Below, piece after piece: positions 1 through 64,000 of a DNA stretch of 64,000 nt; the first letter of the stretch is position 1; the number at the start of each line of letters is the position of its first letter. A program made the position numbers and the translations under genes. The notes below the pieces were generated by a model that searched no databases, was not told the DNA's origin, and saw only the letters and a list, made by a program, of their open reading frames with translations. Origin of the DNA: Amphiscolops sp. MND2022 (lineage: Eukaryota); the NCBI GenBank assembly GCA_964187785.1, contig OZ076409.1:3226001-3290000 (forward strand), written 5' to 3'.

Positions 1-1020
1 TGAAAACATTTTTCACACATTTTGACTAGGATTATGTTTGAATAACTGTTTTCTTGTTTAACTAAGAATTAACTGTTTTCTTGTGACTCAGAACAGGAAG
101 CTGATTGATATCAAAATTCTGAATTCCATAGGCAAAAATAGCGTGAACAAAGTTTGTATTCAATTCTAAACTGCCACTGTTGAAGAAAATTAAAATTGAA
201 TGTTTCTCGTTTGTATTCAGGCCTTTTGTTATAACATTGTCCACCAATTTTCCAAAAAAATCGCAGTGGTGGGCGGGATGTAACAGAAAAGAGCCAACAA
301 ACTTTCAAATAATTGGTCGTAATGTCCGGACACCGGCAGGAATGAATATTTAAATTCGTTGCCCAGCTCGGGCTTACATATTACACGGAGTTTGCATTTT
401 ACAACGACCGTAGTTGGTAATTTGTTTACAAAACTTGGATAAATTATATAATTTGGAGGTGCAACTGAAGTTCATCAACTTATTTAGTTTAAGAAGATTT
501 GGGTACTTATGAAACTCTTCCGCTAAATATTTCTCTCGCTCTGACTTTAAAGTCTTACAAAGTAGAAATAAATAACAATTTCCTTCCCCGAACAATTATG
601 ATTTTCCTTCCCCATTATATGTGGGCGGAAAATAAGGCTCTTTTCTGTTTCCCCCACCCACAACCAAAATTAGAGAGTGAATTTCCTCAAAAGTTTCAGG
701 TTAGCCTAAATAAAAGTAAATTCTTTTTCAATAACAAGAAGTTGACGTCTATTAGAACAATTTTTTGTTTGAACAATACATTTTTCACGTATTTTGACTT
801 CAAGTATGCTCGTATTGAGTGTTTTTGTGACTCAAAACAGGAAGCTGTTGAACTTCTGATTAGAACTGCGTGATTTCACAAGAAAAAAGAGTGTGAACAA
901 AGTTTGTATCTGGCTTCTAAACTGTCACCCTGGAACTAAATTTAAAATTGAAAGTTTCTGGCCAGTAATCAAGACTTTCTGTTACAATATTTTCCAAAAA
1001 AAATGGGAGTGGGGGACAGA

Positions 1021-1471
1021 CAGGGGTGTTCATTATTGTATTGTAATATATTGACTCAAAATAATCAAAAAATTTAAATCTGAGCCTACAAAAATCAATA
1101 ATTTAATTTTTTCACTTCCTTCTAAAAAATCAATTATTGAAATTATTGTGCTCAAAAACAAAATGATGAAGAAACTTGAATTTACAAAATTTTTTGTCGA
1201 TCAAAATGAGTCCAAAATGCTTTATTTATCATCAAAAACATTTGAGAGTCAAAATTGCTTGGCAAAAGTTTCTTTCTATAATCAGTCTTTCTATAAATTT
1301 TGCTCGACTAATATGTTACAATATTAGTTCAAAATTTTACTCTGCAATTAATTATTTCCCCACAAGATTACGCGCAATCAATAATTGTTGAAAAACAGAG
1401 TCGTTAAAACAATAATTGTAATTGTTTAATTGCAATAATTGTTCTTTGCAATAAATAAATGAATACACCTG
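1021..1471. mobile_element. hAT-type MITE
   Basis: TIRs CAGGGGTGTTCATT / AATGAATACACCTG; TSD GGGACAGA/GGGACGGA (7/8). Confidence 0.78.
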
Positions 1472-1529
1472 GGGACGGAAAAGAGCCGAAAATAATAATA
1501 TGAGGGGATTGAGCGGACGGCGGACGGAC

Positions 1530-1807
1530 CTGTTCTGGGAGGGGGCATATTCTCGTTGGCATATTCTGAGGAAGGCGAGTAGAGGTTGGAGGAGTTGTTG
1601 GTCTTGTTGGTGTTGCTTCTGGACCGGCTCCCAGGCGAGTCGAACGAGGAGCAGTCGTCCCCTCCCCCGAAGCGCCCACTTGAATGGCAGCTCTCTCGAC
1701 TCAGCTTCTCACCACCCCCGCCCCCGCCCCCCGAGGACCTACTGTATTCCCTTTCCCCTCCCCCTCCACCGTCGAGTTGCTTGCGACCTCGGTCGTAGTT
1801 TTGGTTC
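1530..1807 (-). CDS. RIMS: RIM linker exon (NQNYDRGRKQLD...ENMPPPRT)
   Basis: Acceptor TTTGTAG|, probable donor G|GTCCGT; 278 nt, phase 2 to 1; this frame is not in the ORF track because it lacks an upstream start. Confidence 0.72.
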
Positions 1808-4800
1808 CTACAAACACAACGACGTATGTCATGTGGGGGGTTTATTTATAATATGATAAAATAATAATTTAATTTATCTGTTGAATAATAAAGAACAATT
1901 TAAAAGAAAAAACATGAGAGAAATTCAAAAGAAAAGACTTCCAAATGCAAACGCCCGCTTGACGGAAGCCTTATTCCCCTTTTTTAAGTAAGAAATTTTT
2001 TTAAATCTAACCTGAGATGGGGTGAGGTGAGGTCGTTGTGGGTGTGCAAGAAGTCGTCCATCTTGTCTGCTGCTGCTCCCCCCCGTTCCGAGTGCTGCAG
2101 GTTGTTGTCGGAGGAGCCCCCGCCGCCGAAGTAACCGCCGAGGGCGTCCGAGATCTGTCTGCGCAAAGACCGGCTGCTGCTGCTCTCCTCGCCCCCACCC
2201 CCGTGACTACTCCTACCCATGGGTGGGGGAGGGGACACGGGCGGGTTCTGCACCGAACTCTGTCTCCTCATCGGAATGTTGCGATCTTCAACACACACAC
2301 ACACACACGCAAACTAATTTATCATTGTTAACAGAGTTTTGACACCGCTAATCAGCGATTTAGCGGCCGCGCAGGAATTTTTCAGCGATTTCATTAGCGA
2401 TTCAAATTAGCGGTAACTAACAGACCCTCCAAATTCAAAATTTCTTCTGGGTATAGACGGTGTTTCAAAATGAATTTCGGAAAAATTCCAACTCTTACCC
2501 TTGTAAAACTCGCACAGTACAAAAAATTCTAATCATTTTTCTTCCAAAAATCGAGTAAGTTATTTTGAAACATACTTGAAGTCAAACATTTAATAGTTTG
2601 CAGAAAAACTTTTCAGCGAAATAGCGATTTTCAAATTAGCGGTTTAGCGATTAGCGGAAAAAATTAGCGATGTCAAAACCCTGATTGTTAATGAGGACCG
2701 CGCGTACTGAAACCGGGATTTGGAGTGAGAGAGAGACGGGATTTTTTGCCCCATCTTTTGTACATGGAGGACGTGTCAGTGAAAAGCGTTTGGGTGTCAG
2801 TACGCTGCAAGTTGCAGAGCCTCCTTACAGTGTCAATAACGGTCCTATGAAATAAATTTGGAAGTCATCGGTAAGTGGAGGGTAATTTTTAAATGAGGAC
2901 AACGAATCCTCAAATTTTATTGATCGTCGGAAATTATTTGGTTTCATGGGAAGCACCCGAGGGATTGTCAGATTTATGACAGCCCTCCATCGTGAAACAC
3001 ACAAACTAATGAATGAATAAGCAAAGTTGAATTGCAAAATACTGTGAGCAAAGAGTAATTAAACTACTACAGTAGTGATATTGGAAGCAGCAACATAGGA
3101 CAAATCTCAAAAACGAATGTCTCAAAAATGGCAGTAAATTTTGAAAAAAAAGTTTCTCTGATTTTTATTCAATTTACAAAGATGTTTGATTCAAACTAAT
3201 GCGGTTAAAATAGTAGAAGTTGCGAATGGCCATTTTAATCCGAATTTATTCAAATTAAAAGTTTTTATTTTTGTTTGGTTTACTTTTGCCTGAAACAAGT
3301 GAAAATTTTGTTCAATCGACCTATACCCTTGAATTTACCAATACGTTTTCATTTCGAACTCATTCTGAAACCTTGCAAAAAACATCTTTAAACAGCCTCG
3401 TTTTATTTCATGAAGTGCCGACTAAAAAGCCTATTATAGTGACTTTTTTCGTCGTGTTTTTTCTTCAATCCGGTCGAAGTGACCAAAATTCAAAATCCTA
3501 CAAATTGGCAAATTTGACATTGTCAACGAAACCGAGTGTCTATAGCTTTTTGGCAACCTGATGTGCTATTTTGAAATTCAACTATTTGAAACTAGCCCAT
3601 AAAGATGCAATTTACCATTTTCCCGAGAAGTAAAAATAGACAAATTCAAAATGTTCGGGAGAATTTTTGCATCGGCATCATTTCGAAATCGTAAACGTGT
3701 AAAAGAGTAAAAATTATTGGTGAAAACGATTGATAAAATTATGATACGACGATGACCTAATTTATAATTTTCTCCACTGTCCAATGTTTCAAAAATTCAT
3801 TTCAAAAGAACCGCCGTAACTGACACTGCAAGGCGGCTGGTTCAGCAAGAGTGTATTGACTCATAATATTGCAGCTTATATTGCAGTGATTTTATTAGCG
3901 CAACTAGTGAAACTAATTAGCGGCAACTACAGTCGATCCCGGATATAAGAAACTCGCTTGTAAAAATACCAGCTTATAGTCAATGCATACCTTGGCCCCG
4001 ACTGGCAATTTCATTCCTTTTAAAACCCGGATATAAGAAAGTTCGATTATAAGAAACACCAATAGCGTTCCCCTGACGTTGATCATATCCGGGATCCACT
4101 GTAATAGGTTGTCCAAATTCAAAAAAATTCCAACTTTTCATTTCTAAAGCGGAATAGCGATTAGCGATGTCAAAACTGATGTACATTTGGGGGGTTCTTT
4201 TGTGCCCCCCCCCATCGTCAAAATTACAAACTGACAGAAGTAAAAATTAAATTTCGGACCATGTGTTCAATTCCCCCCCAAACTGCGGCGGGGGGAAATA
4301 AGACAGAAGGTTCAAATACCATTATGTCGACATAGTTTGCGTTGAAATTTTGGTCCAATATAATAATTGATGTCGACATAATCCTATCCATTACATTGAC
4401 TGTCATTTAAAAGTTGCTCATTTGATTTTATAGCGGACAAAATTTGCGCTGAAATCGGGGCCTTTTTATACGATTTTAGCTTGTTTAAATTGTGAATTTC
4501 TGCTATTTTGGACAATATCAAAAAATTTAAAATTTTGGTAATTTTTTAACCTGAAGTGTCCAAACAGTTGTAGAGGCAACCCAAGAACAAAATGTGCTTT
4601 CGTGTAGGGGGGGATTCGCAACAAGGTGTACCTGGGGGGGGGGTAAATTGAACACATGGTCCGAAATTTCTTTCCATAACAGGAAGTTAACTTCTGTTCG
4701 AATAGTTTTTCGTTTGAACAAAACAATTTTCACACATTTTGGCTGTAAATATGTTGAAAGTAAACTACTTTTGTGATTCAAAAATGAAGCTGTTCATTTC

Positions 4801-7800
4801 CTCATTAAAAATGCGCGAATTCATAAGGAAAAAAGTGTGAACAAAGTTAATGTCTGAATTTTAAACAGTCCATTTTGACAATAAATTTGAAACTGACGGT
4901 TTCTGAATTATAGTTTCAAATCTTTTTTTTCTAATATTTCCACTAAATTTTCAAAAAAATTGATCGTCACAGAAAAGAGCCATTTGGAGTTTAAGTGAGA
5001 GAGTGCAGTAGCAGCCACTAACCGTTGACGTATTCGTTGGGGGAGAACATTCCCGCTCTGGGAGTGATGGAGTGTTCACTCTGCTCTTCGCCCCCTCCTC
5101 CCCCGCCGCCGCCGGCACGTCCCGAGCCCCCCATGCCCATCCCCCCACCGCCAGGGAAGCCGAAGCTCTGAGTGGGCGTGGACGGGCCAGTGCTACCTGG
5201 AGACGTGCCGCCACTGAAAAAAAAAGAACGAAGCATTCACACAAATATCCCGCATGGAACTGTCATCAGGGACTCCGAAGAAAATGTTGCGAAAAGAATA
5301 AATTATGCACAATTAATACCAGCTCACATTTCTTACCATGGTGATCTTGCCATGATCTAGACAAGCGTTCCATGTTTCATAATTTGCCATGATCTTGACA
5401 AGGGTACCATGGTTAACCATGATTTAGCAAGATTTCCCGAGTTGACCCTCTTACTAGCATCTTGGCAAGATCTTGCCAAATTCTTACTACATCTTGGCAA
5501 CCATGGATCCCATGGCAAGATTCTTATTAAGATCTTACTAAGATAATACTTATTCCAAGATCGTATCTTATCACGATGGACAAAATTTTAGGATTATAAA
5601 AAAACACTATACCTTCGGTACAAGCAGCCGAGACTCAATCTAAAGGCTCATTTCACCCAACAACGACTATTTCTACTCGTTTTCATAATCAAAATGCTTA
5701 AACTTGCTGAAAAAATTTTGCATGCCAAAATGCGTGAAAAATTACGATAACGTAGTCTGGCTTCGGAAATTCTGACGAGAATCCTAATAATTCCTCACCT
5801 GTTTAAGACTGAAAAATGCCGAATGTACCAAATGAAAGGTAATTTCAAGGGCTTTTCAAAACTTGTAATTTATCATTCGTGTCGATTCCAGAGACGGAGA
5901 AATATGCTCTCAAACGTCCAGACCCACTATCGGAAAGTTACAAAGGAAAGACCTTAAAATCCGGAAATTTTTGTAAAATTCATATTTCCAGCTTTCTTTG
6001 AGCCTGTTTCAGCAGCCTAATTACTGCTATAAAACGGCGGTCATTGCACTGGTTTGGGTAATGATTCAGCTCGAGGCTTTTCTGACGCCGTCGTTGGCGA
6101 CAGTTTTGCAATTGAAATAACAATTTAACCAGCGTCTTTCTAAATAAATTTCTTTTCAATCAAATTTTATACATTGCTAACAGAAGTTTTATTGTCTAAC
6201 AATATAAATCTGCAGAAATGTTGATTTTTGTTGACTTCCTTTCAGATTTTTTCTTTCCAAGGAGGATTTTACAATAAAAGTTTTCTTGGGAACATGGCTC
6301 TCTTGATAAGATCTGACCATGACATCTTGCAATTCTTGCCAATATCTTGGCAAGATCTTAGCTAAGATTTTTCCAAGATCTTGGCAAGATCTTGCCAAGA
6401 TCTTACTAAGATATCCATGAAGGGTCGACCCTGGTTACCATGATCATGGCAAGGGTTCCATGGCTTCGAACACTGGGTATACTCGACTCTTTCCTCTAGA
6501 AAAGCGCCGACTAAAATAGCAACATCTCAACAGGTTTTTCGTCTAAGCGGCATCTCTCGTGGTGCACAATTCTATTGACCTTCACGAGCCAGTAAGACGA
6601 GCCAGTAAGAAAGCCATATTTGCTGACAAAATCGAACAATTTCGGTTTATGAATTTTGTTCCGCTACCAAACGTTGTCACTAACGATCAGGGACTCCGTA
6701 AAAATAATGGCATTTTTTGGACGTAAAGCCATCAATAATTTCCCTAATACTTCGCAAAAAATAAATTATTTCCCTAACTTTTAAATGAAATAAATAATGG
6801 AAATAAAGGTAAATTTCCAAAAACAATTTGAAAAGCAAAACTCAAATTAGATTATACAGGAAATCAATTCAGCATCCCAGAATTTTATTTGATTGATAAG
6901 AACAGTTCAGTTTCCGGGTGCATTGGTGTCTTGAGTGTGATATTTGCTTTAAAAATTTTTGATCACGCGTTTTGTTTGCTTTCCACTTCTGTTGGCGCTA
7001 AAAAATATCTTGAATCATTTCAAATATGTGAAATAAATTATTTCCCTGAACTCTATCTGAAAATAAATAATTTTTATTTTTGTGATGAAAAAATTATTTA
7101 TGGCCATTATTTCCATAAAAATTATTTTTTTTCGGAGTTTCTGACTGTCATCGACCTTGAAGTATAAACCATTTTGAAGCCAAACCGGGGCAAGAAATTA
7201 AAATTTTGTAAAATTCATTATTCTGCATTAGAATGGAGAGTATAAATTTACACCTTTTCCACGGCACATTTGTGCTAAAGTTACCCCTGAGCAATTTTTC
7301 TTACACCCGAGACACTTCAGAATTTCATTGAATTTTATCATTATTGATTCATGCATTTACTGCATGATCGAATTTATTAGTTCATTAAATGAACGCTAGC
7401 TTGATTTAAACGTTGCAACAACGCTGAAAAATTTTTTCGTTTTTGGCTTGGAAATTGCGCCACTTCACGAGATGTTTTGTCATCACTTGTAGTGGGTGAG
7501 AGAAGAGCATGGAAAAAATTGGAAAGATAACATGAAAAATTACTAGGGCAACCATAAATGCTATAAGTGCTAGCAATGATAAATTTTGATATTTGAGTCA
7601 ATAAGGTAAATTTTTACGAACATTTCCTGCTGTTGCTATGAGAATGTTGAAAAATATTTCCTTTGCTACGGAAACAATCAACAATAATTGATTGAAGAAA
7701 TTAATTTCTGTAATAATTTCATTTTTCTGCCCTAATTTTGAGTATTCAGCCAGATTTCAGATTTTGAGGTCAAGTTTCAGCAGCGGTTTTTAGGTCAATT

Positions 7801-10800
7801 TGATAGCGCTAGAATAACGATTATTAGGTCAATTTTGTGGTTGCCAAATACATTACTTACTGTCTGTAAGAGTAGTTTGAGGAAGAGAAAGGGTGGACCA
7901 AACTTTTCCCGCCATGTCCAGTCGATCCCGCCCCTCTTTCGAACTCGTAGTCGCTCAAGAAATCACCCTCTGCGTCGCTGTGACACATCCTGAAACAAAT
8001 TTCTCTCTCTCTCTCTCTCTGTCTTACACACACAAACGATGCATTTTGGAAATAGAGACAACTCATCAGAGAACCTAAACCAGATACGACAAATCACGAA
8101 ATTTCATCCAAAAAGTCATTAGAAGGTTATCTAGAAAATGTCGCAGACATTTCTTGGTTGTAGTGCGAAAATACCCCTATTTGCAGTTGCTAGCAAGGTT
8201 CGAGTTATTAGGTTCAAAACTGCTTCAAACTTTATGCGACAGGATCTGAAACATTTCAGGTCAAAAGTGATTGTTGAGTGCCAGACAATGGCAACAAACT
8301 TGTACGTCGAAGGACACAGCGTTTCTGGCATCGTCTCAAAAAAACTTTTTTCAAGACTTGCAGACGTGTGTCATCGATAACAACCGCCATTAATCAGCAG
8401 AGAAAACGAATACCCACAGAGAGTACAATTACACTCAACTCCGCTTATAACAATTGCCCGGGGACCGGCGTTTTCAGAACGGCCAAAGTCGGTGCTATAC
8501 TTAAGGCTCAAAAAGTGCGAAGTCTTTGAAATTGTAAAACGGGGACCCTTTGGGCTTTTTGAAACTCCAATTTGTTGCACAATAAGAAAAAAATGAATGG
8601 GGGCCCCTTTGGAGACTTTAAAAAAATTCGAAAAAAAATTTAAAAATGAGGTTTTTGAACAGTGTCACAGTGCCGAAAGATGTACACAGAGGCGAAGCGG
8701 TGCTTCGCAACACATGACGAAGACAACGATTATTTTAATATGCGTATATATATTATTTTAATCGCATGCGTATATATTCAACAGTTCAACTTTATTCAAT
8801 AACGTCCTTATGGCTTAGTGGTTAACACTTATGCCGCGCAATCGGGAGGCTGCAGGTTCGAATCTCTCTGGGGTTTTGGCTTTTCTCTAAAAGGCGCTTA
8901 TTATGAAGTTGGCTATTGTGGAAAAAAAACTTTCTTAGCTGGACTGCAATGCACATTGACTTCGTCATGTGCAAAAAGGGAGGACCCTTTGGGATTTTTT
9001 AACATCCATTCTGTTGCAGATTATCGAAACAATTGAAGGGCGGACTCTTTGGTGTAATGAAAAATTTTCGAAAAGTCTCATAGTTCCGAAAAAAATCTGA
9101 GTTAAAAACACCAAGATAGCCAAAGGGGGATCCTTAGTTTGTTTTCGAGGTTCTGAACGTCGGTTTTTTGCTTCTTTTCGTTTTGGCGAGGTTCTGTTTT
9201 TTTTCGTTATTGTTTAAAACATGTTTTTACTGCTATTCGAAACAGTTTACACCAATATGCCAGCCTTGCTGTGCCTGACGGCCTACCTGTCTCGTGTGAA
9301 GTGAGCTGTGGCGTGAGACTTGAGGTTCTGGGGACTCCAGAAGTTGGCGCCCCCACCCCCCGCCGACTGAGAGAGTATGCTGTTGTTGTGGGTGTTGCCC
9401 CCGTGGCGATTGTACTGTCTGACTCGAGACGCGGGTCCTCCCCTGTAGCGTCGGAAGCGGAACACTTCGCCCCCCGACTGATGTAACCCTGCCGCACCTG
9501 TGGCCCCGCCCCCCACGTTGAAGGACGAGGATAAGTTGCGGTTGTTGTTGCCGCCATAAAATCTGCTGCTGGCAACTGCGCCCCCATTGCCCCGTCCTGA
9601 TCTGCACATGCAAAAACGACACAAACAAGTCAAAAATCAATAATGCCCATTCTTCTGTCCCTAATCGACCGACAAGCTCAACTTTTGTAGTTTCGAACAA
9701 CAGTTTCATATTCATCTTCATTCAAGAGATTGACTTTTTTCATCATCAAAAATGAAGTTTTTGTAATAATTTATTCTAAAATTAAGTGGTCGTATTTCAC
9801 TGGTCCCTATGCCACCCATCAGAACAGTACCCCAACCTAACCTCACTTTCATCCCATTTGCAGGGATGAAACTCCCTCTTCTCAACTCGACTCACTAAAT
9901 GACAAATTACGTATTTTGGTAAACTGTCAGGGACCGCCTACCAACCTAGGATCGGGGAGGGAGCGCGGGAAGGACCCGTCTTGGTCTAAAAAATGATCGG
10001 ATGATCCCGATCCTCTGCGCCCCGCCGATGACGATGATGCTCTGTGTTGTCTGCCGCCGTGCCCCCCACTTCTGTAGGCGTGGTCAGTGGGCCCCCCACT
10101 AAACTGGTCTCTGCCCCCCGGGTGTCTCAACACTCTGCGACCCGTGGCCGCTTCCACGTCCGAGTAATACGTGGGAGACCTAAACACACAATCCAGCTTG
10201 GAACTTTGAATAAGTTTTTTTTAAAAAACTTTTTCCTTCATATTTTCTATCTTTTTAATTCTGAATGTTAGTAAGGACCGCGCGTACTGAAACCGGGATT
10301 TGGTGTAGAGAGGGATGGGATTTTTTCCTTATTACACGGAGGGCGTGTCAGTGAAAAGCGTTTGGGTGTCAGTATGAATGAGATTGCATTGTTCAATTAG
10401 GAGCTACCTTTTCAGCCGGCGTTTCACGAAGTGAAACGAGACTTTAATAAATACTAATAGTGTTTTTTCAATCCACATGAACTGCAATATTTGAAAATTC
10501 GAAAAGGTCCCATCTTTCAGCGCGCCAGGTCCAACTTTTGGGTTTTTCGGGTACTGTAAAGAAGAATACTTGACACTTGGAAGTCTTTTTGCTATTTTTG
10601 AGCCTTAGATATGGCGAAACTTATGCCGTTTCGGCTTGTTTGGAAATTCCCTTTCTGCCCGGGATCTAGGGAGATGTTTTCCACATACATGGATAACATT
10701 TAATATTTTCTAATTGATTCAATGGATTATGCGCCTTTTATTGATGTATTTTTATATTGATTCTTGATTCATTATTGTCCAATCAGGAAACCAGTAGAGT

Positions 10801-13800
10801 ACCGAACAGTACAAAACATGGTCGTCATACAAAACTCTAGAAAAATAAACTGTGGTGACAAAAATCGGTAGAAAGAAAAGCTTACCGATGATAATCGCGT
10901 AAAGACCCGGGAAAAATTATCAACGAATATGACCAAATTTAGAAAAAAAAATAAAAAATTGTAATACACCGTTTCCGCGTTGAGTGAAGCATATCAGATG
11001 TTAAGTGAATCGTCTCGGCTTTTGTTCAAAATTTTCAGCCAATCATCGGCAACTAAACTAAAAGTGCTTTAGAATCAGAAGTCAAGTGAACAATACCAGC
11101 TTCCAAGTGAGTTAGCGAATAAGAATCACCAACGACGCTTTCAAATTGAACAAACGTTGACCAAAGAATGCTACATGTACACAAAATCGTATGCGTCGTT
11201 CACTTACACTTTCATTCAAGCTACCATTTCGTTCACATTATTTGAGATTTGTTGTAGCAAGCTAGTCAATTTCTATTGGTTGTTCATTCAACATCTGATA
11301 TGCTTCATTTAACGCGGATTGCAACGGTGTATTGCAATATTATTGCTGCCTTTTGCTATCCCCAATATAATATACAGTCAAACTCGGATAAAAGAAACTC
11401 ATAGGGCGGTAGAAATGAGTTTATTTTATCCATAGTTTCTTTTATCAGTTGTCCTATTAACGTAGAAAGCTTGTCTTGCATAAGAGCGGAGGAGTGAAAA
11501 CGTTTCTTATATCCGAATGTTTCTTTTATCCGTGTTTCTTTTATCCGAGTTCGACTGTATTGCAATACAAATGAATTTAAATGCCCTGTGTGTGACCTGG
11601 ATGAGTAGCGACTGGTGGACCTGTTTTCCCAGTTGTCGAACGCCGACCTTGAGTGCCGGTGTCTGCCGCCGGCTGAGGGACCCTCGATGTCTGTGGCGTA
11701 CAGCAGCAAGTCGTCTCTGTCGTCGCCCACGTCCGAGTGCCGACTGCTGCCGGTGACGTAATGATAGCCTTCACCTGTGCAACGCAACAACAAAACGGTT
11801 ACATGACGTCATTTCGTCCTATACACTTTCAACCTGTGCAATTTCAACAGCTCACAATTTCGACTTATTGCATTTCCAACTGTCCGCCATTTCGAAATAA
11901 ACTAATTTTGGCTACTAATCGGTCAAGTTATTTCAGTACAAAAGCTAGTAATGAATCGAACAGCCTTAATTAATGATGATCATTGATGAAGAAGCCAAAA
12001 CGTATCAAAAGTGGCGTAAAAATTAGCACATTTGAATTTAGAAATGTATGAAAGTTAAAACCACCAAAATAATTATGTAACTAATTAGGATCCATTAGCC
12101 AAAATTAGTTTATGTCGAAACGGCGGACGGTTGAAAATGCAATAGGTTGAATTTGTGAGCGGTTGAAATGGCAATGGATGAAATTGCATAGGATGAAATG
12201 TCCTGACACCGTCAATCACACACACTACTGTATGTGGGTAGCCGTTCGTATAACCGAACGAGCATTAAGAAGAAAATATAAAGCCGATCTGATTGGACGA
12301 CGAAATTAGCTAGCTGTCACCTTGATTTTCATTTACTCTGGTCGGTTGCAAAGTTACATAATAGTTTCACCATTGGAAGCTCACTGACGAACGAAGCGAC
12401 CAATCACGACTGAGACTTCGATTCGGTTCTGCTATTAATTTATTCTGCATTATTACCGTTCGGCTATACCACGTTTACAAATCGGCTATTTTACAAGAGC
12501 GTTTGCAAGAACGCAACATGGAAATGTTTTTGATGAAACAAGTTTCATAAACAGTGGAATCGAATTGCTCACGAAGTTGAAAGATCAGCTGGCCAACTGT
12601 CACGAATACGTCTGCAACTACCACCAAAAGAGATGTTACTACAGCCATGTTGAGACTCAATTTTGTTGTCACACTTAGACCTTAATGGAATTTCGGACCC
12701 TAGTGGAAACGGAATGACTTTTCCTTCTTCTTAAAGACGAACGAGTCAGGAACGGTCAAAGTCGGCGACCGCTTAAGTTCAAAAAGTTTTTTTTAATACA
12801 AGGGACAAATTGTTGAAATTTTATCAATTCCTCGAGACCGAAAAATACTCGGAGATAAAATTCGCATAATTTTTTCCCAACTGGAAACAGGAAAAAAAAT
12901 TTGAAAATTATTTTTTTTTTTCAAAAGTTTTTATCGGGAAAACGTCTCGTAGTGCTGAAAAGGGAGGTTTCAGCTCGCAAAACTCTTTTGCCAAGCCGCG
13001 AACATTTATGAAAGTGATAACACATTTTTTCAAAAAAAGTCGCACAGCGCCGGAAACTCCCATAGGTCATTTGCACAATTATTGAGTATCCTCTCATCCG
13101 TTGCACACGACCAAATAATAATCAACGAGGCCACCCTTTGGACCCCCAAAAATGTTTTCCTCTCAGAAATCCTTAAAAAAAACATTTTAAAAAATGGAAA
13201 ACAAATTTTGAAAAAATTTTCGGTAAGTCGCATAGTACCGAAAAAACCCAAGTTGGTACCAACCCGCAGAATGGTAGCCACTGGTGTATCTATTGCTTCT
13301 AGGAGATCTGTGCTCGTCCCACAACTCATAGTTGCCAGCTCCTGTTCCTCGCGAGTGCCTAGCTCCCCCTCCTCCCCCGAAGGAAGCAAACTCGGGGGTA
13401 TCTCTCTGGCTGTGAGCCCTCCGACCGCCGCCACCCGGCCCACGTTGGTCCATGGAGCCGCTCAAGTAGCCAGAGTTGTCCAGAGAAACCCTGTTGTTCA
13501 TTCGCTGATAATCAGCCGCCCCCATTTCTGATCGCATTGGGGTGCTAGGGGCGGTGGCGCCCTTTCGGCTCAGAAAAACGTCTTCACGGCCTGATAAAAA
13601 TATTGTGAAAAATGGTCTATGTTAACATTGTGGCCTATGAAAAATGAGACCTTGTGTGAAACGCCAATGGATAACAAGCCGGGATCGACCCAAGTCGGCG
13701 GCATATCTAAGGCTCAAAAATCCAAACGTCTTATAGTACTGAAACCCTGACCCCTAAGCATTACTTTGGAAGCAAATTATGTGACATTTTGGGGCAAAAA

Positions 13801-16800
13801 TTGATATTATACGAGAAATGAAAAAAACGTTATATCCGAACTTTGAAAGCGTTATATCCGAACTTTGAAAACGTTATATAGGAACTTTGGGGACGTTTCA
13901 TCTGAAGTTTGAAACGTTACATCCGAACTATGAAAACGTTATATCCGAACTTGGAAAACGTTACATCCGAACTTTCAAAACGTTACATGCGAAAATTGCA
14001 AACGTTATATCCAAACTAGAATCCATGTTGACGTCTCGACAGTGCCGAAAAACCCGAAAGAGGGCCCTTTGGACACAAAAAGTGGCTTATGGTTACAAAA
14101 ACAAGACGGGAACGTCTCAAGTCGGCGCCATATCTAAGGCTCAAAAAGCTCAAACTTTTTGAAATTGTAAAAAGGGGGACCCTTTGGGTTTTTTGAAACT
14201 TCAATTTGCTGTAAAATATCAAAAAACTTGAAGGGGGGACCCTTTGGAGACAAAAAATTTTCGAAAAAAAGTCGCACAGTGCCGAAAAAAACTCAAACCC
14301 TATAGTCTCGTCCTGTTTTGTATCTTACGATAAAAATGGAGTAACTGAAAGGGGGGACCTTTAGCACTATCCTAAATGCGCTCCCCGTTTGCCTTTCCCG
14401 GTCCAGGGTCCAGTAGTTTAGTACTGTATTTAGTAGTTGAACGTTAATTTTAACGTTCGTCGCTTCGAGTCTGTCTTAAAGAAAAACAAGCCGAGACCGG
14501 CCCAAGTCGGCGCCATATCCAAGGCTCAAAAATAGCAAAAAGATTTCCAAGTGTCAAGTATTCGTTTACAGTAGTCGAAAATCGAAAATTTTTCGAATTT
14601 TTTTTTTGAAAAAATTACATACTAAAAAAATGGACCGAGTGGCGCGCCGGGGCTCGCTACCGCGAGCCCCTGGCGCGCTAACGTCTCACAATGCCGAAAA
14701 ACTGAAAGGGGGGACCCTTTGAGGTTTTTCAACATCCATTCTGTCGCAAAACATGAAAAAATTGAAAAATTTTTTTTTCATTTTCGGGATAAAATCTCAC
14801 AATGCCGAAAAAAACTGAAAGGAGGAACCCTTTGGGATTTTCCAACATCCATTCTGTCGCAAAACATCAAAAAAAATGCAGGGGGGACCCTTTGAGGAAA
14901 AAAAATTTCGAAAAAAAAATCCGAAAAAAAATGTCTCGCAGTGCCGAAAAAAATTGAAAGGGGGGACTCTTTGGTCTCGCCCGGTATGATATGTTACGCG
15001 GAAAAACAGGTAAAACCATTTTGATTCAGTTCGCTAGGCCAAATGGTGCTATTTGACACCATAATATTTTGTAGAACTTTTAAGAACTATTTTGGTCAGT
15101 TCGTGTGGATAGAAAAAAAAAGAGTCACTATAATAGTCGCGTTTCACTTCATGAAGCGCCGACTAAAAAACGAGTGACTGTAATAGTCGGGCTCTTTTAT
15201 TTATAGAAGCGCCGACTAAAAAACATCAAAAAGGGGACCCTTTGGTAACATTTGAAACTTTTCGAAAAAAATCACAGAGCCGAAAATACTGTAAGGGAGT
15301 ACCCTTTGGTCCCGTTAAATTTCGTAGATGATGTTAAAAAACGTTGTGAACTTTTGTGCATTATTTATAAATTTGCTTGATAAAATTCATGAATCATGAA
15401 AATTGTAAAAAATGGACCATTCAGAGTGAGATTGTCAGCTGAAAAAGAAACAAGACGGGAACGTCTAAAGTCGGCGCTATATCTAAGGCTCAAAAACCGC
15501 AAAACAATTTTTTGAAAAAAAACTTGAAATTTTTGATTTTTTCCTTCAGAAAATGTCGCATAGTTTTTTGGGCTTTATTAACATATATTCTGTTGCAAAA
15601 TATCAAAAAACTCGAAAGGGGGACTCTTTTGAAACAATAAATTTTTGAAAAAAAGTCGCACAATGCCGAAAAAAAATCGAAAGGGGGACCATTTAGTCTC
15701 GTCCGGTTTTGTAGGCTACGGTAAAATAGTAAAAAATGAAAGGGGGACCCTTTTGCACAAATTTCCGCTGACCGGACTTGGCCTTATGGTAGTAGTTTTA
15801 GTAGGTTCGATTGTAAGAAAAGTGGCCCAATCAGAGTGAGATTGTAGTCTGACGAAAAAAAAACTAGCCACTGTAAGTGTCGGGCACTTTTCACAAGAAA
15901 AGCGCCGACTAAAAAACTACTCACTGTAATAATCGAGCTTTTTTCCTTAAGGGAAAAGGCGCCGACTAAAAATAGGCCCCTCCGGGTACACTATTATTTC
16001 TGCTTCAATATGTCATTAATAATAGAACCATATCTGGAATACCAATACACTCCTGATTAATGATTATTTAGCGCACAATTAAACACTGTACCAGTTTATA
16101 CCGCCTTTATATCTCGGACTAAAGCAAATATAACTACTAAGCGTAGACGAAGTTTCGCATTCGCATTTGAAAGCAGGCGAAGCTCTCGGCGAACGAATAA
16201 TTAACACTCATTCGCTTCATCTCAACAACTCGAAAAGCATACCAAGGCTTAATTACGAACATTCGCTCGCTTCATCTCAATGACGTCCGCGTACGAATGC
16301 ATAATTACCACTCGTTCGTTCCATCGCACGAGAAACGAATTGTCGTCGGCAGCTTGAGAAATTCAATTCTCACGCGTATAGTCACTGCCGAACAAAATAT
16401 CTAAATTTTCCAGTATCACGACAAGAATTGTACTGAAAAAAGTTGACATCTTGAGGTTTCAATAATACTCCTGCTATCGCAGAAATAATAATAAATCAAC
16501 AGTGTCGTTTAAAATGAGCGGAAGCAAGGGAAGATGAAACTCATCATGAAGATTTCATGTTTATTTTGATCGAAAAAATTTGAATTCATGAAGAAATATT
16601 AATTTTTTTGATAGTTTCAGGAATCAAAATTGATCGTTTCGATCACATTATTTCATTCTGCACTGGTTTTTTGTGATGAAAGTTTGAGTAAAACTTATAT
16701 TTACGTAGATTACCTGAAGAGATTAAGAAAGACATTAGTCTGGTTTCTGACAAGCGCAGGTATTTAAAAAGGAACATAATCGATGGACGACTTTCTGGTG

Positions 16801-19800
16801 TTTGACATGCTTACTGGGTTTCAGAGAGTCTTAACAAGAAGTTGAAACAATTAGTGGCGCCCCCATTGTATTATTCGAACCAGACTACCTTTCGATCTAA
16901 CTACACTAGGCTGTTATACATAGTGACATCTTTTGTTGAGCGGCCTTGAAATTCCAAGAGTGGATTATCGGTATAAGCCTACCAGTTAAACATGTATCCG
17001 TACTTGAAGCGTTTCAGCACTGCTCACAACGCTATTGCTTGGATTTGAAGTGAAGCATAACAATCTTTGAAAGGCTATCAGTGTAAAAGGATTTGTGTCG
17101 CAAAAACAATTCATCCTTCAGACTTCGCATCAGATCAAGCTAAGAAGGCTATAAGAGGAAACTCTACGATCTCAAGCGAAAAAACACAGGCGCACGTGAC
17201 GCAAAGCACTTTCCAGACCATTAATACTTCCCATAGCTGAACGAGGTCACGGCAAAGGGAACAAGCCGGGAACGGCATAAGTCGGCGCCATATCTAAGGC
17301 TCAAAAAGAGCAAAAGTACTTCAAAGTCTTGGTGAAAAATCTGAAAAATGACAAATTGGTAGTAAAATGTTCGACCTTTTATGCAAGTTTCGAAACTGCA
17401 AGTTTATTGACTAAGCTCTCTTAAGGTAATTCAAGGCGGATAAAATCCCGGTGCTCAGCGGGTGTCTTCATCGTATCATTTCAATTTTTGGGATCTCTTT
17501 CACTATGTCCCCCTCCACAGCAAAAAGGGGGACAAAGTGAAATACTATGAAATACATGTATTGCACATTCTAATAACGCAGATCTGCTCTTATTTGACAG
17601 CTTCTGATTGGCTGAGTGAGGATTTTGATAATGAGAGCCAATAAAAAGTGTCGATAGTTATGACGAGATTAATTGATTGACAGAATAGCATGAGAGATTA
17701 GCCAATAGGAGATATAAATAAGCCGTAAACTCTAGGGGAACAGTGTAACGAGTGATATAGGGGGGACATAGTGGAACATCCAATTTTTAGTCGGCGCTTT
17801 TCGAAGAAAAACGCAGACTATAGTAGTGACTTTTTTTTCAAGACCAACGAACTGACAGATTTTATAAATTTTATAAGTTGGCACTAAACCGGCACTAACA
17901 CTAAACTGTGTCACGCTACTTCACTGCCACTTGGCCACTACGGCTTTTTCGAGGTCTGATAAGCAGAATGACATGGGTTCGAGTCCCGCCATGACCAAAA
18001 TTTTTTGTGCAAATTTTTTTCGGCTTTGTGAGACTTTTTTCGCAAATATCTCCAAAGGGTCCACCCTTCATTTTTTTGTCTATTTTGCAAAAGAATGGAT
18101 GTTAAAAAACTTCCAAAAGGCCCCATTTTACATGTTTCGGCACTATGCGACTTACGGGAGACCAAAAAAAAATTAAAAAATTTCAAAAAAATCGGATTTT
18201 TTTTCAATTTTTCCTCAAACGGGTACTGTAGAAGAGAATACTTGACACTTTGAAGTCCTTTTATTTTTGAGCCTCAGATATGGCGCCGACTTGGGCCGTT
18301 CCCGGCTTGTTTGAAAATAGGCGGGGCACAGTATTATTTCTGCTTTTCATGTTAGGCTTTCATGTTCGATAATAGAAGTAGATCTTATTCATTTATATAC
18401 AGCACAATTAATCACTCTACCAGTTTACACCGCCTTCAAATCTTCTCGGACTAAAGAGAGTATACCTACTAAGCGTAGACGAAGTTTCGCATTCGCATTT
18501 GAATGCAGGAGAAGCTCTCGGCCAACGAATAATTAACACTTGTTCGCTTTATCTCAATGAATTCGGCGTACGAATGCATAATTACCACTAGCTCGTTCCA
18601 TCGCACGAGAAACGAATTGTTGTAGACAGCGCTTTAATTCTCACGCTTATACTCACTGCCAAACAAATTATGTGAATTTTGCAGCAGGTACTCGATATCA
18701 CGAGAATATCACGAGATATCACAAGAATTGTACTGAAAAAAAGTTGAATTGCTGAGATTTCAATAATATTCCTGCTATCACAGAAATGATAAAAATCGTA
18801 TGAATAGTTTGTGAGAAAGTTGAAATTCTCAATGAAAGGTCGGGATGAAAAAAATGTACGATGGCAAAAGTAGTCGAAATTTTTTTCCGACTACTAACAA
18901 ATAATTTAACGTTATCATGAATTATAGCTGAGCCTTTTCGTTACAAAATCAAGGCTCACTCAATCTACACATTAGTGCCAAAGTATTAGGATGGGGAAAT
19001 GTTAAAATCGCAAGGATGGGAAGTTCACTTGATTCAAAACAGAGCATTGAACTTAACGGCCGATCAGTCCCCCCTCTACACAGTGCCTTTGCTTCAATTC
19101 AGGACCCGCTCTATAGCCTGTCCCTATGGTCTGTCGGATTTCTGCTATAAAGTTCACGTGGCGAATGGAAAAGGCCAAAGCTACAATTTGTTTACACTCG
19201 GAACTGACTTTCAATGAATTCGGCGTACGAATGCATAATTACCACTAGCTCGTTCCATCGCACGAGAAACGAATTGTTGTAGACAGCGCTTTAATTCTCA
19301 CGCTTATACTCACTGCCAAACAAATTATGTGAATTTTGCAGCAGGTACTCGATATCACGAGAATATCACGAGATATCACAAGAATTGTACTGAAAAAAAG
19401 TTGAATTGCTGAGATTTCAATAATATTCCTGCTATCACAGAAATGATAAAAATCGTATGAATAGTTTGTGAGAAAGTTGAAATTCTCAATGAAAGGTCGG
19501 GATGAAAAAAATGTACGATGGCAAAAGTAGTCGAAATTTTTTTCCGACTACTAACAAATAATTTAACGTTATCATGAATTATAGCTGAGCCTTTTCGTTA
19601 CAAAATCAAGGCTCACTCAATCTACACATTAGTGCCAAAGTATTAGGATGGGGAAATGTTAAAATCGCAAGGATGGGAAGTTCACTTGATTCAAAACAGA
19701 GCATTGAACTTAACGGCCGATCAGTCCCCCCTCTACACAGTGCCTTTGCTTCAATTCAGGACCCGCTCTATAGCCTGTCCCTATGGTCTGTCGGATTTCT

Positions 19801-22800
19801 GCTATAAAGTTCACGTGGCGAATGGAAAAGGCCAAAGCTACAATTTGTTTACACTCGGAACTGACTTTCAACAAAAAGTCGCGTTCACTTGTCAAGAAGT
19901 ATCGAAATGCTCTTTAGTATCAATTTTCCACATCCGACGACAGAATAACAATCATCGAAAAATCAGAGACATTGCATTCAGAAGACACTGATCCCAAGGT
20001 GATGATCTGCGCCTGACACCGTATCATCACATCACCTGTGAATTAGGTCGCTTTTAAGCGAAAAGGCAAAAGAAGCGAAAGCGAAACCGAATAAGCGAAA
20101 GAACCGAATAAGCGTCGACAGCGAAACCGACCACTGAATTTGCGCTCATCTGATTGGTCTAAAATTGTTGCTATTTTGGTAACAAAAAGTTCCAACTCTT
20201 ACAGTGGCAAGTTTTTTGTACCGGGCGTTTCACTCGATAGTACAGTTGTAAGATTTGTCTCTAGTAGTGGTAGTAGTTTGTTGAGACAAGGTAGTAACAG
20301 ATCGAAATTTCCAGAAGTTCGAAATGTTGTAAAGAAATTACAGCTTTTGAAAATAGGCCCATGCGGGGCACAATATTATTTCTGCTTAAAGCCTTTCATG
20401 TTCGATAATAGAAGCATATCTTAATCCTTTATATAGCGCACAGTTAATCAATCTACCAGTTTACACCTCCTTTAATTCTTCTCGGACTAAAGTAAATATA
20501 ACACCCAAGCGTAGACGAAGTTTTGCATTCGCTTTTGAATGCTGGCGAAGCTCTCGGCGAACGAATAATTATTCTCAATGACGTCAACGTACGAATGCAT
20601 AATTACCACTCGCTCGTTCAATCGCACGAGAAACGAATTGTTGTCGGCAGCTTGAGAAATTTAATTCTCACGCTTATAGTCACTGCGGAAGAAAATATTT
20701 GAATTTTTCAGCAGGTACTTGAAATCACAAAAATTGAGCTGAAAAAAAGTTGAATTGTTGAGATTTTAATATTATTCCTGCTATCGCAGAAATAATAATA
20801 AAGTAGAGTAGGATGAACACATGAATGTTCTTACCCCCATGGCTCCTGTCCAACGACTGGGGACTGAGCAGAGCCTGTGCGGCCATTCTGGCATCCACGC
20901 CTCCTCCGGTGCCCACCGAAGAGGCAACTGGGTTGGAGTTGTTGTCCCACGAAGAGGTCTTGTCCGCCACTTCTGAAACATGCAAAACATACATGTACAA
21001 CACTCAACACGGTGCCTATTCAAATCGTAGAATATTCAAAACGTACAAAAATAGGTCTATTCAAAGCGTCGAAAGAATTCCGTAGCAGCGATTATTTTCA
21101 GGTTATTTGAAGAGGTTAGCATATTTGTTGTATGGCTCGGCCGCTTCGCTCTCTTCGCGAGGTAGTAACATTAAGACATGGCCATATGGCACGTTGCTCC
21201 GCTTCGCTTCGCTCCTGCATTTAGGGTACTAGGGGTATGTGAGCATAGCTGATTACATTATCGTATTTAGTTCGCAGCATGTACTGTTATCATATTACTG
21301 GAATTTGATTGGCTCATTAAATGAAGTTTTTGGTCACGTGACTATTACGCACAGTATTTACTGTGTTAACTGCTTTCGACGCTTTGAATATTCTACGATT
21401 TGAATCGTCCCCACTCAATACAACACAACATAATGCATACAGTACATGTAAAAATAGCTGAATGTCTTCAAGAAATGAAGTACCTACGAAATAAACAAAA
21501 ATTGCCAATTAGGTGCCAGATGTTGCAAAATTGTTTAAAATGATGTCCCATATGCCAATTCAGTAGTAAATACAATCAATGAAAAATGGAACTAGGAAGT
21601 TTCTTCAGGATTTGCAAACCTACATTTCAAGTGCCAAAAAATCTTTAGAACGTTTGTTTTTTTTTAAAGAAATTTGTATGATAGCAGAAATCAGAGCTAG
21701 TTATGTTTTGGTCCAATAATTTTTTTTTTACAAATAAAGGTTCAGTTTGTTTCTTACACTATTGTACATGTGTTATACAGTAGACTCAATTCTGTAAAAC
21801 GTTAGTCACAGTAGATTTGCCCCATCTGCTATTAGATATCTTCCTGATAGGAATCCACTTCTCGGACAAGTTCTCGAATGTTTTAGCCATCAATATTAAA
21901 AAGAAAAGCCCCAAATAAAAATGATTTTGCTTCAAGAAAAATGACTTGCATTTCGAAATATGTCATCTCAGTCAAACAATCCATTCACCTTTGAAACGAT
22001 ATAAAAAAGGTGACAAAAGTTCAAGATCAGTATCAACTGCAAGCGCTCATTTTTTTCAAGGCTTCATTTTTATATCCCCAGAAGTGAATTGAGTTTTCAG
22101 CTCTCAAACGGTTCAAGCCGGGAACGGCCCAAGTCGGCGCCATATCTAAGGCTCAAAAATAGCAAAAGGACTTCAAAATGTCAAAGTATTGGTGAATTGG
22201 GGACTCTTTTATGAAAAAATATCACAATGCCGAAAAAAAACTGAAAGGGGCCCCTTAGTCTCGCTCGGTATGGTATGTTACGCGGAGAAACAGGAAAAAC
22301 CTTTTTGATTTTCCCTAGGTCAAATGGTTCAATTTGACACCATAAAAATTCGTAGAACTTTTGTAGAACTATTTTGTTAAGTTCGTGTGGATTGAAAAAG
22401 CGCCGACTAAAAAGACTAAACCCCGAAACCCGCGTCGTATACATTTGCCAGACAATATATCGTCACCAACAGTTTGTGCGGGTTCGAACCATTTAGTTAG
22501 GATCCGCATAGTTTTTAAACTTACACAAACAAGTTGAAATGTCTTTTTCACAGGAAACATTACAGAAAACTAAAAAATAAGACACCCGCTAAGCACCGGG
22601 ATATTTTCCGCTAAAGAAACGCATCAGCCCGGGTTCGAACCCGCGACCTCGCGTGAAGATTTGGTAACGAAAATTGGTCAAGTAACTAAATAGTCAAGTA
22701 ACTATATAAAATAGTCAAAATATGGAGCGTGGAGATTTGGCAGAATTTGGAAAAAACTCACAGATAATGATTTTCCTCCCCCATTTTATGTGGGCGGAAA

Positions 22801-25800
22801 ATAACAAAAATCGAAAACACGTGTACGAATATTGCATAGAAACACGGTGGAAAAAGATTATTAGGACGCAAGTAGCGTGAGTCATTGACTCAATGTTGCT
22901 CAGCTTCTCAATCACGCAGTGTTCCTTTCTAGACGTACAACTTTAGATGTAGTTAGTTCATGAAATCCTTCTTGGTCTTTTGAAAAAAAACTAATTAAGC
23001 AAACCTTATACGTTTTTGCTTTTTCAATTTGAGGCTTCCATTCAAGCGGGCATTAGTCCTTGGAAGCATTGAGTTTTATTAACATCTTAGCCCACACAGA
23101 AAAATTTAGGAAGGCTTTTTTCTACCGTAAAACCCCATTTTGGAACCTTTTTGGCACTGAAATTTCAAAAAAATTCAAAGACATATTTCAGACTAATTTT
23201 CAGCCTTGAGCGGAGCACCGACTTTTGCTGTTTTCGGTTTGTCTTTCTACCCGCCTAACAGGCAAGGCAGACAGAAAGTAGGAGACATATATGGGAGTGA
23301 CAAAACATTGTCGAAAGACTGAGAAAATACAATGCGAAAGTAGACACGGAAAACATCAGACTTTCAGTAGAAAGAGGTGATGAATTAAGAGGTGAACATT
23401 GTAACAGAACAATCGCAAGTTTTTCAAGCCGCATCCAAACCCCTTTCCCAGCATCCAACACAGCTTCCCCAAGCAAGGTTAGCAGAAAGCAGTTGCTTCA
23501 CAGTAAGGGTATGAACAGTAAGGGTTGAAAATGAACCATAATATAAATAAATCAGGGTAGGAAATACTAGTTTTGGCTACTATCAACACATTTATCGGCA
23601 CCGTTTTGCACAGTGGAATGGTAAGCTGTGTCAAAATTTTTTGGGTTCAAAATCAGCAAATAATCTTTTACGGCGAGAAACATTGAAAAATTTTTGAACT
23701 AAAACGTTTCGTTCACGATTGTAAATATTAACTCATAGTCACCGTGAGAACAAAATGAGTCTGTTAAATTCCGTGTTTCTAACGCTGAATTCTCATTCAA
23801 TAACTTCAATACATTCGATACATCTTCATCGCATAGATTCGAAGAAATGAAAGCAGTGAAGGAGTATCCGTTTACTTTTCCCAACGTTTTATCATCAGTT
23901 TCCACATACTGATTCAAAAATTAGCGAGTTTTCAACATCATGGCAGTTTTTGTGACTTCGCGTTGAGCCAACAATAGTATTTCCTTCTACAGGCACTTTG
24001 ACTCAACTCAAATAGGAGTGAAATGGCAATGCGTAGCTTTCAAGACCATACAGAACGAAACAGCATCAAAGTATAAACTATTATTGAATGACGTTTCTAT
24101 CCGTAATTTTGCTACCCGTAATTTTGTCGAAAGAGAAACCAAACAAGCCGGGAACGGCCCAAGTCGGCGCCATATCTAAGGCTCAAAAATAGCAAAAGGA
24201 CTTCAAAGTGTCAAGTAATCTCTTCTACAGTACCCGCGTGAGGAAAAAATTGAAAAAAAAATCCGACTTCTTTTTGAATTTTTTTTCGATTTTTTTGTCT
24301 CCGGTAAGTCGCATAGTGCCGAAAAATGTAAACGAGGTCTCTTTGGGAGTTTTTGAACATCAATTTTTTTTGCAAAATAGAAAAAAAAATGAAGGGGGAC
24401 CCTTTGGAGACATTAGAAAAAAGCTTTCATGGCTAAAGCAACCAGGGAAAAAAAGCCAGCGATAAACAGAACAAAAAAATGAAAGAAACACTTGCTGACT
24501 GTCAACGAAACGCTTGAGATCTATCGATTAAAGAGGTGCTTCGAATTGACTGACACTTCAGCCGGTAGAGGGAGAGTTTTTCGTTCACAAAACCACGACA
24601 GCTGAAGACGAGACAAGACTCGCTAATGAATCCAACGGACTTTGGGATACTCGCTTGAACCGCACTTATGTCAAAATTTTGAATCCACTTGCAAAAACAT
24701 ACCTAAAAGATACCAACTACGCGTACGAATTTCACGAAACTCAGAAGCTGAAATACGATTTTAGAATTATCAATCGAGAATCATTTTAGAATTATTATAT
24801 GTGGGCGTTAATGACACCCAAACTCTTTTCACTGACACGCCCTCCATGTACTAAGGGCAAAAAGTTCAATCTCTCTTTACACCATATCACGGTTTCAGTA
24901 CGCGCGGTCTTTATAGATGTAAATGAGGAAAAAAAGAAAAATAATGAAATAAAAATTATCAATCTAGAGAAAAACACATTCAACCCAGTGTTTTGCTTGT
25001 ACCGGTACAAAAGTAACTGCCCGAATCGCTGCAAAAATCAATGAAAAAAGCTCAGAACGCTACCCGGATGCGATAAGCTACACACGGACTAAAATACGCT
25101 TTGCTCTTGCCCATTGTTCCTTCTTATGTCGAAGAGACTGCAAATCGAAACACAACCAACGAGCGATTGTCGAGTCACCTATCTGCGTAATCTTTCACGA
25201 TGGAGGGCTGTCCTAAGCAGACCAAAGCTTCGGGTGCAACCTAACCCTACAATGCAATCAGACCATTCATCAAAGTAGGAACTGTGGCGGGCGGAAATTG
25301 CGACATCTGTAGCATTTTACATTCAACAGCAAAAACACAGTAGCGATCAACACGTAATTTCATGAATGATGTTCCAATTTGTTGAAACTGGAAATTGAAC
25401 GGTACCGTACCTTTTGAACAGTTTTGAGTCGTAATTTTTGTACTCTTAATAAGGAGGCTCTGCAGCTTGCAGCGTACTGACACCCAAACTCTTTTCACTG
25501 ACACGCCCGCCATGTAATAAGGGCAAAAAAGTATTTTCTCTTACAACACCAAACTCCGGTTACAGTACGCGCGGTCCTTGTGTATTTTTATCAGTGAACT
25601 CTTAATAATCCCAATATTTACATCAAACGTTTTCAGTAACAGGAAGTATAGCAAAACCAATAAAATAACGCCCATCATTAGTCGAAACTAAAACTAACTT
25701 CGTAGCAGAAGGTACAAGGGATGAAAAAGCGATATCAATAACTGTTACAGGGATAGATAAATTAGGGCAAAGCGGCTTCAAATACGGCCAACCAGTTTCA

Positions 25801-28800
25801 AACACTGGCAGGTGAACTTTCGGCCAAGTAATAATCCAACAGCCCTTTACGCTTCTGCATTTAGAGCACTTCAAGAAGTCCGATCCGGTGGTATTCCAAC
25901 CGCTGTGGTTATTTTAGTCAGCGGTTTCGAAGAAAATCCCGACTCTTACAGTGGCTAGTTTTTTTTCGTCAGTTCAACGCGATCGGTCCACTTTTTTGTT
26001 CATTTGTTCAACATCTTAGCCGAGCTCAACCCGGATGTTACTTCGAATATAATGTTTCAAAGTTCCCATGTTTCAAAGTTCGGATATAACGTTTTCAAAG
26101 TTCGGATGTTCGGATATAACGTTTTCAAAGTTCCGACATAAACTTTTCAATATTGGTATTTAGAAAAATCACAAAGGGGTCGTTTCATTTTTTCGGCATT
26201 GTGAGATTTTTTTTCGATACACCTGGAGTGACCAAAATAGTTTAAGTTCTGCAAAATATTATGGTGTCAAATTGAACCATTTGGCCTAGCGACCTAAACC
26301 AAAAAAAGTTTTCCTTTTTTCCGCGTAACATACATTACCGGTCGAGACTAAATGGTCCACCTTTCTGTTTTTCGGCATTGTGAGCCTTTTTTCAAAAAAA
26401 ATCGGGTGCTGTGTAAGGGAATACTTTGACACTTTGAAGTCTTTTTGCTATTTTTGAGCCTTAGATATGGCGCCGACTTGGGCCGGTCCCGGCTTGTTTG
26501 AAGTGACAAAGACATGATGCGACGAAAACCGAGTGTAAGTTGATTATGCTATCAGACTGAGGCCGTCTGTAATGATTAAACTCGAACAAAAGAGTTTCTC
26601 TCTACGTAAAAAATCCTCAAACCTACCGATCCACCCAGAACCTTAAAGCCAATTTAAAATGATGAAACTAGATGTTGTCATCATGGTATCAGTTTATAGC
26701 TCAAACTTTCAGCACTTTCGAACATCACTTTGGAAAGCTTTTCTTTCATGATTTGTCATTGATTTGTCACAAAATGAGAAAAGAGTTACTGTGAGTTGAA
26801 ATAACGCCGTGCCAAGTAAACGCCTCTTACTAATCGTATGTGGTGGAATCGCGATGTATAAGCATAGTGAACGTACAAATCACCCTTATAAGGACCCGTG
26901 TTTAGGTTATTCTCCTCAAATCATTCAACCAGACTCCCTTGCAGGGATGTAAAAAATATATATTGTATTTAAAGATAATGACAATGAATGAATAAAACAA
27001 GCCCCTCCGGGACACACTATTAATTCTGCTTTAATCCTTCACTTATAATAGAATTATATCTGGGATACCAATACACTCCTGTTTAATCATTATTTAGCGC
27101 ACAATTAATCACTGTACCAGTTTATACCGCCTTTAAATCTCGGACTGAAGCAAATATATTTACTAAGTGTAGACGAAGTTTCGCATTCGCATTTGAATGC
27201 AGGCGAAGCTCTCGGCAAACGAATAATTAACACTCATTCGCTTCATCTCGAAAACTCGTGGCAACGAAAGCACAATTACGAACATTCGCTCGCTTTATCT
27301 CAATTACATCAGCGTAGGAATGCATAATTACCACTCACTCGTTTCATCGCACGAGAAATGAATTGTCGTCGGCAGCTTTAGAAATTTAATTCGCTTATAG
27401 TCACTGCCGAACAAAATATCTGAATTTTCTATTATCACGACAAGAATTTTACTGAAAAAAAAGACATCTTGAGGTTTCAATAATATTCCTGCTATCGCAG
27501 AAATAATATATTTATTTTTAGTTTCGTACAATCAAATAAATTTATTTTTTATTCCAACCTATTGGTGTTTTGGGCCAATATATTTTGATATTCACTGACA
27601 ATTATTATCACAAATGCATTATGATCGTATACACAAAATACATGAAACTCAATTTCTCGGGCCAACTGTTGTAAAGCATTCGTATTTAGTTACTAGTTGT
27701 GTAGAAAATCGATTCAGGAAGTTTCGTGAAATTATTGATGGTTATAAATTCTTTGTTATGGAAGTCTTTGTTCGAACCATGTATTTTTTTTCTTCACACA
27801 AAATTGGACAATATGTATTAAATATATTTATTGTTAGCCATAAGTGTGGTCCCTGCAAAACTTATGCAGCCGGCCTGAACACTCCTGACGAAGTGTGGTC
27901 CCTAGAAGAGGTTAGCATATTTGTTGTATGTCTCGGTCGCTTCGCTCCCTTCGCCAAGTAGCAACATTGAGGCATGGCCATATGGCACGTCGCTCCGCTT
28001 CGCTTCGTTCCTGCATTTAGGGTACTAGGGATATGTGAACATAGCTGACGACGTAATAAAAATTCCGACAAACTATGCAGGGACCACACTTATAAAATAG
28101 GGACCACACTTATAAAATAGGGACCACACTTAGTAAGGAGAAATCGCTTGGGACCACACTTAGTCAGGAGTACCTAAATACATTTTTTTTGAAAAATAAT
28201 ATTTAAATACAATATTTTACATCCCTGCTCCCTTGTAATCAGAATACCCCTTCAAATAGGGATTGCAGAGTATAATACTCTCCCTCTCATCGGCAGCTTT
28301 TCTTTCCTAACTTTTTAGAATATTGACCAAATTACGAATTCAATCTAAGCTGACCTTTTATCCCCAGCCGAAGCTGCTTCGTGTTAATTAGCAATCATTC
28401 TTCAAATCTACTTTCTACACACACTTTGATTAAGCACGATTGATTGTGGAATGAACGAAAATGAACAAAGCCATTTGAAGTCAACTCAAGAATGAAATCA
28501 AACCAATTCACATCGAAATTGTGGCAGTCGCGCCGAAACAAAAAGTTGCTCAACACAAACACGACAGCCGCTTCACTGAGCCTCGTTTCACAAAAACTTC
28601 TCAACTTTTGAGCATGTTTGAAATGTAAGTTCTCCACAAATGTATCTCAAAAGCAGGGTTTTGAAATCGCTATTTTTTCGCTAATCGCTTAACCGCTATT
28701 TCGATGAAAAACTTTTTCTCCAACAGTTTCAAACATTTGATTTCAACAGTTTCAAAATCAATTTTTGCGAGAAAAGGACGAGAATTTTTCATACTGTGTG

Positions 28801-31800
28801 GGGTTTACAAGGGCAAGAATTGTTGTAATTTTTCGGAATTCATTTCGAAATTTTTTGTACCCTCCGAGGAAATTTTGAATTTAAACTGTTTATTAGTTGC
28901 TGCTAATTTTTGAACCGCGAATAAAATCGCTGAAAAATGCTGCCCGGTCGCTATTTCGCTAATCAACAGTGTCAAAACTCTGCTCAAAAGTAAAGTTTGC
29001 AAAACGAGGCCGAGTCGCACGCTGCAAACAACATCCACTGAAATGAAAGAGTGAAATTCACTCAGATGTCAGTTGTCAGTGAAACAGATCGGATCAGATC
29101 AGATCAGATAGATCAAGTCAGATCAAGTGTGAGGCAGACGGTGGTTGTTGCGAGTCAACTACTACAGACATGATGTAATACACATCTAATTTCTGCTGAC
29201 TACTATTCATACAACCGAATTTACAAAATGTGTCTCAAACAGCACAATTCAAATTACTAGTTTTTTAGTGCTGTTGCAGCCAATGTGTATGGAACTTGAT
29301 TTTTTTGAAGATGTTCGCATAATTGTTGGCTCCCTTCGCCAAGTAGCAACATCGAGGCATGGCCACATGGCACGTCGCTCCGCTTCGCTTCTGCATTTAG
29401 AGCATTAGGGGTATGTGAACATAGCTGACTACGTTATAATAATAATTCCGATTTAGTTTTCCGCTTAGTGAATTCAATTCGATTTCAAATTTCAGCCAAT
29501 CAGAGTACAGCATAAACATTAAATATTCTCCTGTTTCAAAATTAGATGTGTATTACATTATGTCTGTATGACGTTCCCCGTTGTTGCAACAAGTGCGAAG
29601 AAGAGAGGAAGAATCAGAATCAGCTTGTGGAATTACTTTGGAGGAGCCCGTTGAAGAACGAGCCGGGCTGTGACCAGACACTGGAACCCCCCGCCGGCTG
29701 AGGAGCGCCGGCACCTGCTACTGCTGATGATGAGTCACCAAACTTCTCGTTGGGCAAGGATCTGGAGCCTGGGGAGAACTTGGCCCCGTCGTCCAGGAAA
29801 CCACCTCTTGCCCCAGCCACACCTGTCGCCCCCAGTCCCATCGAAGGGTGGTGAGTCATCACCCCGTTTTGGCCCCTGTGGACTGCCAGGTCAAACTGGT
29901 CTTTAGAATTTAAAAAGGTCCTCGGCGCTGTGGTCGTAGTCTGTTGGGGGGTTTTGGGGTGGATTATGTAACTCAAAAACTGGTTTGATTTGTGGAAAGG
30001 AGATGATAGAGTATTGTTTGAGGAGGCTGTAGTATTTGAGGTGGAGGACCGTCCAGTGGCGATCCGGGTGCGCAGTCCAGAGAAACTTGGAGTGGGGGGC
30101 GCGGTGGCTGGGCCGCTAGGGGGCGGGGGCTGATGGGGGGAGGGGAGGTGCATGAGGTGTGGCTGGGAGTTGGTCGGGTGGATATTGAGAGACAAAGGCA
30201 GTTGAAAGTTTCGCACGTTTTTCAGAAATTTGTCCATAGTTCCGATTTGCACCGCGCCTGCACGCCAAAATATTACACAACACATTACGTAACGAACAAA
30301 TGACATAACAAATGACATAACAACAAATGACAATGGCAACGGAACATGGAACATGCAGGCACTTATTAGCAGGAATGCTTGATTTATATCATTGATTGAA
30401 ATCATGATTTTATAAAATTCAAAATCAGAAAATTGATCATTTTTTGATTTTTTTTCAGGTAGGCATGACTACCGGTCGAAAATATGCCGATGTTTGGGAG
30501 AAATTTGAAAGATCGAAGAACCGAAACTGTTACAAAACTTTTATTCTGCTTCAAAGTTTTGAATAAATCAAAGTTTGAAGAGCTTTGAAATGAATTTAAT
30601 TCATCTTTTTAAACAATAATGTTTTCACAGAAAAAAAAATCATTAAAATGAAAAAAATCAACAATAAATTTTAAAAAATCGGATTTGATTGATTTTTTTT
30701 AAAAAAATCGGATTTTAATCCATTCCTGCTTATTAGCTCCTTTAATGTCATATAAGTACAAAAGTTTACATTTGGCAACACGCTAAAAATGCAGTTATTG
30801 AAAGTTGACCGAAATCGAGAGCTTTCAAATGTTCTGCAAAAACGCGGAATTAAGCTTCTATTTTTGGAACAGTTAGCTATGACGATGTGCTCCACAGAGT
30901 ATTGGTCAATAGGGGAAAAATGAAAATTTGGGTGGGGGGATGGGCGCTTCTCTGCAATTTTAGGTTTTCCTGTAGCCGTGAGAAGCATTATGATCATTAT
31001 ACTCTTTCCATGTCTGCTAGAGATCGGCATCTCAGATAAGGACAGAACGACACCCCGACAATTCGTACACAGGACGAAAAACCGGAAATTTCGTACATAA
31101 ATTAAAACGCACTTTTCGTAGATGAGACATTTCGTACAAATTCGAATTAAATTGAGGAAAAAATAATAAGTTCAAAATAATCATTAAATGAATCAATTAA
31201 ACCATTAGTTAGTTTAAATTACTATCCGCTTGTGTACGAAATGTGCTATTTTAGTTTTGTACGAAATGTCCGATTTTATACAGTCAACTCCGGTTAATTC
31301 GTATCCGGATAATTCGGATCTTCGTTTAATTCGTATGTATCCGAGACCCCCATTTTGTGAAAACCAAAGAAATATCATCGGGTTAATTCGTATTTCTCAT
31401 TATTCGTACTATTTCATTCGGTCCCAGCGATACGAATTAGGCGGATTCAACTGTACTTTGTACGAAACGTCTTGGGTTCCAATTGATGTTCAGAACTATG
31501 AATATTCTCAGAGTACTTTCTTGCTGGAATTATGTAATCACACGAAATATGAAAAAACAAAGGCGACGCTGCCGCGGCTGCAAAAAGAAGCATAAACTTG
31601 AGAGTTTGACCCCATCAACAGTTTTCTGTTTCTACTGAAATTGCACGGAGACAAATTGCACAAACATGTTTTCTACTGGCAACATGTAAAATGCAAATGG
31701 ACAAAATGTTCCAATGACAAAACAGCGGATCGAGAGGAGAATAAAAACAAAGAACTTTGATAAGCAAGAGGAATTGTTTGGTGGCATAAGAGGAGGAATA

Positions 31801-34800
31801 ACAAGGAAAACGACACAAAGTCCTTGGCAGCAGGGAGAAGAAAGAAGGAATTAATCTTTTCTGCTTTGTGCTGCCCTCTCCTTACTTTTTTCTTGCGCTG
31901 CTTTTGCTGAACAGCTAAACAACCCCAAAGAACCCCCCCCCCAAGTGAACTTTAAACGGAACGCTTCTTCAGTTTAAGGCATTCTGTTCTCTGCCATGAA
32001 GAAGCTATGCCATCAGTGCTTCTTCCTTTTCTGTTCTTTTCCACTTCAGTTGGTAGTACAAGTACGCAGTTATGCAAACATTACCAACTACAAAGCCGCC
32101 ACATTTCACATCTAGCACTTTAATTACCGTATTTCCCAGAATACAGGCCGCGGCTTGTACTTTTTCCGTAGTGATTTCGCGGCCTATATTCCAAGAAATA
32201 CGGTAAGCTATGGCTTTAAGGTGAAATTTTTGAGACTTAATGCGGCTTTTAATCGGGGGCGACTTCTATTTAAGAAGTACGGTAATGCACTGCTTCAAGT
32301 CACATCACTGACAACTTTGACAGACGAAGAGACCACTGTTGCATAATGGTTACGTAACACGCACCTTGAGAGAACAAACAACCAGAGCCGCATGTGCGAT
32401 AAAGGAGTCGGATTAGGTCTTTTTCCTTCTGACTCGCTCCAATCCCAGTCATACGATTTTGATGTCCTTGCACACATAGGACTCTAATATGGTGTAGAAT
32501 GACTGTAGAAAATTTCGTTCGAATAGTATGGACAGTTTTTCAGTTTTTGAAAAAATCGAATAAAGTCGAAAAATGACTGTTTTTAGGCTAATTTTGGCCA
32601 TTTTTGGGCTAATTTTGGCTATGTTTCTCACATTCCAGTCATACCATTTTGATGCCATTGCGCTCGCAGGGGCCCCTTTGGGTGTAGAATGACTGTGCAA
32701 AATTTCATAAAAATCGTACGGACAGTTTTTGAGAAAGTGGAATTTTCAATGAAAGGTCGGGAAAAAAACAAAAACGACAAAAAATTTGGACGACAACAAA
32801 AAAATTACACGACTCTTAAAAATGCATACAACATGTTTTTTACATGTCTTCTATTTAAACCCGGCACATATAACACAACTGCCGCCCTAAATATAGCGAC
32901 ATATTTTATATAACTATATTTCGCAATTCCACTGGCCACACGTCGTGTTCCATCCATACAATAATTGCGCTGGTCGATATTCCCGAGGGGCGGGCAGGGG
33001 TAATTGGATTGCTGACTGGAATTTTCCAATTCAAACATAATGCAATTTGGAACCAAATTTATAAAAATGGAACATGGTCATTTGTTCAATGCGACGGCTC
33101 AATGCAAAGACTTCGTTACCAACACTAATTGAGCAAACTATGGGGCGAAATATTTTTCATACACGCTCAACTACAGACGACCCCCATGGAAATGAACAGG
33201 TGACGGCATAATTAGTGCACCAATTTGCGTTAAAAGAGCAATATCAATGACATATTTCATTCACTTGGGTCCTATTCTGCAAAATTTCTTACAATATCCC
33301 CCCAGCTGGCTCAAAAAAGCGGAATCCTATTGGCGGAAGACAAGTCTAGTAGAGTCCCCAGTTCCAGTTTATATAAGCTTTACCTATAGGTTACATATAG
33401 GTGCGAAGACATAAGTTACTGAAATTGAGGCACATCTTTTCCCAGATCAAGTTTTCAGACAGTCGAAGCCATTTGAAAATTTTTGGAGGTATATATAACG
33501 CTAAAAACTACATTATACTAATACAGTCAAACTCGGATAAAAGAAACTCATTGGGCGGTGAGAAAAAGGTTTCTTTTATCCATAGTTTCTTTTATCAGTT
33601 GTCCTATTAACGTAGAAAATTTGACTTGCATAAAATCGGAGGAGTGAAAACGTTTCTTATAGCCGAATGTTTTTATTTTATCCGTGTTTCTTTTATCCGA
33701 GTTCGACTGTATATGACGAAAAGACCCTACAGTCAACAAACGTTGAAACGATTGATCCTTTTTTTTAACAACCACTGACTGATATCAACATTTTTTTCAC
33801 AACCAAAACCCTGGTTTAAACAGCGTGGACACCAAGAAAGTGGGGGTAAAAATACAAAAAACAGCACCAGCCAATGTCAAAGTTTCATCAATTTGAACCG
33901 CCAATTCAACTGTTGGTAAAAAATATTGCAGGTAATACATAGATGAAGCCAGCAGAATTAACTATGCAGAAACTGCAATACGTACCTATAGAATCGTCCA
34001 CAGCGTTGTTTGGCCACAGACTGTTCAAGGGGAATTTGGAGCTAGAGGTCCCGTCTGAAACAAGCAGCGTGCCTATTCTCACTCCATGTCCACAGTTCGC
34101 AAAACGCTTTTCCAAGCCAAAACTGAAGATATTTTTGACCAAATTTATTTTTTCGGTAAGTCGCACAGTGCCGAAAAACCGTAGGTCTTTTCCCAGGGGC
34201 ATTCAAAAACTCTTATCGGCCACAAAGGACCCAAAAAATGACCAGAGGGTCACCCTTACAACTCGGAAAACCGTTTTCCTTAACTGAAAATTGTGCGGGA
34301 AAATCCTTTCAAGTCGCATCGTGCCAAAAAACCTTTAAAAACCCTCAGTTTGATCATAGCGCTGAAACTCGTTTCTGCAAGTTTGATAGTTTTTCTGAAT
34401 AGATTTACTGAATCTTCACCATACATTTAAAAACCTTCACCAAACTTTAAATTTTAGCTCGATTTTTTAAAACTATACATGTTACAAAGCTTAATCTTTT
34501 GTCATTTCATTCTATGAAAAGAGCTCATTTTAGTACAAATTTAAAGCATAACGAATAATATTCTGGCACGATATCTTTGACATACAGTGGAATCCGATTT
34601 ATTCGTATCGCTAGGAACCGAATTAAAGAGTACCAACAGTGAGGAATACGAGTTAACCGCATTATATTACTTTGGTCGTGGCGAAATGGGGGTTTCACAT
34701 GCATACGAATAAGACGAAGATCCGAATTATCCGGATATGAATTACCGGAGTTCACTGTACATGGATACTTAATTATATTGATGATGATAAAGGGAGGGCT

Positions 34801-37800
34801 GTCATAAATCTTAAAATCACTCGGATGCTTCCCATGAAACCGATTAATTTCTGACGATCAATAAATCTTATAAATTACCCACCACTTACCGATGACCTCC
34901 AAATTTATTTCATAGGACCGTTATTGACACTATAAGGAGGCTCTGCAACTTGCAGCGTACTGACACCCTAACTCTTTTCCTTGACACCTCCATGTAGTAA
35001 GGGCAAAAAAGTCGTCTCTCTTACTACACCAAACCCCGGTTTCAGCACGCGCGGTCCTTATTCTATATGTTAGAAAAAAATAGAAGAAACCAGAGCCGCA
35101 TATGGCGGACTGAGTCGGCTTAGGTTTTTTCCTTCTGACTCGCTCGAATCCCAGTCATACCATTTTGATGAAATTGCACATTAAGCCTGTATATGATGTA
35201 AAAAGACTCCATAAAAGTTCTTTCGAATGGGTAAAGTGTTTGAGAAAATCGAAGAAAGTCTAAAATTGGCCTTTTTTGGTCATTTTTAGTCGGCGCTTCA
35301 TGAAGTGAAACGGGACTATTATAGTGACTTTTTTTAATCCACACGAAGTAACCAAAATAGTTCCTGAAAGTTGTACGAAATTTTATGGTCCCAAATTGAA
35401 TCACTTGGCCTAGCAAACTGAATCAAAAAGGTTTTCCCTCTTTTTCCGCGTAACATACAATACCGGGAGACTAAAGGGTCCCCCTTCAATTTTTTGATGT
35501 TTTGCAACAATGGATATTTAAAAAATGCGAAAGGGACCCCTTTTTAGCGCGTCAATTCGGTCCAACTTTTGGGTTATCGGGTACTGTAAAAGAATACTTG
35601 ACACTTTGGAGTCCTTTTGCTATTTTTGAGCCTTAAGGGCAAAAAAGTCGTCTCTCCTACTACACTAAACCCCGGTTTCAGCACGCGCGGTCCTTATTCT
35701 ATATGTTAGAAAAAAATAGAAGAAACCAGAGCCGCATATGGCGGACTGAGTCGGCTTAGGTTTTTTCCTTCTGACTCGCTCGAATCCCAGTCATACCATT
35801 TTGATGAAATTGCACATATTAAGCCTTTATATGATGTAGAAAGACTCCATAAAAGTTCTTTCGAATGGGTAAAGTGTTTGAGAAAATCGAAGAAAGTCTA
35901 AAATTGGCCTTTTTTGGTCATTTTTAGTCGGCGCTTCATGAAGTGAAACGGGACTATTATAGTGACTTTTTTTATTCCACACGAAGTGACCAAAATAGTT
36001 CTTGAAAGTTCTACGAAATTTTATGGTCCCAAATTGAATCATTTGGCCTAGCAAACTGAATCAAAAAGGTTTTCCCTCTTTTTCCGCGTAACATACAATA
36101 CCGGGAGACTAAAGGGTCCCCCTTCAATTTTTTGATGTTTTGCAAGAATGGATATTAAAAAAATGCGAAAGGGACCTCTTTTTAGCGCGTCAATTCGGTC
36201 CAACTTTTGGGTTATCGGGTACTGTAAAAGAATACTTGACACTTTGAAGTCCTTTTGCTATTTTTGAGCCTTAGATATGGCGCCGACTTGGGCCGGTCCC
36301 GACTTGTTAGGCTAACTTTGGCTATGTTTCTCACATCCCAATCATACCATTCTTTGTTTTTTTTTTCATTAATATAATTGCTACACTACTTTTTTTTAAA
36401 TCGTTCATTGTATACGATTTTAAACAAGGAATTTAGTGTTTTTTAATACGATTTTGGTGCCATTTTGCACGCAGGAGCACCTTTGGGTGCATAAAGACTG
36501 TGAAAGATTTTATGGTCATCGTATGGACAGTTTTTGAGAAATTAGAAACTTTCATTGAAAGGTCGGGAGAAAAAACGTCACGATTGCATAAGTAGTCGAA
36601 CATTTTTCTGACTCCTAAAAACGATGATAAAGAAGGACAGGGTTGTTTCTCACATGAAGTGTGGGCGGCGGTGGCGCTGGTGTCGTAGGCAGGAGCACTC
36701 TTCTGTCTGGCTGTAGAGTGGGGCGGGGCCAGGGAGAGGGGGTTCTGCTGGTGTGACATGGATGGGGGAGGGGGCGAGGGGATGGGCAGAGAGTGGTTGC
36801 TGCTCGAGTCGTGCACGTGCAGGTCGTACCACTGGGGTCCGCTAGAGGGAGACAGGTCGTTGTCCAGCATGGCCTGGTCCAGACTCAACAGCACCTGAAG
36901 CACCAACAAACTCAACTAAACAACACTCACTATATGTACTCAGATAAAATGTACTTACACAACTAAAAAGTCAGGATAATTTCAAACAAACCGGGAACGG
37001 CCCCAGTCGGCGGTCTGCTAAGGGTAAAAAAATTAATGTTTTTCAAATATGCAAAAGGTCACTACTGTTGAAAGCTCATCATTTTTACAGAGCCAAAAAA
37101 ATAAGACTCAAAAATAACCTTTCCCCAACTGGAAACAACAAATAACCGCAAATAAACAGCATCTTGTTCAGCCGAAAACCTTGAAACTGAGAAAAAAAAT
37201 TGACATTATTTTCTCCAAAAAATGTCTCCTGCAGGTCGCATAGTGCCGAAAACCCTAAAGCGGGGACCCTTTGGGTTTTTTAAAATCCTTGTATTTTGCA
37301 TTCTGTTGCAAAATACCAACAAAAGTTAAGGAGGACCTTTTGGAGACAAAAAATTTTCGAAAAATCTCCCAAAGTGTCGAAAAAAGTTGAAAAGGGGACC
37401 CTTCGGCTTTGGAATGGTTTTGTATTTCATGTTAGAGGCTTTGGATGAGTTCAAAATGAAGTACTAAGTACATATGGTAAATGTGTATGATGCACAAAAA
37501 ATGGACCGATTGCGTTGAACTGACTAGAAAAACTAGCGACTGTAAGAGTCGTGCTTTTTCTTCGGAAAAGCCGCCTAAAAAGAACTCTCGGCTTCAAGTT
37601 TCGTGCGGTCCCCTATGAGGGGACTTGTAGTAACAACGGATTTCATGTGGCTTTTAGTCTCAATGCTTTGTAGGGGTATAGGGTTGCCGTTTAATATGAG
37701 TCAAGGACTTTTCTTTTTGATGAAATAGGCCCCTCCAGTGCTCAGTACTATTTCTACTTTAATCTTACTTTTTTTTGAAACAAATCATTAATAAAAATCA

Positions 37801-40800
37801 TTAATAAAAATCATATCTGGAATACCAATACACTCTTGTTTAATCATTATTTAGCGCACAATTACATGTAATCACTGCACAAGTTTACACCGCCTTTAAT
37901 TATTCTCCGAGAAGAATTAAAGGCGGTGTAAACTTGTACAGTGATGACATGTAATTGTCCGAGTAATTTGTAACTTGTAATTTAGTCCGAGTCGGACTAA
38001 AGAAAATATAACTACTAAGCGTAGACGAAGTTTCGCATTCGCATTTGAATGCAGGCGAAGCTCTCAACGAACGAATAATTAACACTCATTCGCTTCATCT
38101 CAATGACTCGGGGCAACGAAAGCACAATTACGAACATTCGCTCGCTTCATCTCAAGGACGTCACTATACGAATGGATAATTGCCACTCGCTCGTTCCATC
38201 GCACTAGAATTGAATTGTTGTCGGCAGCTTGAGAAATTTATTTCCCACGCTTACAATCACTGCCGAACAAAATATCTGAATTATTCAGTATCGTCCGAAA
38301 AATTGTACTGAAAAAAGTAGAAAGTTTGAGGTTACAATAATATTCCTGCTAAAGCAGAAATATTAAAAACTGGATTTTGCAATTCACCAATTTTGAATGA
38401 AACAATCTTGACCATTTTTTGCCAGAAAAAATATAATTTTCTCAACGTCAGAGAAGTTCAAGTTCACATTTTTTTCGGCGCTTTTCTTTAGAAAAAAGCG
38501 ACTTTAGTCACGGCTTTTCGTTTTTTTTTCGATAAACCTGAACTGTTCAAAATAGTTCAACTTTGGGCAAAGTCCCTTTTGGCCATCAATATACTACATT
38601 TGAACTGTATAGGAGTCCCCTTCGACAATAACGCAACCCATGCCGGATTTAACGCAAACCTGGTATAAAGAATACCGGATATAACGTAGAAATGATATAA
38701 CATTTCTTGGAGAATTTTTCAATGTTACAAAAGGGCCAAGGGCCCCCCTTTTGATTTTTAGGATATTTAGAGTTAACACAAACTCATTTGAAATCGTAGG
38801 GCCCCACTTCGAGTTTCTTCCGGTATTGTGAGACCTCAATTTGTTTTTCAACTTAACCCAACAGCTGTTTTATTTTCAATACGTTATCATACTTTGTTGC
38901 TGATTTGAATGTTTTATGAACGTTTTCTTCAATCTTTTCCCTTATCCCTAGAAGTAAGTTTTTTTATTGAATCCTAATTTTTAGTCGGCGCTTTTCGAAG
39001 AAAAACGCAGACTATAGTAGTGACTTTTTTTTAAGACCAACGAACTGACAGATTTTATAAATTTTAAAAGTTGGCACTAAACCGGAACTAACACTAAACT
39101 GTGTCACACTACTTCACTGCCACTTGGCCACTACGGCTTTTTCGAGGCATTTTACATGTTTCGGCACTATGCGACTTACGGGAGACCAAAAAAAATTAAA
39201 AAATTTCAAAAAAATCGGATTTTTTTTCAATTTTTCCTCAAACGGGTACTGTAGAAGAGAATACTTGACACTTTGAAGTCCTTTCGTTATTTTTGAGCCT
39301 TAGATATGGCGCCGACTTGGGCCGTTCCCGGCTTGTTATTATAAACACAGCGTTTTGCCAGAGTCGAGGGCCTCCCTGTAGTTTTTCTTGGCATCATGAG
39401 GCCGAAGATATTTTCTGAAAAAATTTCGAAAATGTTTTTTTCTCGTTTTTTTAGGCTTTCTGTAATGTCTTAAGTATGACCTCGTTGATTTTTCTGTCCT
39501 GGGGAACTGATGAGACTTTTTTCAAAATTTGTGGAAGAGCCACTGTTTTTGGCACTGTGCTACTTATCGAAATTTTTGGATGTTTAAAGTGTACCCCGCT
39601 CCCTTTCATGAATGCTGTCAGCTTGCAAAAAAGTGCGAACTTGAGGGGTCTACTTTTGGGTTTTTAGGCACTTACTCTCAGAAAAAAATTGAAAAAAATT
39701 CATAAATTTTTTGATGTTTCGAGGTACAGAAAACGCGGCTTTCGAGTCTTATGCGTATCCCTTCGGACATTTTTTGGCACTGAGAAATTGTTAAAAGGTT
39801 AACTACAGTGTCCTTTGCATATTTACGAAACTTGCTTTTTTGAAATTTGAGCGGGCGCCGACTTGAGCCGGTCCCGGCTTGTTTCTAATGCTTGTGCCGA
39901 TCAAACAAAACACTGTACCAACAAAATGTGACGTTAAAAAAATTAGACACGATTCGATTCGGAACGTATTCATTCGGTATAACGTATGCAGGGCATATGA
40001 AAGATTTTTTCGATTTCGACAACAAAAACTGGTAATAATGAGGAAATTTCAGACTAGCCTAATAAAAAGTAAATTCTTTTTCCATAACAGGAAGTTACGT
40101 CTATTAGAACAGTTAGTTTTTTCCGTTTGAGTAAAACATTTTTCACGCATTTTGACTATAATTATGTTCGTATCAACTGCTTTTTTGTGACTCAAAACAG
40201 GAAGCTGTTGATTTTTTCATCAAGAATGCGAGTTCAAAGGCAAAAATAGTGTGAACAGAGTTTGTACTCAATTCCAAACTGTCACCCTGAAAGTAAATTT
40301 AAAATTGTACGTTTCTGGTTTGTGTTTCAAGTCTTTTTGCTATAATTGTTTCACTAATTTTCCAAAAAAAATCGGCGGGCTTGTGTTTCAATAATTGTAG
40401 AACAAAAAGGGTCCGAATTAAATTAATTTTCTGTCTATTAGTAGGAGTTTCAAACGCATTGACCGCCGGGCCTGGGCGGGACCCAGATATTTAGGCCCGC
40501 TTCAAACTGTCGTGGTGGGGGTGGACAGAAAAGTAGGCGTCGGCGGTCCAGGCAATTTCCGGTTTGGTTTCGGGCCAAAAAAAATCGGTTTTCAACTTCG
40601 GTTCGTTTTTTTTAAAGTCTAAAATCTAGTGTTTTGGTGGAAGAATTCAATTGAACTTGTGAATCAATGAAACTGGTTGGTTGATAATTGGTCAATGAAA
40701 AACACGGCGAGCAGCAGTGGTTGTTAGTTGTTCTAGAAATGCGAGGTTCTAAGCTGCGATATACGCCGCTTATTTAAAAACACCCTGGTTAATACCGAGT

Positions 40801-43800
40801 ACATGTAAACCGAACCGAAATGAATTTTCAGTTTTCGGTTCATATACGAGTCGGTTCGGTTCTCGGTTAACCGCCGACCCCTGCAGAAAAAAGAGCCCAG
40901 CGCACAAATGCACAGCCATACCTCTCCGAGGAACTCCTTGACAGCGAGTGCACCGCCCTTGTATAAGAAGTGGTCGGTGGCGGCGGCAGAAGAGGTCACG
41001 GGTGCTGGGGGCGGGGGCTGGTCTGCGAAACAGTTGTCCCACAGAGTCACCTCCAGCTCCTTGTCCGGGAAGCTGTTCCTGCCAACACAAACAACACGTC
41101 ACCACACTTCACACGGTGTTATATAGACCAGAATGACTGACGTCAACATACAAAACCAATACACTGGGTCCACATAAACGCTCGAAGGGACTAATTTTGG
41201 CTATGTTTGTCACATCCCAGTCATACGATTTTGATGCCATTGCACATATAGGACTCTAGTATGATGTAGAATGACTGTACAAAACTGCGTTCGAATCGTA
41301 TGACCAGTTTTTGCAAATATCGAAAAGGTCGAAAAATGGTTGTTTGTCATTTTTGGGCTAATTCTGGCTATGTTTCTCAAATCCCAGTCATGTGATTTTG
41401 ATGCCATTGCGCAGGCAGGGGCCCCTTCGGGCGTAGAATGACTGTGCAAAATTTTATGAAAATCGTATGGACAGCTTTTGAGAAATTTGAACTTTTCTTT
41501 TTCATTGAAAGGTCGGGAGAAAAAAACGCCACGAGTGATTAAGTAGTCCAATATTTTTCCGACTCGGTTTTTTTCCCCGACTCCAAGCTTTTTGGTTTCA
41601 TTTTTCCGCCAATTTTGAAAAAGAAGTAGATGAGAACTGTAGTGCGTTAATTTCAATTACAAGAGCAGCGGCTGATGTTGGTTGATGGGTGACGCATGAC
41701 CCAGCCACCAGAGTTTCGACACTGCTAATCAGCGATTTAGCGACCGCGCAGAATTTTTTAAAAATTCAAGCTAGCGGCAGCTAATAGATTGCCCAAATTC
41801 AAAATTTCCTCGGAAAATACACGGAGTTTCGAAATGAATTTCACAAAATTCCGTCTCTTACACTTGCAAAACTCACAAAGTGCGAGAAATGCTATTCTTT
41901 ACTTGCAAAAGTTGAATGAAGTTATCATAAAATTAACATACTTGAATTCAAACATTTAATAGTTTGAAGAAAGTTTTTCAGCGAAATGGGGATTTTGAAA
42001 TTAGCGGTTCAGCGATTAGCGAAAAAATATCGACCATAATAACTTTGCCACCCACCCATCGAAATAGCGATTTTGAAATTAGCGGTTCAGCGATTAGCAA
42101 AAAATATCGACCATAATAACTTTGCCACCCACCCATCGAAATGGCGATTTTGAAATTAGCGGTTCAGCGATTAGCGAAAAAATATCGACCATAATAACTT
42201 TGCCACCCACCCATCGAAATAGCGATTTTGAAATTAGCGGTTCAGCGATTAGCAAAAAATATCGACCATAATAACTTTGCCACCCACCCATCGAAATGGC
42301 GATTTTGAAATTAGCGGTTCAGCGATTAGCAAAAAATATCGACCATAATAACTTTGCCACCCACCCATCGAAATGGCGATTTTGAAATTAGCGGTTCAGC
42401 GATTAGCGAAAAAAAAGCGAGCGATGTCATCAAGACTTTGCCAAACACCCACCCACTCACGGACCGACCTGTTAACGTAGAAGGAGAAGGACTGGTTCCA
42501 CTGGGGACAGAGGGTGTTGGTGGCAGTCTTGGTCCTCCTCAGCGAGTCCTCGCTCCTGTCCGGCAGCAGGTAGATCTTGGCGTACGGGTTCCTCGCCTGG
42601 CCGCCCTCGCGCGAGATGAGGTCCACTGCCTGACACACCGTCACCGTCAGCTGGCTGTCTTTGTCGTTGTACGACAGCTGCATCTACAACACAATGTCAC
42701 ATTTAATAGCTATTTTCCGCCCACAAAAATTTCCGCCCATACTCTGTGTTGCGTTTTTTTCCAAATCTTCACTCTTTACTTCATTTTTTAGTCGGCGCTT
42801 CATGACGTGAAACGCGACTATTATAGTGACTTTTTTTCAATCCACACGAGCTGACCAAAATAGTTCTGCAAAGTTCTGCGAAATTTTATGGTCCCAAATT
42901 GAATCATTTAGCCTAGCGAACGGAATCAAAAAGGTTTTCCTGTTTTTCCGCGTAACATACAATACCGAGTAAGACTAAAGGGTCCCCACTTTCAGTATTT
43001 TTGACATTGAGACTTTTTCCCAATTTTTTTTCCACCAAACAGTCCTCCTCCCTTCAAGTTTTGAACATTTGCGACAGAATGGATGAAAAATCTCAAAAAG
43101 CGTCCCGTGGTGCGACAATTCGGTCCAACTTTTGGGTTTTCCAGGTACTGTAAAAGAATACTTGACACTTTGAAGACCTTTTGCTATTTTTGAGCCTTAG
43201 ATATGGCGCCGACTTATGCCGTTCCCGGCTTGTTTATTCAATATCCAGGTGATTAGAAAAAGAACTGCCACTTGGCCCAGCATGCTACATCTGAACTTCT
43301 GACGTTATATACGAAGTAAAAAGCGTCTTATTAATAAAGAGGATGCGGAGGTTCAAAAATATTGCGCTATATCCGTATTTTGACGTTATATCCGAAGTAA
43401 ATTGTGCTTTACTGAGGAGGAAGCGGGGGTTCGAAAATATTGCGCTACATTCGTATCTTGAGGTTATATCCGAAGTAAATTGTGTTTCACTGAGGAGGAA
43501 GCGGGAGTTCGGAAATATTGCGCTATATCCGTATTTGGACGTTATATCCGAAGTAAATTGTGTTTTACTGAGGAGGAAGCGGGGGTTCGAAAATATTGCG
43601 CTACATTCGTATCTTGAGGTTATATCCGAAGTAAAATGTGTTTCACTGAGGAGGAAGCGGGAGTTCGGAAATATTGCGCTATATCCGTATTTGGACGTTA
43701 TATCCGAAGTAAATTGTGTTTTACTGAGGAGGAAGCGGGGGTTCGAAAATATTGCGCTACATTCGTATCTTGAGGTTATATCCGAAGTAAATTGTGTTTC

Positions 43801-46800
43801 ACTGAGGAGGAAGCGGGAGTTCGGAAATATTGCGCTATATCCGTATTTGGACGTTATATCCGAAGTAAATTGTGTTTTACTGAGGAGGAAGCGGGGGTTC
43901 GAAAATATTGCGCTACATTCGTATCTTGAGGTTATATCCGAAGTAAATTGTGTTTCACTGAGGAGGAAGCAGGAGTTCGGAAATATTGCGCTATATCCGT
44001 ATTTGGCCGTTATATCCGAAGTAAATTGTGTTTTTCTACGGAGGAAGCGGAGGTTCGAAATATTGCGCTATATCCGTATTTTGACGATATATATGAAGTA
44101 AATTACGTAAATTCGTATTTTGACGTAAATTACGTTTTACCAGGGAGGAGATAAATTTTCGATTAGGCGTCCAATTGAAGGCGGAAAATATCCCGGTGCA
44201 TAGCGGGGTCTTGTTCTATATAACCAGTAATGAACTGTTTCAACAAGTAGTCGCAAAACAACTAGCCCCCCTTTCAGCCAACCTTTTCGTAACTTCGCAT
44301 TGGATCAAAAAGCTGTTAAATCCAGACACGAAAGAATCTAATCTGATTAGTGTTTCCTATTTTCATTCCCATCAGCTACATTACATGCCAAGACGAAAAG
44401 CAAAATATCGTACCCCCATTGTCTAAGTAGAAGTTTGAGTCAGAAATGTAATTTTGGGGAGATTCGATCACTTTATATAGCTTCTCGCAATAATTTTGAC
44501 TTCATCAAGAAGTTTGCCAATTACGAAATTAGTTGTTTAACATCTCTAGACCACAAATACGTTTTGGCTACGGTGAGCGAAGTTTCAAACGCAAAAACAT
44601 GGACTTCTGGAAAACTTCAATGACGCTCATGTTTGGTACCTCCTTTGCTCTTCTTTCAATGTTTTGTCCCGGAACAAATCGGAAACTTTGATTTTTAGTC
44701 GGCGTTTTCGAAGAAAAAGCACGACTCTTACAGTGGCTAGTTTGTTTTCGCAATTTTTTTTCCACCAAACAACCCTCCTCCCTTCAAGTTTTGATCATTT
44801 GCGACAGAATGGATGAAAAATCTCAAAAAGCGTCCCGTGGTGCGACAATTCGGTCCAACTTTTGGGTTTTCCAGGTACTGTAAAAGAATACTTGACACTT
44901 TGAAGACCTTTTGCTATTTTTGAGCCTTAGATATGGCGCCGACTTATGCCGTTCCCGGCTTGTTTATTCAATATCCAGGTGCTTAGAAAAAGAACTGCCA
45001 CTTGGCCCAGCATGCTACATCTGAACTTCTGACGTTATATACGAAGTAAAAAGCGTCTTATTAATAAAGAGGATGCGGAGGTTCAAAAATATTGCGCTAT
45101 ATCCGTATTTTGACGTTATATCCGAAGTAAATTGTGCTTTACTGAGGAGGAAGCGGGGGTTCGAAAATATTGCGCTACATTCGTATCTTGAGGTTATATC
45201 CGAAGTAAATTGTGTTTCACTGAGGAGGAAGCGGGAGTTCGGAAATATTGCGCTATATCCGTATTTGGACGTTATATCCGAAGTAAATTGTGTTTTACTG
45301 AGGAGGAAGCGGGGGTTCGGAAATATTGCGCTATATCCGTATTTGGACGTTATATCCGAAGTAAATTGTGTTTTACTGAGGAGGAAGCGGGGGTTCGAAA
45401 ATATTGCGCTACATTCGTATCTTGAGGTTATATCCGAAGTAAATTGTGTTTCACTGAGGAGGAAGCGGGAGTTCGGAAATATTGCGCTATATCCGTATTT
45501 GGACGTTATATCCGAAGTAAATTGTGTTTTACTGAGGAGGAAGCGGGGGTTCGAAAATATTGCGCTACATTCGTATCTTGAGGTTATATCCGAAGTAAAT
45601 TGTGTTTCACTGAGGAGGAAGCAGGAGTTCGGAAATATTGCGCTATATCCGTATTTGGACGTTATATCCGAAGTAAATTGTGTTTTTCTACGGAGGAAGC
45701 GGAGGTTCGAAATATTGCGCTATATCCGTATTTTGACGATATATATGAAGTAAATTACGTAAATTCGTATTTTGACGTAAATTACGTTTTACCAGGGAGG
45801 AGATAAATTTTCGATTAGGCGTCCAATTGAAGGCGGAAAATATCCCGGTGCATAGCGGGGTCTTGTTCTATATAACCAGTAATGAACTGTTTCAACAAGT
45901 AGTCGCAAAACAACTAGCCCCCCTTTCAGCCAACCTTTTCGTAACTTCGCATTGGATCAAAAAGCTGTTAAATCCAGACACGAAAGAATCTAATCTGATT
46001 AGTGTTTCCTATTTTCATTCCCATCAGCTACATTACATGCCAAGACGAAAAGCAAAATATCGTACCCCCATCGTCTAAGTAGAAGTTTGAGTCAGAAATG
46101 TAATTTTGGGGAGATTCGATCACTTTATATAGCTTCTCGCAATAATTTTGACTTCATCAAGAAGTTTGCCAATTACGAGATTAGTTGTTTAACATCTCTA
46201 GACCACAAATACGTTTTGGCTACGGTGAGCGAAGTTTCAAACGCAAAAACATGGACTTCTGGAAAACTTCAATGACGCTCATGTTTGGTACCTCCTTTGC
46301 TCTTCTTTCAATGTTTTGTCCCGGAACAAATCGGAAACTTTGATTTTTAGTCGGCGTTTTCAAAGAAAAAGCACGACTCTTACAGTGGCTAGTTTTTTTT
46401 CGCAATTTTTTTTCCACCAAACAGTCCTCCTCCCTTCAAGTTTTGATCATTTGCGACAGAATGGATGAAAAATCTCAAAAAGCGTCCCGTGGTGCGACAA
46501 TTCGGTCCAACTTTTGGGTTTTCCAGGTACTGTAAAAGAATACTTGACACTTTGAAGACCTTTTGCTATTTTTGAGCCTTAGATATGGCGCCGACTTATG
46601 CCGTTCCCGGCTTGTTTATTCAATATCCAGGTGCTTAGAAAAAGAACTGCCACTTGGCCCAGCATGCTACATCTGAACTTCTGACGTTATATACGAAGTA
46701 AAAAGCGTCTTATTAATAAAGAGGATGCGGAGGTTCAAAAATATTGCGCTATATCCGTATTTTGACGTTATATCCGAAGTAAATTGTGCTTTACTGAGGA

Positions 46801-49800
46801 GGAAGCGGGGGTTCGAAAATATTGCGCTACATTCGTATCTTGAGGTTATATCCGAAGTAAATTGTGTTTCACTGAGGAGGAAGCGGGAGTTCGGAAATAT
46901 TGCGCTATATCCGTATTTGGACGTTATATCCGAAGTAAATTGTGTTTTACTGAGGAGGAAGCGGGAGTTCGGAAATATTGCGCTATATCCGTATTTGGAC
47001 GTTATATCCGAAGTAAATTGTGTTTTACTGAGGAGGAAGCGGGGGTTCGGAAATATTGCGCTATATCCGTATTTGGACGTTATATCCGAAGTAAATTGTG
47101 TTTTACTGAGGAGGAAGCGGGGGTTCGAAAATATTGCGCTACATTCGTATCTTGAGGTTATATCCGAAGTAAATTGTGTTTCACTGAGGAGGAAGCGGGA
47201 GTTCGGAAATATTGCGCTATATCCGTATTTGGACGTTATATCCGAAGTAAATTGTGTTTTACTGAGGAGGAAGCGGGGGTTCGAAAATATTGCGCTACAT
47301 TCGTATCTTGAGGTTATATCCGAAGTAAATTGTGTTTCACTGAGGAGGAAGCAGGAGTTCGGAAATATTGCGCTATATCCGTATTTGGACGTTATATCCG
47401 AAGTAAATTGTGTTTTTCTACGGAGGAAGCGGAGGTTCGAAATATTGCGCTATATCCGTATTTTGACGATATATATGAAGTAAATTACGTAAATTCGTAT
47501 TTTGACGTAAATTACGTTTTACCAGGGAGGAGATAAATTTTCGATTAGGCGTCCAATTGAAGGCGGAAAATATCCCGGTGCATAGCGGGGTCTTGTTCTA
47601 TATAACCAGTAATGAACTGTTTCAACAAGTAGTCGCAAAACAACTAGCCCCCCTTTCAGCCAACCTTTTCGTAACTTCGCATTGGATCAAAAAGCTGTTA
47701 AATCCAGACACGAAAGAATCTAATCTGATTAGTGTTTCCTATTTTCATTCCCATCAGCTACATTACATGCCAAGACGAAAAGCAAAATATCGTACCCCCA
47801 TCGTCTAAGTAGAAGTTTGAGTCAGAAATGTAATTTTGGGGAGATTCGATCACTTTATATAGCTTCTCGCAATAATTTTGACTTCATCAAGAAGTTTGCC
47901 AATTACGAAATTAGTTGTTTAACATCTCTAGACCACAAATACGTTTTGGCTACGGTGAGCGAAGTTTCAAACGCAAAAACATGGACTTCTGGAAAACTTC
48001 AATGACGCTCATGTTTGGTACCTCCTTTGCTCTTCTTTCAATGTTTTGTCCCGGAACAAATCGGAAACTTTGATTTTTAGTCGGCGTTTTCAAAGAAAAA
48101 GCACGACTCTTACAGTGGCTAGTTTTTTTTCGCAATTTTTTTTCCACCAAACAGTCCTCCTCCCTTCAAGTTTTGATCATTTGCGACAGAATGGATGAAA
48201 AATCTCAAAAAGCGTCCCGTGGTGCGACAATTCGGTCCAACTTTTGGGTTTTCCAGGTACTGTAAAAGAATACTTGACACTTTGAAGACCTTTTGCTATT
48301 TTTGAGCCTTAGATATGGCGCCGACTTATGCCGTTCCCGGCTTGTTTATTCAATATCCAGGTGCTTAGAAAAAGAACTGCCACTTGGCCCAGCATGCTAC
48401 ATCTGAACTTCTGACGTTATATACGAAGTAAAAAGCGTCTTATTAATAAAGAGGATGCGGAGGTTCAAAAATATTGCGCTATATCCGTATTTTGACGTTA
48501 TATCCGAAGTAAATTGTGCTTTACTGAGGAGGAAGCGGGGGTTCGAAAATATTGCGCTACATTCGTATCTTGAGGTTATATCCGAAGTAAATTGTGTTTC
48601 ACTGAGGAGGAAGCGGGAGTTCGGAAATATTGCGCTATATCCGTATTTGGACGTTATATCCGAAGTAAATTGTGTTTTACTGAGGAGGAAGCGGGGTTTC
48701 GAAAATATTGCGCTACATTCGTATCTTGAGGTTATATCCGAAGTAAATTGTGTTTCACTGAGGAGGAAGCGGGAGTTCGGAAATATTGCGCTATATCCGT
48801 ATTTGGACGTTATATCCGAAGTAAATTGTGTTTTACTGAGGAGGAAGCGGGGGTTCGAAAATATTGCGCTACATTCGTATCTTGAGGTTATATCCGAAGT
48901 AAATTGTGTTTCACTGAGGAGGAAGCGGGAGTTCGGAAATATTGCGCTATATCCGTATTTGGACGTTATATCCGAAGTAAATTGTGTTTTACTGAGGAGG
49001 AAGCGGGGGTTCGAAAATATTGCGCTACATTCGTATCTTGAGGTTATATCCGAAGTAAATTGTGTTTCACTGAGGAGGAAGCAGGAGTTCGGAAATATTG
49101 CGCTATATCCGTATTTGGACGTTATATCCGAAGTAAATTGTGTTTTTCTACGGAGGAAGCGGAGGTTCGAAATATTGCGCTATATCCGTATTTTGACGAT
49201 ATATATGAAGTAAATTACGTAAATTCGTATTTTGACGTAAATTACGTTTTACCAGGGAGGAGATAAATTTTCGATTAGGCGTCCAATTGAAGGCGGAAAA
49301 TATCGCGGTGCATAGCGGGGTCTTGTTCTATATAACCAGTAATGAACTGTTTCAACAAGTAGTCGCAAAACAACTAGCCCCCCTTTCAGCCAACCTTTTC
49401 GTAACTTCGCATTGGATCAAAAAGCTGTTAAATCCAGACACGAAAGAATCTAATCTGATTAGTGTTTCCTATTTTCATTCCCATCAGCTACATTACATGC
49501 CAAGACGAAAAGCAAAATATCGTACCCCCATTGTCTAAGTAGAAGTTTGAGTCAGAAATGTAATTTTGGGGAGATTCGATCACTTTATATAGCTTCTCGC
49601 AATAATTTTGACTTCATCAAGAAGTTTGCCGATTACGAAATTAGTTGTTTAACATCTCTAGACCACAAATACGTTTTGGCTACGGTGAGCGAAGTTTCAA
49701 ACGCAAAAACATGGACTTCTGGAAAACTTCAATGACGCTCATGTTTGGTACCTCCTTTGCTCTTCTTTCAATGTTTTGTCCCGGAACAAATCGGAAACTT

Positions 49801-50198
49801 TGATTTTTAGTCGGCGTTTTCGAAGAAAAAGCACGACTCTTACAGTGGCTAGTTTTTTTTTCGTCAGTTCAACGCGATCGGTCCACTTTTTCTGTTCATT
49901 TCTTCAACTTCTTGGTCGAGAGGTTAACCCGGATTTTCTGGGGTCTGAGAAGCAGGAGAGCGTGGGTTCGAGTCAAACTAAACCACAAATTTTTTATGCT
50001 TCCAAAAGTAGAGGGGAGACCAAAGGGTCCCCCTTTGCGGTTTTTTTCGGCACTATGCGACATTTTTTCGAAAATTTTTGAATTCTATCAAAGGGTACCC
50101 CCTTGAATTTTTTGAAGTTTTCGGTTTGTAAAAAAAAATGTTTAATAAGCCTAAAGGGTCTCTTTTTGGGTTTTTCGGCAATATGCGACTTTTTTTAC

Positions 50199-50238
<40 letters not shown>

Positions 50239-53200
50239 ACACTATATTATTGTAAGGGGACAGCTGACAGCTTACCATACAATAAGTGTGGATGACTTAT
50301 GCAAGCATAAGTAGTTTTCTCGAACTTTACAACAATTAAAAAGACAGACAGGTTTATTTGAAGCGGAAATCACGCCAGGTACTAGCTACTTGAATAGGAA
50401 CTGCATTTGACTCTTTTTCCAGATGAATTTTCAATCTACTTTTGAATACATGTAAAACTCACACTTGGATCTCGCATATGTAGTGGTAGTGAGTTCCACT
50501 TCAGTGCAGTACAATGAAAGAATGATGAAGATGAAACAGATGAAAAATTACCCGTATAAATAACTTGATTCGTACGGAATTCCATCGATATGTTGCTGTA
50601 GGTAACTTCAACTGGTTTTGGAAAGCTTTTTTGGAAGAAATACTTTTTTTGAAAAAAAAATTTCCCAAGTTTTTCCAATTGTTGTTCCTTGAAGAATTTT
50701 GAGCCTTAGATATGAAGCCGACTTGGGCCGTTCCTGGCTTGTTCTGGATAGTTTTGCTAAGCGTGGTATTCTAGCAAAAAAATCATGTCGGAAAGTATTC
50801 AACATTGTTAGAAATAAGTGAATTTTGGCAAGCCCTACTTGATCTAACGTTTGCGCCTAGAAACCGTTTCTGACGGAAAATGAGGACTCAGAAAAATGCC
50901 GTACGACTAGTGGAAATGTATTTCGAATAGTATTACGAAAAATAAATATAGAAAAAGTGTTAATTTCAGTATTTGCTGTTGGAATATTTGGGCCATGATG
51001 GTGCATACATGATTGTACAAGGACCTCCGAGAACCTCTTTTGAAAACGACACGATCGGCTACCCACTCAGTATGCGATTGACACTGTCACACGACTCGAG
51101 CCTTCGGAAAACACGGATTCGAGACACAAGTTCTATGGATTTCTTGCTCTCACAAAAGAGAACAATTCTATCTCTATCACTTACATGCATTCCTTTCCAC
51201 AACGACATTTCATCATGACGTCATCAGTCAAGACTGAGAATGTCGTTTTGTGATTGGGGCTTCCCACTTGGGGCCGAAAAATACTTAGCATTGTATAATT
51301 CTCTGCAATCTGATTGGCTGACGGGTCGAATCGGAACGAAGTCCGTTCAAAGATGAAAAAAATGAATTTTTCTATTTCCCCTAGTCAGCTATGTTCACGT
51401 ACTCCTAGTGCCCTAAATGCAGGAGCAAAAGTTTCTTGGATTTTTGTCTAGTTTCCACTCGTCTAATAACCGGTAGATAAACAAAAACTAATCAAAACTG
51501 TTTGGCAAAAATTAAAAACTTCGGATCTTTTTTGTTCATACCCCCCTTCCCCCCCCGCACAGTAAGCGCGGAAACTTTAATTCCCCACCACTATCAGCGA
51601 TGAGTTTCAGTTGCAGTTAGAGCTATAAAATACTGCAATTTGATTGTTTGTTCCTATTAATTCAGTGATAATTTCACTTGACCGTTTAACTGGGGGGAAT
51701 TAAACTGGTGGGGGGGATTAACAGAAAAGATCCAAAAATGCTGCACGAAATCAGTTAATTTTTCCATTGAACTTAGTGAGAAATCTTTTTCAACAAAAGT
51801 GTTATCAATATGTTTCTAACGTTAGAAATGAAACTTTTGTGTTAGAAATCCATCATTGATTTTCATCATCTGTTAAAGTCTTTGATTCAGTACGTAATTT
51901 TTGATTCAATACGTAATTTTGTAAAGGTGAATTTCCAAATAACATAGTCCGGGGATAAACAGGGATGTAAAAAATTATATTGTATTTAAATATATTGACA
52001 ATGAATAAATAAAATATATTTATTTGTGGTTTTGTACAAGGCAAATTATTTATTTTTTGATCCAATGTATTTGTGTTTTGGGCCATTATATTTTGATATT
52101 CATTTTAATGTTTGCAAGTATTAAAAGAAATGTAGAATTTTGATCTTTCACGCGAAATACGCGAAGAGCCATTTCAGGAAGTTTCGTTAAAATTATTGAG
52201 GGTTATAAAAACAATATATTTTCTCGTCGCACAAAATTGGGCAATATATTTAATATATTCATTGTTAGTCAGCAACTATTAAATATATTTATTTTTTTTA
52301 AGATAAATATTTAAATACAATATTTTACATCCCTGGTGATAAACGAATGGAATCCCTATACTCTAATCATTTCTAACCTATTTCAGTTCAAATTTTGAAA
52401 TCATTGACATTTGAAAAAAGTTCGCTTTATTTACTACAGCTTTCGCTCATTTATTACATATGGTATTTCAAAACGTACACGTACTTCCATTAAAATAGCA
52501 ACGCGGTGTGATTTTGAGTAATATTCAATGAAATAGCGGTGTCGGGTCACAAGTCCGAAGGATAAAATTAAAATTTTCTCGTCCAATAAGATTTCAGAAA
52601 TCCAGCGTCGTTCAAGATTTACCACACATACTTCTCTGCAATCTGATTGGCTGACGTGGTCGAACAGGAACGAAGTCCGTTCAAAGATGAAAAAATGAAT
52701 TTTTCAATTTCCCCTAGTCAGCTATGTTCACGTACTCCTAGTGCCCTAAATGCAGGAGCGAAGCGAAGCGACGTGCCATATGGCCATGCCTCAATGTTGC
52801 TACTTGGCGAAGGGAGCGAAGCGACCGAGCCATACAACAAATATGCGAAGTATTTTTCGGCTAAGTGACCCACTGTCTTTTTTCGGCCAAGTGAAACCTT
52901 TTTTTTTCGACCAAGTGAAACCTTTTGTTTTTTTTTCGACCAAGTGAAACCTTTTGTTTTTTTTTCGGCCAAGTGAAACCTTTTGTTTTTTTTTCGGCCA
53001 AATGAAACCTTTTGTTTTTTTTTCGGCCAAGTGAAACCTTTTGTTTTTTTTTCGGCCAAATGAAACCTTTTTAATCGGCCAAGTGAAACTTTTTTCGGCC
53101 AAGTTAAACCTTTTTTTCGGCCAATTGGCAGCCCACCACTACTGCTTGGTTGGTTAGAGCGCGCCTCAATGTGAAACTCGCTGCAGTTCATCAAAACTGT

Positions 53201-56200
53201 TTGCGCGATTGCCGCCGTTACTTCCAAGAAATTACCTGCTTCAATCACCAGGTAACCGGGGGGGAGGTTGGTTCTTAGGGGCGATCGTCGGGATAACGTA
53301 GAAACGTAGAGTAGACCAACAGCCAGTAATGGAGGCATCATCAAAGCATGGAAACACGGAGGCGACAGAGATTGTGACGTGTTACTACTGCTCTACTCTC
53401 TATTACATAATATATAATAGCATATAATAAATGGTCGGTTCAGTCTGTGGCCGTTATATGTGTATAAACATGGCTGCTCATGTAATTGACGGTGGCGGCG
53501 AAGACGGTTGATGGGTGGTGTTGGTATTCGTGCAACTGACGGCGGTGGCGACGCGGATAAATTGGAAGATGGTATGATTATTATTGGTATGATTTGGAGG
53601 AGATACGGCTCTAAGATAAAGCTCTGGCAATTCTGCTGGAAGCGCTTGGAACATTCACCTGCCAGTCGGCTTCAACACATCGGCCAGGCATGAAAAGAAA
53701 CTAGCAACCACAGATAGGCCGTGGCAATGACAGCAGGACCATCAAATATTCAACAAAACAGTCGCCGCCGCCGCTGCAGCCACTTAAATTCTTACACTCT
53801 CCTCCCGTGTTAGGTAGGAACAATAACAAACTGGGAAAGCTGTAATAATATCCTTGCGTAATCCTTGAGTAATATCAGCTGCGATTATGTAATAATGACA
53901 TCATCCTAATAAACCCATCAAGGGCGCCCTGGAGAGTATCACCGAAACGAGGTCGCCGTGTCGGTCAATTAGAGACACTGCCGAAATGGCTGACCTAATA
54001 AAGTGTTACAACAAGTGTTGCATCTTTGAAAGATTTTGACCATTATGGTTGGCTCATTTTAAAACTGAATTTGTTTATTAGTCGAAGCTTTTTGAAAAGT
54101 GGCAAGTTTTTTCTTCAGTCACCGTAAAACGTCCACTTTTATAATTTTTGAAAATCTCTCATAACTGGCTGAGTGGGTGGCTGCAAAGTAAGGGTTCGAA
54201 TACCAGGATGGATTTTTTATCTGATTTTCGCAAAAAATGAAAACAGACCAAAAGTTCCCTTCTTCGTTTTTTTTCGGCGCTGTGCGACTTTTCCCGAAAT
54301 TTCCAACTAGTTCAAACATATTGCTCTTCTGAACCTAGGGTGTTCGAAAGCAATGAAAATTGCAGGAGAAATTGCAAAGTTTCAACGCAAAAGACACCAG
54401 AGTATTTCGTCTAGAATGTGAAATATTCTCCATCTCTGACATTTAGGCATCGAATGTTCACCAGAACAATTGGCTGTTGAACTTCTTCAGTTTAAAAACA
54501 AAGCAAAGTTGCACTTTTGTTATTTTCCGCCCACATAAATGGGGGAGGAAAATCATGATCTGTGATGCGTTTTTATTTTCCGCCCACATAAATGGGGGAG
54601 GAGGAAAATGATGATCTGTGACGCCTTTTTTTCTAATTCTGCCAACACTCCACTTTATCTCCACTCCATTTAGGCTGTTCAATTATGGTGGCTCAGTCAG
54701 GTTGTAGGTCCTGGGTTCGAACCCGGACTGGTGCTTGATTTTTTTGTTTCCCAGCCAGTAGGTCGTGGGTTCGAACCTCTCTTTCGACATACTTTTTTTT
54801 GCAAGAAGCGTGTCGCGGAAAATATCCCGGTGCTTAGCGGGCGTCTTGTTTGTTTGTTCGCAAGACGTGTGAGCCAGAAATGACTGTTGTTTCATTCGAC
54901 ACAATCATCATTTTTGTGGATTCAGTCGAATTGGCGACACCTGGATTCGCTCAATGCCAGACATGCCTATCATATCACTATAGAGTGAATAGAAACCAAG
55001 ACTTTCAGCCAAACTATTGCAACAATTGCCTGGCGGAACTGGATTAATTCGCCTTGCGGCTCTTTTGTGCTCCAGCATAACCCCCTACCCCCAACACCAA
55101 AAAAAAAGTTTTTGGATGAAAATCTTATTTAGACTTTAATGCAAACAAGAAACCTTCAACTTTAATTGAATTGAAATACAAACTTTGTTCACATTATTTT
55201 TTTTATGAAGTCACGCATTCTGGATAAAGAAATCAACAACTTCCAGTTATGAGTCACAAAAAAAAGTTAATTCAAACGTAATTCAAGTCGAAATGCGTGA
55301 AAAAAAAATTGTTCAAACAGAGAAAAACTATTCTAATAGACGTTAACTTCCTGTTTTGAAGAAGGTTTTACTTTTAATTAGGCAGGGCTTAATTTTTTGA
55401 AGAAGGATACAAAAATTTTGGTGGTGGTGGGGGGTTGTGGTTGTTTTTTTTTTTTGGGGGGGGGGGTTGGGTAGAAAAGAGCCCGCCATGCACGTAAGAA
55501 TTAAGAACGTGTTGTAATTCAAGTTCAACTTATTTCCTTGAACGGCGGCTACTAATGTCTTGGTTCTGTATAAAACATGTAACATGTAACGAGACACGGC
55601 ATGTTATTTGCAGTAGCGCCATAGAGTTAGAAGCAGCAGTAGCGCCATTTTCATATTTAGCCTCCTGTTGGGGGCGGGCCGGCTCTTACCAACGACGCCA
55701 CACTTATTACGCAATACAACAGAGGTCATCGTCCTAAACTGACTGACCAATGAAGGTGATACCACATACACTACCACCAGGAGTAAACAGGGCATTACGT
55801 AATATGACTACTAATCGGCATATTTCGCAATAACCAAGTTGATGATGCGTCACCGGAGTTGTAAAAAACACGAATTCAACAACAACAAAAAAAACATTAA
55901 CGATTTAGCACTTTTCTTACAAAGGTAAGTTTTTCGAGTTTTTCCATTCCAAGTCGATTTTGTAGATCATTTTGGATGAATCCCATCGCACTGAAAATTC
56001 TTTCCAAACTGGCTGAACTTGGCGCAAGCTTTTCAAGCGTGACAGCAAGGGTACTAAGTTCTTCAGATATTTTTCCCATTGCTATCGGAAAAATTAAGCT
56101 TAGATCTTAATGCGAATCGCAATTTTAGTTTGAAATACTGTTTTGATTTGTGTTGAAAGTATGCAATAGTTTAAATGATCCTTTATAAACAAAAAAAAAC

Positions 56201-59200
56201 TTTTTCCTTTATAAATAAAAAAACTTTTTTCCTTTAAAAATCCTTTTAAAAAATAGAAATGCACTACACTGGTGACAAGGCAACAACAGAGGTAAAAATA
56301 GTCCATCAAATTTCATCCAACGGGCATTCGTTTCAAAAATAGAACCAATGCAAAACATGTTTTTTCGTCCAAAGTTTCGTCAAAAAGCAAAACATGTTCC
56401 ACTGATATAATTCAGAGACTGTCCTAGAGAACGAAAACTGTATGAATAAGAATCCGAATTAAGTTTTGTACATCCAAGTCAGTGGTACCCACATTCAGAA
56501 ACGTCATTTTCCTTCAATTCCAATAAAACGGCAGTGAACTCGATTCTGGAGCCATTACATAATCATATCTCATCCTATCGTTTCTTCACTTGAGCAACAC
56601 CACCCGCTGGCACAGAAAAGCACAGGACTGTAGGGCCTGCGTTCTAATCAAGAGAAATGTACTTTTTGTGATTTTATAATGCCTTTTTAACGACGCATAT
56701 TTTAATACCCATTCTCAATTCACATTTCTCTTCTGAAACATCTTTTTAGTCGGCGCCTTTTCCCTTGAGGAAAAAAGCCCGACTATTACAGTTTTTTTAA
56801 GCCTACAATCTCACTCTGAATGGTCCACTTTTCTTACAATTCTTCCAATTTTTACAATTCTTACTTAGCTTACGAAGTTCTGCTCCTCTTACTATATACT
56901 TAAGGGGACCGTGCGAAGCGAAACTATGTTGGTCTGCAACAGGAATGATGGCCCAGAGTTCAGAGGGGCAATTTTTAAACTGAGGAATGAGATAGTGCCG
57001 AATCGCTGCAAGCTGCAGAGCCTCCTTGCAGTGTCAGTAACGGTCCCCGCATATACAAAAATTGAAAACCTCATCAAGTGGAGGACAGATTTACAAAACA
57101 AAACACCAAAATTTATTGAGATGGTTGAAAAACTAGGTTCTGGATATGCACCCAATTAGGGATTGTCTTAATTCACGACAGCCTTCCCTCCTGCACTGTT
57201 GCCGCAATGGAAGACTCAAAATGGTCTATTTGACGCTTAAGTGCGCGACATCCCCTCAGGCATAGTACCGAGCTTCGTAAAAGTGCAAAGCTGATTTTCG
57301 TTCGAATGAAGCTAATTGCGTCGGAATAGCTGTCATATCCTTTTTCAGAGATTTTCAACGCAAGTCTTGACATAACTTTCGAAGCCGACGGTCCTGCTCC
57401 ACCAGTACAGGCAAAGACTAGCGGGTTGAAGGTACTGTGTTCCACATCTATGATTCTCTGCTCATATTTCAATTTTTTCTGACTTTCGTGTTGTTTATAA
57501 GCATCTTTGATGTTTCGGGGACAGGATGCGGCGTGAGGATTGAAAATCTTCACGTCAAAAAAAGTACGGCAAAAGCGGGAATCCCAGAGTCCGCTGGCCT
57601 TGATATCGAGGCGGGCTTCATCTTCAGTGCATGTGGTTCTGTGATCGAAGGACTCGCCTTCCAATGCCTGAAGTTTGGGCTCGATTTCGACATCGTAGCA
57701 AACGTCTCTCATTATTTTGGCGAACGTGTCACGGATCTCATTGTGGCGCATGTGGGTATAGCCTCCTTTGCCACAGTGGAGTGCATGTGAGACTGTAAAA
57801 TCTTCGCCACAGGAGCATTTTAAAGGAAGATTTTTTGGTTGAAGGCCATACCTGAGAGATAGGCCGTCGCGAAACTTAGCTTACGAAGTACTATTTTTAC
57901 ATCATCTAAGAAATTCAACGGTGCCAAAGGGTACTCCATTAGAGTACCAAAGGGCCCCCCTCAATTTTTTGATATTTTGTGACAGAATGGATGTTGAAAA
58001 ATCCCAAATGGTCCCCCCTTTCAGTTTTTTCGGCATTATGAGACTTTTTTCATTTTTTTTCATAAAAGGGTCCTCAATTCACCAATACTTCGACATTTTG
58101 AAGTCCTTTTGCTATTTTTGAGCCTTAGATATGGCGGCGACCTATGCCGTTCCGGACTTGTTGATACAAAACAAAACTGACAAAAGCCATTCCAGAAATC
58201 ATAAGATCCCATTTTGGACGATTTTGACCGAGTTCCTTGCTTTGTGATAGAATTACAATTAGTCTCTGAGAGAAAAACTAAGCTCTTAATTGGGGATTAT
58301 CCTCATTTGTGTCTGATGGATCTGGTGGTATAAATACAATAACCTCCTTTTTCCTTACTAATCACCCTCATCATTGCCATTGAAAAGCGCGACAATCATG
58401 GTCATTCATTTGTATGCATGATAGATGAACTTCTGCTGTTGCAGCCAAAGCATGAATGCAGCAGCATTATTTTAAATGAAGAATAACGGCATTAAGAGAT
58501 AAAAATGGACTGAGCATTAAAAACAGGAGGAGAAAGCAGGACGAAATTGCCACCGCCGCCGCTGTTTTTCCCTGTTACTGTCGCCGCCGCCACTGCCATC
58601 AAGAAATGATGGTAATAATGATGGTAGTATATACAATATACCACTACTACAGTACAGTTGTACCGTTTGTTGTAGTAGATTTACGTCATGTATGTACGTG
58701 GCGCTGAACGGTGGCTAGCTAAGCTAGGCTAATACCACTAGTGCCTTGTGCGGGGGGGGGGGGTTGTGAGATGGAATGTGCCTTCTTTTTTTTCTCCAAT
58801 CTTGTCCGTGATGTTCAGAGAGACAAAAAAAAACACGTAACTCAAGCAATAATCGGTGGCGGCCTCAAAAACGATAGCAATATAGATTGATCTATTGTAT
58901 GTGTGTAGAGTAGATACCTAGGTACATACATGTAGATACTGCATTCAATAGCAGCAATTTGATTAGTAGCACTACTACAGTTGGTAGTTGGTAGTACAAT
59001 GGTGCTCTTCTGATCTCAAGGCGAGTGATTATCATTTCACAAAAATGACAGCAACAGCGCGTCTGTAGGCCATCAATCAAACCTGTACAGCCAGCCAATG
59101 GAATATTCACACTTCCCTGTATATATCTCGCTCTCCTTTTCCTATACTTTCCTCTCCCTTTCTTTGCTTTGCTTCCCCTTCAGCAAGGATACACCACCCG

Positions 59201-62200
59201 CCGCACCTCCTAATAATAGCACCCACTGCTCACCCACCACTAATCTTCCCTATCCATGTCTTCAACATCTCAGAACTGCTTCCTAACCAACTACTCCCAT
59301 TGCGTTTGCCTTCTTGACGTCGTTTCAACCCGGCCGCCCTTTCCGACAGACTTCGAAACGGAAAATAAACAAGAGTGATAACATGCACAATACAGTGGAT
59401 CTAAGCGGATATAAAAAACCCGCTTCCGAGAGAAATACCCGCGTATAGTCAATGCGTATCTTGGCCCCGACTACCAATTTAATTCCTTATTTCACCCGCA
59501 TATAAGAACAAGCCGGGAACGGCCCAAGTCGGCGCCATATCTAAGGCTCAAAAATAACAAAAGGACTTCAAAGTGTCAAGTATTCTCTTCTACAGTACCC
59601 GTTTGAGGAAAAATTGAAAAAAAATTCCGATTTTTTTGAAATTTTTTAATTTTTTTTTGGTCTCCCGTAAGTCGCATAGTGCCGAAACATGTAAAATGGG
59701 GCCCTTTGGAAGTTTTTTAACCTCCATTCTTTTGCAAAATAGACAAAAAAAATGAAGGGTGGACCCTTTGGAGATATTTGCGAAAAAAGTCTCACAAAGC
59801 CGAAAAAAATTTTGGTCATGGCGGGACTCGAACCCATGTCATTCTGCTTGTCAGACCTCGAAAAAGCCGTAGTGGCCAAGTGGCAGTGAAGTAGCGTGAC
59901 ACAGTTCAGTGTTAGTGCCGGTTTAGTGCCAACTTATAAAATTTATAAAATCTGTCAGTTCGTTGGTCTTAAAAAAAAAGAAGTCACTACTATAGTCTGC
60001 GTTTTTCTTCGAAAAGCGCCGACTAAAAACCACCAAAAGTCCTTCCGCTGACGTTGACTGTATCCGGGATCCTCCACTGTATCAAGTCACGTTCATCACG
60101 TTGACATTCATCCACTTCAAACTAAATTTACCTATTTCAAATTTCTCGAAGCATTGCTGTGGTTGTTTCAAAAAATTCAGAAAAGTCGCATAGTAACGAA
60201 AAAACACAAAGATGGGACCCTTTGGGCCTTTTTATCATCCAGTTGGTTGCAGAAAATCAAAATGACCGAAGAGGGGACTCTTTTGCGAAAAGCTTGAGAA
60301 AAATCTCAATACCAAAAAAAACTAAAACCAAACATTCTGTTGTTCAGTAACAACAAAAGATTTAAAAACAAACCAAAGGTGGTACCCGTTGGAAGCACCC
60401 GAGTATGCTTTCTGCTAATATAGGAAGGCCAATGTAGGAAGGCCAATAGAGAAATATAGGAAGGCCAGTGTGACGTCTGTGGTCTGGAGAAAAAAAGCGT
60501 AACTGTAGGAGTCAGGCATTTTTTGTTTACACAAAGAGCGCAGACTAAAAATACTAGAGAACAAGACAGGAACGTCTAAAGTCAGCGCTATACTTAATAA
60601 TATTGCTCAAAAAGGGCAAAGTTTTAGGAATATGCTGAGGACTTTGATTAATGAAAAACTCACAAAAAATGAGCTCTCGTGCTCTGAAAACGCTTCAAAT
60701 GTTCGGATATAACGTGCTGGGCCACATGGGAGCAGATATTTCGAACATCCGCCTCCTCAGTAAAACGCAATATAGTTCGGATATAACGTCAAAAAATCGG
60801 ATATAGCGCAATAGTTTGAACCTCCACCTCCTTTTTAGTGAAACGCAATTTACTTCGGATATAACGTCAAAAATAATTGAAAAAGATTGATGGGTATATA
60901 TATTGAGAAAACCTAAAATCAGACGAGAAATCAGAAGTTTGAACAGCCTCATCGAGCCGAAAAATGTAAAAGACCATCAATTCTGTTGCAAAATATCACA
61001 AAAAGGGCGTTTGCAGACACTTAAAATTTTCGAAAAAAGTCTCAGTGCTGAAAAAATTGAGAGGTGGTGGTACCTTTTAGTCTCGTTCAGTTTTGTAACG
61101 TTAGAAAAGAACAAACCGGGACCGTCGACGCCATATCTAAGGAACCTTCGGTTCAATTCCCTGGGCCAACAGGTACATTTTGGCGACATTAAAATTTCGT
61201 AGGACTTTTGGTAGACCTATTTCGGTCACTTCAGGTGCATCGAAAAAAACACTGATGAAAAGCCATGACTATAGTCGACTCTTTTCTCAAGAAAAGCGCC
61301 GACTAAAAACGAAAGCGGTCCATTTGCGCTGACTTAGATGTGGTTCCGCTGACCTGACTTGGCCGGTCCAGTAGTTTCGTAGTTTCTGTAATAAGTGTCC
61401 AAGCATACATTCTGTTATCTCACGAAAAAAAGTCATTGTAATAGTCGCGCTCATTTTCTAAAATGGGCCGATAAAAAAGAAGAGTACGTTTCAAGTCGGC
61501 ACGACATTCAAGGCTCAAAAAGAGCAGTCACAAAGACGCTCAGTGACTTCAAGAAAGGGACACCCTGTAGACTCGAAAAAAGCTTTTTCTCTGGCTGAAA
61601 TCATACAAAAATACCAATTTGGTGGAAAAATGATTTTTCTCAAAGTCACACAGTGCCAAAAACCTCAATGGGGGGTTCACAAATGAACCAAATTACTCTT
61701 TGAGATATTAGCCTCGTACTGTACGCAGCGAGAAAAGTTGATGAAAAAGCAGTGATGAATAAGCCTTTTGCGATCACCAACAGCTACTTTTGTTTTCATT
61801 GTCCAATGTTCATGTAAAGTGATTCGCCTCCATTCATTTGAAGTTAGAATTGAGTTGACTAAACGCGTTTGATTGGCTTCTAAAAGTTAGTTAACATTTC
61901 TCTAGATTCACTTGAAATCTAATTTGCTTCATTAATTTTGAAATGGATTTGCTTTCGTTTAAAGTCGTTTTCACTTGGCTGTCAACGCGGCGATCGTCTT
62001 CCACTAAATTGGAATGCTGCTATTCGTTTATATAAGAATTGGTGTATTACACCAATTTTAATTTAAATGAAGATCATTCCAATATAGTTGAATATCGAAG
62101 AAGCATTGACAGCCAATTAAAACGACTTGGACAAAAGCAATTCAATTCCGAAATAAATGAAGCAAAACGGGTTTCAAGTGAATGTAGAGAAGAGATAACA

Positions 62201-63586
62201 CACTTTTGGGAGCCAATCAATATTTTAATCAACTCAATCTCATCTTGAAATGAAGAGTATCTCTTTAAAAGAATATATGTTCCTTACAGAAAAAAAACTT
62301 TCTCGCTGCCTACCGAAAATTGATTGGTGAAGCGATTGATTCATTCAAATTGTAATTTGGTTCAAATGAACTGAAAATGCCTCGTTTTCCTCTGTTCGTA
62401 GTTAGAGCTCACTCAAATTGATATTATTCCACTCAATGAGGAAATTCAAACCGGCGCTATTGTTAAGTTAGGGCTGAATTTTATTGGTCGATTCACTTAA
62501 TGTGTAAAGTTGCTTCGCTTAAATTAAAATTGGTGAATGATTAGAGAAATTTGGTCTGATAGTTAGTAGTTAGGACTGTTTCCTTCTGGCTCGCTCAAAT
62601 CCCAGTGATACGATTTTGATGCCATTGCACATATAGAACTCTTATATGGTGTGGAATGACTGTAGAAAATTTCGTTTGAATCGAAAATTGAAAAATGGCT
62701 GTTTTTTGGTCGTCTTTGGGCTAACTCTGGCTATGTTTCTCAGATCTCAGCCATACAATTTTGATGCCATTGCGAACGCAGAAGCACCTTTGGGTGTATT
62801 ATAGTGACTGTGGAAAATTTTATGGAAATCATATGGACAATTTTTGAGAAATTAGAAATTTTCATTGACAAATCGGGACAAAACGTCACGATTGCATAAG
62901 TAGTCAAAACTTTTTTCTGACTCCTCCTAAAAATTGGTGTATTATACATACCTTTTCCATGTCAATTTCGCCAAAATGAAATTGAACTTTGCCAAGATGA
63001 AAATCAAGATCGCGTGAATGAATTTCAATTTCGCTTTCGTGAAACAATTTTCGCCAATATGAAACTGAATTTTGCCAAAAAGAAAATGACTTTGCCAAAT
63101 TAGAAACAGATTTTTTGTGTGAAATTGAGTTTCGCTACGGCGGAAATGAATTTCGTTCATGCAAAATTGATTTCCTTTTTGGCAAAGTTGAGTTGCATGT
63201 TGGCGATGATTTTCAATTTTGTTCAGGCGGAATTGACTTTCATTTCGGCGGCGAAATTCAGATGGAAAAGGTATAGAGAAAGTTAGTAGTGTGAAAGTAG
63301 GAAGTGGTAGTTACCTGTAGCTGTCCACTGACGCACTCGGAAGATGGTTGCATGTGTGGGTGACCTTGGCCCCCGGTGGAAGAGAAGTGACCTGTGGGTG
63401 GGGGGGCTGCAGAGATATTTCTGTAGACGGAGGCGGGTAAACTATAGAATAAGGCACTGGCTGCACTACTACTGCTAATGTTAGCATTGCTGCTGCTACT
63501 TCCCCCTCCTGCTCCTCCGTTCATGACGTCACCACTGCCGCCCCCAACCCCCACTGCTGCCGATGACGTCACACTGCTGTGTACTC
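1530..63586 (-). CDS. RIMS: RIM family (Rab3-interacting molecule, RIMS1/2 / unc-10-like) active-zone protein; partial 14-exon gene running off both window ends
   Basis: Spliced translation VSGQLQ|MQLSYNDKDSQLTVTVCQAVDLISREGGQARNPYAKIYLLPDRSEDSLRRTKTATNTLCPQWNQSFSFYVNR|NSFPDKELEVTLWD...EFLGE|VLLSLDQAMLDND...PQWYDLHVHDSSSNHSLPIPSP matches the RIM C2A pattern (RNPYxKIYxLPDRS, RRTKT, LExTLWD, EFLGE, WYxL..HD..SLPxPxP). All 13 introns are GT-AG with compatible phases. Confidence 0.88.
2012..2285 (-). CDS. RIMS: RIM linker exon (RNIPMRRQSS...SPHL)
   Basis: Acceptor (TG)n-TTGAAG|, donor AG|GTTAGA; 274 nt, phase 1 to 2. Confidence 0.76.
2332..2683. mobile_element. hAT-type MITE (TTAGCG-rich family)
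   Basis: TIRs CAGAGTTTTGACA / TGTCAAAACCCTG; perfect 8-bp TSD ATTGTTAA. Confidence 0.88.
2694..2997 (-). mobile_element. 5'-truncated CRE copy (last codons FHDGGLS* plus 3' UTR)
   Basis: Same ORF terminus and 3'-UTR module as 25195-25579. Confidence 0.72.
3930..4101. mobile_element. Tc1/mariner-type MITE
   Basis: TA-CAGTCGATCCCGGATAT...ATATCCGGGATCCACTG-TA; a relative at 59393-60079 is split by a HINE-A copy. Confidence 0.78.
5023..5213 (-). CDS. RIMS: RIM linker exon, Gly-rich (GGTSPGSTGP...EYVN)
   Basis: Acceptor TTTTTCAG|, donor G|GTTAGT; 191 nt, phase 2 to 1. Confidence 0.8.
5267..7143. mobile_element. Composite hAT-type element with nested insertions
   Basis: Ends CAGGGACTCCGAA / TTCGGAGTTTCTG; perfect TSD ACTGTCAT; a second left end at 6688; internal element with ATCTTGGCAAG repeats (about 5320-6480). 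Confidence 0.75.
7861..7989 (-). CDS. RIMS: RIM linker exon (MCHSDAEGDFLSDYE...SYR)
   Basis: Acceptor TTTCAG|, donor CA|GTAAGT; 129 nt, phase 2 to 2. Confidence 0.8.
8808..8873 (+). other. tRNA-derived (Pol III A/B-box) segment inside a repeat
   Basis: TGGCTTAGTGG...GGTTCGAATCT at tRNA-like spacing, but no intact cloverleaf. Confidence 0.45.
9287..9601 (-). CDS. RIMS: RIM linker exon (SGRGNGG...HFTRD)
   Basis: Acceptor GTGCAG|, donor AG|GTAGGC; 315 nt, phase 2 to 2. Confidence 0.78.
9946..10179 (-). CDS. RIMS: RIM linker exon (SPTYYSD...FPRSLPDP)
   Basis: Acceptor TGTTTAG|, donor AG|GTTGGT; 234 nt, phase 2 to 2. Confidence 0.78.
10272..10374 (-). mobile_element. CRE 3'-terminal fragment
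   Basis: AAGGACCGCGCGTACTGAAACCGGGATTTGG...GTGTCAGTA, near-identical to 2694-2802. Confidence 0.65.
10958..11338. mobile_element. MITE with ~50-bp TIRs
   Basis: ATTGTAATACACCGTT..TGAAGCATATCAGATGTT / AACATCTGATATGCTTCA..AACGGTGTATTGCAAT. Confidence 0.7.
11375..11557. mobile_element. Tc1/mariner-type MITE
   Basis: TA-CAGTCAAACTCGGATAAAAGAAAC...GTTTCTTTTATCCGAGTTCGACTG-TA. Confidence 0.85.
11597..11774 (-). CDS. RIMS: RIM linker exon (EGYHYVTGSSRHSD...RYSS)
   Basis: Acceptor GCACAG|, donor AG|GTCACA (weak); 178 nt, phase 1 to 2. Confidence 0.75.
11797..12211. mobile_element. Fold-back MITE with long imperfect TIRs
   Basis: CATTTCGTCCTAT..CCGCCATTTCGAAATAAACTAATTTTGGCTA is mirrored by TAGCCAAAATTAGTTTATGTCGAAACGGCGG..ATAGGATGAAATG. 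Confidence 0.7.
13264..13590 (-). CDS. RIMS: RIM linker exon (REDVFLSRKG...GYHSA)
   Basis: Acceptor TTTTATCAG|, donor G|GTTGGT; 327 nt, phase 1 to 1. Confidence 0.78.
13674..15972 (-). mobile_element. Cluster of nested or tandem HINE-A elements
   Basis: Hairpin ends ACAAG(C/A)CG...AAGTCGGCGC at 13674, 14101, 14486 and 15451; GCGCCGACTAAAA ends at about 15165, 15220, 15915 and 15972. Confidence 0.7.
13826..14015 (+). repeat. 22-bp minisatellite (ACGTTATATCCGAACTTTGAAA), about 8 copies
   Basis: Direct inspection; lies inside a HINE-A copy. Confidence 0.85.
15973..16490 (-). mobile_element. HINE-B: second Helentron-associated family
   Basis: Minus strand: TATTATTTCTGC-GATA-GCAG at the 5' end; GCAGAAATAATA plus a GC hairpin and T-run at the 3' end; no TSD. 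Confidence 0.68.
17784..18311 (+). mobile_element. HINE-A: Helentron-associated (DINE-1-like) non-autonomous element, full-length
   Basis: T-run + subTIR AGTCGGCGC with nearby partial inverted copy (GCAGACT); 3' subTIR GCGCCGACT followed by hairpin GCCG-TTCC-CGGC and TTGTT; no TSD. Confidence 0.72.
18318..18790 (-). mobile_element. HINE-B copy
   Basis: Homologous to 15973-16490; part is repeated at 19211-19447 by tandem duplication. Confidence 0.68.
18554..19871 (+). repeat. Direct tandem duplication, 657-bp unit
   Basis: 18554-19210 = 19211-19867; TCAA at all three breakpoints. Confidence 0.95.
20354..20796 (-). mobile_element. HINE-B copy
   Basis: Clear terminal hairpin GCCCC-ATGC-GGGGC next to subTIR TATTATTTCTGC. 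Confidence 0.7.
20835..20972 (-). CDS. RIMS: RIM linker exon (VADKTSSWDNNSNP...DRSHG)
   Basis: Acceptor TTTCAG|, donor G|GTAAGA; 138 nt, phase 1 to 1; GC-rich island between two transposons. Confidence 0.8.
21011..21412. mobile_element. Mutator (MULE)-like MITE
   Basis: TIR core ATTCAAATCGTAGAATATTCAAA / TTTGAATATTCTACGATTTGAAT, G/C termini, 9-bp TSD ACTCAACAC/ACTCAATAC. Confidence 0.7.
22114..22412 (-). mobile_element. HINE-A copy
   Basis: CAAGCCGGGAACGGCCCAAGTCGGCGCC...GCGCCGACTAAAA. Confidence 0.7.
24540..25579 (+). mobile_element. Degenerate tandem CRE-clade retrotransposon remnants
   Basis: Broken frames TLQPVEGEFFVHKTTTAEDETRL..GLWDTR..KLKYDFRIIN, KIINLEKNTFNP and YPDAISYTRTKIRFAL..HDGGLS* align by eye to the 57173-57751 ORF; 3'-UTR ends at 24812-24912 and 25450-25579. 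Confidence 0.8.
25913..26498 (+). mobile_element. HINE-A copy with internal 22-bp minisatellite
   Basis: Ends GCGCCGACTTGGGCCGGTCCCGGCTTGTT; internal TTCAAAGTTCGGATATAACGTT repeats. Confidence 0.65.
26999..27508 (-). mobile_element. HINE-B copy nested in a hAT MITE
   Basis: Homologous to 15973-16490; absent from the sibling MITE at 51960-52335. Confidence 0.7.
28079..28162 (+). repeat. 20-bp tandem repeat AGGGACCACACTTATAAAAT (3 copies plus 1 dispersed)
   Basis: Inverted partner AAGTGTGGTCCCT at 27842 and 27891. Confidence 0.8.
28654..28982. mobile_element. hAT-type MITE, same family, inverted
   Basis: Ends CAGGGTTTTGA / TGTCAAAACTCTG; perfect TSD CTCAAAAG. Confidence 0.88.
29163..29568. 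mobile_element. TA-flanked MITE with 30-bp TIRs
   Basis: TACAGACATGATGTAATACACATCTAATTT / AAATTAGATGTGTATTACATTATGTCTGTA. Confidence 0.72.
29637..30257 (-). CDS. RIMS: RIM exon: 621-nt Pro/Ser/Thr/Gly-rich linker exon
   Basis: GC-rich open frame; acceptor GTGCAG|, donor A|GTAATT (weak); phase 1 to 1. Confidence 0.72.
31281..31453. mobile_element. Tc1/mariner-type MITE nested in a TTCGTACA-repeat element (about 31050-31490)
   Basis: TA-CAGT...ACTG-TA; inverted sibling at 34585-34757. Confidence 0.78.
32127..32282. mobile_element. TA-flanked MITE (CCGTA termini)
   Basis: TA-CCGTATTTC...GAAGTACGG-TA. Confidence 0.6.
32380..32790 (+). repeat. Dispersed repeat family, unclassified (ATCCCAGTCATACGATTTTGATGCCATTGC core)
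   Basis: Related copies at about 35090-35280, 35727-35920, 36308-36620, 41190-41590 and 62575-62930. Confidence 0.7.
33524..33709. mobile_element. Tc1/mariner-type MITE, same family as 11375-11557
   Basis: Same TIRs and TA TSD. Confidence 0.85.
34585..34757. mobile_element. Tc1/mariner-type MITE
   Basis: TA-CAGTGGAATCCG...CCGGAGTTCACTG-TA. Confidence 0.78.
34792..35060 (+). mobile_element. 5'-truncated CRE copy (GGLS* plus 3' UTR)
   Basis: Inverted homologue of 2694-2997; its 3' tip is repeated at 35634-35696. Confidence 0.72.
34998..36273 (+). repeat. Direct tandem duplication, ~637-bp unit, slightly diverged
   Basis: TAAGGGCAAAAAAGTCGTCTCTC starts at 34998 and 35634; both copies end TTTTTGAGCCTTA; scattered substitutions and a 2-bp indel. 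Confidence 0.92.
36654..36894 (-). CDS. RIMS: RIM exon: C2A C-terminus (VLLSLDQAMLD...WYDL) plus Pro-rich tail
   Basis: Acceptor CTTCAG|GTG, donor T|GTGAGA; 241 nt, phase 0 to 1. Confidence 0.88.
37726..38363 (-). mobile_element. HINE-B copy with internal fold-back
   Basis: Homologous to 15973-16490 with an added inverted duplication at 37858-37958. Confidence 0.68.
38978..39337 (+). mobile_element. HINE-A, internally deleted version of 17784-18311
   Basis: Same ends; lacks about 170 bp including the tRNA-like B-box segment. Confidence 0.72.
40040..40375 (+). repeat. Dispersed repeat family, unclassified (AACAGGAAGCTGTTGA / GTGTGAACAAAGTTTGTA core)
   Basis: Related copies at 1-260, 690-1010, 4660-4970 and inverted at about 55130-55390. 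Confidence 0.7.
40922..41078 (-). CDS. RIMS: RIM exon: C2A middle (LEVTLWD...EFLGE)
   Basis: Acceptor TTGGCAG|, donor GAG|GTATGG; 157 nt, phase 2 to 0. Confidence 0.9.
41709..42440. mobile_element. hAT-type MITE, same family, with internal 77/78-bp tandem expansion
   Basis: Starts CAGAGTTTCGACACTGCTAATCAGCG, as at 2332; degenerate TSD CCAGCCAC/CCAAACAC. Confidence 0.75.
41983..42412 (+). repeat. 77/78-bp tandem repeat, about 5.5 copies
   Basis: Units start at 41983, 42061, 42138, 42216, 42293 and 42370. Confidence 0.92.
42469..42683 (-). CDS. RIMS: RIM exon: C2A domain N-terminal half
   Basis: Acceptor TTGTAG|ATG, donor AG|GTCGGT; 215 nt, phase 0 to 2; contains RNPYAKIYLLPDRS...RRTKT. Confidence 0.92.
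42785..43233 (+). mobile_element. HINE-A copy at the left edge of the 1.7-kb array
   Basis: TTTTAGTCGGCGC...GCGCCGACTTATGCCGTTCCCGGCTTGTT. Confidence 0.7.
43021..49862 (+). repeat. Tandem array of four ~1.7-kb units (1730, 1652, 1730, 1730 bp), each with a 78-bp minisatellite block
   Basis: Units start at 43021, 44751, 46403 and 48133 and are near-identical; 9, 8, 9 and 9 full 78-bp monomers plus a partial. Confidence 0.95.
50199..50236 (+). repeat. (GA)n microsatellite
   Basis: Direct inspection. Confidence 0.9.
51960..52335. mobile_element. hAT-type MITE, uninterrupted version of 26942-28227
   Basis: Same TIRs; TSD GGGATAAA/GTGATAAA (7/8). Confidence 0.82.
52877..53125 (+). repeat. ~22-29-bp minisatellite (CGGCCAAGTGAAACCTTTTGTTTTTTTT), about 10 copies
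   Basis: Direct inspection. Confidence 0.88.
53659..53691 (-). CDS. RIMS: Candidate alternative first coding exon of RIM (MPGRCVEADWQ)
   Basis: ATG at 53691 with an in-frame TAG 9 nt upstream, 11 codons, phase-0 donor CAG|GTGAAT matching the phase-0 C2A acceptor; lies in a TE-poor island. Confidence 0.5.
55897..56080 (-). pseudogene. hAT transposase C-terminal dimerisation-domain remnant
   Basis: LSTLAVTLEKLAPSSASLERIFSAMGFIQNDLQNRLGMEKLEKLTFV fits the hAT dimerisation motif (P.SSAS.ER.FS..G......RNRL..E..EKL.F); the rest of the transposase is not visible. Confidence 0.78.
56744..58161 (+). mobile_element. HINE-A copy interrupted by a CRE insertion
   Basis: Both HINE-A ends flank 56879-57873. 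Confidence 0.7.
56879..57873 (-). mobile_element. 5'-truncated CRE-clade (restriction-like endonuclease) non-LTR retrotransposon
   Basis: Open frame FRDGLSLRYG..CSCGEDFTVSHALHC (CCHC)..RHNEIRD..ARLDI..FFDVKIFNP..KKLKYE..TGG..ISFALLR..EGRLS*, then a 3' UTR; flanked by the 16-bp direct repeat ACTTAGCTTACGAAGT (56863-56878, 57874-57889); inserted inside a HINE copy. Confidence 0.85.
59507..60029 (-). mobile_element. HINE-A, near-identical inverted copy of 17784-18311
   Basis: Same subTIRs, hairpin and interior. Confidence 0.72.
60560..61308 (-). mobile_element. HINE-A copy with about 1.5-2 monomers of the 78-bp minisatellite
   Basis: ACAAGACAGGAACGTCTAAAGTCAGCGC...AAAGCGCCGACTAAAA; 60740-60875 is the reverse complement of the array monomer. 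Confidence 0.62.
61717..62313. mobile_element. Probable MITE
   Basis: TIRs GCAGCGAGAAAAGTT / AACTTTCTCGCTGC. Confidence 0.5.
63315..63586 (-). CDS. RIMS: RIM exon: Ser/Gly-rich pre-C2A linker ending in VSGQLQ (first C2A strand)
   Basis: Acceptor TTGTTAG|, donor CAG|GTAACT; 272 nt, phase 1 to 0; joins in frame to exon 42469-42683. Confidence 0.85.
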
Positions 63587-64000
63587 CTAACAACAAAAGG
63601 AGTATCTACAGAAAACTTTAAAACAAGACGGGAATGTCTAAAGTCGGCGCTATATCTAAGGCTCAAAAAAAATTTTCAGAATTGTAAAACGGGGACCCTT
63701 TGAGCTTTTTGAAAAACCAGTTGTTGCAAAATATTAAAAAATGAAGAGGGGGCCCTTCGGAGACATTAAAAAATTTTCAAAAGAAATCAAAAAATGAAAA
63801 TTTTGAACAGTGTCACAGTGCCGAAAAATGTAAAATGGGGACCCTTAGGGATTTTTCAAAGGAGCTATTGAGGCTAAGAATAGGTCTAAGCCTAACACTT
63901 TTTTTCCAAAATTTCCTTGGTACCTAGTTTGGTTTGAATGACATCAGCATTAAAAAAATAGAACATGTCTCCAAAACTGAGAAAAGTGAGTTTTTTTTTG

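What the first reader, a model, noticed from the sequence alone, without database searches (positions are those of the whole stretch)
53659..53800. Candidate internal first exon giving a RIM isoform that starts at the C2A domain
Seen: in the 20.6-kb intron that splits the first C2A strand, a TE-poor island (about 53130-54000) reads, on the gene strand, GCGGCGGCGGCG..., a 13-codon uORF ending TAG, 9 nt, then ATG CCT GGC CGA TGT GTT GAA GCC GAC TGG CAG|GTGAAT. The donor is phase 0 and follows a Gln codon, like the canonical upstream exon, so it would splice in frame to MQLSYNDK. Established: vertebrate RIM genes use internal promoters (beta and gamma isoforms). Inference: an isoform MPGRCVEADWQ-C2A-linker-C2B lacking the Rab3/Munc13 Zn-finger and the channel-binding PDZ, with a substituted first C2A strand and possible uORF control.
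Basis: partly seen in the sequence, partly recalled or inferred. Interest (0 to 1): 0.72.

Follow-up and report, generated by a model that had tools for sequence, protein, structure and literature searches.

The report
Unproven extra start in RIM intron
A short stretch inside a long intron of the synapse gene RIM reads on paper like an extra first exon, but look-alikes of this strength occur about once per intron of this size and it lacks the marks of real gene starts in this animal, so it is likely ordinary intron DNA.

Summary
The letters are as described. On the minus strand of a RIM gene's 20,631-nt intron lie a GCG run, a 13-codon uORF, TAG, 9 nt, an ATG at 53691 and a good phase-0 donor at 53659, in a genome-unique island. 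This is not beyond chance: other RIM introns give 0.047 such hits per kb, about 1 expected here. The peptide lacks the conserved G-[RQK]-[LIV] of the first C2A strand and scores like random intron. The 400 nt upstream scores below all 48 host gene starts tested, and none of those has a GCG run. All 9 C2A-first RIM models found keep the native strand. No RNA run was listed, so the junction is untested. New context: the genome carries the published acoel spliced leader, 2,470 matches. An intronic transcript could therefore be leader-capped, dropping the uORF, or capped directly on the C2A exon, which itself begins with ATG. Verdict: likely chance intron sequence (0.6); real first coding exon about 0.15.

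The parts
63315..63586 (-). Canonical upstream exon (acceptor phase 1, donor phase 0); ends PSSECVSGQLQ and supplies the first 3 residues of C2A strand 1
   Evidence: strand profile score 15.4 bits, above all 197 random intron hexapeptides
42684..63314 (-). 20,631-nt GT-AG intron that splits C2A strand 1; 63% covered by local repeats
53128..54244 (.). Locally unique island, GC 0.44; 53130-54000 is single-copy in G000
53763..53774 (-). (GCG)4 run; an AG acceptor-like site (7.2 bits) gives a first base at 53773
53701..53742 (-). 13-codon uORF with TAG stop, in the same frame as the candidate ATG; the TAG doubles as a weak acceptor (5.2 bits)
53659..53691 (-). Candidate 11-codon mini-ORF MPGRCVEADWQ ending at phase-0 donor CAG|GTGAAT (8.8 bits); -3 T, +4 C
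53230..53238 (-). Second donor in the island, CAG|GTAATT after 53236 (8.1 bits), with a stop 3 codons upstream in phase 0; would suit a non-coding exon
58171..59390 (.). Second genome-unique island of the same texture (GCG runs, donor after 59083, 8.1 bits)
42469..42683 (-). First C2A exon; begins with an in-frame ATG directly after the acceptor AG
   Evidence: Pfam C2 E 6e-12; best PDB hits RIM2 C2A 2bwq and 1v27

Best explanation
The ATG-to-donor mini-ORF is likely a chance look-alike inside a single-copy, likely regulatory stretch of a RIM intron, and the intron is likely removed whole from 63314 to 42684 to give full-length RIM. Shown: gene structure, phases, uniqueness of the island, and the background rate of such look-alikes. 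Inferred: that the donor at 53659 is not used, and that the island holds cis-regulatory DNA (its GCG runs recur in the sister island at 58-59 kb and in the gene's first coding intron).
For: About 1 such hit is expected per intron of this size: 7 in 149,045 nt of other RIM introns; the antisense control over 141,113 nt gave 28 donors, ATG-open in 2, 11 and 8 cases by phase. At a 7-bit cut-off, 12 of 19 donors in this intron have a phase-0 ATG, 4 of them copies in a tandem array. Positions -4, -3 and -2 before the junction are G in 64, R/Q/K in 74 and L/I/V in 79 of 87 distinct RIM contexts; the candidate's A, D, W occur in 0, 0 and 0; it scores -5.9 bits, and 68% of 197 random CAG-ended intron hexapeptides score as well or better. 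Host starts: T-rich acceptor within 15 nt in 14 of 48 (intron ATGs 74 of 1,159), absent here; -3 purine in 32 of 48, here T. The 400 nt upstream scores below all 48 host upstream regions in a 5-mer classifier (AUC 0.77), and GCG octamers occur in 0 of 48 host regions. No 5-residue word of the peptide occurs in 417 fetched proteins.
Against: The donor is as strong as a typical real donor of this gene (8.8 bits; leave-one-out median 8.0), one of only 3 that strong in the intron, and the other phase-0 ATG hit (61410-61354) overlaps a dispersed repeat. The island carries two good CAG|GT donors, and only 7.5% of shuffles give an ATG-open one. Intronic GCG octamers occur only in this intron and the first coding intron. 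This is the longest intron after the PDZ exons (next 8.6 kb). Vertebrate RIMs use internal promoters (PMC10169678). The host set is housekeeping genes (Ras, DnaJ), which may not represent neural promoters, and the splice matrices rest on 26 sites assigned by frame continuity.
Confidence: 0.6

Rival explanations
1. Real alternative first coding exon. An intronic promoter fires upstream of about 53800; the 5' part is likely replaced by the spliced leader at the AG before 53700 (or 53773), which would remove the uORF; the 11-codon exon splices to 42683 and gives a RIM of C2A, linker and C2B with three foreign residues (D, W, Q) at the start of strand 1, lacking the Zn finger and PDZ.
For: Phase-correct donor of typical strength in unique DNA. 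The genome trans-splices. A YAG lies within 15 nt of the ATG, as in 26 of 48 host starts against 396 of 1,159 intron ATGs. AG|TTTC with ATG 9 nt on matches 10 of 22 distinct leader junctions of leader-capped retro-copies, and only 10 of 1,159 intron ATGs. W at -2 keeps a hydrophobic residue at the inward position (inference). C2A-first RIM models exist in insects.
Against: AG|TTTC is not a host-gene signal: 0 of 48 host starts, and pairs of retro-copies show that real leader acceptors are T-rich YAG with an A on the exon side (L060 vs L087, L066 vs L076). Weak acceptor (5.2 bits, above only 5 of 26 real ones), poor start context, no strand-1 likeness, upstream composition unlike host starts. 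All 9 C2A-first models keep the native strand.
Confidence: 0.15
2. A C2A-first isoform exists but does not use this mini-ORF. A promoter in one of the two islands (or the long intron acting as an outron) leads to leader addition, or a non-coding exon (donor 53236 or 59083), on the acceptor at 42683, and translation would start at the ATG that opens the C2A exon, losing 3 of 9 residues of strand 1.
For: The C2A exon begins AG|ATG in frame; Met stands there in only 2 of 87 homolog contexts. Host starts L102, L107 and L110 also read AG|ATG. The leader holds no ATG and ends TAG|GT. In Schistosoma 43% of leader acceptors are ordinary cis acceptors, favoured by long introns and intronic promoters (PMC5832876, passages).
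Against: The acceptor at 42683 is TG-rich like the other cis acceptors, not T-rich like leader acceptors, and its upstream 400 nt scores like bulk intron. Met for Val/Leu/Ile is a common substitution. A shortened first strand may not fold (untested).
Confidence: 0.12
3. Cassette exon inside the full-length message: 53700-53659 (42 nt, phase 0 to 0) would insert FLFMPGRCVEADWQ into strand 1, in the manner of the Piccolo C2A splice switch; or 53773-53659 would act as a stop-bearing poison exon.
For: Both ends have splice-site form and the 42-nt piece keeps frame; only 1% of island shuffles give a frame-keeping exon with both sites this strong. The acceptor is TG-rich like real cis acceptors of this gene.
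Against: Weak acceptor; 2 of 26 real exons start with T. No long RIM among 311 in register shows such an insertion pattern in the strand profile. It cannot replace the canonical exon, whose acceptor is phase 1, and shares only C, V and the forced Q with it.
Confidence: 0.08

Closest known systems
Vertebrate RIM1-beta, RIM2-beta and RIM2-gamma from internal promoters (PMC10169678, passages read)
   Same: N-terminally shortened RIM from a promoter inside a large intron.
   Different: Beta forms keep the PDZ; gamma forms have only C2B. No C2A-first class is listed there, and use of the site here is unproven.
Annotated C2A-first RIM models: Drosophila mojavensis isoforms U, V, AC; D. navojoa X11; Manduca sexta models
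   Same: Protein begins 15-16 residues before the C2A junction, without Zn finger and PDZ.
   Different: They start at a Met that is internal in the full-length protein (checked for D. mojavensis and M. sexta) and keep the native strand. They are database models; for D. melanogaster PMC10494931 (passages) says all 14 variants carry the Rab3-binding domain.
Dysferlin C2Av1 (PMC3898210, passage; that it comes from an alternative first exon is recalled, the primary paper was not held) and the Piccolo C2A splice switch (Garcia 2004, title seen in reference lists only)
   Same: Alternative exons change part of a C2A domain while the fold survives.
   Different: Those variants are shown by RNA and structure; the dysferlin variant keeps the structure, whereas the peptide here has no strand-like profile.
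Spliced-leader addition at internal acceptors and intronic promoters (Schistosoma, C. elegans; PMC5832876, passages); acoel leader (PMC9911081, passages)
   Same: Long intron, leader present in the genome, acceptor next to an ATG.
   Different: Leader use at any site of this gene is untested; the candidate acceptor is not of the T-rich host type.

Membership tests
RIM (type I, unc-10 like) gene | N-terminal Rab-binding helix and Zn finger | tested here: met
   PF22601 RIM2a_ZnF over cut-off on L009:2702-2920; tblastn hits about 73-95 kb beyond the window end
RIM (type I, unc-10 like) gene | PDZ domain before C2A | tested here: met
   tblastn to RIM PDZ, E 5e-7 to 9e-7, and a second exon; Pfam PDZ half-domain E 0.0013, below cut-off; the first PDZ exon had no Pfam hit
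RIM (type I, unc-10 like) gene | C2A and C-terminal C2B | tested here: met
   Best PDB hits RIM2 C2A and Drosophila RIM; C2B exons 52-80% identical to RIM homologs 15-18 kb before the window start; no second RIM-level C2A match among 5 in G000
RIM (type I, unc-10 like) gene | Type I versus type II placement by phylogeny | not tested
   No tree built; all named near hits are RIM1/RIM2/unc-10
Alternative first coding exon | Donor of normal strength, in frame with the next exon | tested here: met
   8.8 bits, phase 0
Alternative first coding exon | Rarer than chance in the intron | tested here: not met
   About 1 expected, 2 seen; island shuffle P 0.075
Alternative first coding exon | Spliced reads to the next exon | not testable with these tools
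   No run was listed
Alternative first coding exon | Transcription start or leader-capped 5' end upstream | not testable with these tools
   No CAGE or raw reads
Alternative first coding exon | Start context like host gene starts | tested here: not met
   No T-rich acceptor, -3 T, +4 C; upstream 400 nt below all 48 host regions; host set is housekeeping genes
Alternative first coding exon | Conserved in related species | tested here: inconclusive
   No relative genome offered; 3 metagenome loci were distant C2 domains, 39-59%; no peptide word in 417 proteins, but none is a full-length close relative
Duplicated or mutually exclusive copy of the canonical exon | Same phases and the G-[RQK]-[LIV]-Q strand motif | tested here: not met
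   Canonical acceptor is phase 1; in-frame TAG 3 codons above the ATG; profile score -5.9 against 15.4
Spliced-leader acceptor | Leader RNA genes in the genome | tested here: met
   2,470 matches, control 1; tandem array with TAG|GTAAGT
Spliced-leader acceptor | T-rich YAG close upstream of the start codon | tested here: not met
   YAG present but not T-rich; T-rich form in 14 of 48 host starts

The most novel reading that the evidence does not exclude
This acoel-type RIM gene makes a leader-capped, C2A-first isoform from a promoter in the intron that splits C2A strand 1, either through the 11-codon exon (swapping the start of the strand) or directly at the ATG that opens the C2A exon. It would be a RIM class between beta and gamma, without vesicle-priming Zn finger and channel-binding PDZ, built by trans-splicing in an early-branching bilaterian, and a natural test of what C2A does.
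Probability: 0.25. Interest if true: 0.6.

Novelty: not a real feature. Interest (0 to 1): 0.22.

Why it matters
If the best reading holds, nothing new: an ordinary RIM gene with a pseudo-exon, and a caution that ATG-to-donor hits need a background rate. If a C2A-first form is real, it would add an isoform class not among the seven vertebrate ones listed in PMC10169678, isolate the poorly understood C2A-linker-C2B half of RIM in vivo, and show leader trans-splicing as a route to synaptic scaffold diversity. One leader-primed RT-PCR would decide.

Tried and rejected
RNA: the one run search (island 53130-54000, kind rna) listed no RNA holder; this is no evidence either way, and no reads could be laid. 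Relatives: no relative genomes are offered for G000; the metagenome scan gave 3 distant C2 loci; three protein searches and one profile-library search showed no protein identical to the C2A exon, best 82% (P0001) (only the best 120-150 rows are listed, so this is weak). Duplicated or mutually exclusive exon (shared C-V offset): rejected on phase and profile. AG|TTTC as a trans-splice signal: noted before the test, then failed on host genes, 0 of 48. GCG run as promoter mark: 0 of 48 host upstream regions, 4 of 109 intron windows. Shared motif CCAGGGCGCCC between this island and a first-intron island: 30 sites in G000 against 54 for the control, 2 of them in this gene; chosen after the fact, not pursued. 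Rfam: 0 matches at E 0.5 in 53000-59500. A 58-codon ORF below the donor (53654-53480) had no Pfam match. No retro-copy of the island or the C2A exon was found in G000. Literature searches for a C2A-first or acoel RIM isoform showed none in their listings. The predicted isoform itself was not folded, so whether the altered strand folds is open.

Full report
What the gene is. The window holds the middle of one RIM gene on the minus strand. With 150 kb fetched upstream and 50 kb downstream, tblastn with RIM homologs placed the Rab-binding helix about 95 kb and the Zn finger exons about 73 and 28 kb beyond the window end, two PDZ exons 1-3 kb beyond it, the C2A exons at 42.7, 41.1 and 36.9 kb, and C2B 15-18 kb before the window start. 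Pfam gives RIM2a_ZnF over cut-off, C2 at E 6e-12 and half a PDZ below cut-off; the best solved relatives are RIM2 and Drosophila RIM C2A. I assigned 26 donors and 26 acceptors by frame continuity; they are not RNA-verified. The intron in question runs 63314-42684, 20,631 nt.

The island is single-copy in G000. In an AlphaFold model of homolog P0111, strand 1 is residues 27-35 and the aligned junction falls after residue 29, so three of nine residues come from the upstream exon.

Chance. On a matrix from the 26 donors the candidate scores 8.8 bits, above 16 of 26 leave-one-out scores of real donors; only 3 donors in the intron reach that, 2 with an in-frame phase-0 ATG. The other one (61410-61354) overlaps a dispersed repeat. 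The other RIM introns (149,045 nt, which still contain a few unassigned exons) give 7 such hits, 0.047 per kb, so about 1 is expected here; 7.5% of 2,000 island shuffles give one. The antisense control over ten introns gives a like rate averaged over phases (2, 11 and 8 in 141,113 nt). At 7 bits, 12 of 19 donors in this intron have a phase-0 ATG, 4 being copies in a tandem array. The feature is thus plausible but not rare.

The peptide. Among 87 distinct junction contexts from 311 long in-register RIM-type proteins (of 417 fetched, 354 with the C2A motif), positions -4, -3 and -2 are G (64), R/Q/K (74) and L/I/V (79). The canonical exon fits (15.4 bits, above all 197 random CAG-ended intron hexapeptides); the candidate's A, D, W are seen in none, score -5.9, and 68% of the random peptides do as well. 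Nine proteins over 400 aa start within 60 residues of C2A, among them D. mojavensis U, V, AC, D. navojoa X11 and two M. sexta models. All keep the native strand, and the fly and moth starts are internal Met residues of the full-length protein. So C2A-first models exist, but none of the kind proposed. For D. melanogaster, PMC10494931 (passages) says all 14 variants carry the Rab3-binding domain. No close full-length relative was among the listed hits, so conservation of the exon itself is untested.

Trans-splicing changes the question. Earlier scan notes on other DNA of this genome spoke of an acoel host and a spliced leader. PMC9911081 (abstract and passages) gives the leader of Symsagittifera roscoffensis and 30% of genes trans-spliced. 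A 20-nt part of it occurs 2,470 times in G000 (control 1), including a 904-nt tandem array in which the leader ends TAG|GTAAGT. The species of G000 was not established. A transcript begun in this intron could therefore be capped at the first good AG. The uORF's stop is itself such an AG, so the uORF would not reach the message, and the C2A exon opens with AG|ATG, so no coding first exon is needed for a C2A-first protein; Met stands at that position in 2 of 87 homolog contexts. In Schistosoma 43% of leader sites are cis acceptors, favoured by long introns (PMC5832876, passages).

A lead that failed. There are 492 dispersed leader-capped copies matching the pattern; in the loci held, 10 of 22 distinct junctions continue TTTC, often with an ATG 8-12 nt on, just as the candidate does. 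I tested this on host genes: 73 family-match starts (55 of 150 listed Ras rows that begin at profile position 4 or earlier; 18 of 30 DnaJ loci, leaving out one late-starting match and 11 that looked multi-copy); 14 had no in-frame ATG and 11 were dropped as ambiguous or near-duplicate, leaving 48. AG|TTTC 4-15 nt before the ATG occurs in 0 of 48, against 10 of 1,159 intron ATGs. Host starts instead show a T-rich YAG within 15 nt (14 of 48 against 74 of 1,159), which the candidate lacks; any YAG is present in 26 of 48 against 396 of 1,159, which it has. Pairs of retro-copies show the true leader acceptor to be T-rich with an A on the exon side, so TTTC is likely the stub of a second acceptor in those elements (inference). 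The 400 nt above the candidate ATG is 42% GC against 35% for host starts and scores below all 48 in a leave-one-out 5-mer classifier (AUC 0.77); GCG octamers are in 0 of 48 host regions and 4 of 109 intron windows. These are housekeeping genes, so a neural promoter could differ.

What speaks for something real. The donor is good and in frame; the island has a second good donor; only 1% of shuffles give a frame-keeping 0-0 micro-exon with both sites as strong; intronic GCG octamers fall only in this intron and the first coding intron; and this is the longest intron after the PDZ, although about 7 kb of it is a tandem array. These points suggest regulatory DNA, and do not single out this ATG.

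Verdict. Most likely the intron is removed whole and the mini-ORF is a pseudo-exon in a single-copy, probably regulatory island (0.6). A real first coding exon, most likely leader-capped and without uORF control, gets 0.15; a C2A-first form starting at the C2A exon's own ATG 0.12; a cassette or poison exon 0.08. RNA evidence could not be obtained. Papers seen: passages of PMC10169678, PMC7456537, PMC10494931, PMC3898210, PMC4709825, PMC9911081, PMC5832876 and PMC13754025; all others only as search listings. Searches listed no paper on a C2A-first or acoel RIM isoform.

Noticed in passing
window 58171-59390: Second genome-unique island in the same intron, with GCG runs, a TGATTGATGG site at 59079 (PBX-HOX-like, label recalled) and a donor after 59083; as good a promoter or enhancer candidate as the one reported.
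   Followed up: partly
window 42683: The C2A exon begins with an in-frame ATG right after the acceptor; Met is there in 2 of 87 homolog contexts. Two later exons (first bases 7990 and 6872 nt before the window start) begin G-ATG in frame.
   Followed up: partly
G000:C1:16.23-16.41 Mb (L070): Tandem array of spliced-leader RNA genes, 904-nt unit. The leader ends TAG|GTAAGT, one base shorter than the sequence printed in PMC9911081, whose last A is likely the common first exon base.
   Followed up: partly
L060-L100: Hundreds of dispersed retro-copies begin exactly with the spliced leader; many carry a second TTTCAG-type acceptor right behind it, and some families occur capped at either of two acceptors.
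   Followed up: partly
window 42900-50100: Four copies of an about 1.7-kb unit, each with a 78-nt satellite block, make up a third of the intron.
   Followed up: no
L002:2564-2867 and window 41078-40922: The first PDZ exon and the second C2A exon carry long insertions relative to other RIMs; neither exon has a Pfam hit on its own.
   Followed up: no
L011:5387-5930: The 5'-most coding exon found has AG acceptors just above its ATG, so the gene's true start is a non-coding exon or outron further upstream, not located.
   Followed up: partly
window 53932-53922 and L031: CCAGGGCGCCC and TTGATGGTCC are shared between this island and an island in the first coding intron; 2 of the 30 genome sites of the first motif lie in this gene.
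   Followed up: partly
window 53876-53703: The frame of the uORF stays open for about 58 codons above its TAG, so the candidate frame has one stop in about 73 codons.
   Followed up: no
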